Positions 1 through 64,000 of a stretch of DNA of 64,000 nucleotides are shown piece by piece. Below the pieces are notes generated by a model. The model had not been told where the DNA came from. It made no database searches and saw nothing but the letters and a program-made list of their open reading frames with translations. Source of the stretch: Stegostoma tigrinum (taxonomy: Eukaryota); the NCBI RefSeq assembly GCF_030684315.1, contig NC_081362.1:97261187-97325186 (forward strand), written 5' to 3'. A program made the position numbers and the translations under genes. How positions within the stretch are numbered: position 1 is the first letter of the stretch; every line of letters starts with the position of its first letter.

Positions 1-890
1 ATGGTTGTGGTTGTGGGAGGTCAATCATCTCAGCTCCAGGACATCCCTGATGGAGTTCCTCAGGGTAGAGTCCTCGGCCCAACCATCCTCAGCTGCTTCA
101 TCAATGACCTTCCCTCCATCATAGGGTCAGAAGTGGGGATGTTCACCAATGTTTACACAATGTTCAGCACTATTTGTGAGTCCTCAGATACTGAAGCAGC
201 CCATGCTCACATGCAACTGGATCTGGATAATATCCAGGTTTCGGCTGACAAGTGGCAAGTGACATTTGCACCACACAAATGCCAGGCTATGACCGTCACC
301 AATCAGACAATCTAACCACCGCCCCTTGACATTCAATGGTGTTACCATCACCGAATCCCCCACTGTCAATATACTGGGGGTTATCATTGGCCAAAAACTC
401 AATTGGACTCACCACATAAACCCAGTGGCTACAAGAGCAGGTCTGAAGCTAGAAATACTGCAGCGAGTGACTCACCTCCTGACTCTCCCAAGCCTGGCCG
501 TCAGCTTTGAGGCATAAGTCAGCAGTGTGATGGAATACTCCCCACTCGCCTGGATAAGTGCAGCCCCAACAACACTGTGAAAGCTTGACACCATCCAGGA
601 CAAAGCAGCTCACAACTGCTTCTATCTGGAAGGACACCGGCAGCAGATACATGGGAACACCACCCCCTGCAAGTTCCCCTCCAAACCACTCAGCATCCTG
701 GCTTGGGAATATATCGCCATTCCTTCACTGTCATTGGGTCAAAACCCTGGAATTCTGTCCCTAAGGGCATTGTGGGTCAATTTACCGCACACAGACTGCA
801 GCGGTTCAAGAAGGCAGCTCACCGTCACCTTCTCAAGGGGCAACTAGGGACGGGCAATAAATGCTGGGCCCAGCCAACAACTTCCCAGGA
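1..890 (+). mobile_element. 3' fragment of a degenerate CR1/L2-group LINE (RT C-terminus and 3' tail)
   Basis: ORF 1..315 has GVPQGRVLGP...FINDL and ADKWQVTFAPHKC RT motifs; stops/frameshifts follow; it ends in a GGGCAATAAATGCTGGGCC tail. Same family as 38470-41785. Confidence 0.85.
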
Positions 891-1389
891 ACGAATTTTA
901 AAAAGTTGCAATCAACTCAAAACATTAACTGTGTTTCACTGTCACTCTGATGCTACTGAATTTCTCTGCCTTTGCTTTAGAGTTCCACCATTCACAGGCT
1001 TTTATTTCCGTTACTGCAATAAATTTGAAACAACAGGACTTTGATTGGTCCCATTTTTACAGGCACTTGGCAACCAATCCAATGCACGCACATTGGTCAA
1101 ACATAGTGCTGATTGGCTAAAGATCAGCTTTCCAGGAGATTTAACAGCAGATCTTCTCAGTTGTATTCGGTTGATTGCCAATGGGATTTGTCGATGAGGT
1201 GGTTTGTTGGTGGGTCATGATGTGGGGTTAGTGTCACAGGGTCTTGTGTCAGTGCCCTGGGGGTGACGATTCATTCAGTGGAACACACTCAGAATGCCAT
1301 GAGGGAATGGGATTTTCAGACTCAACCATGCAGCCAGAAAAAAAAATGAAGAAAATGACATCTTGTCTCTCAACTCTTTTATTTTTCAG

Positions 1390-1414
1390 GACAGTGACCA
1401 GGAGACTTGCTACA
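1390..1414 (+). CDS. PTK2B: PTK2B/Pyk2 25-nt microexon (DSDQETCY+T)
   Basis: Polypyrimidine tract + TTTCAG acceptor and A|GTAAGT donor. Phase 1 end joins in frame to 6205 giving ...ETCYTEFTVPP, matching mammalian Pyk2 ...EVGYLEFTGPP. Confidence 0.75.
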
Positions 1415-1504
1415 GTAAGTACCAGCTTTACAAAAGAGTTGTTGGATTTGGGAGAGATTCAGCAGGAATATTGCATTGAATTTCCATTGGATGAGGCTGA
1501 AAAG

Positions 1505-1835
1505 GGGGAGGCAATGGCCTGGTGGTATTATCGCTGGACTGTTAATCCAGAGACCTGGATGATAATATTCTGTGGACCTGAGTTCATACTTTGCCAAGGC
1601 AGATGGTGAAATTTAAATTCAATTTTAAAAAACTGAATTAAGTGTCTTGTGATGACCGTGAATGCATCTGGTTCACTAATGTCCTTTAGGGAAGGAAACT
1701 GCCATCCTTACCTGGTCTGTCCTACATGTGACTCTGACCCACAGCGATGTGTTTGGCTCTCAGTTGCCCTGTAGGCAATTAGGGGTGGACAATAAATGCT
1801 GCCTGGCCAGCGATGCCGTCGTCCCATGGATGAAT
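1505..1835 (+). mobile_element. tRNA-derived SINE (family with GGGCAATAAATGCT LINE-derived tail)
   Basis: A/B-box-like head TGGCCTGGTGGTATTATCGCTGGACT...GAGTTCA, body shared with many copies in the window, and LINE-like 3' tail. Confidence 0.75.
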
Positions 1836-2047
1836 AAAGGAAAGGAGTTCTTTCCATAAACCAAGCCTGAGTCTTGCCCAGGTTTGACTGAATTTGCACA
1901 AGGATCAATTCAGAACCTGAGCAGCCTGCAAACGCCCAGAAATGCAATGTGTATGTTGAGACTGCAGTTATAGACAGGGACTGAATAACCACATGCTCTC
2001 TACAACTCCGTCAGTGATGACACTGTCTCAAGGGCTGTTAAATCCAG

Positions 2048-5000
2048 CAATAAGTATACTGTTTTGGATACTGCTGGGGGGGATGACCTACCAGAGGAAA
2101 GCCATAGTAGTCAGTTCTCTGGCACTGAGCCTGACACTGTGTCAAAGAAGGGAAGGGGGCAGAATAGAAAAGTACTCGTGGTAGGGGACTCGATAGTGAG
2201 GGGAATCGACAGGAGATTTTGTGGTCAGGATCGGGATTCCCGGAAGGTATGTTGCCTCCCTGGTGCCAGGGTCCGGGACGTCTCCGATTGGGTGCATAAG
2301 GTTCTAAAAGGGGAGGGCGAACAGCCAGAAATCGTGTTACATATTGGCACTAATGATAGAGGCAGAAATAGGATTGAGGATATAAAGAGTGATTTCAGGG
2401 AATTAGGATGGAAGCTGCAAAGCAGGACGAACAGAGTAGTGTTCTCTAGTTTACTACCGGTGCCACGAGATAGCGAGGCGAGGAACAGGGAGCGGGCGCA
2501 GCTTAACACGTGGCAGCGCAGCTGGTGTAGGAGGGAGGGCTTCAGTTATGTAGACAATTGGGATGCCTTCTGGGGAAGGTGGGACCTGTACAAGAAGGAC
2601 GGGTTGCATCTGAACTGGAAGGGGACTCATGTCCTGGGTGGAAGGTTTGCTCGAGTAGTTCGAGAGGGTTTAAACTAGTATGGCAGGGGGGTGGGAACCT
2701 GAGCTGTATACCGGAGGTGAGAGTTGATGCAGGTGAGGCAGTAGCAAGAGGTAGACCAGCTAGTGGGAAGGATTTTCCTGGGAAGGAACCAAGGGATCAG
2801 TTAAAGTGTGTTTGCTTTAACTCAAGGAGTATCAGGAATAAAAGTGATGAACTTAGAGCATGGATCAGTACCTGGTGCTATGATGTTGTGTCCATAACAG
2901 AGACATGGGTTTCTCAGGGGCAGGAATGGTTGCTGGATGTTCCAGGGTTTAGAACATTTAAAAAGAATAGGGAGGGGGGAAAAAGAGGAGGGGGTGTAGC
3001 ACTACTAATCAGAGAGAGTATCACAGCCACAGAAGCTTCCATTGTTGAGGAAGATCTGCCTACTGAGTCAGTGTGGGTGGAAATTAGGAACAGCAAGGGA
3101 GTAGTCACCTCGTTAGGGGTTTACTACAGGCCCCCCAATAGCAGCAGGGAGATTGAAGAAAGCATAGGTCGACAGATTTTGGAAAAGTGTGCACGCAGTA
3201 GGGTTGTTGTAATGGGTGACTTTAACTTTCCTAATATTGATTGGAACCTCCTTCGAGCAGAAGATTTGAATGGAGCTGTTTTTGTAAGGTGTGTTCAGGA
3301 GGGTTTCCTAACGCAGTACGTTGACAGGCCGACGAGGGGAGAGGCCATTCTAGACTTGGTGCTCGGCAACGAGCCGGGGCAGGTATCAGATCTTGTGGTG
3401 GGAGAGCATTTTGGTGATAGTGACCATAACTGCCTCACATTCTACATAGCTATGGAGAAGGAGAGGATTAGGCAAAATGGGAGGGTATTTAATTGGGGAA
3501 GAGGAAACTATGATGCGATTAGACATGAGTTAGGAAGCATGGACTGGGAGCAATTGTTCCATGGTAAAGGCACTATAGACATGTGGAGACTGTTTAAGGA
3601 ACAGTTGTTGCGAGTGATGAATAAATATGTCCCTCTGAGACAAGCAAGAAGGGGTAAGATAAAGGAACCTTGGATGACAAGAGCGGTGGAGCTTCTCGTC
3701 AAAAGGAAGAAGGTAGCTTATATAAGGTGCAGGAAGCTAGGGTCAAGCTCAGCTCTAGAGGATTACAGGCAGGCGAGGAAAGAGCTCAAAAATGGTCTGT
3801 GGAGAGCCAGGAGGGGGCACGAGAAAGGCTTGGCAGAACGGATTAGGGAGAACACAAAGGCATTTTACACTTATGTGAGGAATAAGACAATGGTCAAAGA
3901 AAGAGTAGGGCCGATCAGGGATAGCACAGGGAACTTGTGTGTGCAGCCTGAGGAGGTAGGGGAAGCCCTAAATGAGTTTTTTGCTTCTGTCTTTACGAAA
4001 GAAACAAACTTTGTAGTGAATGAAACCTTTGAAGAACAGGTGTGCATGCTGGAATGGATAGAGATAGAGGAAGCTGATGTGCTGAAAATTTTGTCAAACA
4101 TTAAGATTGACAAGTCACCAGGCCCGGACCAGATTTGTCCTCGACTGCTTTGGGCAATGAGAAATGCAATTGCTTTGCCACTTGCAAAGATCTTTGCATC
4201 CTCGCTCTCTACTAGAGTCGTACCTGAGGACTGGAGAGAGGCAAATGTAATTCCTCTCTTCAAGAAAGGAAATAGGGAAATCCTTGGCAATTACAGACCA
4301 GTAAGTCTCACGTCTGTCATCTGCAAGGTGTTAGAAAGGATTCTGAGGGATAGGATTTATGACCATCTGGAAGAGCATGGCTTGATTAAATGCAGTCAAC
4401 ACGGCTTTGTGAGGGGTAGGTCATGCCTCAGAAACCTTATCGAGTTCTTTAAGGATGTGACTAGAAAAGTTGATGAGGGTCGAGCTGTGGATGTGGTGTA
4501 TATGGACTTCAGCAAGGCATTTGATAAGGTTCCCCATGGTAGGCTCATTCAGAAGGTCAGGAGGAATGGGATACAGGGAACTTAGCTGTCTGGATACAGA
4601 ATTGGCTGGCCAACAGAAGACAGCGAGTGGTAGTAGAAGGAAAATATTCTGCCGGGAAGTCAGTGGTGAGTGGTGTTCCACAGGGCTCAGTCCTTGGGCC
4701 TCTACTGTTTGTAATTTTTATTAATGACTTGGATGAGGGGATTGAAGGATGGGTCAGCAAGTATGCAGACGACACGAAGGTTTGAGGTGTCATTGACAGT
4801 ATAGAGGGCTGTTGTAGGCTGCAGCGGGACATTGACAGGATGCAGAGATGGGCTGAGAGGTGGCAGATGGAGTTCAACCTGGATAAATGCGAGGTGATGC
4901 ATTTTGGAAGGTCGAATTTGAAAGCTGAGTACAGGATTAAGGATAGGATTCTTGGCAGTGTGGAGGAACAGAGAGATCTTGGTGTGCAGATACATAGATC

Positions 5001-5660
5001 CCTTAAAATGGCCACCCAAGTGGACAGGGTTGTTAAGAAAGCATATGGTGTTTTGGCTTTCATTAACAGGGGGATTGAGTTTAAGAGTTGTGAGATCTTG
5101 TTGCAGCTGTATAAAACTTTGGTTAGACTGCACTTGGAATACTGCGTCCAGTTCTGGTCGCCCTATTATAGGAAAGATGTGGATGCTTTGGAGAGGGTTC
5201 AGAGGAGGTTTACCAGGATGCTGCCTGGACTGGAGGGCTTATCTTATGAAGAGAGGTTGACTGAGCTCGGACTTTTCTCATTGGAGAAAAGGAGGAGGAG
5301 AGGGGACCTAATTGAGGTATACAAGATAATGAGAGGCATAGATAGAGTTGATATCCAGAGACTATTTCCCAGGGCAGAAATGGCTAACACGAGGGGTCAT
5401 AGTTTGAAGCTGGTTGGAGGAAAGTATAGAGGGGATGTCAGAGGCGGGTTCTTTACACAGAGAGTTGTGAGAGCATAGAATGCGTTGCCAGCAGCAGTTG
5501 TGGAAGCAAGGTCATTGGGGACATTTAAGAGACTGCTGGACATGCATATGGTCACAGAAATTTGAGTGTGCATACATGAGGATCAATGGTCGGCACAACA
5601 TCGTGGGCTGAAGGGCCTGTTCTGTGCTGTACTGTTCTATGTTCTATGTTCTATGTTCTA
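2048..5660 (+). mobile_element. Young 5'-truncated CR1 LINE: ORF1 SGNH esterase plus ORF2 APE endonuclease/RT, disabled
   Basis: ORF1 has GDSIVR, HIGTND and DGLHLN. ORF2 has ITETW, YYRPP, GDFN, SDH and DFSKAFDKV. Relative to the 48205 copy it has a 1-G frameshift near 4576 and stops near 4782 and 5476. (TGTTCTA)n tail; TSD TAAATCCAG at 2039-2047 and 5659-5667. Confidence 0.95.
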
Positions 5661-6204
5661 AATCCAGTGTTTGTACTGAATGTAGTTTTGAAAGAGCCTT
5701 ACTGTTTACAGTGGGTCACGCAGCAGCACAAAATCTTTCAAACTGCTGCACCTCTGTCTGACTCCTGTTCCAGTCACTGGACAGTGACTCTTGGAGAGCA
5801 TTCTGGTGATCCAAGTGAAATTGGTAAATGAAGTGCTGGCCTATTCAACAAAGCATGGAGCCGAGGACGTGAACCCACTGCTCACAGCCTCTATGAGGAC
5901 AGCCAGCAATCAAGACGTTAATAGCAGTGATGGCCACAGACCCATCTAACAGCTCTGTAAGTGCCCCTGCACCCCTGGGACTGCCTTAGGTAGTTCAAGA
6001 AGGCAGCTCACTACCACCTTTTTAAGGGCACCTAGGCACAGGCAATAATTTATGGCCCAGCCAGTGACATCCACATCCCACAAGTGAATGAAAACAGACA
6101 GAAGGTTCGAGCGTGGAATGTTTTTCTGTTTCCAAGATGCTGTGTAAATCTAGTTATTGTGCAGCCATTCTAATCACAGTGTTCTTTCTGTCCCTTATTT
6201 GGAG

Positions 6205-6251
6205 CTGAGTTCACAGTGCCACCTGAGAAACCTCCAAGGAAAAACTTGCCG
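6205..6251 (+). CDS. PTK2B: PTK2B exon, proline-rich region (EFTVPPEKPPRKNLP)
   Basis: AG acceptor at 6203-6204, G|GTGAGT donor; similar to Pyk2 EFTGPPQKPPRLG; phases 1/0 fit both neighbours. Confidence 0.88.
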
Positions 6252-7559
6252 GTGAGTGCCTGACTGAATGTCCTGAGGCTCTGTGGAATAATCTGGGAAT
6301 GTTGAGGGGGACACTGATACGCTTGGAGAGCTGAGATTAGCAATGAGATACACTGTGCATTCTGCAACACTCCTCACCACCAGGCAAAGCACACTGGGAC
6401 CTCAGTAAACCTGCCAATGTCTGGGGCTGAACTGGCATTGATGGTCCAGAACAGCGCCCCCAAATATACAACACTAAGGGAGTTCCTGTGGGTTCTCTGA
6501 GCAGATATAAATAATGCCACTCCAATTTTGCAATCTTCTCTACATCCCGTTGTCCAGCTTGGCTTTGAAATTATTTGAGATTGTCCTCCATCAATTGATA
6601 TCAATCCTGAAAGTCTTCCCCAATTTGATGGGAGTTCAGTTGCACTAATACTAACTCACTCCTTAAACCATAGAAACCAGAAGCAAGATAAGGCCATCCA
6701 GCCCTTCGAACCTGTGCTACCACTCAATACATTCTATGTCTACCTTAATTAGTTTGTGCAGTTTTGGATTCGTTGTTGCTTTGGTTAGAACCCCCAGCAT
6801 GTGACTCTTATACTTATCACATTATTCCAGTCATTCGCCTTGTCTCCAGCAACACCTTATTTTTAATTTTTGTAATTCTCTCTGTGCCTCAATTAATCAG
6901 ATTATAGGTCATCCCTTCACTTGGTCTTCATCCTGTCGACACTCCATTTAGACCATCTGTACTATCTTTTGACACTCTTAATTACCCAGAATTATCTTGC
7001 AATGATCTGTCTGTCTATAAATTCTGTGCCTGTGTTCTTCCCTTCACTTCTTCTGACGAAGGAGCAGTGTGACAAAAGCTTGTGATTTCAACAAAACCTG
7101 TTGTTTTGTACCTTCCAACTTAGTACACCACTCAGTACAGTCATGGCTGAAGCTGTATCTCAATGTCACATTCCCCACTTTCTCCCCCACTCACCTTGAT
7201 GCTTTTAAAATCTAAAAATGTATTTCTCTCCTGCGTGAATATATTCAGTGACTTGGCCTCCACAAGCTTCGGTTGTAGTAGAGAAATCTCAGGTTCACTA
7301 CCTTCTGAGTGAAGAAGTATTTCCTTATTTCTGTTCTGACTGGTCTACCCTGTGTCCCAGAGTGTGACCCTTGGTTCTAGCCTCCCCAACCGGGAAAAAC
7401 ATCATTCTTGCATCTCGTCTGTCCAAACTATTAGAATTTTGTAGCTTTTAATCTGATCCCTTCGCATCCTTCTGAGCTCCTATGAATAAAGACCGAGTCA
7501 AACCAAATGTCTTCCCATAGGACAGTCCTGCCATTCCTGGCAGTGCTGGTGGATGATGG

Positions 7560-8830
7560 AAGTGATTCTGTAAGATGGGATTTACATGCATTTGGAGAGG
7601 CAAGGACTGATTAGGGATAGTCAGCATGGCTTTGTGCGTGGGACATCATGTCTGACTAACTTGATTGAGCTTTATGAGGACGTAAACAAAAAGGCTGATG
7701 AGACTAGAGTGGTGGATGTTGTGTTTATGGACTTTAGTAAAGCTTTGGACAAGGTTCCATATAGTGAACTATTTAGTAAAGTTCGGTCACATGGGATTCA
7801 GGGTGAGCTTGCCAATTGGACATAAAACTGGCTAAACGGGAGAGAGAGGGTGATGCTGGAGGGTTGTTCTTCAGACTGGAGGCCTGTGACTAGCGGTGTT
7901 CCACAGGGATTGGTGCTGGTTCTGCTTTTGTTTGTCATTTATATGAACAATTTGGATGAGAATATTGGAGGTGCAGTTAGTAAGTTTGCAGGTGACACCA
8001 AAATTGGCGCTATAGTGGACAGTGGAGAAGGTTATCAAAGATTACAAAGGGATCTTTATCAATTGGGCCAATGAGCTGAGGAATTGCAGATGGAGTTTAA
8101 TTTGGATAAATGCGAGGTGTTGTATTTTGGTGAAACAAACAAGGGCAGGATTTATACAATTAATGGTAAGGCCCTGGGTAGACCCAGGGGTTCAGGTACA
8201 TAATTCTTTGAAATTCGACTGGGTAGTTATAAAGACATTTGCCTTGATTGCTCAGGCCTTCGAGTCTAGGAGTTGGGACATTATGTTGAGATTGTACGGG
8301 ACATTGGTGAGTCCTTTTCTGGCATTCTGTGTGGTTCTGTTTGCCTTTTTATTGGAAGGATATTATTAAATTGGAGAGCATTCAGAAAAGATTTACCAGG
8401 ATGTTGCTGGGACTGGAGGGTTTGAGTTATAAAAATGGGCTGAATAGACTGGGACTGTTTTTTCACTGCAGCATAGCAGGTTGAGGGTATTAAATCATGT
8501 GCGATATAGGTGAATAGCAGGTGTCTTCTCCCTGGTTTTGGGTATTTCCAGGCGAGGGGCATATTTCTAAGGTAAGAGGAGAAAGGTTTAGAAAGGGACT
8601 TGAAGAGCAGCTATTTTACACCGAGAATGGTTCATGTGTGGAATGAACTGCCAGAGAAAGGGGTGGAGGCTGGTACATTACAGCAAATAAAAGACATTTT
8701 GATAGGTAATTGGATAGGAAAGGTTTGGAAGGAAACGGGACCAATGCACACATGTGGGACTAGTTTAGTTTGGGAACACAGTCAGCGTGGACTGGTTGGA
8801 CCAGAGTCTGATTCCATGCTGTATGACTCG
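7560..8830 (+). mobile_element. Old degenerate CR1 3' fragment
   Basis: Broken ORFs with SQHGFVRG, DFSKALDKV and GVPQG motifs, plus a CR1-like 3' end. Confidence 0.85.
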
Positions 8831-9112
8831 GCCTCTAATACCCCTTCTATGGCAAATTGATCTTTTCTGGACACAGCAGGAAATTGGTACTGTAGCAGCA
8901 GATCAGCCACAAGCTCACTGAATGGTGGAGCAGGCCTGAGGCACTGTGTGGTCTCCCGCTGCATCCATTCCTAATGTTCCTTCGAGCTTGCTGAAAGATA
9001 CCTAAGCTCACCATCAGTCCCCCTCTTCAGAGGATGCAATTCCTAAATTATGAACGAAACCTTTCTGTGTAAGCTTCAGCCTCCTGATGGTTCTCCTTTT
9101 CCACACGTTCAG

Positions 9113-9256
9113 CCGATACAAGCAGCTCCCACTGCCAACCTGGATCGCTCCGATGATACAATCTATCCTCTGGTCATGGAACTGGTTAAGTCTGTGCTGC
9201 ATCTGAAGAACCAGGTCTACCAGCTCCCATGTGAAGAGTACATCAACCTGGTGAAG
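9113..9256 (+). CDS. PTK2B: PTK2B exon, start of FAT domain (PIQAAPTANLDRSDDTIYPLVMELVKSVLHLKNQVYQLPCEEYINLVK)
   Basis: TTCAG acceptor, AAG|GTAAGC donor, 144 nt, phase 0/0. PTANLDR...VMELV matches Pyk2 rather than FAK. Confidence 0.95.
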
Positions 9257-10138
9257 GTAAGCTGGTTAACCCAGGACAGGGTAGGATGTTTCTCAGTGAC
9301 ACCTTTCCCCATCTCAAAGTTGTGATAAAAACAAAGGAAACACACAGCAAGATTCCATAATAGTACCAGGGTACCTTTTTCATCCAATCAAGTTGGGAGT
9401 TGGGGGTTCAATCTGATCTTATCCTGAATGCCCTGATAGTGTGGCTCTGAAGTTTTGGCCTGGAGTTTGTGTTGGGTCTGAACCTGTCAACTTTCCCATT
9501 CAGAGACCAGCATGCAGCCTGCTGAGTGATACACAATCAGTCATTGAGTGAGAGCTTAGTGTCCAATAACCTGTTGGGTTTTGTCTCACTTCAGGGATTA
9601 TGTTTATAAATATATCGCTTCTTTGGACTCGCACAATTGAACAGGGAATTTCTGTCCTCCAGTTGGTGTATTTTTTTGTAAAATTGAGTAGTGCCGTGGA
9701 TGTAATTCTGGAGTCAGAAGTGCTCAAAATCCAAAGTACATCAGTTCAACTCCCACCAAGATTAATGAAGAGTTATCCAGGCTCTCAACATTGGCGCTCT
9801 CTTTCTCTCTCCAAGGATGCTGCCTGACCCACTGTGATTTCCAGCATTTTTTTTTGTTTTCTGCTGCAAAAATTCAATTTGGAAAGTAAGTTCACAACAA
9901 AATGAAAATCAGATATCAATAAAACTGACCATGAAACTCTTAGTTTGTGGCAAAACTTCACCTATTTCATGTGATATCACTGCAGTACAGACACAAGCCA
10001 GGGTACAGAACACAGAATGTCAAACACCAACTCAAAAAGTAGCTCATCCAGGGACGACTGAAGAGCAGCACAAATACACAAATGACCACAAGAGGGTGCT
10101 ATCACTCTTCCCTTTCCTGAATGATTTATATCCAAGAC

Positions 10139-11630
10139 AATAAAATGTGAGGCTGGATGAACACAGCAGGCCCAGCAGCATCTCAGGAGCACAAAAGCTG
10201 ACGTTTCGGGCCGAGACCCTTCATCAGAGAGGGGGATGGGGAGAGGGAACTGGAATAAATAGGGAGAGAGGGGGAGGCGGACCGAAGATGGAGAGAAAAG
10301 AAGATAGGTGGAGAGAGTATAGGTGGGGAGGTAGGGAAGGGATAGGTCAGTCCAGGGAAGACGGACAGGTCAAGGAGGTGGGATGAGGTAGTAGGTAGGA
10401 AATGGAGTTGCAGCTTGAGGTGGGAGGAAGGGATGGGTGAGAGGAAGAACAGGTTAGGGAAGCGGAGACAGGCTGGGCTGGTTTTGGGATGCAGTGGGTG
10501 GAGGGGAAGAGCTGGGCTGGTTGTGTGGTGCAGTGGGGAGAGGGGGACGAGCTGGGCTGGTTTTGGGATGCAGTGGGGGAAGGGGAGATTTTGAAGCTTG
10601 TGAAGTCCACATTGATACCATTGGGCTGCAGGGTTCCCAAGCGGAATATGAGTTGCTGTTCCTGCAACCTTCGGGTGGCATCATTATGGCACTGCAGGCG
10701 GCCCATGATGGATATGTCATCTAAAGAATGGGAGGGGGAGTGGAAATGGTTTGCAACTGGGAGGTGCAGTTGTTTATTGAGAACCGAGCGGAGGTGTTCT
10801 GCAAAGCGGTCCCCAAGCCTCCGCTTGGTTTCCCCAATGTAGAGGAAGCCACACCGGGTGCAATGGATACAGTATACCACATTGGCAGATGTGCAGGTGA
10901 ACATCTGCTTAATATGGAAAGTCATCTTGGGGCCTGGGATGGGGGTGAGGGAGTTGGTGTGGGGGCAAGTGTAGCATTTCCTGCGGTTGCAGGGGAAGGT
11001 GCCGGGTGTGGTGGGGTTGGAGGGGAGTGTGGAGCGAACAAGGGCGTGGGTGGTGTCACAGACGTAGGTGGGGAGTTCCTGGACCAAAGGGGAGAAAATG
11101 GAGTCCAGATAGGTGGAGATGAGTTCGGTGGGGCAGGAACAGGCTGAGACAATGGGTCGACCAGGGCAGGCAGGTGTGTGGATTTTGGGAAGGAGATAGA
11201 AATGGGCCATGTCGGGTTGGGGAACAATGAGGTTGGAGGCTGTGGGTGGGAGGTCATGGATGGTGTTGGAGGTGATGGTTTGGTGCTCGGGGGTGGGGTC
11301 ATGATCGAGGGGGCGGTAGGAGGTGGTGTCGGAGAGTTGGCGTCTGGCCTCGGCGATGTAGAGGTCAGTGCGCCATACTACCACTGCACCACCCTTGTCT
11401 GCGGGTTTGATGGTGAGGTTGGGGTTGGAGCGGAGGGCTGCCTGTTCTGCGGGGGAGAGGTTGGAGTGGGTGAGAGGGGTGGAGAGGTTGAGGCAGTTGA
11501 TGTCTCGACGGCAGTTGGAGATGAAGAGGCCGAGGGAGGTTAGGAGGCCTGGAGGTGGTGCCCAGGAAGAGGACTTGTGTTGGAAGTGGGTGAAGGGGTC
11601 ACTGGAGGGAGGGTTAGGCTCTGGGGTGTA
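10139..11630 (-). mobile_element. Penelope-like element (family A), internally deleted, with GIY-YIG endonuclease and 3' hammerhead motif
   Basis: 345-aa ORF with FYLLPKIH..PGRPIVS (PLE RT N-terminus) and VVYCIHC..C...YIGET.RRL..RF.EH (GIY-YIG). Minus-strand CTGATGA...GAAACGTC at ~10200-10227. Confidence 0.9.
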
Positions 11631-11635
11631 GCAGT

Positions 11636-13140
11636 GTGATGAACTCCAGAGAATGGAAGAGGAACGCCTACACTAAGTTTCCACCGAACAGTGGATACCC
11701 AAGAAGTCTGCTCCGCAGATGCCGACAAAACAAACAACACTCAGGGGACACAGTACAACAGAAGACAATAGCAATTCTACCCTACATCAAAAATATATCA
11801 GAAATGACTACCAGGCGGTTAAGGCTGCATAAGGTTGTGATTACACACAACCCCATAGCAACACTGCACCAAATGTTATCACAGACTAAAGGCCACATAC
11901 TGACAGTAAACAAGACCAATGTGATATACAGAATCCCACGCAACGAGTGCAATAAACATTACATTGGACAAACAGGGAGGAAACTGACAACCAGGGGACA
12001 TGAACACCAGCCGGCAATAAAAAGACACGACCAATATTCACTTGTCCCAATGCACACAGACAATGAGGGCCATGATGCATTTTGGAAGGTCGAATTTGAA
12101 AGCTGAGTACAGGATTAAGGATAGGATTCTTGGCAGTGTGGAGGAACAGAGGGATCTTGGTGTGCAGATACATAGATCCCTTAAAATGGCCACCCAAGTG
12201 GACAGGGTTGTTAAGAAAGCATATGGTGTTTTGGCTTTCATTAACAGGGGGATTGAGTTTAAGAGTCGTGAGATCTTGTTGCAGCTCTATAAAACTTTGG
12301 TTAGACCGCACTTGGAATACTGCGTCCAGTTCTGGGCGCCCTATTATAGGAAAGATGTGGATGCTTTGGAGAGGGTTCAGAGGAGGTTTACCAGGATGCT
12401 GCCTGGACTGGAGGGCTTATCTTATGAAGAGAGGTTGACTGAGCTCGGTCTCTTTTCATTGAGGTCTACAAGATAATGAGGGGCATAGATAGAGTTGATA
12501 GCCAGAGACTATTTCCCAGGGCAGAAATGGCTAACACAAGGGGTCATAGTTTGAAGCTGGTTGGAGGAAAGTATAGAGGGGATGTCAGAGGCGGGTTCTT
12601 TACACAGAGAGTTGTGAGAGCATGGAATGCGTTGCCAGCAGCAGTTGTGGAAGCAAGGTCATTGGGTTTATTTAAGAGACTACTGGACATGCATATGGTC
12701 ACAGAAATTTGAGTGTGCATACATGAGGATCAATGGTCGGCACAACATCGTGGGCTGAAGGGCCTGTTCTGTGCTGTACTGTTCTATGTTCTATGTTCTA
12801 TCAGTTTGACTGGGACAAAGTGACTATACTGGGACAAGCGAACACCAGATCCGTGAGGGAATTTCTGGAAGTCTGGTTCCCAACATGGGACTCCATTAAC
12901 AAACACATAGAAACAGATCCTGTATACAGAGTGCTGCTAAAACAACAGAATTGGAAGGGACAAGACCATCACATCAGAGGATCATAAATCCACAAGGAAG
13001 GAGAACACCAACACCTCGATTAGAGGTCACACTGATGGTGTTGCCTAAAAGGGTAACGAAATGTCTGCACACCACAGAACAGCCAGTGAGCTAACAAACA
13101 GCTACATCCACAGCCGGAGCTACAAACTTTTGCTAAGACC
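11636..13140 (+). mobile_element. Penelope-like element (family B) 3' portion, interrupted by a CR1 insertion
   Basis: LPYIKNISE...NVIYRIP..EC..HYIGQTGRKL..R..EH; the frame resumes after the CR1 as QFDWDKVTIL...FLE; degenerate hammerhead core at ~13032-13065. Confidence 0.85.
12074..12801 (+). mobile_element. Young CR1 3' fragment nested in the PLE
   Basis: Near-identical to 4896-5660; (TGTTCTA)n tail; ~31-nt internal deletion between ATTG microhomologies near 12460. Confidence 0.93.
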
Positions 13141-14012
13141 TTAAAAACCTTTGGGCACACCATGTTTTATAATCATTCATGGGACGAGGACATCACTGGC
13201 TAGGATTAAAATTCCACACAACTTGTTTGAAACTATAAAGCAGGCATCCCCTTAGCAATGGGAAATGTATCACAGGTCAGCTGAGATTTGTAAATATCCA
13301 GGTAATGAGAGGTGTGTAAGAGTTTGAATTTGATCAGAGCAATTGTGACTTACAATCTGAACTCTCCAAATGAGACAAGCTTTATTACCTGACACCTCGT
13401 CCTTACAAATAAGGCCTGGTCTGCACCCACTCCACGTGGGAAGGCTTTGCACACAGATTGGACGCAATAAGGTGTGCAGGCGCTAGGAACCAGCCTGAGA
13501 TGTTGACTTGCCTGCTCCTCGGAAGCTATCTCGCCTGCGGTGTTTTTCCAGCCTGATACCTATATACGTGCTGACTGGATTGTTTCTGGAGACTTGGTAG
13601 CATTCGCCGCTTTCCTTTCACACAACTTAATGCTTTCTTATACTCCATTGGCCAGAACCATAGAAGATCACAAAGATTTGTTCAATTCATGTGACAAATT
13701 TGATATGAATAGGGGGTGACCAATTTGGTGTGAATTTACTGTAATAATTCAGCAGACCCGAAGGAAGTGCTCAGAGATATTCTGAGGGCATGGCACATGT
13801 CATATTTCTTCAGCCTGACTTTCGTGTGTCAAATCTCAGGGAGTGAAGCAACACCAAATACCAGCTTCTGAAAGCGTGGGTATTAATCAGCAAATATCAC
13901 TAACTCATTGTCTCACTCAAGTTGCAGAAAGACATTTGTAAGATTTCACTGAAAAAGCATTAACCTTCTGATAACTTGGTGAATGCTTTATAATAAACTT
14001 TTGATGATTATT

Positions 14013-14250
14013 AACAACAGAAACAGAAATTGATAGAAAATCTCAGCAGGCCTGACAGCATCAGTAGAGAGAAAGCAGAGTTAATGTTTTGGGTTGAGTG
14101 ACTCTTCCTCAGAACGTTCTGAGGTAGGGTGACTGGACCCAACACGTTAACTCTGATTTCTCTCCACAGGTGCTGCCAGACCTGCTGAGCTTTTCCAGCA
14201 ATTTGTATTTCTGTTTTTGTTTGTGATTTTCAGCATCCACAGATTTTTTA
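14013..14250. mobile_element. Short fold-back PLE-derived element
   Basis: Two inverted arms around CCTCAGAACGTTCTGAGG. Related single arms at ~29280-29420, 32195-32330, 42170-42260, 61200-61290 and 63235-63370. Confidence 0.6.
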
Positions 14251-15039
14251 GTTTTCATTTGATAATTACTAGGTGGATTACAATGTATTTTCTGATTTGA
14301 GAATTGTGTTATAAGCCACATGGAGTCTTTCTTTACCCATCTGCCTTTCTTTGACCTTTGTGACACAGTCCCCCATCTCTTTTCAGCCATCCCCCTGTTT
14401 TCTGCTTTTGAGTGCAGGGCCCAGTATGTTGTCGCTAGTACACCAGTCTGCTGTTTCTCTGAACCTATCAGCCTTAATAGTCTTTGAATCACTTTAAACA
14501 TTCACCAAACACCCAACAATACTTGCTGATCACATATGTTGTGTTTCACTTCCACATGAGCGTTCTAGATAAACAGCAATCCTTAACAAGTTCCTCTCCA
14601 AAGTAGACTGGCGTTTGACTCATGCCTATGATAATGGGGAATTTTACCCGTTGCAAGGATTTTATTTCCTCCATTATAATTTTTTTCTGTCTGTGATTTC
14701 TCCCAGCAGTGTTCAATGACATTTTTGATGCTACAGCGATTCAGGGATCCCGCTGCTCCGTGTGGAGTTTCACACCTTCTTGGGGCAATGGGTGAACAAA
14801 AGAAGAATATAAATGTCAGTGTAAAGGAGAGACTTTGGCAGGAAGAATTGAGAGAATGTAAAACTAAGGGCATAGTCCCGAAGGGGTACAGGAGCACAGG
14901 GACCTGGCTCTATTTGCACACTGATCACTAAAGGTGATTGGAGGAGAGAGTCATTTCTAAAGCAGTCAATATTTTGGGTCTTATGAACTGGGGCATAGAG
15001 TATAGGAACAGGGACAGAAACAGAAATTGCTGGATAAAC

Positions 15040-15348
15040 GCAGGCAGCATGATGGCTCACTGGTTAGCACTCCAACCGACAGCGCCAGGGACCCGGGCTC
15101 AATCTCACCCTTGGGCAACTGCCTGTGTGGAGTTTGCACATTCTCACTGTGGCTGCCCTGGTTTTTTCCCACAATCCAAAGATGTGCAGGTTGGGTGGAT
15201 TGGCCGTGGTGTGCAGCCCACCTAGTCAGGTTATCTAAGGGAAATGCGGGGCTACATGGATGAGGTGGCTCCGGGTGAGGTGCCTTCCAAGGGTTGATGT
15301 GGACTCGATGGGCTGAATGGCCTGCTTCCATACTGTGTAGGGATTCTG
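15040..15348 (+). mobile_element. V-SINE (HE1-like)
   Basis: tRNA-like head TGGCTCACTGGTTAGCACT, V-domain GTGGAGTTTGCACATTCTC...CCAAAGATGTGCAGG, CR1-like tail GGGCTGAATGGCCTG. Confidence 0.8.
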
Positions 15349-16395
15349 TGAGCTCAGTAGGTCTGGCAGCATCTGTGGGGAGAAATCAAAGTGAACATTT
15401 CAAGTCCAGTGACCCTCCTTCACTAGACGATGAACTTGCATACTGCATTTGTTAGATCTCAGCTGGAGTGCTTATAGTCCTGGCCACCACACTTTCAGAA
15501 GACTGTGACCACACTGGAGGTGGAGTACAGACGAGGTTCCAGGGATGGTTTTGGGAAGGAGACCGTTCTGTTAGATGAGTGGATTGCAGATGTTGGGGTA
15601 GCCTTCTCCAAGGAAAATAAAGAGGAGATCTGACCAGGCTGTTCAAGCTCACATGTGGTCTGTACAGACTGATAGTGAGCAACTGTTCCCATTGGTGGAA
15701 GAACTGTGAACCAAAGGGCACAGGTTTACAGCAATTGGCAAAAGACGATAAATTGTAGTGAGTGGTTCAGGGTCTAGACTGAGTTGCCTACGAGTGTGGC
15801 GGCATTACAAAGGGAAGTGCATAGTCATCTTCAAAAGAAGAACGTGCAGGGTAATGGAGCAGGGTGTGGTACAGGGCACATTTTTCATTTGGAGGACCAG
15901 CACAGACACTTTGGACTGAATGGCCTTCTCCTGTGCTGTGATAATACAGTGTGAAGCTAGATGAATACAGCAGGCCAAGCAGCATCAGGGGAGCAGGAAA
16001 GTTGATGTTTGGGGTTGAGAGTCTTCTCCTGTGCTGTGTCTGTTTTTTAAAACTCTAGAATTTCCGATGGAATGTGCAGGACGGGTGAAAGTGATTGTTC
16101 TGTGTCAGACCTGTCCCACTGGCAGTGTGTCAGAACTTTGTCACTACTGTCTGATCACAAGGTTAGACAGCATTCAGGCAGACAAACAATAGGTTCCAGG
16201 AAACAACAATTATTCTAACCTGACTTGTACCAAATAACTGTAACCTGCAGCTCCCTGTGACTAGGGACTGAGAACAATTACCTGTTACAAACTGCAGATA
16301 CTGCCTCAGTTATTGACACCGTGAATTAATTCTGCTGATTTCCAATTGTTTTGTGACCGACATTGTAACACCTATGACTATTTTCTACATTCTAG

Positions 16396-16476
16396 ACGGT
16401 GGGAGTCAACCTTCGGAAATTGACTGGCAGTGTGGATGAGCTGTTGCCATCGCTACCTGCAACATCCCGCACAGAA
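16396..16476 (+). CDS. PTK2B: PTK2B FAT-domain exon (TVGVNLRKLTGSVDELLPSLPATSRTE)
   Basis: TCTAG acceptor, GAA|GTGAGT donor, 81 nt; matches Pyk2 NVGLTLRKLIGSVDDLLPSLPSSSRTE. Confidence 0.95.
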
Positions 16477-16939
16477 GTGAGTCCTGGTTCACTTGATAAC
16501 CATCTGCTACCATCCCCAACCCGCTGCTTGTTCGGATCGGGATTCTTTTCAAAGTGCACTCCTTAATCTACAGATCTCGATATTTCGAAAGACATTTGGT
16601 TTGCTGTCATCAGCTTAATTTTTGAGGGAGGGGTTTTCCCAGCATTCTGAGGTTACAACAGAGGCCGTGTGGTGGAGTTCACAGTCAACTGACAGGAAAG
16701 TTCATCACAGTTTCTGAAACCTTTTCTGGTGAAGGTTTTAATAAGGAGTTGGAGAAAGATTATTTGCTCCTATTCTAGCTCCTTGTTCCTTGTGACAGCC
16801 TCTGGGTCAGAGAGAGATCCTTGTTAAAAAGTTATTCTCTTTTTTTTTAAACCACTTCAGTCACATCACTTGGCGCTGCCAGCTGGGAGGAGAATGACCC
16901 CCAGTCTCCATTTCTCCAAACACATTTCTTCAGCCGGAG

Positions 16940-17400
16940 GTTCAGAAAAGATTTACCAAGAGGGATTGAGTTATAAGGAGCGGCTGGACAGCCTGGGACT
17001 TTTCTCACTGGAGCACAACAGGTTGTGGGATGTCCTTTATAGAGGCTGAAAAAATAGAGGGGTATAGATAGGGTTAATGGCTGGTGTCTTTTCCCAGGGT
17101 GCGGCTATTCAACACTAAGGGGCATATTTTTAAGGTGAGAGGAGAAAGATTTTAAAAAAAGACATATGGGGCTTTTTTAAAAGAAAACACAGAGTGGTTC
17201 CTATGTAGATTGAGCTGCCAGAAGAAGTGGTGAATGTGTGTAAAGTTGCAATGTTTAAAAGACATTTGGATAAGTACATGAATAGGAAAGGTTTGGAGGG
17301 AAATGAGACAAATGCAGGCAGGTGGGACTAATTTAGTTTGAGAACTGGTCAGCATGGACTGGTTGGTCTGAAAGATCTGTTTGGGTGCTGCCGGACTGCA
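16940..17400 (+). mobile_element. Old CR1 3' fragment
   Basis: Homologous to CR1 3' ends at 8380-8830, 28350-28760 and 54100-54590. Confidence 0.7.
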
Positions 17401-18135
17401 GGCTATTCCAGTAAATGATGTCTGTGCAGTTTGGTGATGACGAATCAGAAGGCTACTATCCTACTTTACTGAATTCAGCACAATGTGGTTGACCTTGTTA
17501 TCTCAGATTCTCCAGCATCAGCAGTTCCGAGTATGTCTCCCACAAATCAGAATCATAATGTTATTTGACATAAGACTTTCCCAGCCTGGGTTACAGTGCA
17601 ATTTATACTGACCGAATCATAAATGGATGAAACAACCAAAGTAAAAGACACAAAAATCATGTAAAATAACAAAGAAGCAAGCAATTTAGCAGGAATAGGG
17701 AAGTGGTGGATGGGATATTAATGGCAAAGATGAATTAATACTGAATGAAAATTATAATGCAGTACACAGCTCCGACATACCGACATTGAAGTCCATGTAA
17801 TCATTAGCTGTTCAGAGCTCAGAATCTCAGAATTCTTTATTGCTCAGGAGGCCATTCAGCCCATTGAACTTGCTGCAGCTGTTCAAATGAGCAGCATTCC
17901 TCAGTGTGAATCCTCCAGCCTTTCCCACATACCCTTACACATCGTTTCTATCCAATTAACCCTCCAACAGCCTCTTGAATGAGAGGCCTAATTTATCTGG
18001 AGACTGTAACACAACCCCTGGAGTCCGGGTATCATTCTTGTAAACTGATGTACTCCCTCCAAGGCCAACCGATCCTTCCCAGGTCTGCTCCAAGCGGGAT
18101 CTAACCAGGGTTTTCTTGGTTTTGTTTCTATTCAG

Positions 18136-18351
18136 ATCGAGGGGACGCAGAGGCTCCTGAATAAAGACCTGGCTGAACTGATAAACAAGATGAAATTGGC
18201 CCAGCAGAATGCTGTGACCTCGCTGAGTGATGAGTGTAAGAAGCAGATGCTAACAGCTGCCCACACACTTGCTGTGGACTCCAAGAACCTGCTGGACGCT
18301 GTGGATCAGGCCAGGGTTCGCGCAGGACAAGCCAAACCACTCCCTAACTGA
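18136..18351 (+). CDS. PTK2B: PTK2B terminal coding exon (IEGTQRLLNKDLAELINKMKLAQQNAVTSLSDECKKQMLTAAHTLAVDSKNLLDAVDQARVRAGQAKPLPN*)
   Basis: TTCAG acceptor; AQQNAVTSLS.ECK is Pyk2-specific (FAK has AQQYVMTSLQQEYK); TGA at 18349-18351. Confidence 0.97.
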   Translation: MEGTQRLLNKDLAELINKMKLAQQNAVTSLSDECKKQMLTAAHTLAVDSKNLLDAVDQARVRAGQAKPLPN

Positions 18352-18442
18352 TGCCATCTCTATCAATTCGGAGAGCTGCCACACCAGGCGGGAATGGGGT
18401 CCTTCACTGAAGCAAGCAAGAAATGGATTCATTAAAATCCAA

Positions 18443-18627
18443 GATTATAGGAACTGCAGATGCTGGAGAATCCGAGATAACACGGTGTGGAGCTGGATGA
18501 ACACAGCAGGCCAAGCAGCATCAGAGGAGCAGGAAGGCTGATGTTCTAGGCCTGAAACGTCAGCTTTTGTGCTCCTAAGATGCTGCTTGGCCTGCTGTGT
18601 TCATCCAGCTCTACACCTTGTTATCTC
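18443..18627. mobile_element. Fold-back mini-element derived from the PLE family A terminus, in the PTK2B 3' UTR
   Basis: Inverted ~70-bp arms (GAGCTGGATGAACACAGCAGGCCAAGCAGCATC and its reverse complement); 14-bp TSD TCATTAAAATCCAA at 18429-18442 and 18628-18641. Confidence 0.85.
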
Positions 18628-21600
18628 TCATTAAAATCCAATATGGGAATGGGGGTTCTATCAAGGTTGGGGGAGGGTGGGGTATTGATGAGGGCATTAA
18701 TTAAGTAAAACTGGTAACCATTTTCCTGGGAAGCAAAAGCGCTTTTGTTTGGAAGGGTGGAGGGGGCTATTCATGACTTTAATTGAAATGATTCCAAGTA
18801 CAACAGTGATGCATTTCAGCCTGATCTCTGCCCAAGTTGTTAAATAGTCACAGTAATCCATGGCAGATGATAGTTAGTGAAGGTGCCGGTGTTTTAACTA
18901 AACTCAGCACACTGAAGGACAAAAATGCAAGTCAAGCTTGAAATGCTAAATTTGGGAGTGACTAAAAAGATCTGGAAATTGTAAGACAAGATGGAAGCTT
19001 GTATTCTTGAGTTGTTTTTGCTCAGTGTCATGTACTCTACTCTGTAAATATCGATATTTATAGTTTGCTGTTAGCACCAAGAAGCCTGACTGAATGTTGC
19101 TGCCATCTGCTCTCATTGCCGTTAGGAGGTTATCAGCTCCCTGTGCTTCTCTAGCCAATACTCAGGTGGTTGGTGGTTTATGAGGAATCCTTACATACCA
19201 CATTCTTCAGGGCGTGAGGAAGAACTGGTTTCCAAGATACCAAGAGCCAGGAAAATGGAGGCAGCTGCGATTTGATCCAAGCCTGTAAATGACTGTGAAT
19301 GGTTGTATTTCTGACTGTGTGAGAATACGAGTGATTTCGATGTGGGTTTGAGGATGATCTGTGATGTTGGAATGGAAAATCCTGGATCAAAGATTGAGGC
19401 TGTGTTTCTTAGCTTCAGGGTGGATTATTCCAATGTGAGAAAATTCTCGAAGTTTGGTCTTTTCACCTGGTTCTCTGTACCCAGCTGGTGGAAGCAGGCC
19501 GCAGTGTTATCTCACTGTATGAGCCTGTGCCAATAACCATATGACCCCTCCAGTTTCATATTTAACCTGGTTTTTACACCACTTCCAGCTGCTACCTCAT
19601 GTGTCGCTCACAAACAGTGCAACTGAGACCAGGCACCCAGGGAGCCTGGTGATCTGCCATCTGAGAGTTAAACCATTGCCCACTGCAGTTGTGTGACCTG
19701 TCCCTCTAATTACAGCAAGACTGTATTCACAGCATTTGCCAGCCTCCCAGCTCAGCTTCAATCACACCGACCTTGTGTAGTTTCAGATCCTGCAGTTCAG
19801 TTCCCATCCTGGGATTTCATTGCCAGAGCGAACAGAATGGTCAGGCCCAGCTGAAGGTGAGGACTGAGGCTATTTTTCAACTACATTTTCGGGCAAGTGT
19901 GTGAATGGGCACATCGCCATTGAAGCTCCCTGTCAGTGACCTGCTGTGTGCTGCTGCCCACTGCTGATCCTAAGCTGAAAGGCCTCTGGTTAATCCAACC
20001 CCTACAATAGCCTGCATGCTGCCGATATCAGAGACCATATCTCCACAACCAGGAAGGACAGGACCAAGCAAAATCCCAAATCTTGTCTGTTTGCTCTATA
20101 TCCTGTGGCGGGGGGAGGGTTTGGTGGGGGAAGGACTGGGGCCTGGGAACAGTCCTAGCTTCTGCTGTCAAGCCCAAACACATTTGCCATAATCACTTCT
20201 GTCTTCTTACCTGGAACACAGCCCATCGTTCTTGTCTTACAAGCTACTGAAGATTCCGGAATGGGAACGCTGTTCCTGGAGCATGCAGATTTGGACTGTC
20301 ACACTGACTAATGCAGGGTCTGAAAAATTCAACCCGACCCAGTTACTAGCTCCCGGGAATAAACAGCCTGAGAATCCTTGGTAAACCTGGTAGGAATCTA
20401 GTGGAATTGTCAGGTCAACATCTGCGACACAGTTAAACCAGACTATTGCAATATCCCACAACTCCTTATTACACAGGAAAGCAGACAGAATTCATTTTCC
20501 TACATAGTATTCACTTTTCTCCTAATTTACTTTTTATTCCCTTGTGGCATGTGGGTATCACTGGCTGGGCCCAGCATTTCTTGCCCTGCCACTAGTTGCC
20601 CCTTGAGAAGGTAGAGGTGAGCTGCCTTTTTGAACTGCTGTAATCTGTGTGCTGGGGGTTGACCCACAGTGCCATTAGGGAGGGAATTCCCAGCAACACT
20701 GAAGGAACAGTGACTTATTTCTACGTCTGGATGGTGAGTGGCTTGGAGGGGAACTTGCAGGGATGGTGTATCTGCTGCCCTTGTCCTTGTAGCTGGAGGA
20801 GTTTGTGGGTTTGGAAGGGGCTGACAGTCTACAGTATGTTCATCACATTCATTAACAGTTGTTTCTTTTCATATTTAACAAAATGATTTCCAGTTTGAGT
20901 GTCCCGTTGTGTTGTAAAGGTAACAGAATGTCGGGAAGCTGAGATTTATGCTCCTGGGGTGACCCCTGAGCCAACAAAGTGTGCATGCTGACTGCCGTGT
21001 GTGACGGCGTACACACTCTTGAGAAGTAGGTCTGCAGTCAATGCTTTGTTTCGCTGAGTTCCTGGTGCCCTGGCTCGATGTGACGGTGAAGAGCCACCAA
21101 TTTATGAGACTCAGAAACAGAAGCCTGGCCTCACCTGAGAGACCTGGAGTAGTCCGAGAACATGCAACTGCGTGGAAGGAAGGACAGGAGTACTTACTCT
21201 GTCTCCCTGCTAACCCTAAGATTCCCAATTCCATTAGGCAAACTGGAACGCAGGAACATTGCACTACCATGTGCCAATAAGCTTTGAGATGTGATCCCAG
21301 TTTGTAGCATGTGAGGAGGGAGAGAACTAGCCAGGATGAGGGGGAGGGGAGTGGGGGAAGGAATTTCTGGTGCCATCAACCAGTAAATCTCTGAGGCCAC
21401 ACAGACCCTAAACAAATGACCAGGGGAGTTTTCAGAACACACTTGTACAGAGGAAATACAAGACTGGGAAGGTCTTTTAGACACACTTTCAGAAGAACAA
21501 TCACATTTCACTCTGATCTGACAGGAACAGAATTTCGGAAACCGGAGAATGAGCTGAGCAGTTTATTCTGTCAGAGGCTTTCCACAACTGAAAATACAAA

Positions 21601-21792
21601 ACAGACAATGATGTCAGGGTGATCGGCAATAATATCTGATGCAGTGGTGGGCAGTGTGTGAGCACTGGGGTCGAGGATGACATCCACGCAGTGACCCTGT
21701 GTTTTTCATGTATAGGTGCCACATTAATGAGTGTAAATGATTCAACATTCGCCTGATCTGAGATGTGACAATGCTCTTTAGCTTCTCACTAA

Positions 21793-21798
21793 AATAAA
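21793..21798 (+). terminator. Candidate PTK2B polyadenylation signal
   Basis: AATAAA followed by a T/GT-rich stretch at the end of a mostly unique 3.4-kb region after the stop; not confirmed by transcripts. Confidence 0.45.
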
Positions 21799-22106
21799 TG
21801 TTGTTTTTCTAGAAGCATGTTCATTTATTTGTTACTGATCACATTGGCTGAGATTCTACCTCCTAAACACACTGCCTTATTTAGATATGAAAGTTGTGGG
21901 AGAAGGTTCACACACAATAAACCAAATAGCCTCCCATCACATTCCTGTCCCCACCCTCACCCCGACTGAGCGGTTATTGGGCAGGTGATGGTTCCCTAAG
22001 CCTGTACCACCATACTCTTCAGTCATCACTTGCACTAAAACTCACCAGAATTTGGTCTATCAACTTGAATAATATGCTCACTCAAAGTGCCAAACACTGC
22101 CAAGGT

Positions 22107-25100
22107 CCCTCTGACAGTGCGGCACTCCCTCAGCACTGATCCTCCGTCAGTGCCCGCTGCCTCAGCACTGACCTTCTGACAGTGTCCACTCCCTCAGTGC
22201 GGCGCTCCCTCAGCACTGACCCTCCAACAGTGCGGCGCTCCCTCAGCACTGACCCTCCGCCAGTGCCCGCTGCCTCAGCACTGACCCTTCGACAGTGACC
22301 ACTCCCTCAGCACTGACCCTCCGACAATGCAGCTCTCCCTCAGCACTGACCCTCTGATAGTGTGGCGCTCCCTCAGCAATGACGCTCCGACAGTGTCCAC
22401 TCCCTCAGCACTGTCCCTCCGACAGTGCCTGTTCCCTCAGCACTGACCCTCCAACATTGTCCACTCCCTCAGTGCGGCACTCCCTCAGCACTGACCCTCC
22501 GACAGTGACCGCTCCCTCAGTACTGACCCTCCAACAGTGCGGCACACCCTCAGCACTGACCCTCTGACGGTGTGACACGCCCTCAGCACTGACCCTCCGA
22601 CAGTGTGGCTCTTCCTCAGTACTGACCCTCCGACAGTGCCCGCTCCCTCAGCACTGACCCTCCGACAGTGACTGCTCCCTCAGCACTGACCCTCCAACGG
22701 TGACCGCTCCCTAAGCACTGACCCTCCGACAGTGTCTGTTCCCTCAGCACTGACCCTCCGACAGTGCGGCTCTCCCTCAGCACTGACCCTCTGACAGTGC
22801 GGCACTCCCTCAGCACAGACCCTCTGACAGTGCGGCTCTCCTTCAGCACTGACCCTCCGCCAGTGCCTGTTGCCTCAGCACTGACCCTCCGACAGTGACC
22901 ACTCCCTCAGCACTGACCCTCCGACAGTGCCCGCTCCCTCAGCACAGACCCTCCGACAGTGCGGCTCTCCTTCAGCACTGACCCTCTGCCAGTGCCTGTT
23001 GCCTCAGCACTGACCCTCCGACAGTGACCGCTCCCTCAGCACTGACCCTCCGTCAGTGCCCGCTGCCTCAGCTCTGACCCTCTGGCAGTGTCCAGTCCCT
23101 CAGTGCGGCGCTCCCTCAGCACTGACCCTCCGACAGTGTGGCGCTCCCTCAGCACTGACCCTCCGACAGTGCAGCGCTCCCTCAGCACTGACCCTCCGAC
23201 AGTGTGGCGCTCCCTCAGCACTGACCCTCCGACAGTGCCCGCTGCTTCAGCACTGACCCTCTGACAGTGTCCACTCCCTCAGTGCGGCGCTCCCTCAGAA
23301 CTGACCCTACGACACTGCAGCCCTCCCTCAGCACTGACCCTCCGACAGTGCCCGCTCCTTCAGCACTGACCGTCCGACAGTGCCCGCTCCTTCAGCACTG
23401 ACCCTCCAACAGTGACTGCTCCCTAAGCACTGACCGTCCGACAGTGTGGCACTCCCTCAGCACTGACCCTCCGACAGTGTGGCTCGCCCTCAGCACTGAC
23501 CCTCCGACAGTGTGGCTCTCCCTCAGCACTGACCCTCCGACAGTGCGGCGTTTCCTCAGTACTGATTCTCCGACAGTGCGGCACTTCCTCAGTACTGACC
23601 CTCCAACAGTGCCCGCTCCCTCAGCACTGACCCTCCGACAGTGCCCGCTCCCTCAGCACTGACCCTCCAACAGTGACTGCTCCCTAAGCACTGACCGTCC
23701 GACAGTGTCCACTCCCTCAGTGCGGCACTCCCTCAGCACTGACCCTCCGACAGTGTGGTGCTCCCTCAGCACTGACCCTCCGACAGTGTGGCTCTCCCTC
23801 AGCACTGACCCTTCGACAGTGCGGCTCTCCCTCAGCTTTGACCCTCCGACAGTGCGGCACTCCCTCAGCACTGACCCTCCGACAGTGCCCGCTCCCTCAG
23901 CACTGACCCTCCAACAGTGACTGCTCCCTCAGCACTGACCCTCCGACAGTGACTGCTCCCTCAGCACTGACCCTCCGACAGTGACTGCTCTCTCAGCACT
24001 GACCCTCCGACAGTGCCCGCTCCCTCAGCACTGACCCTCCGACAGTGTCCACTCCCTCAGTGCGGCGCTCCCTCAGCACTGGCCCTCCGACAGTGCGGCT
24101 CTCCGTCAGCACTGACCCTCTAACAGTGTGGTGCTCCCTCAGCACTGACCCTCCGACAGTGTGGCTCGCCCTCAGCACTGACCCTCCGACAGTGCGGCTC
24201 TCCCTCAGCTTTGACCCTCCGACAGTGCAGCGCTCCCTCAGCACTGACCCTCTGACAGTGCGGCACTCCCTCAACACTGACCCTCCGACAGTGTGGCGCT
24301 TCCTCAGCACTGACCCTCCGATAGTGCGGCACTCCCTTAGCACTGACCCTCCGACAGTGCCCGCTCCCTCAGCACTAACCCTCCGACAGTACCCGCTCCC
24401 TAAGCCCTGACCCTCCGACAGTGTCCACTCCCTCAGTGTGGCGCTCCCTCAGCACTGACCCTCCGATAGTGCGGCACTCCCTTAGCACTGACCCTCCGAC
24501 AGTGCCCGCTCCCTCAGCACTGACCCTCCGACAATACCCGCTCCCTAAGCCCTGACCCTCCAACAGTGTCCACTCCCTCAGTGTGGCGCTCCCTCAGCAC
24601 TGACCCTCCGATAGTGCGGCTCTCCCTCAGCGCTGACCCTCCGACAGTGCCCGCACCCTCAGCACTGACCCTCCGACAATGACCGCTCCCTAAGACTTGA
24701 CCCTCCGACAGTGTCCACTCCCTCAGTGTGGCGCTCCCTCAGCACTGACCCTCCGATAGTGCGGCACTCCCTCAGCACTGACCCTCCGACAGTACCCACT
24801 CCCTAAGCCCTGACCCTCCGACAGTGTCCACTCCCTCAGTGTGGCGCTCCCTCAGCACTGACCCTCCGATAGTGCGGCTCTCCCTCAGCACTGACCCTCC
24901 GACAGTGCCCGCTCCCTCAGCACTGACCCTCCGACAGTGCGGCGCTCCCTCAGCACTGACCCTTCGACAGTGCCCGCTCCCTCAGCACTGACCCTCCGAC
25001 AGTGCGGCACTCCCTTAGCACTGACCCTCCGACAGTGTCCACTCCCTCAGCACTGACCGTCCGACAGTGCGGCACTCCCTTAGCACTGACCCTCCGACAG

Positions 25101-25262
25101 TGTCACACTCCCTTAGCACTGACCCTCCGACAGTGCGCGCTCCCTCAGCACTGACCCTCCAACAGTGTCACACTCCCTCAGCACTGACCCTCCGACAGTG
25201 CGGCTTCCCTCAGCACTGACACTCCGACAGTGCGGCATTCCCTCAGCATTGACCCTCCGACA
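22107..25262. repeat. 33-bp minisatellite array (CCCTCAGCACTGACCCTCCGACAGTGCGGCACT)n, ~3.15 kb
   Basis: Direct tandem repetition; variation concentrated in the 7-8 nt after ACAGTG; C-rich on the + strand. Confidence 0.97.
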
Positions 25263-25624
25263 TTTGATCCATATGAATTGGACATGAACGCCTGATGACT
25301 GTCCGTTCAGTAAGCAAGCCTCTGGGATACCCTGAGCCTCCAGCTGAATGTTTGACACTGGCCGAGGGTTTGTGCTAACATGGGAGGGCAGCAATTCAAT
25401 TGGATCCCTTCCTGGGAAAGCTTGTGGGTGGGTGGTTGGTGGTAGTCGATGGTGATGACGTCATCACCAATGTGTGGGACTGAGTTTCCTTGGCATGTGT
25501 TTGTGGTGTGGTTTTAGACAGTGAGTAGCTCTGAGCAGCGTTAATATTAGCTTGCACAACCAGTGGTGGGTGGAGATGTGGATTTTTGATAATTATTCAA
25601 CATTGACTGACTGTAAATTCATCA

Positions 25625-27543
25625 TAAGATAACAAAGTGTGAAGCTGGATGAACACAGCAGGCCAAGCAGCATCTCAGGAGCACAAAAGCTGATGTTTCA
25701 GCCCTAGACCCTTCATCAGAGAGGGGGATGGGGGGAGGGAACTGGAATAAATAGGGAGAGAGGGGGAGGCGGACTGAAGATGGAGAGAAAAGAAAATAGG
25801 TGGAGAGGAGAGTACAGGTGGGGAGGTAGGGAGGGGATAGGTCAGTCCAGGGAAGACGGACAGGTCAAGGAGGCAGGATGAGGTGGTAGGTAGGAAATGG
25901 AGGTGTGGCTTGAGGTGGGAGGAAGGGATGGATGAGAGGAAGAACCGGTTACGGAAGCAGAGACAGGCTGGGCTGGTTTTGGAATGCAGTGGGGGGGAGG
26001 GGAAGAACTGGGCTGGTTTTGGGATGCGGTGAGGGAAGGGGAGATTTTGAAGCTTGTGAAGTCCACATTGATACCATTAGGCTGCAGGGTTCCCAAGCGG
26101 AATATGAGTTGCTGTTCCTGCAACCTTCAACCACTTTACCAACACCTTCCACCTCAACCTCAAGTTCACCTGGGCCATCTCCAACACATCCCTCACCTTC
26201 CTGGACCTCTCAGTCTCCATCTCAGGTAACCAGCTAGAAACTGATGTCCATTTCAAACCCACTGACTCCCACAGCTACCTAGAATACACCTCCTCCCACC
26301 CACCCTCCTGCAAAAATTCCATCCCCTATTCCCAATTCCTCCGCCTCCGCCGCATCTGCTCCCAGGATGAGGCATTCCACTCCCACACATCCCAGATGTC
26401 CACGTTCTTCAAGGACCGCAACTTTCCCCCCGCAGTGATCGAGAATGCCCTTGACCGCGTCTCCCGCATTTCCCGCAATACATCCCTCACACCCCGCCCC
26501 TGCCACAACCGTCCAAAGAGGATCCCCCTCGTTCTCACACACCACCCTACCAACCTCCGGATACAATGCATCATCGTCCGACACTTCTGCCATCTACAAT
26601 CCGACCCCACCACCCAAGACATTTTTCCATCCCCACGCCTGTCTGCTTTCCGGAGAGACCACTCTCTCCGTGACTCCCTTGTCCGCTCCACACTCCCCTC
26701 CAACCCCACCACACCCGGCACCTTCCCCTGCTACCGCAGGAAATGCTACACTTGCCCCCACACCTCCTCCCTCACCCCTATCCCAGGCCCCAAGATGACC
26801 TTCCATATCAAGCAGATGTTCACCTGCACATCTGCCAATGTGATATATTGTATCCATTGCACCCGGTGTGGCTTCGTCTACATTGGGGAAACCAAGCGGA
26901 GGCTTGGGGACCGTTTTGCAGAACACCTCCGCTCGGTTCGCAATAAACAACTGCACCTCCCAGTCGCAAACCATTTTAACTCCCCCTCCCATTCCTCAGA
27001 CGACATGTCCATCATGGGCCTCCTGCAGTGCTACAATGATGCCACCCGAAGGTTGAAAGAACAGCAAATCATATTCCGCTTGGGAGCCCTGCAGCCCAAT
27101 GGTATCAATGTGGATTTCACAAGCTTCAAAATCTCCCCTTCCCCCACCGCATCCCAAAACCAGTCCAACCTGTCTCTGCCTCCCTAACCTGTTCTTCCTC
27201 TCACCCATCCCCTCCTCCCACCCCAAGCCGCACCTCCATCTCCTACCTACTAACCTCATCCCACCTCCTTGACCTGTCCGTCTTCCCTGGACTGACCTAT
27301 CCCCTCCCTACCTCCCCACCTATACTCTCCTCTCCACCTATCTTCTTTTCTCTCCATCTTCGGTCCGCCTCCCCCTCTCTCCCTATTTATTCCAGAACCC
27401 TCCCCCCATCCCCCTCTCTGATGAAGGGTCTCGGCCCGAAACGTCAGCTTTTGTGCTCCTGAGATGCTGCTGGGCCTGCTGTGTTCATCCAGCCTCACAT
27501 TTTATTATGTTGGATTCTCCAGCATCTGCAGTTCCCATTATCC
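25625..27543 (+). mobile_element. 5'-truncated PLE family A with an inverted copy of its 3' end attached upstream
   Basis: 26130-27543 encodes RT C-terminus and GIY-YIG (ORF 26396..27187). 25625-26125 is the reverse complement of the 3' end. 14-bp TSD CTGTAAATTCATCA at 25611-25624 and 27544-27557. Confidence 0.92.
27411..27450 (+). ncRNA. Minimal PLE-type hammerhead ribozyme motif
   Basis: CTGATGA-AGGGTCTCGGCCC (stem II GGG/CCC)-GAAA-CGTC in the PLE terminal repeat; PLE-associated minimal hammerheads are established. Helix I looks weak, so activity is unverified. Confidence 0.6.
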
Positions 27544-28349
27544 CTGTAAATTCATCAGTTTGGCCTGAGAAACAGTATCAGAAAAGTGACTACAAAAGCA
27601 GCTATTTCAATTTTGTTGACAGGAACTCCACCCATTTCCTCTCTGATAAGTGCCATATTCTTTATTTAAAACTGAGACATTTGCAGTCCTATTTCCGTCA
27701 TTTAAAATCTTCCATGTTTTTGACTCCAGCTCTGCCCAGAGTAACATTTACCCTGCAGCATGTACTTTCTCATCCTTTTACCCTCCTATAATGCCCCTCT
27801 CCTTTCACTTCCCTGTCCTGATTAATCCTTTCTCCTTTCCTCTGCACAATTCCCCTTACACTCCCCAGCTTCTGCCTTGCCTCTTCCTTCCAGTCTATCC
27901 CAGGCTCCCCCTTTCTCCTCGCACCCACCACTTTGTTTTCCCCAGCGGCCAGAGCTGATTCGGTGAAGGTGCTGTTTGTTGAAGTGTCCGCTCGATATTA
28001 GTGCCTCTCGGAACTGGTTAATTTTCAGCGTGACCCCACACGTTGCTTCAGTCCCACTTTGGCGTATCTGTGCCCAGACCATACGGTGAGGCAGGGGGCT
28101 CTGCCACTTTTATCGTTCTTGCAAACTCCTCTGATAAGCTCAATGAGGAACCAAAGTTTCCTGTTTCATCATTCACTCCCTCAGAATTCGCCTTCACCGG
28201 CTTCTATTGGTTATCTTCATCTACCAGAATGTGTCACCAGGGGGGGCCACAACGTCATTACAGAGCCTGCCTCTCCCCCTGCCCTGTAAGGCCCTGAGAG
28301 AATTAATTGATAATCTCACTGGACCAAGTAGTCCAAAGGCCCTGTGGTG

Positions 28350-28760
28350 ATGTCATGGTTGGATAAGCTGGGACCTTTTCCACTGGAACGTAGGAGAGTG
28401 AGAGGTGACCTGTTCAAGGTTTATAAAATCATCAGGGGTTTTGATAAGTTGAATGGCAGGCATCTTTTCCCTAAGGTTTCAAGACTGGGGGGCATATTTT
28501 CAAGATGGGAAGATAAAAATTTTAAAACAACATAGGGACATTTTCTTTACACAGAGAGCGGTGCGAGTGTGGAATGAATTTCCAGAGAAAGAGATAGATG
28601 TGGCTGCAGTTATACAGTTTAAAAACCATTTGGATAAGTACATGAACAGGAAAGGTCTGAAGGGACATGAGCCAAGGCAGGTGGGACTGGTTTAGTTTGG
28701 GAACATGGTCAGCACAGACTGGTTGGACCAAACGGTCTGTTTCTGTGACCCTATGACTGA
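28350..28760 (+). mobile_element. Old CR1 3' fragment
   Basis: LERRRVRGDLFKVYKI...FFTQRAVRVWN motifs. Confidence 0.8.
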
Positions 28761-29789
28761 TAGTGAAATTTGAATTGAATGAACTCTGGAACTGAAAGTT
28801 GCTCCAATAGTGTACATAACCAGGGTTGATTGTTATTAAAAACCAATTTGTTTCTCTCGTGCCCTTTAAGGAAGGAAATCTGCTGTCCTTACTCAGTCTG
28901 ATCAACCCGTGACTGTGATCCACCACAAGGGTTGGCCCTTAACAACCCTTAAACATAGAACATAGAACATTACAGCACAGTACAGATCCTTCGGCCCTCG
29001 ATGTTGTGCCGACCTGTCATACCGATCTCAAGCCCATCTAACCTACACTATTCCATGTACGTCCATATGCTTACTTAGAGACCAAAGTACAAGGAGTTGT
29101 TTGATGCTTTGGGAAAAACAAGTGAAACTCCAACTGGTTCAGCAGAAGCAATGTTAAACCAGGGGACACTGAGTCCAGGCTAAGTGATACCATTTGTTCT
29201 GTGTTCAGGACAGCTTAATCTAGCCCAGTTTGGACTGGTGATGGCCTAGTGGTATTATCACTAGGCAATTAGTCTAGAGAAATAACGGAAAGAGTTACAG
29301 ATGTTGGCAATCAGAAACAAAAACAGAAATGACTGGAAAAGCTCAGCAGATCTGGCAGCATCTGTGGGGAGAAAGCAGAGTTGATGTTTTGGGTTGAGTG
29401 ACCCTTCTTCAGTTCTGTCTGAAATGTTAATTTCAGTTTCAGTTTCAGATTAGAAAGAGATGCGGCCAGGTCTCAATTGAAAGCCCTGTTGCCAAGCAGC
29501 GAGAATGTCCGTGAGATTGAGAAGGATTCTGCCTGGTTGCTTTATCTATGTAGACTGCAGTTTGAACTCTGTTCATTCATTGCTGTATTTAAATACAATT
29601 CTAAGTTGACTTCCCCTGCTGGGATTTTGGAAATGTAGCAGTCCATCCAGGGGAACAGTGCGAATCACGATCTACGGGCCTGTTTAATTCATTTTATTAC
29701 TTTCTGACCTTCTGATGCTTTTATTCTCACACCAAGTGAATAACAGAAGGCCCCTCAATGTGGCGAAAATGTCATTCAGCCCATCAAGG

Positions 29790-30033
29790 CCACATCAAGC
29801 ATCCAAAGACGATCCAATCCAGGCCCACTCCCCTACCCTATCACCCTGCATTTCCCGTGTCCAATCCACCTAACCTGCACATGTTTTGGAATGTGGGAGG
29901 AAACCAGTGCACCCAGAGGGAACCACCCCAGGTACAGGGAGAATGTGTGGCGTTTGTACAGACAGTCACCCAAAGGCAGAATCAACCCTGGGTCCCTGGT
30001 GCTGTGATCTACCAGAGCTAGGCACTGTGCTGC
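29790..30033 (-). mobile_element. V-SINE (HE1-like), antisense
   Basis: Reverse complement of the SINE at 15040 and 59148. Confidence 0.7.
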
Positions 30034-30244
30034 CCAAGGAAACAAGCTCCAGGCCACTGGGCATCCAACAGCAGCAAAGGCTCGCAGTAAGATTCCAGTA
30101 ACAAAGGCTTATGTTCCACACAGTGTCTATAAGACAAGGCAGAGAGGCTGTGAGCATGTAACATGGGAAATGGAGGAGACCATTCAGGCCCTAGTGTCTG
30201 CTCCCCTGTTGAATGAGATTGTGGCTGATCTGTGACCTAACTCC

Positions 30245-30562
30245 ATGTTCCAGAGACTTTTCCCCAGGGCAGGATTGACTGCCACAAGGGGTCATAGTTT
30301 TAAGGTGTTAGGAGGAAGGTATAGAGGAGACGTCAGAGGGAGGTTCTTCACCCAGAGAGTTGTGAGCGCATGGAATGCTTTGCCAGTGGTAGTCGTGGAA
30401 GCAGAGTCATTAGTGACATTTAAGCGACTGCTGGACATGCACATGGACACCAGTGAATTGAGGGGAATGTAGGTTAGGTTATTTTATTTTTGGATTAGGA
30501 TTATTCCACGGCACAACATCGTGGGCTGAAGGGCCTGTACTGTGCTGTACTTTTCTATGTAT
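30245..30562 (+). mobile_element. CR1 3' fragment (sister subfamily)
   Basis: LFPRAG..TRGHSFKV.GGRYRGDVRGRFFTQRVV plus 3' UTR GGCACAACATCGTGGGCTGAAGGGCCTG. Confidence 0.85.
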
Positions 30563-30850
30563 GTACCTACCTTTGACCCATAATCCCTTGATACCCTGGC
30601 TTAATAAAAAATAAAGTCTATCTCAGATTTAAATTTAACAATTTGAATTAATATCAACCTCCATTTGTGGAAGAGAATTACAAACCTCTCCCTCCCTTTG
30701 AGCGTAGAAGTGTTTCCTAACATCTCTCCTTAACAGTCTGGCCTGAACTCTCGGACTATGCCTCCAGCTCTAGAATCCCCACCCAGTGGGAATAGTTTAT
30801 CTTTATCTACCCTGTCTTGTCCCATTAATATCCAAAAGACATTGATCATT

Positions 30851-31281
30851 TAAAGTTTTGGCAAAGATCTGTAGCTCGGGTTGCGGGTGAAGTTGTTGAC
30901 TTGCTCACCGAGCTGGCTTGTTCTCATTCAGACGTATCATCACCATGCTGGGTGGCATCATCAGTGGAATCTCCGATGAAGCGATGTTATTCTACTCCGC
31001 TCGGAATTTAGACTCTCCGGTCCGTTATGGTGAGCACTGTCATTTCCGGTTTTGTTCTGTATGGGTTTATATATTGGTTTTGATTGACATACGGGACCCA
31101 ATATATAAACCCATACAGAACAACTGGAAATGACAGTGCTCACCATAACGGACCGGAGAGTCTAAATTCCGAGCGGAGTAGAATAACATCGCTTCATCGG
31201 AGATTCCACTGATGATGCCACCCAGCATGGTGATGATACGTCTGAATGAGAACAAGCCAGCTCGGTGAGCAAGTCAACAAC
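30851..31281. mobile_element. Near-perfect palindrome formed by a PLE family B 3' end plus its inverted copy
   Basis: Arms 30892-31077 and 31098-31281 with a 20-nt loop. The left terminus in reverse complement resembles the PLE-B end at 13080-13140; CTGATGA...GATACGTC hammerhead-like core in each arm. Confidence 0.8.
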
Positions 31282-32661
31282 CTCATTAGTCATTCCTAAG
31301 CCTTTTAAATTCGAGAGAATAAAGGCCTAATATGTCTATCTTTCCTAATAAATGAACCCCTGAAGCCCAACTGTCATCCTTGTGAACCTGCATTGATTTC
31401 CCTCCAGAGTCAAAATATCCTCCTTACACTCTGTGCCCAGATCTGCTCACAGTGCTCTAGGTGGTGTCTAACGAGGGATTTGCACAACTGCAGCATAATG
31501 TCTACATCCCTATACTCCAGCTCTTTGCATACAAAGGCCAGCATTCCATCCAATTGGTACAGAATGACTGAGCGCCAGGAGGATTAGTGAGCGGTGCTGA
31601 GACAAACCGGTCAACCCATAAGTAGGTGCCTGTCACTGTCCCTGTTGCGGAATGTGCTGGAACAACCTGAGATGCAGCATTGAAATGTAGAACAACACAT
31701 TCAGGAAGATGCCATCAGGAGATAGTGAGGCCGGTACAAGTCGGGTGGCAGGGTCTGGTGATGAGGGCTGTTTGTATGTGCTCACTGCCAACACAGTGCT
31801 CCCTGGGACGTTGGTGCTGGTGCCCAGGGAGGAACAAGGGGTGAACAGGAATCATTCAGTCATGGCTGAGGGGAAGTCTCAGCCAGTAGTTTCTGTCGGG
31901 GGTGGGGGTGGGGGGAAATGGAAGCGGGGAGGCAGGATGATATGGTGAATATTGACAAGGTTAGATTCAGTAGTAATGGTGGTGAGAATGAGCAGTAACT
32001 CTCGTTGGTAGATCTCCTGAGACTCACTTCAGGATTCATTAGACAATACAACTTGTTGATTTAGACATTGAGAAAGGCTTCCCACAGGAAATTTCTTACC
32101 ACTCCTTCACTCCAACAGCTCACACTCCCTCACTCTTACCCCCCTCCCCATCTTTATGTCTTCACATAAACCAACATTTTCCCAGCGACCATGCATTCTG
32201 AGGAACGGTCACCGGAACGGAAACGTTACCTCTGTTTTTTTCCTTCACAGATGCTGCCAGACCTGCTGAGCTTTTCCTGCAACTTCTGTTTTTTTGTGCC
32301 TGATTCACAGCATCTGCAGTTCTTTCGGTATTCATTGAGGTATTTTTTAGTTTAGTTAGGACACAATTGTCGGCACAGGCTAGAAGGGCCGAAGGGTCTG
32401 TTCCTGTACTTCTCTTTTGATCTTTGTTCTTTTGAATAAAAGATAAAGAAATGCAGGGAGCCCAAAGCAAGATTCAGCTGTTTGTCTGTGATCTGTGAAC
32501 CGCTATTTTTAGATAATCTTTTTTAACTGGACAGCCCATTTGTTCAGTCATCTTCCTCTGTTTCATACATTTGCTAATAATTTTGGAAAGGGACCGAGAG
32601 AGACATCACACATTGTGTGGAAGAGCACAAAGTGAATGTTAGAATAATAAATGTATCTGAA

Positions 32662-32713
32662 ATGTTTAGCCCATGGCCTGTAGTCCTGGCTCTGACTGTG
32701 TGTATTGCAGTGG
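32662..32713 (+). CDS. Exon 1 (leader, MFSPWPVVLALTVCIAV-G) of the novel double-VJ Ig-superfamily receptor
   Basis: ATG followed by a hydrophobic 17-aa signal peptide and a G|GTAAGT phase-1 donor, typical of Ig/TCR-type leader exons; joins in frame to 42432. Confidence 0.75.
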
Positions 32714-33026
32714 GTAAGTACATCCTCAAAGTGGGTTCAGGTTTGTTTCATTACATCTCACAGTTTGATACCAAGGTGTCGCTTATGGTCCGAATGTTCT
32801 GCTTAAGGATTGCGAGTGGTTTGACTTGAAGGGAAAATGCAGCATCAGATATGACATTGAATCAGTCGCTCACTGAGATCAGCCCAGTCTGCAGCAGGTA
32901 TCTCCACAACAACTGGCAAGAGGATGCACTCGTCTGAATGACACCAGACCCACACACTCTGCTCCAAACTCCACACTCATGTCAATGTGATCAGTGAGTG
33001 CGAGCTGTCAGACCGTGAACGATCAG

Positions 33027-36000
33027 AGTGTGTGAGGGCGTGTTAGCTGTCACAGTGTGAGGGCGTGTGAGCAGTCAGTGTGAGGGAGTGTGAGCTGTCA
33101 CAGTGTGAGGGCGTGTGAGCTCTCGGTGTGAGGGAGTGTGTGTTGTCGTTGTGAGGGAGTGTGAGCTGCCACACTGTGAGGGGGTGTGAGCAGTCAGTGG
33201 GTGAAGGAGTGTGAGCTGTCACACTGTGAGGGCATGTGAGCTATCGGTGTGAGCTGTCACAGTGTGAGGGCTTGTGAGCAGTCAGTGTGAGGGAGTGTGC
33301 GCTGTCACAGTGTGAGGCATTGTCAGCTGTCGGTGTGAGGGTGTGTGAGCTGTCACATTGTGAGGGAGTGTGAGTAGCCAGTGTGTGAAGGAGTGTGAGC
33401 TGTCGGTGTGAGGGTGTGTGAGCTGTCACAGTGTGAGGGAATGTGAGCAGTCAGTGGGTGAAGGAGTGTGAGCTGTCGGTGAGAGGGCGTGTGAGCTGTC
33501 ACAGTGCGAGGGCATGTGAGCTGTCGGTGTGAGCTGTCACAGTGTGAGGCATTGTCAGCTGTCGGTGTGAGGGTATGTGAGCTGTCACAGTGTGAGGGAG
33601 TGTGCGCAGTCAGTGGGTGAAGGAGTGTGAGCTGTCGGTGTGAGGGCGTGTGAGCTGTCACACTGTGAGGAGGTGTGAGCAGTCAGTGGGTGGAGGAGTG
33701 TGAGCTGTCACACTGTGAGGGCGTGTGAGCTGTCACAGTTCGAGGGCATGTGAGCTGTCGGTGTGAGCTGTCACAGTGTGAGGGCGTGTGAGCAGTCAGT
33801 GACAGGGAGTGTGAGCTGTCACAGTGTGAGGGAGAGTGAGCAGTCAGTGTGAGGGAGTGTGAGCTGCCACAGTGTGAGGGAGTGTGAGCAGTCAGTGGGC
33901 GACGGAGTGTGAGCTGTCGGTGTGAGGGAGTGTGAGCTGTCACGGTGTGAGGTTGTGTTAGCTGTCACAGTGTGAGGGCGTGTGAGCAATCAGTGTGAGG
34001 GCGTGTGAGTTGTCGGTGTGAGGGAGTGTGAGTTGTCGTTGTGAGGGAGTGTGAGCTGTCACACTGTGAGGGCATGTGAGCTGTCACAGTGCGAGGGCAT
34101 GTGAGCAGTCAGTGTGAGGGCGTGTGAGTTGTCACAGTGTGAGGGTGTGTGAGCAGTCAGTGTGAGGGAGTGTGAGCTGTCACAGTGTGAGGCATTGTCA
34201 GCTGTCGGTGTGAGGGTGTGTGAGCTGTCACAGTGTGAGGGAGTGTGAGCAGTCAGTGGGTGAAGGAGTGTGAGCTGTCGGTGCAAGGGCGTGTGAGCTG
34301 TCACAGTGCGAGGGCATGTGAGCTGTCGGTGTGAGCTGTCACAGTGTGAGGGCGTGTGAGCAGTCAGTAGGTGAAGGAGTGTGAGCTGTCGGTGTGAGGG
34401 TGTGTGAGCTGTCACACTGTGAGGGGGTGTGAGCAGTCAGTGGGAGAAGGAGTGTGAGCTGTCACACTGTGAGGGCGTGTGAGCTGTCACAGTGCAAGGG
34501 CATGTGAGCTGTCGGTGTGAGCTGTCACAGTGTGAAGGCGTGTGAGCAGTCAGTGTGAGGGAGTGTGAGCTGTCACAGTGTGAGGCATTGTCAGCTGTCG
34601 GTGTGAGGGTGTGTGAGCTGTCACAGTGTGAGGGAGTGTGAGCAGTCAGTGGGTGAAGGAGTGTGAGCTGTCGGTGTGAGGGCGTGTGAGCTGTCACAGT
34701 GCAAGGGCATGTGAGCTGTCGGTGTGAGCTGTCACAGTGTGAGGGCGTGTGAGCAGTCAGTGTGAGGGAGTGTGAGCTGTCACAGTGTGAGGCATTGACA
34801 GCTGTCGGTGTGAGGGTGTGTGAGCTGTCACAGTGTGAGGGAGTGTGAGCAGTCAGTGGGTGAAGGAGTGTGAGCTGTCGGTGTGAGGGCATGTGAGCTG
34901 TCACAGTGCGAGGGCATGTGAGCTGTCGGTGTGAGCTGTCACAGTGTGAGGGCGTGTGAGCAGTCAGTAGGTGAAGGAGTGTGAGCTGTCGGTGTGAGGG
35001 TGTGTGAGCTGTCACACTGTGAGGGGGTGTGAGCAGTCAGTGGGAGAAGGAGTGTGAGCTGTCACACTGTGAGGGCGTGTGAGCTGTCACAGTGCGAGGG
35101 CATGTGAGCTGTCAGTGTGAGCTGTCACAGTGTGAGGGTGTGTGAGCAGTCAGAGTGAGGGAGTGTGAGCTGTCACAGTGTGAGGCATTGTCAGCTGTCG
35201 GTGTGAGGGTGTGTGAGCTGTCACAGTGTGAGGGAGTGTGAGTAGTCAGTGTGTGAAGGAGTGTGAGCTGTCGGTGTGAGGGTGTGTGAGCTGTCACACT
35301 GTGGGGATGTGTGAGCAGTCAGTGGGTGAAGGAGTGTGAGCTGTCACACTGTGAGTGCGTGTGAGCTGTCACAGTGCGAGGGCATGTGAGCTGTCGGTGT
35401 GAGCTGTCACAGTGTGAGGGCGTGTGAGCAGTCAGTGACAGGGAGTGTGAGCTGTCACAGTGTGAGGGAGTGTGCGCAGTCAGTGGGTGAAGGAGTGTGA
35501 GCTGTCGGTTTGAGGGTGTGTGAGCTGTCACACTGTGAGTAGGTGTGAGCAGTCAGTGGGTGAAGGAGTGTGAGCTGTCACACTGAGGGCGGGTGAGCTG
35601 TCACAGTGCGAGGGCATGTGAACAGTCAGTGTGAGGGAGTGTGAGCTGTCACAATGTGAGGCATTGTCAGCTGTCGGTGTGAGGGTGTGTGAGCTGTCAT
35701 AGTGTGAGGGAGTGCGAGCAGTCAGTGGGTGAAGGAGTTTGAGCTGTCGGTGTGAGGGTGTATGAGCTGTCACTGTGTGAGGGCGTGTTAGCTGTCACAG
35801 TGTGAGGGCGTGTGAGCAGTCAGTGTGAGGGAGTGTGAGGGCGTGTGAGCTGTCACAGTGTGAGGGCATGTGAGCTGTCATAGTGTGAGGGCGTGTGAGC
35901 TGTCGGTGTGAGGGAGTGTATGCTGTCGGTGTGAGGGTGTGTGAGCTGTCACAGTGTGAGGGAGTGTGAGCAGTCAGTGGGTGAAGGAGTGTGAGCTGTC

Positions 36001-37650
36001 GGTGTGAGGGTGTGTGAGCTGTCACAGTGTGAGGACGTGTTAGCTGCCACAGTGTGAGGGCGTGTGAGCAGTCAGTGTGAGGGTGTGTGAGGGCGTGTGA
36101 GCTGTCACAGTGTGAGGGCGTGTGCGCTGTCACAGTGCAAGGGCATGTGAGCTGTCGGTGTGAGCTGTCACAGTGTGAGGATGTGTGAGCAGTCAGTGTG
36201 AGGGAGTGTGAGCTGTCACAGTGTGAGGCATTGTCAGCTGTTCGTGTGAGGGTGTGTGAGCTGTCACAGTGTGAGGGAGTGTGAGCAGTCAGTGGGTGAA
36301 GGAGTGTGAGCTGTCGGTGTGAGGGCGTGTGAGCTGTCACAGTGCGAGGGCATGTGAGCTGTCGGTGTGAGCTGTCACAGTGTGAGGGCGTGTGAGCAGT
36401 CAGTGGGTGAAGGAGTGTGAGCTGTCGGTGTGAGGGTGTGTGAGCTGTCACTGTGTGAGGGCGTGTTAGCTGTCACAGCGTGAGGGCGTGTGAGCAGTCA
36501 GTGTGAGGGAGTGTGAGGGCGTGTGAGCTGTCACAGTGTGAGGGCATGTGAGCTGCCATAGTGTGAGGGAGTGTGAGCTGTCGGTGTGAGGGAGTGTGTG
36601 CTGTCGGTGTGAGGGAGTGTAAGCTGTCACAGTGTGAGGGCGTGTGAGCAGTCAGTGGGTGAAGGAGTGTGAGCTGTAGGTGTGAAGGCATGTGAGCTGT
36701 CACAGTGTGAGGGCTTGTGAGCTGTCGGTGTGAGGGAGTGTGAGCTGTCACAGTGTGAGGGAGTGTGTGCTGTCGGTGTGAGAGAGTGTGAGGGCGTGTG
36801 AGCTGTCACAGTGTGAGGGCATGTGAGCTGTCATAGTGTGAGGGAGTGTGAGCTGTCAGTGTGAGGGAGTGTGTGCTGTCGGCGTGAGGGAGTGTGAGCT
36901 GTCAATGTGTGAGGGCATGTGAGCAGTCAGTGTGAGGGAGTGTGAGGGCGTGTGAGCTGTCAGTGTGAGGGCTTGTGAGCTGTCACAGTGTGAGGGCTTG
37001 TGAGCTGTCACAGTGTGAAGGCGTGTGAGCAGTCAATGGGTGAAGGACTGTGAGCTGTCGGTGTGAAGGCATGTGAGCTGTCACAGTGTGAGGGCTTGTG
37101 AGCTGTCGTTGTGAGGGCGTGTGAGCTGTCGGTGTGAGGGAGTGTGAGCTGTCACAGTGTGAGGGAGTGTGAGCAGTCAGTGGACGAAGGAGTGTGAGCT
37201 GTCAGTGTGAGGGCGTGTGAGCTATCACGGTGTGAGAGAGTGTGAGCTGTAACAGTGTGAGGGCGTGTGAGCAGTCAGTGTGAGGGTGTGTGAGCTGTCG
37301 GTGTGAGGAAGTGTGAGCTGTCACAGTGTGAGGGAGTGTGGGCTGTCGGTGTGAGGGACTGTGAGCAGTCAGTGTGAGGGAGTGTGAGCTGTCACACTGT
37401 GAGGGAGTGTGAGCAGTCAGTGTGTGGGAGTGTGAGCTGTCAGTGTGAAGGAGTGTGAGCTGTCACAGTGTGAGGGAGTGTGGGCAGTCAGTGTGTGGGA
37501 GTGTGAGCTGTCAGTGTGAAGGAGTGTGAGCTGTCGGTGTGAGGGAGTGTGAACTGTCACAGTGTGAGGGAGTGTGGGCTGTCAGTGTGAGGGTGTGTCA
37601 GCTGTTGGTGTGAGGGAGTGTGAGCTGTCAGTGTGAAGGAGTGTGAGTTA
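33027..37650. repeat. ~4.6-kb G-rich modular satellite (GTGTGAGCTGTCACAGTGTGAGGG / GTGTGAGCAGTCAGTGGGTGAAGGA / GTGTGAGCTGTCGGTGTGAGGG)
   Basis: Direct inspection shows ~22-25-bp modules in shuffled order with larger duplicated blocks; it lies in intron 1 of the receptor gene. Confidence 0.97.
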
Positions 37651-38469
37651 GTGGTATATTGTAGATACCCAGTGAATTAGTAGGACGTACTTGCTGAGGA
37701 AGGAGCTGATGAGTGAATGGATGACTGATGGTCTCTGTTGGAAACTATCAGCTGACCATCACTGACCTGACATGTTAGTCATCTTTTAGCAGTTTGTGTG
37801 GCTGACCCCCACCTCGAGGCCAGCACAGGTTCCCACCCACCTTTCCCAGGTCCCTGTCTCTCTCTGGTTCCAAATCCACTGTGCGGAAATGATTGGTATC
37901 ACTATTAATCCAAAGATCTGGGCTCGTCCTCCCAACGCAATGGATAAAATCCCACTGTAACAGAGCTGTGCAATTTAAAATCTGGAAGAGATGCAGCAAT
38001 GGTGAACATGACGCTGTTGGAGAAACGCTCCTGGTTTAAAACCATAATCCTGTGTTCACTAATGTCCTTTAGGGAAGGAAACTGCCATCCTTATCTGGGC
38101 TGGCCTACATGTGACTTCAGACCCACAGCAATGTGGTTGACTCGAACTGTCCTCTGACAAGGCTCAGAGGGTCAATGTGCTTAGGGCAGTATGTACAGGC
38201 TTTACCCGTGATGTCCACATCCCATATGAGAAAATTAAATGTAGCCGAGATCCTGCAGGTGCAAGCCCTCCTGCTGTACTGGAAGGGTGGGATCAGTACT
38301 AGGGAACGAGCAGGAGAGGGAATGGGATTTACTGGGAACAAAGATACTAAAACAGAGCAGCTGGTCCTTGAGTAACTCAACAGGTCGGGCAGAATCTGGG
38401 GCTGAGGGAGAGAAAGAGTTAATGTTTCCAGTCTGATGTAACTCTTTAATCAGAACGCAAGAGCTTTTA

Positions 38470-41400
38470 TTTTAATTCATTTCGTGGGATGTGGGTGTTG
38501 CCGGCTGGGCCCAGCATTTATTGCCCATCCCTGGTTGCCCCCTTGAGAAGGTGGGAGTGAGCTGCCCTCTTGAACCCCTGCAGTCCATGTGCTGTGGGTT
38601 GAGCCACAATGGCATTAAGGGAGTGAATTCCAGGATTTTGACCCAGTGACAGTGAAGGAACGGTGATATATTTCAAAGTCGAGATGGAGAGTGGTTTTGA
38701 GGGGAACTTGCAGGGGGTGGTGTTCCCATGTATTTGCTGCCCTTATCCTTCTAGATGGAAGTGGTTGTGAGTTTGGAAGGTGCTGCCTGAGGATCTTTGG
38801 TGAGTTTCTGCAGGGCATCTTGTAGACAGTACACACTGCTGCTACTGAGTGTCGGTGGTGGAGGGAGTGGGATGTTTGTGGATGTGGTGCCAGTCATGCA
38901 GCTGCTTTGTCCTGGATGGTGTCGAGCTTCTTGAGTGTTGTTGGGGCTGCACACACCCAGGAAAGTGGGGAGTATTCCATCACACTCCCAGGGAGACAAT
39001 GGCTTAGTGGTATTATCACTGGGCTGTTAATCCAGAGACCCAGACAATGTACTGGGGACCAGTGTTCAAATCCTGCTATGGAAGATGGTGGAATTTGAAT
39101 TGAATAAATATTTGGAACTAAGAGTCTCAGAATGACCATGGATCTATTGTCGATCATTGGAAAATCCATCTGCTACACTCATGTCCTTGGGCGAAGGAAA
39201 CTACCGCCCTTACATGGTCTGGCCTCCACGTAACTCCAGACCCACATCGATATGATTGACATGTAACTGCCCTCTGGGCAATTGGGGATGGGTAATAAAT
39301 GCTGTCTTAGCCAGTGATGCCCTCATCCCATGAATGGCTAAAGAAAAAACTTGTCAGCCCAAGCCGGGATATTATCCACATTTTGTTGCATCTGAGCACA
39401 GACTGCTTCAGTACATGAGGAGTCACGAATGGTGCTGAACATTATGTAAACATTGGTGAGCATCCCCACGTCTGACCTTAAGAGGAAGAGAAGGTAATTG
39501 ATGAAGCAGCTGAAGGTGGTTGGGGCCTAGGACACTATCCTGAGGAACTCCATCAGGGATGTCCTGGAGCTGAGATGATTGACCTCCCACAACCACAACC
39601 GCCTCCCTATGTGTCAGGTCTGACTCCAACCACCGAGAGATTACCCCCCGATACCCACTGATTCCAGTTTTGCCAGGGCTCCTTGATGCCACACTCGATC
39701 GAATGCAGCCTTGATATCAAGGGCTGTCACTCTCACCTCACCCTCTGGAATTCAGCTCTTTTGCCCCTGTTTGAACCGAGGCTGTAATGAGGTCAGGAGC
39801 TGAGTGGCCCTGGCGGAACCCAAACTGGGCGTCACTGAGCAGGTTATTGCTGAGCAGGTGCTGCTCGATAGCTCTGTTACTGACACCTCCCATCACTTCA
39901 CTGATGATTGAGGGGAGGCTGATGGGGCTGTAATTGGCCGGTTGGATTTGTCCTGCTTTTTGTGTACAGGACATATCTGGACAATTTCCCACATTGTCAG
40001 GTAGATCCCAGTGTTGTAACTGCACCGGAACAGCTTGGCTAGGGGCACGGCAAGTTCTGGAGCATAAGTCTTCAGTACTATTGCTGGAATGTTGTCAGGA
40101 CCCACAGTCTTTGCAGTATCCAGTGTCTCCAACCGTTTCTTGATACTATATAGAGTGAATCGAATTGGCTAAAGACTGGTATCTCTAATGCTGGGGACCA
40201 CGGGAGGAGGCCGTGATACATCATCCACTCAGCACGTCTGGCTGAAGATTGCTGCGAACGCTTCAGCCTTATCTTTTGTACTGATGTACTGGGCTCTTCC
40301 ATCATTGAGGATGGGGATATTTGTGGATCCCCCCTCTTTCAGTGAATTATCACAACTGGATGTGGCAGGTCTGCAGAGCTTAGATCTGATACATTGGTTG
40401 TGGGATCACTTACCTTTCTCTATCATTTACTGTAGTTATGCAAATAGTCCTGATCCGCAGCTTCAACAGGTTAAAGACTCATCTTCAGGTATGTCTGGTG
40501 CTGCTCCTGGCATCCCCTCCTGCACTGTCCATTGAACCCCTTGGCTTGATGTTAATGGTTGAGTCGGGGATATGCTGGGCCACAAGATTACAAATTGTGC
40601 TGGAGTACAGTTCTGCTGCTGTTGGTGGCCCACAGCACCTCATGGATGCCCAGACTTGAGTTGCTGGATCTGTGTGAAGTCTGTCCCATTGAGCATGGTG
40701 ATAGTGCCACACAGCACGATGGAGGGTATTCTCAATGTGAAGGCAGGACTTCGTCTCCACAAAGACTGTGCGATGGTCACTCTTACCGTTACTGTCATGG
40801 ACAGATACAACTGCAGCTGGCAGATTGATAAGGATGAGGTCAAGTTTGTTTTTCCCTCTGGTTGGTTCCCTCACCACCTCCCACAGACCCAGTTTAGCTG
40901 CTATGGCCTATGGGACCGGACCAGCTCGATCAGTAGTACTGCTGTCGAGCCACTCTTGGCAGTGGACATTGAAATCCCCCACCCAGAGTACATTTTGTGC
41001 CCTTGCCATTCTCAGTGCTTCATCCAAGTGTTGTTCAGCATTGAGGAGTCCTGATTTGTCAGCTGAGGGGGGACAGTATGTGGTAATCAGCAGGAGGTTT
41101 CCTTGCCCATGTTTAAAATTGGAGCCATGAGATTTCATGGGGTTGAGAGTCAATGTTGAGGGCTCCCTCCCAAGAGTATCCCACTGCGTTGCCACATCCG
41201 CCGGCTCTGCCCTGATGTTGGAACAGGGCATATCCTGGGATCCTGATGGTAGTGTCTGGGACATAGTCATACTCACAGAATTGTACCTTAGAAACAATGT
41301 TGGGCTGATGCTTGACTGTTCTGTGAGACAGCTCTCCCAATGTTTGCACTACCCCCCCAACGTTAGTAGGAGGACATGGCAGGGTCGACAGGGCTGTTTC

Positions 41401-41785
41401 TGCCATTGTCTTTTCCGGCGCACGGGTCAATACCAGGTGATCCGTCCGGTTTCATTTCTTTGAGACCTCGTAACGATTGGTACAACCGAGTAGCTTGCTA
41501 GGCCATTTTGGAGGGCAACTAAGAGTCAACCACATTGCTGTGGGTCTGGAGTCACATGTAGGCCAGACCAGGTAAGAATGGCAGATTTCCTTTCCTAAAG
41601 GATGTTAGTGAACCAGATGGGTTTTTCTGACAATGGTTTCCTGGTGATCGATAGATCCTTAATTCCAGGTTTCTTTTAATTGAATTGAAATTGCACCATT
41701 TGGCATGGCAGGATTTCAGCCTGGGTCACCAGAACTTTACGTGGGTCATTGAATTAACAGCCTAGTGATGACACCACTAGAACAT
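38470..41785 (-). mobile_element. Near full-length degenerate CR1/L2-group LINE (APE endonuclease + RT, no visible ORF1) with a tRNA-like SINE head at its 5' end
   Basis: Minus-strand fragments: LGELSH...QPNIV, YCPPS, WVGDFNVH, LDLIL, GKSDH, GPDNIP, NYSPISL, AQFGFR, GVPQDSVLGP. 3' tail near 38470-38560; 5' end runs into SINE body at 41510-41785. Confidence 0.85.
38990..39348 (+). mobile_element. tRNA-derived SINE inserted in the LINE
   Basis: Same family as 1505-1835 and 54928-55280. Confidence 0.8.
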
Positions 41786-42431
41786 CTCCTTCCCTCATTT
41801 GATCTTCAAATCCTTTCAATGACAACCCCAGAATGTCACAGCTACAGGGACCAGCTGATTCATTCTGAATGCACAGGGTGTGAGGTTGTGTGGGGCTTAA
41901 GGTGTTGTGGGGGGTGCAGTGAACACAGTATTTTCAATATTTCAAGTGTAACTGACACACAAATGATTGGAATCTGTGATCCTCTGAAATTCTCTGCCTA
42001 AATCCATGTGAAATTGCTTTATGAAGTTTGTCAGTCTTAGAGTTGGAGTCCGGGGGTGAATCTTAAGTTTCCCATCCCCCCTTCACAAGAGGAGATCACG
42101 CATCATGAGCAGAGGGAGCTCGCTCTGTTTCGACCTCAGAGAGTTGGAGAACCCCCCTCAAAACTCTAAGGGTCACCGGACCTGAAACATTAACTCTGCT
42201 TTCTCCTTCACAGATGCTGCCAGACCTGCTGAGCTTTTCCAGCAAATCTGTTTTTGTTTCCCCTCAAAACGAGCCCAGCTTTATCTGTCAGAGCTGGCTG
42301 GCCATCAGTGGATGGATCTTGATCATGCCCATGTGCTGAGCAGCTGTAACCATGTGGGATCCGAGCAGTAACACAATTTTCTTCCTTTGGGCTCTTGGCT
42401 TTTCTGATCTTCTGTTATTTCCTGTGCACAG

Positions 42432-42785
42432 GTCCTCATGCATGTCCCATTCTCGTTCAGTTCCCGAAAGTTGTGAAAGTAGCAGAGGGTAAAGCTGTGC
42501 ATCTTCAGTGCAGTTTGGAGAGAAGCAGCAGAAATAACACAGTGGAGAATTACACTGTCCATTGGTACCACCCCGAAAACAAGTCGCACATCTTATTGAG
42601 CCACTTTGCAGGCGGCAGCGTTTACCGATCAAAAGGATTCTCTGAGCGGTTCCAGCTTTCCAGAAATGTAACCAGTAACAGTTACATTCTGACCATCAGA
42701 GACCTGAAGCTCACTGACACCAACACCTACATCTGTGGGATTTGGGGAAATATTTTTGGAAAAGGAACTCGACTAAATGTAACCA
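42432..42785 (+). CDS. Exon 2: V-set Ig domain 1 with germline-joined J-like strand
   Basis: CACAG acceptor, A|GTAAGT donor, phase 1/1, 354 nt. Motifs VHLQC, VHWY, RFQLSR, YILTI, DTNTYIC and FGKGTRLNV. Confidence 0.92.
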
Positions 42786-42959
42786 GTAAGTACCTTTTAT
42801 ATTATCTAGGCTTTATCTCAAATAATGTCATCACATAACTAATTAATTGCAAAATAGTGGCTCACAAATGTCTTGCTTTTGTAAATCTGAGCAATAAAGT
42901 ACAGAATGGTATAGACTTCAATATTAACCAGGGAACTGGGGCAAACTCTCCAACGGTTG

Positions 42960-43830
42960 GAGTCATACTTGACAAGTGGTTGTTGGAGGTCAGTCATCTC
43001 AGCTCCGGGGCATCTCAGCAGCAGTTCGTCAGGGTAGTGTCCTCAGCCCAACCACCTTCACTGCTTCATCAATGACGTTCCCTCCATCATAGGGTCAGAA
43101 GTGGGATGTTCGCCGACAACAAATGTTCAGTACCATTCACAACTCCTCAGATACTGAAACGGTCCAGGTCCGTGGCCACGAGATTCAGGAACAGATTCTT
43201 TTCTGCTATTATCAGACTTATGAACAGGGTTCTCAAATGTTAATTCTGATTTCTCTCTATCTGCACCTTCTATGTGGCTGTGACACTATATTCTGCACGT
43301 TGTTCTGTCACCCTAATGCGCTGTTTGATACGATCTGCCTGTAGTGTATTCAAAACACTTTTGACTGTATCTCAGTATGTGTGACAACAATATATCAATC
43401 AATGTCCAAATGCAGCAAGGCCTGGGCAATATCCAGACCTGAGCTGACAAATAGCAAGTAATATTCACAGCACACAAATGCCAGACTATGGCCATCTCCC
43501 AAAAGGGACAATCTAATCACAGCCCCTTGACAGTGAAAGGCATCACCATCATTGAACTTCTACTACCGACATCCCATCAGATACATTGGAAAACCATCCC
43601 CTGTAAGTTCCTCTCCATCCCACTCAACATCCAGGCTTGGAAATATATCACCATTCCTTCACTGTCGCTGGGTCAAAATCCTGGAATTCCCCCCTAATGG
43701 CATCGTGGGTCAACCTACAGCAGGGGGACTGCAGCAGTTCAAGAAGGCAGCTCACCCTCACCTTCTCAAGAACAACTAGGGTCAGGCAATAAATGCTGGG
43801 CCCAGCCAGCGACACCCTCATTCCTGGATT
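42960..43830 (+). mobile_element. Fragmented copy of the CR1/L2-group LINE family seen at 1-890
   Basis: Nucleotide similarity to 1-320 and 660-890, including the GGCAATAAATGCTGGG tail. Confidence 0.75.
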
Positions 43831-44243
43831 GCATTAAAAAAAATTGTAATTTCAAAACTCATGACTTTATTTTTCAATCCCTTCCTGACCTCACTCCTCC
43901 CCATCTCTGATCGCCACCATCCATAAGGATAATATTAATATTTGCGTTCTTTTCATTCTGGACCCTTAAGCATCCCCAGTTGTCATTTCTTCCCATTGAC
44001 AGCTGGTCCAAACTTTGTTTTATAAAGCTCCTGCAATGCTCCATTTGACACTTCCCATCATCAACGGTGCTATATACAAAGAAATTTTTGTTGATCTGAC
44101 TCAGTAACAAACTTAACACAACTGGTTCAGTCTTAGCTCATTGTTCAACATCTATCTTGTGTTGTTAAAACTGAGCCTTTGAAAACTGACAACACTGATT
44201 TTTGGACTAGATTCTAAGTTAATTGATGCTTTTTCCCTTAAAG

Positions 44244-44588
44244 GTGCAAATGCCCCAAACCTTCACCAGTATCTGATCCCAGAACATGTCACAGAGGGAC
44301 ACACTGTCCAGTTACAGTGCACCATGAGGAACGCCGCAGTGACACACACCGATGTTCACTGGTACCGGGAGCGAACAGAGAATAACACAGAGTGGGTTTT
44401 AACATATGATGTGAGGAACATCACACAAAGGAGCCCTGGATTCACTGATCGATTCCAGTCTTGCAGAGACCCCTCCAATAACAGCTTCATTCTGACCATC
44501 ACAAACGTGCAGCCCAATGACACTGGGGTCTATTACTGTAAAGTGTGGGGAGATATCAATGGGAATGGATCCCAGCTGACTGTAATGG
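44244..44588 (+). CDS. Exon 3: V-set Ig domain 2 with germline-joined J-like strand
   Basis: Pyrimidine tract + AAG acceptor, G|GTATGT donor, phase 1/1, 345 nt. Motifs VQLQC, VHWY, GFTDRF, FILTITNVQPNDTGVYYC and NGNGSQLTV. Confidence 0.92.
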
Positions 44589-44715
44589 GTATGTCCTGTT
44601 AACACAATCTGCATCAGGCCTCACATTGTGAGATGGCTGGAAAATATCCAAAATTTGAAATAATTTAACAGGAAGCTCTGTTTGCTCACAATGCCCCTCC
44701 TTTCTCTATTTCCAG

Positions 44716-44850
44716 TTCCTGCAGTGGAAATGAACAGAGAGTTGTGGATAGTCTGGATCAGTGTGGGAGCTGCTGTGGGAGTTACTGTCATCGCTGGAGC
44801 TGCTCTTCTCTTCTGTATCAGATGCACTCGGCCTGGGAAACAGTCATCCT
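44716..44850 (+). CDS. Exon 4: transmembrane helix and juxtamembrane CxxC (LWIVWISVGAAVGVTVIAGAALLF-CIRCTRPGKQSS)
   Basis: TCCAG acceptor (alternative in-phase CAG at 44724), T|GTAGGT donor, phase 1/1; 24-residue uncharged hydrophobic stretch. Confidence 0.88.
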
Positions 44851-45047
44851 GTAGGTGGAAATCAATCTTTCACTGAAACAATATTAATAAGGAATGATCC
44901 AGTTTGAGTGAATGGAACCACATATTGAAGTTAAATGAGAATGAACACCAGAATCAGATACAAAGAGAAATGTTTATTATTGTCCTCCGGTGATTACTTC
45001 ACTCTGTTTGTGCATCATTTAAAAGTAAACACTGTCCTCTTTTGTAG

Positions 45048-45121
45048 CTTCTCCCCAAGATACTAGAGAACACAGTCTGATGCTGGAATATGAAAACATT
45101 TCTGATTTCAGAAACACAAAG
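45048..45121 (+). CDS. Exon 5: cytoplasmic (SPQDTREHSLMLEYENISDFRNTK)
   Basis: CTCTTTTGTAG acceptor, AAG|GTAAGT donor; phase 1/0 gives an open frame with a tyrosine motif. Confidence 0.82.
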
Positions 45122-45494
45122 GTAAGTGGAATCAGGCTATCAGTTTCCTGCTTTTCTCTGTTATAGCAGCTTCGTTGTTGTAGATATGAAGTTTTATTGA
45201 CCTTTCGGTATCACCTCAGTACTGCCTCAGTCCTGGTTGTGAATGTCAAAAACATGGGTCTCTGCTCACCTCACCACTGGTCACAGTGTTCCAACATTCC
45301 CTTAGTAATGCCAGAGCTGTGCATGGCTTTAAACAAGCACACATCCCTAACAACATCACAGTGGTTACCATTGACCCAAAACTCTACTGGACTTGCTGCA
45401 TCAATACGCTGGCTGCAAGAGCAGGTCAGAGGCTGGGAATACTGCAGTAAGGAACTCACCCTCTGACTCCCCAAAGCCTGCCCACTATAAAGCC

Positions 45495-47170
45495 ATAGAC
45501 ATGTACACTACAGAGAAAGTTCTTTTAGCCCATCATGCCTACATCAGTCAAACACGGCTACCTAACTGCTCTAATATCATTGCCCAGCACTCGGTCCATA
45601 GCCTTGTGTGGCTTGGCATTGCAAATGCACATCTAACTATTCCTTCTATGTTATGAGGATTTCTACCTCTACCACCCTTACAGGTAGTGAGTTGCAGATT
45701 CTCACCATCTTTTGAGTGAAAAAGATTTATCTCATGTCGTCTCTAAACCTCCTGACCCTTCCCTTAAATCTATGCCCCCTGGTAATTGATCTCTCCATCA
45801 AAGGGGAAAAATTCCTTCCTGTCAACCCTGTCTTCATTCCTAATAAAGTTATCCCTCTCAATCATGTCCCCCCTCAGTCTCCCCTGCTCTAAGGAAAACA
45901 ACCCCAGTCAATCTAATCTCTATGTAACAAACTTCCCTGCACAGGCACCATCCTGGTAAATCTCCCTCTGCACCCTCTCCAGTGCTGTCACACCCCTCCA
46001 ATCATGGGGGTTCCAGAACTGCTCACAATACTCTAGCAGGGACCTCGTGTTTTACACAGTTCCAACATCACCTCCCTGTGCTTAAACTCTAATAAAGGCA
46101 GGCATACCATGTGCCTTCTTAGCCAGTTTATCAAGCTGTTCTGATTCCCTAAGAGACTGGGGGGAATGTACACCAAGGTCCCTCTGATCCCTCATGTTTC
46201 CCAGGGTCCTACAGTTCATCGTCTATTCCCTTACCTTGTTTGTTCTGCCCCAGTGCATTACCTCACAATTAACCAGATTGAATCCCATTTGCCATTGATC
46301 AGTCCATCCGACCAGTCTGTCTATGTCCTCCTGCAATCTAAGGTTATCCTCTTCACTATTGACCACTGTGAACCTACCTAAACCCTCCTGCGTTCAAGTC
46401 TAAATCATTTATACAAAGCACAAACATCAAGGGCCCTCACACAGATTCCTGTGTAATCCCACTGGACACAGGCTTCCAATCACATGGTCACCCCTTAACA
46501 GTCACCCTCTGCTGCTGCTGCTACTTGGCCGGCTGTAGATCCAATTTGCCGAGTTTCCTTGGATACCCATGGGAACTGCCCTTTACAACAGTGTCCCATG
46601 TGGGACCTTATCAATAGTCTTGCTGAAATCTGAGCAGACTATGTCAAAAACATTGCCCTGTTCTACATACACAGTAACTTCTTCAAAAAATTCAATCAAG
46701 TCTGCTAGACATGGCCTCCCTTTAACAAAACCACGCTGTCTGCGATTAAATAATCCCTGCCTCACCAAGTACAAATTAATTCAGTCCCTCCGAATTGCTC
46801 CCAATAGTTTCCCCACCATTGAGGCTAGACTGAGCAATCTGTACTTCCCTGGTTTATCCTTGTTCCCTCCTTGAATAACAGCACCACACTGACTGTCCTT
46901 CAGTCCTCTGGCACTTCTCCTGTAGCCAGAGAGGAATTGGAAAATTATTCCCAGTGCCTCTGCTGTTTGCTCCATTGTCTCCCTCACCAGCCTGGGATAC
47001 ATTTCCAGCTTGGAGATTTTTCTACTTTTAAGCCTGCCAGACCACTCAGGCTCTCCTGTCTGTCTGTGTTGATCTCTGTAATGGTATCACAGTCCTTACC
47101 CCTGATCTCTGTACCCACATTGTCCTTCTCACTGTGACACACAATAACCTGACCTACATCCGCTGGCTCC
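45495..47170 (-). mobile_element. Old degenerate CR1, antisense
   Basis: Minus-strand QRGFVKGRPCLADLIEFFEEV, DFSKTIDKVPH and PGKYRLLSL motifs. Confidence 0.8.
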
Positions 47171-47179
47171 ACATACTTG

Positions 47180-47537
47180 TTTTCAATTCATTCACAGGTT
47201 GAGGGCATTGCTGGCTAGGCACATTTATTGCCCATCCCTAATTACTCAGAGGGCAGTTAAGAGTCAACCACATTGTTGTGGGTCTGGAGTCACATCTAGT
47301 CAGGACCAGGTAAGGATGGGAGATTTCCTTCCCTGAAGGGCATTAATGAACCAGATGGGTTTTTTCCGACAATCGACAATGGATTCATGGTCATCATTAG
47401 ATTCTTAATTCCAGATATTTAATGAATTCACATTCCACCATCTGCTGTGATGGGATCTGAACCCAGGTCCCTGGAATGTTATCTGCGTCTCTGGATTAAC
47501 TGTCCAGCGATAATACCACTAGGCCATTGCCTCCCCT
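47180..47537 (-). mobile_element. tRNA-derived SINE, antisense
   Basis: Reverse complement of the 54928-55280 family. Confidence 0.8.
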
Positions 47538-48204
47538 ATTACCATGTGGCACACCATGGGCCCAACTCTTCCCCTAGTCATCCTTTTACTCTGAACATAC
47601 CTGAAAAACTCAGGGTTTTCCTTTCTTTTATCTGCCAGTACCTTTTCAATGCCCCATTAGCCCTGCTAATCTCCTTTCCAAGTTCTCTCTTGGACATTCT
47701 ACACTCATCCAGGGATTTGGCTGTTTTGAGCTCTCAGTATCTGCCATAAACCACCCTTTTTCTCTTAATCCAGTGCTGTATATCCCTAGATAGCTAAGAT
47801 TCACAGCATTTGATAGTTTCAACCTTTTACTTTACAAGGCACAAGTCAGGAGTGTGATGGAATACTCCCCACTTGCCTGGGTGAGTGCAGCCTCAACAAC
47901 ACTCAAGAAGCTTAACACCATCCAGGACAAAGCAGCCGCTTGATTGGCACCACATCCGCAAGCATCCACTCCCTCCACCACCGACACTCAGTAGCAGCAG
48001 TGTGTACTATCTACAAGACGCACTGCAGAAATTCACCAAATATCCTCAGGCAGCACCTTCCAAATCCACGACCACTTCCATCTAGAAGGACAAGGGCAGC
48101 AGATGCATACAGGGTGTGGTGTTACCATGTATCTGGTGGATGGAAGTGGTCATGGGTCTGGAATGTGCAGCCTGAGGATCTTTGGCGAATTTCTGCAGTG
48201 TACT

Positions 48205-49901
48205 GCCCTAAATGAGTTTTTTGCTTCTGTCTTTACGAAAGAAACCAACTTTGTAGTGAATGAAACCTTTGAAGAGCAGGTGTGCATGCTGGAATGGATA
48301 GAGATAGACGAAGCTGATGTGCTGAAAATTTTGTCAAACATTAAGATTGACAAGTCGCCAGGCCCGGATCAGATTTGTCCTCGGCTGCTTTGGGAAGTGA
48401 GAAATGCAATTGCTTCGCCACTTGCGAAGATCTTTGCAACCTCGCTCTCCACTGGAGTCGTACCTGAGGACTGGAGAGAGGCAAATGTAATTCCTCTCTT
48501 CAAGAAAGGAAATAGGGAAATCCCCGGCAATTATAGACCGGTAAGTCTCACGTCTGTCGTCTGCAAGGTGTTAGAAAGGATTCTGAGGGATAAGATTTAT
48601 GACCATCTGGAAGAGCATGGCTTGATCAAATACAGTCAACACGGCTTTGTGAGGGGTAGGTCATGCCTTACAAACCTTATCGAGTTTTTTGAGGATGTGA
48701 CTAGAAAGGTTGATGAGGGTCGAGCTGTGGATGTGGTGTATATGGACTTCAGTAAGGCATTTGATAAGGTTCCCCATGGTAGGCTCATTCAGAAGGTCAG
48801 GAGGAATGGGATACAGGGGAACTTAGCTGCTTGGATACAGAATTGGCTGGCCAACAGAAGACAGCGAGTGGTAGTAGAAGGAAAATATTCTGCCTGGAAG
48901 TCAGTGGTGAGTGGGGTTCCACAGGGCTCTGTCCTTGGGCCTCTACTGTTTGTAATTTTTATTAATGACTTGGACGAGGGAATTGAAGGATGGGTCAGCA
49001 AGTTTGCAGACGACACAAAGGTCGGAGGTGTCGTTGACAGTGTAGAGGGCTGTTGTAGGCTGCAGCGGGACATTGACAGGATGCAGAGATGGGCCGAGAG
49101 GTGGCAGATGGAGTTCAACCTGGATAAATGCGAGGTGATGCATTTTGGAAGGTCGAATTTGAAAGCTGAGTACAGGATTAAGGATAGGATTCTTGGCAGC
49201 GTGGAGGAACAGAGGGATCTTGGTGTGCAGATACATAGATCCCTTAAAATGGCCACCCAAGTGGACAGGGTTGTTAAGAAAGCATATGGTGTTTTGGCTT
49301 TCATTAACAGGGGGATTGAGTTTAAGAGTCGTGAGATCTTGTTGCAGCTCTATAAAACTTTGGTTAGACCGCACTTGGAATACTGCGTCCAGTTCTGGGC
49401 GCCCTATTATAGGAAAGATGTGGATGCTTTGGAGAGGGTTCAGAGGAGGTTTACCAGGATGCTGCCTGGACTGGAGGGCTTATCTTATGAAGAGAGGTTG
49501 ACTGAGCTCGGTCTCTTTTCATTGGAGAAAAGGAGGGGGAGAGGGGACCTAATTGAGGTATACAAGATAATGAGAGGCATAGATAGAGTTGATAGCCAGA
49601 GACTATTTCCCAGGGCAGAAATGGCTAGCACGAGGGGTCATAGTTTTAAGCTGGTTGGTGGAAAGTATAGAGGGGATGTCAGAGGCAGGTTCTTTACGCA
49701 GAGAGTTGTGAGAGCATGGAATGCGTTGCCAGCAGCAGTTGTGGAAGCAAGGTCATTGGGGTCATTTAAGAGACTGCTGGACATGTATATGGTCACAGAA
49801 ATTTGAGGGTGCATACATGAGGATCAATGGTCGGCACAACATTGTGGGCTGAAGGGCCTGTTCTGTGCTGTACTGTTCTATTTTCTATGTTCTATGTTCT
49901 A
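48205..49901 (+). mobile_element. Young 5'-truncated CR1 with uninterrupted RT and C-terminal domain
   Basis: Open ORF to 49806 with FADD catalytic motif; (TGTTCTA)n tail; short TGTACT flanking duplication. Confidence 0.95.
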
Positions 49902-51331
49902 TGTACTTTGTAGATAGCACGCACCCACTCACCATCCTGACTTGGAAATATATCACCGTTCCTTCAATGTTGCTGGGTCATAATTCAGGAATACCCTCCC
50001 GAAGGGCATTGTGGGTCGACCTACAGCACATGGGCTGCAGCGGTTCAAGAAGGCAGCTCAGCCCCACCTTCTCAAGAGGCAAATAGGGACGGGTAGTAAA
50101 TGCTATGACATCCACATCCCACAAAAAGGACGGGATGTGGCAGTGTGATTAAGGCAGGAAACAGTGACCCCAGGTTTCCAACAGATAGCTCCTAGCCTGC
50201 TTGAACAAAGAGTCAGATCCTGGGAGGATGATGGGCCTTAGTGATGAATTAAGTATCTTAAAGTCATGGCACCTTGCCATGACAGAAACCTTGCAAAAAG
50301 AAATTGAAATTTACATTTGATTTGAATGGAAGAAAAATGAATCCAACACTAGTATTCCAAACTGAAATAAAGGGAACTTATGTGGCCAGAAAGCCAAGAG
50401 ATTTCTGATGTGAGCTAGCATACTAGACTCCCAGGCTAGGAGATAGACCAATAGAGACAAAATGGCAGACACTAAGGGAGATATTTCAGTATACCTAGAA
50501 TAATTGTACTCCGACTATAAAGAAAAATTCTGAAGGGCCAACACACCACCTCTAGTTAACTATAGAACTTAAGGAAAACATCAAACCTAAGGAAACATCA
50601 TCTAACAATACAAAGGTGAGCAGCAGGTTAGACAATTAGCCAAAATATGAAGAATGCTAGAAAATGACTAAAAGGCTATTGAGATGGAAAAAATTAGAGG
50701 AGAAGAGGAAGTTAGCTAGAAATGTAAAAATGAATAACAAATGCTTTGGTAGGCATGAAAAGGAAAAATGTAAATAAAAGTAGATGCTGGTCTGTGAGAG
50801 AGAGTGTGAGAATGTTGATCCAATTGCAGATAAGGAAATGACAAATGAAATGCACTAACATGTTTCTTCTACCCTCACCACTGGGGTTACACAATCACAT
50901 TCCAGTTCCAAAGAGGAGCCAAATTCGACTCAACTGTTGACTGTTTTTCTCTCCACAGATGCTACCAGACCTGCTAAGTTTCTCCAGTTATTTTAGATTT
51001 TGAGCATCCCAGTATTTTGCATTTATCTCCAATGGATTTATTGGTGATTATATTTGTAAGCTTTGAGAAGCATCTGTTTTGTTTTTCCTTTATTCATTCA
51101 TGGGATGAGACTGTCACTGTCCAGGGTAGCATTTATCACCCGTCACTAAATGCCCAGAGGGAAGTTAAGAGTCAACCACATTGCTGTGGGTCTGGAGTCA
51201 CATGTAGGCCAGACCAGGTAAGGGTGGCAGTTTCCTTCCCTAAAGGATGTTAGTGAACCAGATGGGTTGTTCCAAAAATTGGCAATACTCTTAATTGCAG
51301 ATTTTTAAAAATTGAATTCAAATTCCACCAT

Positions 51332-51554
51332 AGATAATAAGGTGTAGAGCTAAATGAACACAGCAGGCTAAGCAGCATCAGAGAAGCAGGAAAGCTCACG
51401 TTTCAGGCCTAGACCCAAAATTCATTTCTGAAGAAGGGCCTATGCCTGAAACATCAGCTTTCCTGCTCCTCTGATGCTGCTTGGCCTGCTGTGTTCATCC
51501 AGCTCTACACCTTGTTATCTCAGATTCTCCAGCATCTGCAGTTCATACAATCTC
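51332..51554. mobile_element. Fold-back PLE-A mini-element inserted in an antisense SINE
   Basis: Inverted arms, CTGAAGA...GAAAC core, 14-bp TSD TCAAATT(C/T)CACCAT at 51318-51331 and 51555-51568. Confidence 0.8.
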
Positions 51555-51865
51555 TCAAATTTCACCATTGTGGGATTCGAACCCAGTTCTCCAAAACATT
51601 ATCTAGATCTCTGGATTAACAATTTGATTATAATACCACTATGCCATTGTCTCCCCCTGATATTTCAATATATCCTGTACTGTGTCCAGTTCTTCAATAT
51701 CCTTTTGCTGGAGAACTTGCCACAATCCTCCAAATCTTCAAACCAGGTGAAAATTAAACAAGTTTGTAGTTCTTGTGAATGATGAACAAGATGCTAAACA
51801 TCAGTGCAAACCAGTGAAGAACATTGTACATGTGACAATGTGTACACTGCAGAGCCATAACAAGA

Positions 51866-52251
51866 CTTTTCATTGGAGAAAAGGAGGAGGAGAGGGGACC
51901 TAATTGAGGTATACAAGATAATGAGAGGCATAGATAGAGTCGATAGCCAGAGACTATTTCCCAGGGCAGAAATGGCTAGCACGAGGGGTCATAGTTTTAA
52001 GCTGGTTGGTGGAAAGTACAGAGGGGATGTCAGAGGCAGGTTCTTTACGCAGAGAGTTGTGAGAGCATGGAATGCGTTGCCAGCAGCAGTTGTGGAAGCA
52101 AGGTCATTGGGGTCATTTAAGAGACTGCTGGACATGCATATGGTCACAGAAATTTGAGGGTGCATACATGAGGATCAATGGTCGGCACAACATTGTGGGC
52201 TGAAGGGCCTGTTCTGTGCTGTACTGTTCTATGTTCTATGTTCTATGTTCT
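51866..52251 (+). mobile_element. Young CR1 3' fragment
   Basis: Near-identical to 49515-49900; (TGTTCTA)n tail; AAGACT on both flanks. Confidence 0.92.
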
Positions 52252-52334
52252 AAGACTCTATAGTACCTATTTTACAATCTGTCAGTCCAGAGTTTCTATC
52301 CTTCAGTAATTTATATCATTCCATTTGGTTACAG

Positions 52335-52376
52335 AAACCAGATGATGTCCAAGTTGATGCTAATCAGATTTATATG
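52335..52376 (+). CDS. Exon 6: cytoplasmic (KPDDVQVDANQIYM)
   Basis: TTACAG acceptor, ATG|GTAAGG donor, 42 nt, phase 0/0; acidic residues before a Tyr; unique sequence among repeats. Confidence 0.65.
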
Positions 52377-52478
52377 GTAAGGAACCTAAAATCCAGTCAG
52401 TTCAGTCATTCCAAGCAACAATGTTCTATCAAAAAGTATTCATTCGTGTTTTTGTTTTCTCTCCTTTCTGTTAATAAG

Positions 52479-52496
52479 AATGTGCCTTCAAAATGA
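52479..52496 (+). CDS. Exon 7: terminal coding exon (NVPSK*), completing YMNV
   Basis: Long polypyrimidine tract then TAAG acceptor after a 102-bp intron; the total CDS of 1020 nt is a multiple of three. Confidence 0.6.
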   Translation, partial: NVPSK

Positions 52497-54099
52497 GAAG
52501 TTCCTTCCTGATGGCTGACCAGGTAGGTTCATGTTAATTCCAGGCGACCTTCATATGCGTGATAGGGGGACATCTTTGACATTCAGTTTACAGCAATGAT
52601 ACCTGGGCTTCAGGAGTTAGGTTATGAGGAGAGATCGTACAAATTACGCCTGTTTTCTCCATAATTTAGAAGGTAAATGGCTGATCTGAGCAAAGTCTTC
52701 AACGTATTAACAGGAAAAGACAGGGTAGATGCAGATAAGCTATTTCCACTGGTTGGGGATCCTAGAATTAGGGGCATACTGTGAGAATTTGGACCAGGCT
52801 GTTCAGGAGTGAGGTTACAAAGCACTTCCACACACAGAGGGCAGTCAGTGTTTGAAACTGTCTTTCACAAATACCGGTGGATGTTGGATCAGTCACTAAT
52901 TTTAAATCTTGGTCAGATATGTTTCTTTTAAGCAAAAGATATTAAGGGATTTGGGTCAAGACAGGTAGACGGAGTTAGGCCACAGATCAGCCACGATCTC
53001 AGTGAATGGTGGAACAGGCTCAAGGGGCTGAATGGCCTACTCATGTTCCTATGTTCCTCTGACGCTGTATTTTGATAGCGGTGTTGCCTGTCGTTACTTG
53101 CCATGCCAAGTGTGGAGATCACAACGCTTATAATCTGCAGGTTTTACAATGTTTACAACCCTGGGGGACAGTAATAACATGTTTGTACAATGAAGGGAAA
53201 GCTCCAAACAGCTGATTTAGTGTGTAAATTGCTGGTGGTGATGAGATGTGGACAGTCTGACATTAACAGGAAGAAATATGGGAAAAAGGAAGGTCCACAG
53301 GCTTCAAAAAAAAAGCTGATGTAGAAGATAATGATGGATCCAGAATTTTTGGAACTCCTTGGTGTAATTTCTGTGCAGGTTCAGAATGGCTACTGCCACA
53401 ATAACATGATGACTCACCAGGAATGCATCTTTACACAGAGGGGAAAGAACAGTCTACATTTACTGATTGTCCATGTTAGACCCAAAATGCACAGTCTGTA
53501 CCAGCAGCACTGTACACTGACTCAGTGGCTACTCACTTGTTATTGAAAGAGAGCCATTTCATTTCTGGGCTACATTCATGAGAAACATTGCGAGGAAAAG
53601 GGGGTTTGATGTGCAGAAGCGGAGGTGAGGTGATGTTGATGTGAACAGGGCACTGAAAGAGAGTGAACGCGTCATATTCTAGATAGCACTACGATTTAAG
53701 AAGACCCAGAGTTCAGCAATGTTGTAAACTGTGAGGAAATGGTAATGGAGCTGACGAGGGTGTTGACCTACTGGTGAAATGGGCAGGCACACGACAGATG
53801 GAATTTAAAGCAGAGAATTGTGATGTGAAGTGCAGATGAGGGTAAATAGCAGAATTTTAAAGGGAGGGGGTGGCAGGTGTGAACAGAGACAGGAACCTGG
53901 GGCTATTGCGCTAAGCTGTGCTCCTAGCTATTTCTACTTCTGGAAACTGAAGCTGAACCGGGCTGTTTGCAATCGGAGTGTCATCTGTGTGCTTAGGATG
54001 GGTATCATCTGTGTGCAATTGCTCGGGCTGCCCATCTCAATCTCCCAAATATGACATGGCAGCTCACCTACCAAAGCTCACTTGCTCCGGTCTCCCTGT

Positions 54100-54590
54100 T
54101 GTAGGAAAGATATTGTTAAGCTTGAAACGGTGCAGAACAGATTTAGAAGAATGTTGCTGTGACTGGAGGGTTTGAGCTACGGGAACAGATTGAATAGACT
54201 GGGGCTATTTTTCATGGAATGTCGGAGGCTGAAGAGTAACCTTATAGAATCTTATAAAATCATGGGGAGCATGGATACACTGAATATCCAAGGTCTTTTC
54301 CCCAGGGTAGGGGAGTCCAAAACTTGAGGACATAGGTTTAAGGAGACAGGGGAAAGATTTAAAAGAGACCTAAGAGGCAACTTTTTCACTCAGAGGATGG
54401 TATGTGTATGGAAGGAGCTGCCAGAGGAAGCGGTGGAGGCTGGTACAATTACAACATTTAAAAGGCATCTGGATGGGTACATGAATAGGAAGGGTTTAGA
54501 GGGATATAGACCAAAGACTGGCAAATGGGACTAGACTAATTTTGGATCTGTGATTGGTATGGACAAGCCAGACCAAAGGGTCTGTGTCTT
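54100..54590 (+). mobile_element. Old CR1 3' fragment
   Basis: Homologous to the other CR1 3' ends in the window. Confidence 0.75.
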
Positions 54591-54927
54591 TGAAAGGATA
54601 AACATCGATTTTAAGTATTAGGAGGAAACACTAGATTTCCTGAGCACCTACAGCCAGCCCTCTGGAGGTCTACAGAGTGATGGACTCCAAACTGACCCAA
54701 CAATGGTTCCCTCATCCCCAGCCCAAGACTGAGGGAGAGGTGAGGGTGGGTGGGAGGTGGTGGGGGGTAGAAGCAGGCGCCACCTGGTCCCACGCTCTCC
54801 AATTAGCCCACAGTCAGCACAGAGTGGTGAGTTCACTTTAATCAGTGTGTTTCTCCCCTAACTCAGACATGAGATACTGAAACTGAGGGCATCTCTCCCA
54901 ATATCTTCGTCATGGAGTTTACCTCAT

Positions 54928-55280
54928 GGGGGAGGAGACCACCTAGTGGTGTTATCGCTGGACTATTAATTTAGAGACCAGGTAATGTTCTGGGGATCTG
55001 GGTTTGAATCCTACCATGGCAGATGGCAAAATTTGAATTCAATAAAATTCTAGAATTAAGAGTCTAATAATAACCATGTGTTGATTGTCAGGAAAAACTC
55101 ATCTGATTCACTTATGCCCTGTAAGGAGGGAAACTGCTATTCTTACCTAGTCAGGTCTCCATGTGACTCCAGACCCGCAGCAATGTGGTTGACTCTTAAC
55201 TGCCCTCTGGGCAATTAGGGATGGATAATAAATGCTGCCTAGCCAGCAACACCCTCATCTTGTGAACGAATGAAAAAAAA
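54928..55280 (+). mobile_element. tRNA-derived SINE, near full length
   Basis: tRNA-like head, conserved body ending CTTAACTGCCCTCT, tail GGGCAATTAGGGATGGATAATAAATGCT plus A-run. Confidence 0.82.
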
Positions 55281-58200
55281 AGGAGTTTATAGATGCATGA
55301 ATTATCAGGGAATTAAGGTCAGGGCCAGATCAGCCAGGACCTTAAAGAGTGGTGGACAGTCTGGGAGGGATTGACTGGCCTATTCCTGCTCCTATTTCTA
55401 ACATTATTATTTGTCACCTTCTGATAATTCCAACATTCATCTGATCTATTCTCGAGACACCTAATGCTGGCCTGAATCTTGCTAACTGTGTTCTCACTCT
55501 CATCAAGTCCCATTTCCCCCATGATCACTGACCTACACTGACTCCTGGTTGAACAACATCCCAATTTTTAAATTCTTAGTCTTGTTTTCAGAACTTTCGA
55601 TGGCCTTTTCACTTTCTATCTCTGTAATAACCTCCTGCGACTTTCTGGGATTTCTACCCTGCTCTAATTCTGGCCGTTGGTGTATTCTTATTTTAATCAC
55701 ATTCTCCTGTTCCTGTGGCTGTCTGGAACCTAAGCTCTGGAACCTCCCTCACTATACCTCTCCACCTCTGCCCCTCCCTCCCTTTCTTCCCTCACCCTCT
55801 GCACTTCTCCATTTCTTTCACTCACCTCTACCCCTGTGCAGCTCTCCACCATTCCCACATTCTCCCTCAACTTTCTCCCACTCTTCCCTCCAACTTTCCC
55901 CATCTGTATCTCTACACATCTCCACTTCTGCTTTTCCCTCTTCTCCTCTCCAGTGCTTTACCTCTCCATTTCTCCATTGCTCCAGTTTGTGTACAATGTT
56001 CGTCTCCTTGCCTGAGAAAGGGTACCATTTTAGATTTTAAATGCCTTAAGGGCTATGGGGAGAAAGCAGGAATATAGCACTGAGATAGAGGGTTGGCCAT
56101 GATCAGATTGCTTGGTGGAACAGGTTCGGAGGGCCAAATGGCCTGCTCCTGCTTCTAGTTTCTACATTTCTACCTTTCTATCTCTCTATTCCACCATCCT
56201 ACCACCTACTCTTATCTCCATTACCTCATCTCTCCAACTGTTCACCTTTTCATACCTGTCCCTTAAAGCATTAACCAGGTTAAAGGGTACTGTATCAATG
56301 AAAGTTAACTTGTCCCTATTTTAAATGAATGACCATGCCAGTCACTGGCCTTTAACCTATTCCTATTTGATTTGAACAGACAATGAACATGAACTTCAAT
56401 ACTGCACCAGTTGGAACAGCATTTCTTGAACCTATGGAAGGATCTCCTTGCTCATTTCCTTGCTCCTCAGCAGCAGCCTCTAAATCACCAGGACTCCCAC
56501 TTGCTGTAGGTTTGTCTGTAATCAGTAGACACAGATTGGATCACACACTCCTCTCCTGCATTTCTGTGAGCCTAACCCTACCCTGATGTTAGCGATGATT
56601 CTAAATGACTGCTCCAGACTGAGGAACAAATCCTTCGAATGTACAGCTCAATGCTCAGCGCCCACCTAGCGTCACTGCAATCATTTCTGAGGATTGAACC
56701 TTTCAGTAGGGCCTGTACTGGCCTTGAAGTGGGGAAGGAGAGCTGGAGAACCACCAGAATAATAACAGCATTACTAGGATTAAATTATGAGAACGGGTTC
56801 CATAGATTAGGTCTGTACTCCCTTGAGTTGGAATAATTGAGTGGGAGATTTAGTTAAGACATTCAGGAAGTGGATACAGAGGAATTACTAATTGTTGAGG
56901 ATCAAAACAACTGACTGAATCTTTAAATGTGACCAATTAGAGATGAGGTGGTTGTGAATTTGAAAGAGTTTTCCCCTCCCAGTGACAAACAGTGACTGAG
57001 CGTGAACTGGCCTCTGTCCAGGCATGGAATGTGTCATCTTGAATATCCCATCTTTGGCTGGCAGTTTCATCAATCTAAGCAATTTAATTACAAAAAAATA
57101 TCCAGCAGGATTCTCCTTCTCCTGCTTTCTGCTCATCCCTTTATGGAGGTCTGTCCCTCGTACAAGCTGTGACCAAAATGTAACCTCTTTGTCCAGATCC
57201 TGGTCTGTTTGCTGTCCTTGAAGAGAGGCGATTAGATTACCCTGTGAACACACTGTTCTGTAGCATGACCTGACCCTGACACAGGGGTCAGACAGTTACA
57301 TCCTGGGAGCTAGGTGGGAAGTGAGGACAGCTGCCTTTAGAGACCAGCTGTGATGGCATGGGGGGGTGGGGGGGGGGGTGTCACGCCCATTATCTGCCAT
57401 CCCTTGCTGATGATGGGACAGGAACTAAATGCCCTGTGTCCTTCAGCCCATTGAGACTCATTGCTGGTCAATTCATAGCTGCCCAAAAGCTGGCCCCATC
57501 CCCAGTGGGACTTTACCAGCAGCACAAGCGGCATATTCCCACCCAGAGCAGGTCACCTGATGTCTCCCTGAGGATTTAGGGTTGAGCTGAGAATGGGAGG
57601 TCCCTCCTAAAACAAGGAGCTTGTGGTCCAGGTCACACCTTCAGAACATCAATGGCCTGCTCAGCTGGAAGACTGCTCCCTCCTATGACCAAGTGCCTGA
57701 GCCCACATTCACCAAAGAGGTTTATCTCCATGATCCTCAATCTCACCCAGCTTGGGTCCTCACCATCTCAGCTTCTCTGGGACCTTCCTGCCGTCCCAAT
57801 ACTGGCCATGACCCACAGTGGTGCTGCTGAGTCTGAAGGAATAAGGACCCTGCGATTGGCCAACAGCTCTGCAAAGGATAGAAGATCTTATATTTACGTA
57901 GTACCCTTTAACATGGTAACACCTTCCTGGAAACAGGGAATGCTGGATGTTCAGTGCCTAGGGACTGTAAAAGCTAGTTGTGATTTTTACAGCCTGTGCT
58001 GATAGCACTCCCTGACATTCTGGACAGTGAACAGAGACACCACCTTGGTGTAAATTCCAAAAATGTAAAGTTTCTTAGTTTCCTTCACAACATATTTCTG
58101 GCTGCACCAGTCCACATGCCTCATAGGCTCTGCTTGTTTATTACTTATTCTCAATAAACGTGAAAGGTTACTGGGAGCAGGTGGGAATGTGGTTTAATCA

Positions 58201-59147
58201 GATCAGTCACAATCTTACAAGGTTCCTAATTCATTTCTTTTTGACTAATTGTTCATTCTCTGAATTTTTGCAGCTAATTTTCAATTTCGTGAAGAATTTA
58301 AAGCTAAAATCAGTACAAAAGTGGCAGGACATACTGAGCAGATTGTTAAATGTCTGAAGGTGTTATATGAAAGAACCAGTGTTGTTTCTGTTTAAAGTAG
58401 TTATAAAAGATGAACATGGTTCACTGGGCTGCAGCCCATGGTTTAAAGGCCTTTAGATTCCAGCATGTACAGCAGGGCTTCTTCTCAGGTTCCTGATTCC
58501 CAGGGTAGGCTCTGAACACACCATTACTGATTATTCTGATTCACCGGGAATACTGGCGTATACAATCACCCACCTGAGAGGACAATTACCCCACATTCTA
58601 CAATTGCCCGTCTGGCCCCTCAGAAAATGGTTACCTAGCCTCACGAGAGTGGACACAGTTTCCCTCTGAAATACATGCCTGGAAGATGTAAGGGATCAAA
58701 ACTTCACACTATTCCAGCTGGGGTCTGACTAGTGCCTGGTATCATGTTGGAACACTGCCTTACTTTTATACATTGTTCCCTTCCCCATTTTCTGCTGAAC
58801 ACGGATGCCAGCTTCTTTGTGATTCCTGGAAGAGGAAACTCACAAATCCTTCTGTTCCATCGCATTGTGCAGAACAACCCAAATTGGGAATTGATGCCAT
58901 GAGTGGGGCCAAGAGCTGAGATCTTGGGGTCAGGAACTCTGAGCCAGCATTGTCCTCCTGTGCCCCTTTGCTGTGATAGATCGCCTCCTCACCCTCCCAC
59001 AGCTCACCGAGGGCTCACAATGCAAAATATGGCTCTAGTATCTCAACAGTTTTCACATCTCAAAATGGGGTGCAGATTTGGGAAGCATTTGCCTAGGAAT
59101 TCCGTTAAAGTACCTCACACTTTTCAACAACTCTACTTGATCCTGTT

Positions 59148-59445
59148 GGGGTGGCACAATGGCTCAGTGGTTAACACTGCTGCCTCACAGCGCCTGAACC
59201 CGGGTTTGATTCCAGCCTTGGGTCACTGTGTGGACTTTTGTACATTCTCCCTATGTCTGTGCGTGTTTACTCCGGGTGCTCCAGTTTCCTCGCACAGTCC
59301 AAAGATGTGCAGGCTAGGGTGGATTAGCCATGGGAAATGCAGTGTTATAGGGATAGATGTGGGTCTGGGTGGGATGCTCTTCAAAAGGGTCAGTGTTGAC
59401 TTGATGGGCTGAAAGGCCTGCATCTACACTGTGGGGATTCTATGA
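59148..59445 (+). mobile_element. V-SINE (HE1-like)
   Basis: GGTGGCACAATGGCTCAGTGGTTAACACTGCTGCCTCACAGCG head, V-domain and CR1-like tail. Confidence 0.82.
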
Positions 59446-60049
59446 TCCTTACCCCACTCCTATTCCCCAACCAACCCTTTCTGTTCTTACCCCAGCTTCT
59501 CCTGACATCCATATAGCTAAAGGCTCTCACTCATCCTGGTCTTGTTGTGGTAAATCTCCTGGGCACCCTCCTTGACCTTGCCATCCTTCCCAGAAATGTT
59601 CGGAGTCTAACTCCATCATTTTCTCAAGGATTTAATGTAATCTCTCAACTTATTTTGCTTTTTCACAGAAAGTGTGTGTTATTGCTCTCCCTGCTTTTGA
59701 ACACTCTTTACAATCGTCTTATCTGTATTGCATCTTTTTTTTATTATTCATTCATGTGAGGGCGTCGCTGGCCAAGCAGCATTTATTGCCTGTACTTAAT
59801 TACCCAGCTCAGAGTCAACCACATTGCTGTGGGTCTGGATTCCCATGCGGGCCAGACGAGGTAAGGCTGGCAGTTTCCTTCCCTAAAGGATGCTACTGAA
59901 CCAGATGGGTTTTTCCAACAATCCACAATAGATTCATGGTCAACATTAAACTCTTAATTCCAGATTTTTTTTTAATGGATTCAAATTTCACTATCTGCCA
60001 TGGCAGGATTCAAACCCAGGTCCCCAGAACATTAAAATAAACACAACAT

Positions 60050-60840
60050 GTAGATGGTCCCCTGGTGCTCATCTTCCACCCCTCAGCATCTACATCCAGA
60101 GGGCCATTAGCTATCATTTCTGCCATTTCCAGTGAGATGCCACTAGACACATATTCCCTTCCCCTCTCTTGTCCGCCTTCCACAGGGACCGTTCCCTCCA
60201 GAACACCCTGATCCACACTTCCTTCACCCCCAACACCTCCCCACAGCCCTACGGCACCTTCCCTTGTAACTGGTGAAGGTGCAACACCTGCCCATTTACC
60301 TCCTCCCTCCCCAGTATCCAAGGGCCCAAACATACCTTCCAGGTGAAGTGACACTTCACCTGCACTTCCCAGAATCTAGCCTCCTGCATTTGCTGCTCAC
60401 AATGTGGTCTCCTCTACACTGGGGAAACGAAGCCTAGACTGGGTGACCGCTTCGCAGAACATCTACGTTCTACTCACAAAAAAAGACCCTGAACGACCTG
60501 CTACCTGCCACTTCAATGAACCACCCTGCTCCCTGGCCAACATCTTTGTCTCTCGCTTGCTACAGTGTTACAGTGAAGCCCAACGCAAACTGGAAGAACA
60601 ACACTCATTTTCCAGAGATAATGGGAACCGCCAATGCTGGAGAATCCGAGATAACAAAGTGCGGAGATGGATGAGCACAAAAGCTGACGTTTTGTCCCAG
60701 ACCCTTCAGGCCTGAAATGTCAGCTTTTGTGCTCCTAAGATGCTGTTTGGCCTGCTGTGTTTATCCAACACTCATTTTCTGCTTGGGGACCCTACAGCCC
60801 TCTGGAGTTAACATTAAGTTGAATAACTTTGGAGTCTGAT
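60050..60840 (+). mobile_element. Degenerate PLE GIY-YIG region with a nested fold-back mini-element (60613-60765)
   Basis: CSQCGLLYTGETKPRLGDRFAEHLR readable in pieces; nested element flanked by 14-bp TSD CAACACTCATTTTC at 60599-60612 and 60766-60779. Confidence 0.75.
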
Positions 60841-63800
60841 TCCATCCATCCATGTTTTTACTCAGCCCCACTCCTTGGTCCTTTTATGAATTGGAATGTT
60901 TTCTGCATGGCCAGTCCATTTTCTCCTAGTCTTAGCTTTCATTATCATTTATTCAGCTTCTCTTTTGTCCTTGCTTACTGTCAATAATCCCTCTGCTTGC
61001 TTACCCTTTTCATCTCTCTCTCTCTCTCGGGCCCCATCTCCAGCTGTTTGATCACTCTCAATTCCATTTGTCTCCCAGGCCCCACCCTGCCGCCACCACC
61101 CCCCCCGTCTTTAGCACATCTATCATTGTTTCCCAGCTCCTAACAGTTCCCACCCAGTCATCAGCTTAAATATCATGCTTCCCAGCTATGTTCTGTTCAT
61201 GATGAAGAGTCACTGGTTTTGAAATGTTGAGTCCGCTTTTTCCGCAGCGATGCTGCCAGACCTGCTGAGTTTCCTCAGCAATGTCTCTTTATTCTGCAAA
61301 ACATTAAATGGGACTCTTGATTAACAGTCTCAAAATAAGACCACGAGATCTTCGCTTCAACTTCCCACCAAAACATATCCCTCCAGTCTGCCCAGTATTG
61401 AGTTGCAGCATCGGCCATACGGCAGCCCATTTCACTGGACTGTTGCACTCTTCCTGGAGATTGCCAATCTCCATTTTACTTTTTAACCACATTTCTGACT
61501 TTCGTGTCATTGACAAATTGTGAAATTGTGCTTAGTACACCTAAATCCAATTCACTAACGTAAACCCCAAAAAAATACAGTGCTCTTCATTCCTAACCAG
61601 CTCCAGAACTAAGGGTCACAGTCTACAAATAACGGGTAAGCCATTCAGAACTGAGATGAGGAATAATTTCTTCACTCTGAGAGTTGTGAACCTGTGGAAT
61701 TCTCTCCCACAGGGAACTGTTGGGGCCAATTCATTAGATATATTCAAGAGGGAACTGGTCCTTGTAGCAAAGGGGATCAAGGGGTTAGGGAGAAAGTGGG
61801 GGTGGGATACTGAGATTGAATATCAATTGAAAGTGAGAACTGTAGTCTATTGGCATATTCCTGATCCTGGAGTCCTGAGGACAGTTGTAGGATGAGTGCT
61901 TTCCAGCTTTCTGAGATTATCTATTTCACTTAGATTTGTCAGGTTGACTTCATGGCATTTTGTTCCCCTCGGCAACTCATCACTTCAGTTTGTTTCATTT
62001 ATAAAAGATATTACAACAAAGGCAGGTCATTGTACCTCAGAGATGCTGCCACTTGTCCAACTCGTGAAGCAGATAAAGCTTCTGGTGATTCCTTCCATAT
62101 TCCATATATGAAACCTTCCAGTGTTTCTATCTTTAACAACTCTTCCCCACTCTCTGCTCTCCTCACATCTTACATTTTTCAATTGCTGCATTTCTCTAAG
62201 TTATATATTTTTCCACGGTATCTAACTGCTTGATCAAAGTGGAGTATTTTACACATTTTACCATTAAATCTCTAACTGATTGTGAGACTACTACTGATAA
62301 TATTTCTGTGGTTTCATCTCTGATGCTTGTCTCAGTTACTCAGATGGATTGAGCTGTTGTGGTTTTGAGATTAAATTGATAGATGCACTCAGCTGGCTTG
62401 TTAATATCCATCTCAGTAAGTTCTCACGCATCAAAAGAATGACAACATGGCCCATATTCAGAAGAAGAAAGAACTGCTTCTGACTTAAGAAGGTGCTAAA
62501 ATTTCACCAAAGTTGAATGGGCACACAACTGGGTGTGGGCTGCAGCAATGGCCAACCTGCTCTTGTCAGACCAAGCCCATAGACCTTCACACGCAATGGT
62601 CTGTACACATCTCTGTTCCACTTTCATATTTCAAGTGTGTTTAATATCAGACTGTGTTCCCATTGGCAATGCTTGTTGTATAAAGTAATTGGCCTGAAAG
62701 TGTTACTATTGAAATTACATGGAGCTGCATTTAATCTTGTGATTTTCTGTCCAGGCCAGCATTTATTGCTCATTGCTAATTTCTCAGTGGCCAGTCAAGA
62801 GCCAACCACTTTACTGTAGATCTAGAGTCACATGTAGGCCAGACCAGGTAAGGGTTCCTTAATGATACTTGTGTAAAGAGAGATCCTGGAATGAGATCTC
62901 AATGGAGACAATGTTACATCCCTGGTTTTTGCTAGTCTTTGTAGTTGTTCCAAATGAGTCAATGCAACTTGCACTCAACATTATCATGCATTATTTAAGC
63001 TAAGTGCCTCTTCTTGTTCAGACTCCCTATGGGTTTATCCTTTACCACCCATTAGTTCAATAGGCTCTTAGTGTCAGCATGTAAAGGAAGGACGAGGGTT
63101 CCTGTGGTGGAATAGAAGCATCCAGGTGTCTGAACCAGGAGGCTCAGGGTCAAGGCCCTCCTATGCCAAATAGGTGCCATAATATGTCTCAACAGGTTGG
63201 CTACAATCACTGTAAAGGAGGCATGGTAGCAGAATAGAAACTGAAAGAACTGTGGGTGCTGAAAATCAGAAACAAAAACAGGAACTGCTGGAAAAACTCA
63301 GCAGGTCTGGCAGCACCTGTGGAGGGAAATCAGAGTTAATGATTTGGGTCCAGTGACCCTTCCTCAGAATGGGTAGGTCTGGTAGCAGCAAATTACCAAA
63401 AGCATAAGCTGCTAGTGGTACCACAACATGCAACGTGCTGATCAGCTATGCAGTTGCTATGTTAAAGCTCACAGTGACAACAGTGGAAAAAAAATTCCAT
63501 TTGACTCAGGACAAAAACAAAACTCCCAGGAATAAAATGAGCTGCAAGTGACTAAACAGAGAAGCAGTCAGCAATTGCATGAGAAAAGCAGGTAGGTGAA
63601 AGCAGTTCTCCAGAAGGAAACTTTCACCTTGCAGGTGGTAAGACGTGCAGGAGAAACAGCAAGAGAGTGAAACCCAGTCACACTGGGAATTGACAGAGTC
63701 ACGACAGAAGGACGATCTGTGGCAGCAGTTCAGAGCTCCATGAGTAAAGTTAGAATTCCTACCTGATAAGAGGGAGCAAGTGTAAAATGACAGCAGGAAG

Positions 63801-64000
63801 GATCAGGTTGGAAAGGAGCAGGCTGAGACAGATGGAAGTAAAAAGGATCTAATGCTCAGCAATATTGACTGTAATCGCCATCGGGAGCTTCTCCAGAAAC
63901 AGCTACTATGTAAAGGACAAAGGCCAGAAAACCAAACAACTCCAACACCACGTTATATACAAAACTGCATTTAAGGCAGGAAGAAGAAATTAAAATCTAC

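Follow-up and report, generated by a model that had tools for sequence, protein, structure and literature searches.

A family of single-exon VJ receptors in cartilaginous fish with closest similarity to the immunoglobulin light chain sigma-2

The gene described here lies within a 64,000-nucleotide stretch of Stegostoma tigrinum DNA (the window). It probably encodes a type I receptor of a cartilaginous-fish family, with VJ domains derived from one germline-joined exon of the immunoglobulin (Ig) light chain sigma-2 and a tail predicted to recruit Grb2/Gads. No paper on this family was found in the literature searched.

Gene structure and family

The window gene has seven exons on the + strand, with AG acceptors, GT donors, and intron phases of 1, 1, 1, 1, 0, and 0. 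The spliced frame is open over 1020 nt and encodes 339 amino acids in the layout VJ-VJ-TM-tail. Positions below are those of the window; P0053 and P0087 are whale-shark models.

18133..18348, + strand: last coding exon of PTK2B (FAT domain), the upstream neighbor, given as context
32662..32713, + strand: exon 1, leader; 17 codons plus 1 nt, phase 1; 16 of 17 residues identical to P0053
42432..42785, + strand: exon 2, VJ domain 1; four-residue insertion in CDR1 relative to sigma-2, six-residue CDR3, FGKG
44244..44588, + strand: exon 3, VJ domain 2; aligns without gaps to sigma-2 between Cys23 and Cys104, CDR3 of six residues
44716..44850, + strand: exon 4; short stalk, uncharged transmembrane (TM) helix, juxtamembrane cysteines; spliced in the X5 contig
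45048..45121, + strand: exon 5, tail; Tyr310 in LEYENI, a YxN site that also fits a loose ITIM consensus
52335..52376, + strand: exon 6, tail; ends with Tyr333-Met at a phase-0 intron
52479..52496, + strand: exon 7; last five codons plus stop, completing the second YxN, without a second ITAM tyrosine
56380..56586, + strand: possible alternative last exon; open, with a phase-0 acceptor; matched by model P0087 (whale-shark isoform X1)

Both large exons encode V-set domains (Pfam PF07686; E values of 2.9e-15 and 7.1e-21), and each encodes a J-like G strand in the same exon as the V sequence. No recombination signal sequence (RSS) was found inside either VJ exon or at its 3' end; between 42000 and 45500 there were four weak RSS-like matches, each with three nonamer mismatches, in introns or in exon 5. 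Each V domain has two canonical cysteines and one that is unconserved. In VJ domain 2, Phe118 is replaced and the G strand carries an N-glycan sequon. In a paralogue, the ITAM is interrupted at the position of the phase-0 intron that follows exon 6. Use of 56380..56586 as the last exon is possible from the isoform model and would retain YENI and lose the second tyrosine. A first-pass annotation of this DNA had proposed the seven GT/AG exons, their phases, and the 339-residue frame, as well as a J-like strand in each V exon with no intervening RSS; splicing and the layout of P0053 confirmed the former, and inspection of the exons the latter.

P0053 has the same length and layout as the window protein, with 301 of 339 residues identical. 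X5 and X2 are runs from relatives that may be RNA, with no RNA run of the window gene itself among those listed. A contig from X5 contains the joints 44587>44715 and 44850>45048 at GT..AG and continues into exon-6 letters after 45121; the second joint is also present in X2. No contig showed the leader>V1, V1>V2, or exon 6>7 junction, and these three rest on the P0053 model. V1>V2 was absent among the matches listed, in a comparison crowded by intronic repeats. We conclude that the seven-exon window gene is real and intact.

The annotation had treated the gene as a single oddity and had suggested looking for paralogues next to PTK2B. They are there: the 994 kb of C11 fetched around PTK2B contains 56 V-exon-like loci, 31 of them intact, and C11 has 16 TM-exon matches, counting broken ones. 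Among sharks, rays, and skates, 17 named species yielded 86 family proteins, and the chimaera Callorhinchus yielded four. Members carry one to several VJ exons and, by their motifs, have four types of tail (ITIM/ITSM, ITAM, TM-arginine, and YxN), the first three all represented on C11. The existence of an unnamed, non-rearranging chondrichthyan receptor, also proposed at first pass, is supported. From their sequences, these genes very probably form a paired-receptor family, with related ectodomains and opposing tails in one cluster. Region-wise pN/pS over 11 exons, which shows where paralogues differ, was 0.83 for CC' and 0.90 for CDR2; both within-region values are <1, with no clear sign of positive selection.

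The neighbors of the cluster are PTK2B and a nicotinic alpha2/alpha4-type gene, for which PDB hits did not separate alpha2 from alpha4, at the left of the cluster. The clusterin gene is on C4 and is therefore no help for synteny. An inversion placing the family between PTK2B and CHRNA2 would rest on the human gene order, and we do not claim it.

Relationship of the VJ domains to sigma-2

For 39 of 39 family domains tested, the nearest row outside the family was sigma-2, and not TCR-gamma, which the D-F strands had first been said to resemble alongside Ig light chains. Mean identity was 39.4% to sigma-2, compared to 41.9% within the family, and was 29.4% to lambda, 28.9% to kappa, 26.5% to sigma, 24.7% to UrIg-like, and 22.1% to NITR-like rows. 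With a family profile, best-domain scores were 103.7 to 126.3 bits for sigma-2 and 63.5 bits for the next non-family domain. The best matches outside C11 were the C60 loci, which are L-V-12RSS/23RSS-J-C miniclusters with a relative, P0263, that bears the name "type I immunoglobulin light chain"; among seven that were read, three were split, three joined, and one broken. Germline joining is common in sigma-2, according to PMC5192425 and PMC5985310. PDB sequence and fold searches returned antibody fragments only, and comparison with a protein atlas led no further than generic V-set clusters (CD7, CD226, and NCR3-like).

The CDR3 has an invariant length, six residues in all 242 parsed domains (20 of 262 were not parsed), and its third place is Trp in 221 of the 242, as at the V end of sigma-2. 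A carpet-shark sigma-2 gene, L120, has the same six-residue joint, produced independently, and DNA identity to it is 73% over 135 nt. L120 was rejected as the direct parent of the family: it is too young, because it nests among carpet-shark sigma-2 genes. Microhomology was considered as the cause of the recurring joint and set aside: joining by plain homology would leave the frame off by one base. CDR1 and CDR2 of V2 have 8 and 7 residues, gap-free to sigma-2 (whose lengths are from PMC5985310), and CDR1 of V1 is longer. The 13/58 Cys-Trp-Cys spacing is shared by no more than 21 of 39 family rows, and two of three shark IgH rows have it as well.

Sigma-2 (also sigma-cart, type I, or NS5) thus shares with the window gene the V framework, the Trp V end, the J register, the phase-1 donor, and the split leader. 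In contrast, the window gene has no C exon, RSS, or octamer; it has tandem VJ exons, a TM segment with a tyrosine tail, and an eroded VH-pairing face, and it is on C11 rather than C60. An octamer lies at -148/-149 in three of three sigma-2 loci, whereas none was found within 400 bp upstream of the window ATG at up to one mismatch. V exons splice to V or TM and not to C1. These comparisons make a sigma-2 origin of the family's VJ domains quite probable. Capture of a germline-joined VL-JL, one of the two origins offered at first pass, is supported and narrowed to sigma-2.

The V-domain phylogeny that the annotation had suggested was built from 98 columns and left out bony-vertebrate and chimaera sigma-2 and intact shark sigma. 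In a tree of FR1-FR3 only, support was 97/90 for the family and 96/88 for the family with sigma-2; under a mixture model the latter grouping had 89/92 (unstarred), with one long family row dropping out. Relative to the elasmobranch sigma-2 sample, the family takes a sister position and is not nested. The capture tree was not rejected by the AU test; nor were several looser alternatives, with the family sister to UrIg-like (p 0.18), NITR-like (0.34), CD8-like (0.40), V-C1 (0.43), or TCR-gamma (0.51) rows.

A sister position also accords with an earlier split among light chains, before the divergence of sigma and sigma-2 or of sharks and bony fish, with loss in bony vertebrates; the exon would still be RAG-joined but would not be a sigma-2 derivative in the narrow sense. 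The AU test did not reject the family outside sigma plus sigma-2 (p 0.33; p 0.68 in a 34-row quick tree, in which a sigma-sigma-2 clade without the family was 4.08 lnL above the free tree). However, identity is 39% to sigma-2 and 26.5% to sigma, and no bony-vertebrate domain exceeded 63.5 bits among the 150 hits listed, where single-domain proteins below 111 bits could not appear. We consider the earlier split unlikely.

The other origin offered at first pass, a proto-antigen-receptor relic, would be a never-split VJ exon akin to the one invaded by RAG, resembling sigma-2 through slow evolution. The single-exon VJ, split leader, and lack of an RSS agree with it, as do the presence of the family in both chondrichthyan subclasses and the unrejected pairings with single non-rearranging rows. 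Its strict form, with all rearranging V domains in a clade without the family, was nevertheless rejected (p-AU of 0.009 to 0.011 with LG+G4 and 0.011 to 0.045 with C20), in a test defined after the first tree was seen. Moreover, the likeness is to one isotype and reaches down to DNA. The antigen-receptor precursor proposed in PMC10751288 is VJ-C1 in MHC paralogons; the absence of a C1 (CL) exon match on C11 among 126 CL-like matches, with 150 of 251 candidates scored, therefore counts against a relic, which we regard as improbable.

Under a sigma-2 origin, RAG would have joined a sigma-2 V to J in the germline before the chimaera-elasmobranch split, with the V end trimmed at joining to give the six-residue CDR3. 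The joined exon, without its C exon and octamer promoter, would have come to lie next to PTK2B and the nicotinic gene, joined TM/tail exons, and multiplied into ITIM/ITSM, ITAM, and TM-arginine versions. With modest confidence, we propose that this one RAG-made joint, older than the chimaera-shark split, lost its C exon and served as the building block for the NK/myeloid paired-receptor complex that has been missing in cartilaginous fish. The family would then be the first case seen directly of an innate family founded by a rearranged antigen-receptor gene, and would show that single-exon VJ receptors can be descendants, not ancestors, of Ig/TCR.

The usual view takes single-exon VJ receptors for remnants of the gene that the RAG transposon split. 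The window family points the opposite way, to descent from a rearranging light chain. Lee et al. 2000 (PMC2193156) envisaged a new receptor arising from a rejoined Ig gene and noted that they lacked a direct example; the window family looks like one, kept in all three main chondrichthyan groups. It offers specific candidates for the paired NK/myeloid receptors of sharks, and because its junction is fixed at six residues, the direction of descent could be tested against a more complete set of sigma-2 sequences. If true, a light-chain exon of adaptive immunity was recycled into innate immunity.

Signaling tail and VL-VH face

The CxxC (Cys284 and Cys287), listed in the layout at first pass, is not supported as a meaningful motif. 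It is in none of five orthologues: three have one Cys, one has CxC, and one has none. Asn at +2 of both tyrosines is kept in all five. At -2, neither tyrosine has a conserved residue: Leu occupies this place at the first tyrosine in carpet sharks and, in the other three, at the second. By homology the tail belongs with the ITAM-type tails and not with the cluster's ITIM/ITSM tails. It resembles an ITAM tail cut short, in which two YxN sites are conserved, and was likely clipped from that of the ITAM paralogues. YxNx is a GRB2/GADS site (PMC11599192), and coupling to Grb2/Gads through the two sites is probable on this basis. Src-family kinases would phosphorylate Tyr310 and Tyr333, and the Grb2/Gads recruited there would send a co-stimulatory or tuning signal, less strong than the signal from the ITAM paralogues. 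The TM helix is uncharged, and the receptor would therefore have no DAP12/FcR-gamma partner.

The window member could instead be inhibitory, with Tyr310 acting as an ITIM or with Grb2 bringing SHIP1, as Grb2 does for TIGIT. The window protein and all five orthologues have exactly one ITIM-fitting tyrosine each, and the TM helix is uncharged; however, Asn+2 is kept where the -2 residue varies at both sites, and the tail's homology is to the ITAM type. We consider inhibition the less probable outcome, though a serious one, and a positive signal only slightly more probable than a negative one.

Phe118 is kept in 32 of 242 family domains and a G-strand sequon is present in 105 of 242, with interface erosion also seen in sequon density (3.4 versus 0.8 per domain). 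The P0053 structure model was not superposable as an Fv (rmsd of about 14-15 A to scFvs). The two domains may together make a long, heavily glycosylated rod in which pairing of the VL-VH kind is lost, and the GFCC' (front) face would bind a cell-surface or pathogen ligand.

Comparison with known systems

CD8 and other Lck-binding co-receptors have a conserved cytoplasmic cysteine clasp; the window gene has no CD8-type clasp, its CxxC being missing from the orthologues. NKp30 has a single VJ, a TM arginine, and MHC linkage, whereas the window gene has two VJ domains, an uncharged TM, and PTK2B linkage; these features set the two apart, the trees having included no named NKp30 sequence. CD226 and TIGIT are YxN co-receptors that share an uncharged TM and YxN tyrosines with the window gene, as do CD28 and CD28H. 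YENI conforms to the consensus Y-[EGVTA]-N-[VIMT] of CD28H (PMC11599192). Unlike this group, the window gene has a light-chain-like ectodomain, two VJ domains, and no CD28-family CDR3 motifs, and it belongs to a multigene paired family.

UrIg/UrIg2 (PMC12227049) are also chondrichthyan, single-exon VJ, split-leader, and non-rearranging. They are VJ-C1n dimers in MHC and AgRC, whereas the window gene lacks the C1 domain that follows the VJ in UrIg/UrIg2, PRARP, and SIRP-like (VJ-C1) proteins, and is about 25% identical to the UrIg-like row (a label that we inferred). The MDIRs of skate are likewise multigene activating/inhibitory IgSF receptors of cartilaginous fish, described in PMC3031540 as CD300/TREM/pIgR-like; by that description they would differ from the window family, whose nearest relatives found are light chains.

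VpreB has been offered as an example of a light-chain V that no longer rearranges (PMC2193156). VpreB still pairs with heavy chain; a surrogate light chain of this kind, but bound to the membrane, would suit a V derived from a light chain, and VpreB/lambda5 are not known in fish, according to PMC5192425. VpreB, however, lacks a clear J, TM, and tail, and the window gene has no C domain or octamer, has its own tail, an eroded and glycosylated VL-VH face, and multi-V paralogues, making this role very improbable.

The NITRs of ray-finned fish are the closest working analogue of the sigma-2-like family, with clustered, non-rearranging, J-bearing domains in inhibitory (ITIM) and activating forms (bioRxiv 2021.06.11.448072). 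That the family is their cartilaginous-fish orthologue fits this common logic and the unrejected NITR-like pairing, but is very unlikely. NITRs are described as having a V and an I domain, each with a J-like motif in one exon; a J-like motif is present in both exons of the window gene, and both domains are of the V type, with no I domain as defined by six conserved cysteines in the same source. NITR-like I domains scored 37-41 bits, at 22% identity. The cluster lies beside PTK2B and a nicotinic alpha gene, whereas the context given in that source for holostean NITRs is OR/runx1/DONSON, and the window family differs in its ITAM-bearing and YxN tails.

Structure and splicing of the receptor gene

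We found the seven exons proposed in the first-pass annotation at the same coordinates, with AG/GT boundaries and phases 1,1,1,1,0,0, splicing into a 339-aa open frame. Exons 2 and 3 (V1 and V2) both encode V-set domains, as had been claimed, and their relatives in the PDB are antibody V regions.

Exons of the receptor gene (window positions; evidence in brackets)
32662-32713, + strand, exon 1 (AG/GT ends, splicing)
42432-42785, + strand, exon 2, V-set domain (splicing; domain match)
44244-44588, + strand, exon 3, V-set domain (splicing; domain match)
44716-44850, + strand, exon 4 (splicing)
45048-45121, + strand, exon 5 (splicing)
52335-52376, + strand, exon 6 (splicing)
52479-52496, + strand, exon 7 (splicing)

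The ectodomain carries ten N-glycan sequons, the best 19-residue hydrophobic window (residues 267-285) contains no charged residue, and the tail tyrosines are residues 310 and 333. A whale-shark protein model, P0053, has equal length and 301 of 339 residues identical; in other models of this tail type, the number of residues shared with the window protein is 241 (bamboo shark), 210 (white shark), 210 (basking shark) and 194 (cloudy catshark). The CxxC motif previously singled out is particular to the Stegostoma genome and occurs in 0 of 5 orthologues, which have one cysteine (three), CxC (one) or none (one) at this position. Cys22 (exon 2) and Cys209 (exon 3) are extra cysteines without a counterpart in the whale-shark orthologue; to judge from the sequence, they could form a species-specific disulfide.

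A search for RNA runs matching the window itself found none. In four sequencing runs from relatives, presumed to be RNA, exons 3-5 were covered and adjoining intron bins were zero. One 2223-nt contig from run X5 (a relative; presumed RNA) splices exon 3 to 4 and 4 to 5 at GT..AG and continues into exon-6 letters; the exon 4-5 joint is also present in X2 (likewise a relative and presumed RNA). The RNA check of the junctions was thereby partly achieved: 3-4, 4-5 and the run-on from exon 5 into exon 6 are seen in relatives' contigs, and the other three (leader-V1, V1-V2 and 6-7) follow the P0053 model. A possible alternative last exon, open and with a terminal hydrophobic stretch, lies at 56380-56586 and matches whale-shark isoform X1. 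The window also contains two long minisatellites (33030-37647 and 22195-25262; units of ~25 and ~33 bases), one of them inside intron 1, and LINE-like reverse transcriptase remnants in intron 5 and upstream.

A family of germline VJ receptors and its probable kinship with sigma-2

Searched as DNA, exon 3 matched 42 times, always on the contig carrying the window (C11). We counted 56 V-exon-like loci, 31 of them intact, and 16 TM-exon matches in 994 kb drawn from C11:95.97-97.79 Mb (leaving out 96.35-96.41, 96.55-96.59, 96.80-97.26 and further gaps). PTK2B is the upstream neighbour of the window gene, and to the left of the main cluster there is a nicotinic gene of the alpha2/alpha4 type. A protein search brought up 86 members, all automatically named, in 17 named species of shark, ray and skate, and a profile search added four from Callorhinchus. 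The number of VJ domains per member ranges from one to several, and a C domain is absent. Given the cluster and these relatives, the window gene is not the lone oddity first described. The next paralogue (L104 and L105, C11:97359138-97374204) has a single VJ exon, a second VJ in a 1546-aa open frame that runs on into a long Asn/Gly/Ser-rich repeat stalk, and a TM exon; the 1999-aa skate model P0075 has a matching layout.

The best matches outside C11 were loci on contig C60, of which seven were read: three split V-12RSS/23RSS-J light-chain clusters, three germline-joined genes and one broken gene. Their relatives include a skate chain named type I light chain, a name that in PMC5192425 and PMC5985310 denotes sigma-2/NS5. 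We scored domains singly with a family-only profile among the 150 proteins ranking highest by whole-protein score (single-domain relatives below 111 bits fall outside): sigma-2 V regions reached 103.7-126.3 bits, overlapping divergent family members, the next non-family domain scored 63.5 bits, and NITR-like I domains scored 37-41 bits. Over FR1-FR3, the nearest outsider was a sigma-2 row for 39 of 39 family domains. Mean identity was 39.4% to sigma-2 and 41.9% inside the family. Lambda, kappa, sigma, IgH, TCR, UrIg-like, CD8-like, V-C1 and NITR-like rows gave 22-29%; several of the labels were assigned here by RSS type, C exons, location or known motifs. Between its two Cys, V2 can be aligned with sigma-2 without gaps, and exon 3 is 73% identical over 135 nt of DNA to the sigma-2 gene L120. 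The V2 CDR lengths are 8/7, as reported for sigma-2 in PMC5985310; 21 of the 39 family rows have this V2-type spacing, as do some IgH rows.

CDR3 has six residues in all 242 parsed family domains (of 262; 20 unparsed) and can be read as the end of a sigma-2 V, trimmed back and joined to a full J. Because all parsed domains share this pattern, we read it from the alignments as the mark of a single inherited V-J joint. L120 (C60:3633682-3637176) is itself germline joined with a six-residue CDR3, the shortest of the sigma-2 chains read, and is kept in whale and bamboo sharks. We rejected this carpet-shark gene as the family parent, since it nests among young sigma-2 genes; its joint is a repeat event.

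In the main tree (119 rows, 98 columns, CDR3 and J excluded), the family was monophyletic (support, 97/90) and sister to sigma-2 (96/88). Under a mixture model with 56 rows, 13 of 14 family rows grouped together (100/94), one long row dropping out, and support for family plus sigma-2 was 89/92. With 48 rows, 11 constrained trees were compared and this grouping came out best. Just two were rejected, the one uniting all light chains to the exclusion of the family (p 0.039) and family plus lambda (p 0.032); placement of the family as sister to sigma plus sigma-2, NITR-like, UrIg-like, CD8-like, V-C1 or TCR-gamma rows was in each case not rejected. In a 34-row quick tree, a sigma plus sigma-2 clade outscored the free tree. 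The rows removed between sets were near-duplicates and long branches of our choosing.

The first-pass annotation offered two origins. A never-split pre-RAG relic, in the strict form that unites every rearranging V region and leaves the family out, was rejected (p 0.009-0.011 under LG+G4; 0.011-0.045 rescored with C20), in a test designed after the first tree had been seen. The alternative, capture of a germline-joined VL-JL, was not rejected (p 0.33-0.44) and, with sigma-2 nearest for every domain, is likely. Judged by sequence, the family may instead be an early sister of sigma-2; descent and sisterhood were not separated because the rows lacked bony-vertebrate and chimaera sigma-2 and held a single, broken shark sigma sequence. 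The only sigma locus found (L172, C38, near 36144500) is a V-segment frameshift pseudogene with intact RSS. A joined sigma-2-like VJ adjoining an IPO4-like start (L128, C282:118231-118515) pairs with P0298, a skate chain, in two trees; in one it is placed outside family plus sigma-2.

Tails, ectodomains and predicted function

Four tail types were assigned by motif, with the usual ITIM, ITSM and ITAM consensus definitions: ITIM together with an ITSM-like motif; a complete ITAM (YMxL, seven residues, YSEL), either preceded by YEN or alone; a short tail with arginine in the TM; and two YxN, as in the window gene. A minus-strand TM exon with arginine and a short tail, of the adaptor-coupled type (L207 and L208, C11:97667780-97673367) lies 5 kb from an ITIM/ITSM tail exon; a second copy of the arrangement (C11 97.755-97.777 Mb) has an uncharged TM. 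In an ITAM-type gene, a small tyrosine-bearing tail exon is repeated seven times in tandem at 76-base spacing (L081, C11:96516580-96517089).

Exon 6 of the window gene ends in Tyr-Met at a phase-0 intron, the split point of the ITAM paralogue at C11:96.44 Mb, and exon 7 lacks the second ITAM tyrosine. By this layout, the tail is homologous to the YEN-plus-ITAM tails. Asn at +2 is retained at both tyrosines in 5 of 5 orthologues, and PMC11599192 describes such a YxNx tyrosine as a GRB2/GADS site. From these two observations we infer that Src would phosphorylate the tail, that the phosphorylated YxN sites would couple to Grb2/Gads, and that the receptor would be a co-receptor tuning leukocyte activation alongside its ITIM and ITAM siblings. 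Its signal may be positive or negative, as a single ITIM-like tyrosine is present in each orthologue as well.

The VL-VH face of family domains is eroded, since Phe118 is retained in 32 of 242, a G-strand sequon is present in 105 of 242, and sequons average 3.4 per domain versus 0.8 in sigma-2. The AlphaFold model of P0053 (two V domains, helix 258-290) fails to superpose as an Fv; its domain angle is unsure because pTM is 0.45 and mean pLDDT 74. Across 11 intact paralogous exons, amino-acid change peaked in the CC'/C' region, CDR2 and G strand, and CDR1 and FR3 changed little; positive selection, looked for by region in these exons, was not shown. The pattern fits ligand binding by the front face of the VJ domains.

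Comparison with known receptors

The gene is present as first described; of its interpretation, the captured light-chain exon was supported as likely, and the strict relic, CxxC and lone-gene readings were not. We conclude that the family is very probably a paired IgSF receptor family, which likely arose from a RAG-joined light-chain exon, and consider the whole account, with sigma-2 as the source and the window tail coupled to Grb2/Gads, reasonably probable. Literature searches found no published description of the family, which could still be listed in genome-paper supplements; the portion of PMC12227049 consulted does not mention it. Lee et al. (2000; PMC2193156) suggested that an Ig gene, once rejoined, might give rise to a new kind of receptor, and stated that a direct case was lacking; the family looks like such a case.

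The window gene has neither a C domain nor, in the 400 bp upstream, the sigma-2 promoter octamer, which excludes an Ig light chain. It lacks the C1 domain of UrIg, PRARP and SIRP and is excluded from these too; identity with NKp30 or CD8 was likewise rejected. Although the window gene lacks the six-cysteine I domain of NITRs, the family would work like a NITR-type paired receptor.

Follow-up and report, generated by a model that had tools for sequence, protein, structure and literature searches.

The window, i.e. the 64,000-nucleotide stretch of Stegostoma tigrinum DNA analysed here (contig NC_081362.1), contains a real gene encoding a two-V-domain cell-surface immune receptor of shark, which belongs to a large and apparently undescribed receptor family of cartilaginous fish. 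Its cytoplasmic tail carries two conserved Y-x-N sites and, as judged by alignment scores, is homologous to the YEN plus ITAM tails of paralogues with an intrinsic ITAM in the same gene cluster. The protein probably acts as a DNAM-1 (CD226)-like co-receptor that would signal through Grb2.

Exon structure and transcript support

The exon order is leader, V1, V2, transmembrane (TM) and three tail exons, all on the + strand, with V1 and V2 encoding V-type Ig domains that have their J strands built in. Every intron has GT-AG ends and keeps the phase, and the reading frame is open over 339 codons, a length equal to that of the whale shark orthologue, P0053. The leader exon (32662..32713), which lies 9.7 kb 5' of V1 and runs from the ATG to a phase-1 donor, was the top-scoring candidate in a leader scan and matches P0053 at 15/17 residues; the joint between leader and V1 was not seen in reads. 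The leader intron holds a 4.6-kb satellite. The V1 exon (42432..42785; Pfam V-set, E 3e-15) opens with the short second piece of a split leader and encodes a germline-joined VJ-type Ig domain, with its FGxG strand within the same exon. A second VJ-type domain is encoded by V2 (44244..44588; Pfam V-set, E 7e-21), which is joined to the TM exon (44716-44850) in run X5. Tail exon C1 (45048..45121), the splices of which appear in runs X2 and X5, contains the first Y-x-N site, YENI (45089-45100); C2 (52335..52376), with 42 nt and phase 0/0, ends in codons for the second tyrosine and one further residue; and the last coding exon, C3 (52479..52496), for which the RefSeq model P0276 and the orthologue models agree, supplies the N-V of the second site and the stop.

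Splicing was checked in transcript-like contigs from four sequencing runs of relatives, presumed to be RNA. One contig has V2, TM and C1 spliced together, followed by 30 letters with 27/30 identity to C2, and the TM to C1 splice is present in a second of the four runs; the splices are therefore supported by relatives' contigs up to the exon with the second tyrosine. The C2 to C3 joint is absent from the reads and is based on the RefSeq and orthologue models. P0276 starts inside V2, without the leader and V1, and its tail is letter-for-letter identical to that of the window gene. Identities to the whale shark orthologue are, by region, 109/117, 99/114, 38/44 and 36/43; cysteines 22, 209 and 287 of the window copy are replaced by other residues at these positions in whale shark. 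AlphaFold modelled P0053 poorly (mean pLDDT 57.8).

With respect to alternative TM-exon donors, three of five GT/GC candidates are out of frame, the splice seen uses the GT at 44851, and a GC donor at 44824, which would keep the frame with loss of the second juxtamembrane cysteine, was without support. Gene models point to a possible alternative last exon (56380..56586), which is tyrosine-free, has an in-frame AG acceptor and is 86% identical to the end of the whale shark model isoform X1, P0089; its possible use would remove the second Y-x-N site.

The membrane segment and the origin of the tail

The preliminary description correctly reported an uncharged TM helix (44742-44813) containing GAAVG (GxxxG, 44766-44780), and GxxxG is kept in 6/6 shark orthologues. 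It also drew attention to a CxxC immediately after the helix, which is indeed present as CIRC (44814-44825) but is kept in 0/6 orthologues and occurs in 1/70 TM-bearing family proteins, i.e. in a paralogue from the same genome (G000:C11:96.186 Mb) with a near-identical TM exon (124/135 nt). A single juxtamembrane cysteine is found in 4/6 orthologues, the Mustelus and Scyliorhinus proteins having none at the TM end, and at least one cysteine lies near the TM end in 60/70 TM-bearing family proteins; a charged TM residue occurs in 1/70. Going by these comparisons, palmitoylation is possible in S. tigrinum and would not belong to the conserved mechanism. Absence of the motifs from orthologues, which the preliminary description named as grounds for refuting its proposal, applies to the CxxC.

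The tail has two tyrosines only, as had been noted from the start, Y310 (YENI) and Y333 (YMNV, split across 52335-52376 and 52479-52496), and both Y-x-N sites are kept in 6/6 shark orthologues. Since both tyrosines and both asparagines are invariant in 7/7 sequences (the window gene and six orthologues) while most tail columns vary, the paired arrangement is above chance. The +3 residue is hydrophobic at both sites in 6/6 orthologues, and position -1 of site 1 is acidic in 7/7 sequences. Site 2 occurs as IYMN, IYEN, IYVN or IYTN, with Q or L, not D/E, at position -2; it resembles the conserved DNAM-1 motif and falls short of it in full form. The reported lack of a p85 site is true of the window tail but not of the Chiloscyllium orthologue, which has YVNM.

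The homology of this tail to those of the ITAM-class paralogues was shown by shuffling: in 12/12 pairings with ITAM-class tails the score was reached by 0/2000 shuffles, the corresponding values for ITIM-class controls being 7, 323 and 154 of 2000. C1 is homologous to the YEN exon of these paralogues, and C2 corresponds to the exon that carries their first ITAM tyrosine: both have 42 nt, the same phase and the tyrosine in the same place, with 20/42 nt identical, a level attained by 13 of 5000 shuffles. This common 42-nt exon supplies Y-x at its end, and whether an ITAM or a Y-x-N results depends on the final exon, with an ITAM-completing exon in the paralogues where the window gene has 52479..52496. 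The preliminary description had envisaged such an exon; it exists in the paralogues, but no plausible one was found 3' of C2 in the window gene, where the two pattern matches in ~41 kb both lie at a distance of >36 kb and do not look like the exon of the family. We infer that the last, ITAM-completing exon of an ITAM-class tail was replaced, which would have placed the first ITAM tyrosine in a Y-x-N context, the basis for this direction being that the ITAM class is spread over a wider range of species.

The cluster to which the window gene belongs comprises ~50 V exons over 1.7 Mb adjoining PTK2B (contig C11), and genes with ITIM/ITSM, ITAM and Y-x-N tails all map within it. The family is present in sharks, rays and chimaera. 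Its members carry SIRP-, pIgR-, IGSF3- or Ig-chain-like database labels, a mixture that hides the family, and a literature search, with some key works outside its reach, found no published description of it.

Proposed function and alternatives

Like the window gene, DNAM-1, TIGIT and CD96 are described, in the available parts of two sources (PMC4647266, PMC10045777), as pairing an Ig ectodomain, which in DNAM-1 has two domains, with a tail in which a tyrosine-asparagine motif is conserved. The DNAM-1 motif, D/EIYV/MN, binds the Grb2 SH2 domain via pY-x-N, and Grb2 binding of both window-gene sites is predicted from the pYxNx consensus (available text of PMC4647266). On balance we favour a DNAM-1-like co-receptor with two V domains and an ITT-type tail, the conserved Y-x-N sites of which would both bind Grb2 once phosphorylated. 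Ligand-driven clustering, perhaps helped by GxxxG, would be followed by phosphorylation of the Y-x-N tyrosines by a Src-family kinase and by recruitment of Grb2, Grap or Gads, which would tune the signals of partner receptors rather than start Syk/ZAP70 signalling alone; as to the sign of the signal, our preference is co-stimulation. The likeness is one of working mode and not of orthology, DNAM-1 being known here by description only. The window gene differs from DNAM-1 in having two Y-x-N sites, not one, and VJ-type domains nearest to sigma-2 within an expanded paired-receptor cluster, and a point against the DNAM-1-like reading is possible relaxed selection on the window copy, given cysteines 22, 209 and 287. 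Language-model look-alikes of the receptor include CD7 and CD226 clusters, which we regard as a lead only.

An inhibitory or dampening receptor is a rather unlikely alternative. It could act through Grb2-SHIP1 at Y-x-N, as with TIGIT, which recruits SHIP1 through an ITT-like motif (PMC10045777, available part), through SHP at an ITIM-like site, or through competition for ligand with the ITAM paralogues, whose second ITAM tyrosine the window gene lacks. One site in each of six of the seven sequences fits the ITIM consensus [ILVS]xYxx[ILV], but this is site 1 in 3/7 and site 2 in a different 3/7, Mustelus has it at neither, and the asparagine at +2 never varies; moreover, 28/88 family proteins are already dedicated ITIM/ITSM members. 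The earlier suggestion of perhaps switchable SHP recruitment at YENI is not supported as a conserved feature, with LxYxxI at this site in 2/6 orthologues.

It is very improbable that the receptor joins Ig domains to a raft-targeted adaptor module of LAT/LAT2 type, with palmitoylation of the CxxC at its core, as the preliminary description proposed. The juxtamembrane motifs of LAT, LAT2 and CD4 resemble CIRC of the window gene; a CxxC directly after the TM, in S. tigrinum, and Grb2-type Y-x-N sites, here both tyrosines, are shared with LAT and LAT2/NTAL, and 4/6 orthologues do keep one cysteine. However, LAT and LAT2 have a very short extracellular part and about 9-10 tail tyrosines, against ~235 ectodomain residues in two V domains and two tyrosines here; Pfam LAT/LAT2 models matched 0/6 proteins (E up to 10, with filters that drop weak matches); and the absence of CxxC from the orthologues, the common occurrence of cysteines near the TM end in the family and the homology with family ITAM tails largely refute this reading as the origin of the tail. 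A search of genome G000 for a LAT2 gene gave no match, nor did the controls. Finally, a copy that is real in other sharks and drifting or mainly truncated in S. tigrinum would accommodate the three cysteines, the RefSeq model that begins inside V2 and the satellite, but is hard to credit given the 339-codon open frame, canonical splice sites, and length and regional identities relative to whale shark.

V domains, sigma-2 and the evolution of the family

Among the non-family V domains in the comparison set, the Ig sigma-2 light-chain V was the best match for 38/38 family V domains, including V1 and V2 (44% identity for the latter), and the best 60 of 2138 PDB matches of V1 were antibody-type V domains. 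Family and sigma-2 V domains group together as a clade in both of two trees (93/82 and 86/91, with no star in either), built from a set without NCR3 or UrIg sequences; one long-branch sequence, NITR-like by features and named 'pIgR-like' at source, falls outside this clade in one of the trees, and a single clade of family and lambda was rejected (p-AU 0.005). V1 also starts in the same split-leader register as sigma-2 (sigma-cart, type I, NS5, sigma-prime), the V and J of which are joined in the germline of coelacanth, gar and turtle (PMC5985310, available part). In contrast to sigma-2, the window gene has tandem V exons, a TM and a signalling tail, and no C1 domain, RSS or octamer before the leader (the window contains no exact nonamer, and an octamer is lacking within 1 kb of the leader), and its family lies on contig C11, with the sigma-2 cluster on C60. 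An octamer is present at sigma-2 locus L026 and not at L024. L026, a joined sigma-2 gene with a short CDR3, was considered as the source of the family; it nests among recent sigma-2 genes, and forcing it together with the family gave p-AU 0.055, a value that neither rejects nor establishes the link.

The NITRs of ray-finned fish, described in the available text as clustered, non-rearranging receptors whose single exons include a J-like strand (bioRxiv 10.1101/2021.06.11.448072), and paired IgSF families likewise have activating and inhibitory forms, but both window-gene domains are V-set and share one type of J-like end, not V plus I as in NITRs, and activating members of the shark family carry their own ITAM rather than a charged TM residue. 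UrIg/UrIg2 and NCR3/NCR3H of sharks have, as here, single-exon, non-rearranging VJ domains (PMC12227049, PMC11999971, both in part). UrIg, however, has at least three C1 domains behind its VJ (PMC12227049, available part), whereas the window gene has no C1 domain, and its printed V domain is unlike the family V by eye; NCR3, judged by description, has one VJ domain, not two. The candidate L034/P0223 was dropped as UrIg-like, being a joined VJ-C1 light-chain-like gene.

The chances appear about even that, in cartilaginous fish more than 400 million years ago, a germline-joined sigma-2 VJ exon gave rise to an innate paired-receptor family with tandem copies, ITIM, intrinsic-ITAM and Grb2-type tails, and a last exon switching ITAM to ITT. 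A bolder version, in which the family would be a sister lineage to sigma-2 that was never split, left over from the VJ exon invaded by RAG, seems to us quite doubtful.

The family outweighs the single gene as a finding. The NK-type and paired immune receptors of sharks have been catalogued poorly, and there is an active search for VJ genes that do not rearrange, since these may show how antigen receptors arose (PMC12227049 and PMC10751288). With its presence in sharks, rays and chimaera, V domains nearest to a single light-chain isotype and a CDR3 that is short and fixed, the family allows a test of which way parts have moved between adaptive and innate receptors. Through a simple exon swap an ITAM could become a motif that binds Grb2 and, if the sigma-2 exon origin is true, part of the adaptive immune system would have been recycled into innate receptors.

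Gene structure, splicing and neighbourhood

The window covers C11:97261187-97325186 of the Stegostoma assembly. The gene comprises seven exons on the forward strand, namely a leader exon (32662-32713), two V-set exons, V1 (42432-42785) and V2 (44244-44588), each closed by a J-like G-x-G strand, a transmembrane (TM) exon (44716-44850) and three tail exons, C1 (45048-45121), C2 (52335-52376) and the last, C3 (52479-52496); the preliminary description covered the last four. Every intron has GT-AG borders, the open frame runs to 339 codons, and the RefSeq protein P0276 matches the window sequence letter for letter. Four presumed-RNA runs from relatives gave one contig with the splices V2>TM>C1, which then enters 30 letters identical to the C2 exon at 27/30, and a second with the TM>C1 splice; the leader-V1, V1-V2 and C2-C3 joints are those of gene models only. 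No exact RSS nonamer was found in the whole window.

Two long satellite arrays occupy 22200-25262 and 33030-37647; the latter lies within the leader-V1 intron and may be the cause of the truncated RefSeq model. The C1-C2 intron contains a reverse-transcriptase frame of 603 codons (47995-49806, +), which we take to belong to a CR1-like LINE, and a second 3' fragment (51861-52157, +), and copies related to these lie at 2531-5475 and 12021-12473. Upstream, the gene has as its neighbour the final coding exon of PTK2B, encoding its FAT domain (18049-18348, +); a PTK2B paralogue lies on contig C5 at 112.1 Mb, and RSS-flanked V genes resembling TCR gamma are present at 3.0 Mb of the same contig, so that a shared paralogon is conceivable.

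Conservation and origin of the tail

The preliminary description was right in its observation of the TM and tail, with YENI in C1 (site 1) and YMNV split across C2 and C3 (site 2). When the gene is aligned with six orthologues of the same layout, from Rhincodon (P0053), Chiloscyllium (P0060), Carcharodon (P0063), Cetorhinus (P0064), Scyliorhinus (P0070) and Mustelus (P0256), the two tyrosines and the two +2 asparagines do not vary, and 6/6 orthologues retain GxxxG. The juxtamembrane CxxC (CIRC), to which palmitoylation had been ascribed, is conserved in none of the six, four having different cysteine patterns and two no cysteine at the TM end. Among 88 proteins examined of the family, i.e. cartilaginous-fish receptors with V-type Ig domains and ITIM/ITSM, ITAM or Y-x-N tails (many being isoforms), 70 bear a TM and 18 models do not; a cysteine lies near the TM end in 60/70, and CxxC occurs in 1/70. 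Nor is the suggested ITIM conserved, the consensus being present in 3/7 sequences at site 1, in another 3/7 at site 2 and in Mustelus at neither; site 2 of the Chiloscyllium orthologue is a YxxM.

The sole other CxxC protein is a paralogue at 96.186 Mb of C11, the contig of the window, with TM exons identical at 124/135 nt; similarity around the TM exon is limited to 179 nt, which suggests gene conversion. The locus there (C11:96.179-96.199 Mb; L011-L013; P0087) encodes a single-V receptor with a near-identical TM exon, also with CIRC, and a long tail, made from a duplicated exon of 129 codons, that has YANR twice and YVNL at its end; its sawshark counterpart (P0088) has YENI, YANQ and YMNF.

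The tails of the 88 proteins comprise 28 with ITIM/ITSM, 16 with an intrinsic ITAM (13 of which also have Y-x-N), eight with only Y-x-N motifs (at least two) and 18 other or truncated tails, besides the 18 models without TM; a charged TM residue was seen in one case. Alignment of the window tail with the YEN+ITAM class gave scores reached by 0/2000 shuffles in 12/12 pairings, whereas the scores of three controls from the ITIM class were reached by 7, 323 and 154 of 2000. The gene shares with an ITAM paralogue (20/42 nt; 13 of 5000 shuffles), and also with the long-tail paralogue (21/42; 6 of 5000), a phase-0 exon of 42 nt that ends in a tyrosine plus one residue; the exon that follows serves either to complete an ITAM or to provide N-hydrophobic and a stop. 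On the basis of this alignment and the common exon, the tail is, as judged from its sequence, a module of the family and not an imported adaptor. The proposed fusion of a LAT/LAT2-type tail to Ig ectodomains, made by comparison with the motifs of LAT, LAT2 and CD4 and with CD28 as contrast, is thus abandoned, and the Pfam search gave no row for LAT or LAT2. Members of the ITAM class come from rays, squalomorph sharks, Heterodontus and carpet sharks, and those seen of the short Y-x-N class from galeomorph sharks only; from the wider species range of the former we infer that the change ran from ITAM to Y-x-N.

The consensus for the Grb2 SH2 domain is phosphorylated Y-x-N. The Grb2 recruitment proposed earlier is plausible: once phosphorylated, the Y-x-N sites would recruit Grb2 and the receptor would co-stimulate. 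Passages of one report on DNAM-1 describe a conserved, Grb2-binding D/EIYV/MN motif coupled to Vav-1, PI3K and PLC-gamma1 (PMC4647266), the IY-x-N core of which site 2 fits; TIGIT's ITT-like motif is described, in part of another, as also able to inhibit (PMC10045777). We consider it fairly probable that the gene product is a Grb2-coupled co-stimulatory receptor, with phosphorylation, binding and the sign of the signal all predicted.

The receptor family and sigma-2 light chains

In a V2 search of the Stegostoma assembly, 150 candidates were scored and 126 of them matched; 56 of the matches are in C11:96.06-97.78 Mb (some 52 distinct exons; 21 rows with stops), a cluster to which all three main tail classes (ITIM/ITSM, ITAM and Y-x-N) map. 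From C11:97363310 onward (L002, L018, L019) a family V exon continues directly as an open frame of 1546 codons in which N, S, G and T repeats abound, putatively a very long glycosylated stalk; skate (P0075) and also bamboo shark (P0080) have a similar one. At L048:8087-8593 (C11:96.5166-96.5171 Mb, -) the small tyrosine tail exon (YETV) of an ITAM-class paralogue is present in at least seven tandem copies at 76-nt spacing.

A profile search returned 5547 matches at E up to 0.001, the best 150 of which include the family, with chimaera members, and light chains, one cluster of these having a member that is named Ig sigma-2. Among the family matches listed in protein searches (120 of 126, two of the rows nameless), those with a species name are all from cartilaginous fish. 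Sigma-2 is the best non-family group for 38/38 family V domains in the set. The second cysteine and the J glycine are separated by seven residues in 240/240 pattern-caught domains, a constancy pointing to one ancestral joined exon behind the family V domains.

Trees were built from V domains without CDR3/J (96 columns), keeping 74/108 extracted domains (34 were redundant or mis-cut) and leaving out six more rows, i.e. the L042/L043 pair and four rows with long branches; the labels lambda, kappa, sigma, TCR, IgH, SIRP-like and NITR-like are our own assumptions from general features and RSS position. The family, sigma-2, a VJ-C1 from coelacanth and L034/P0223, a joined VJ-C1 gene, form one clade (93/82 and 86/91, neither starred; root unsure), in which the family does not nest within shark sigma-2. 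Since germline-joined sigma-2 V and J are described for coelacanth, gar and turtle in passages of PMC5985310, the simplest reading is that the family ectodomain is a co-opted old joined sigma-2 exon. Alternatively, the family may be a pre-RAG sister lineage. No octamer precedes the gene's leader, which counts against a light-chain-style promoter. Grouping of the family with lambda is rejected (p-AU 0.005).

Other joined genes were encountered in the assembly. L026:8681-9033 (C60:3.6337 Mb) is a germline-joined sigma-2 V-J with an upstream octamer and a very short CDR3, equal in length to that of the receptor family, and nests among recent sigma-2 genes. L034 (C282:118.2-118.5 kb, -) is not UrIg; its joined VJ exon is part of a light-chain-like VJ-C1 gene whose Heptranchias orthologue is P0223. 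Further single-exon VJ-type genes, namely L042 and L043 (C60:7.85 and 8.44 Mb) plus L046 (C1:169.0 Mb), fall outside the family clade.

The titles and abstract openings listed by literature searches on the family or its relatives contained no prior description of it; Ohta 2019, Kinlein 2021, Janes 2023, Flajnik 2023, Dornburg and Yoder 2022, or their supplements, may already include the cluster, e.g. as NCR3H or VJ genes. The better finding lies in the receptor family, together with the link that ties it to sigma-2 light chains.
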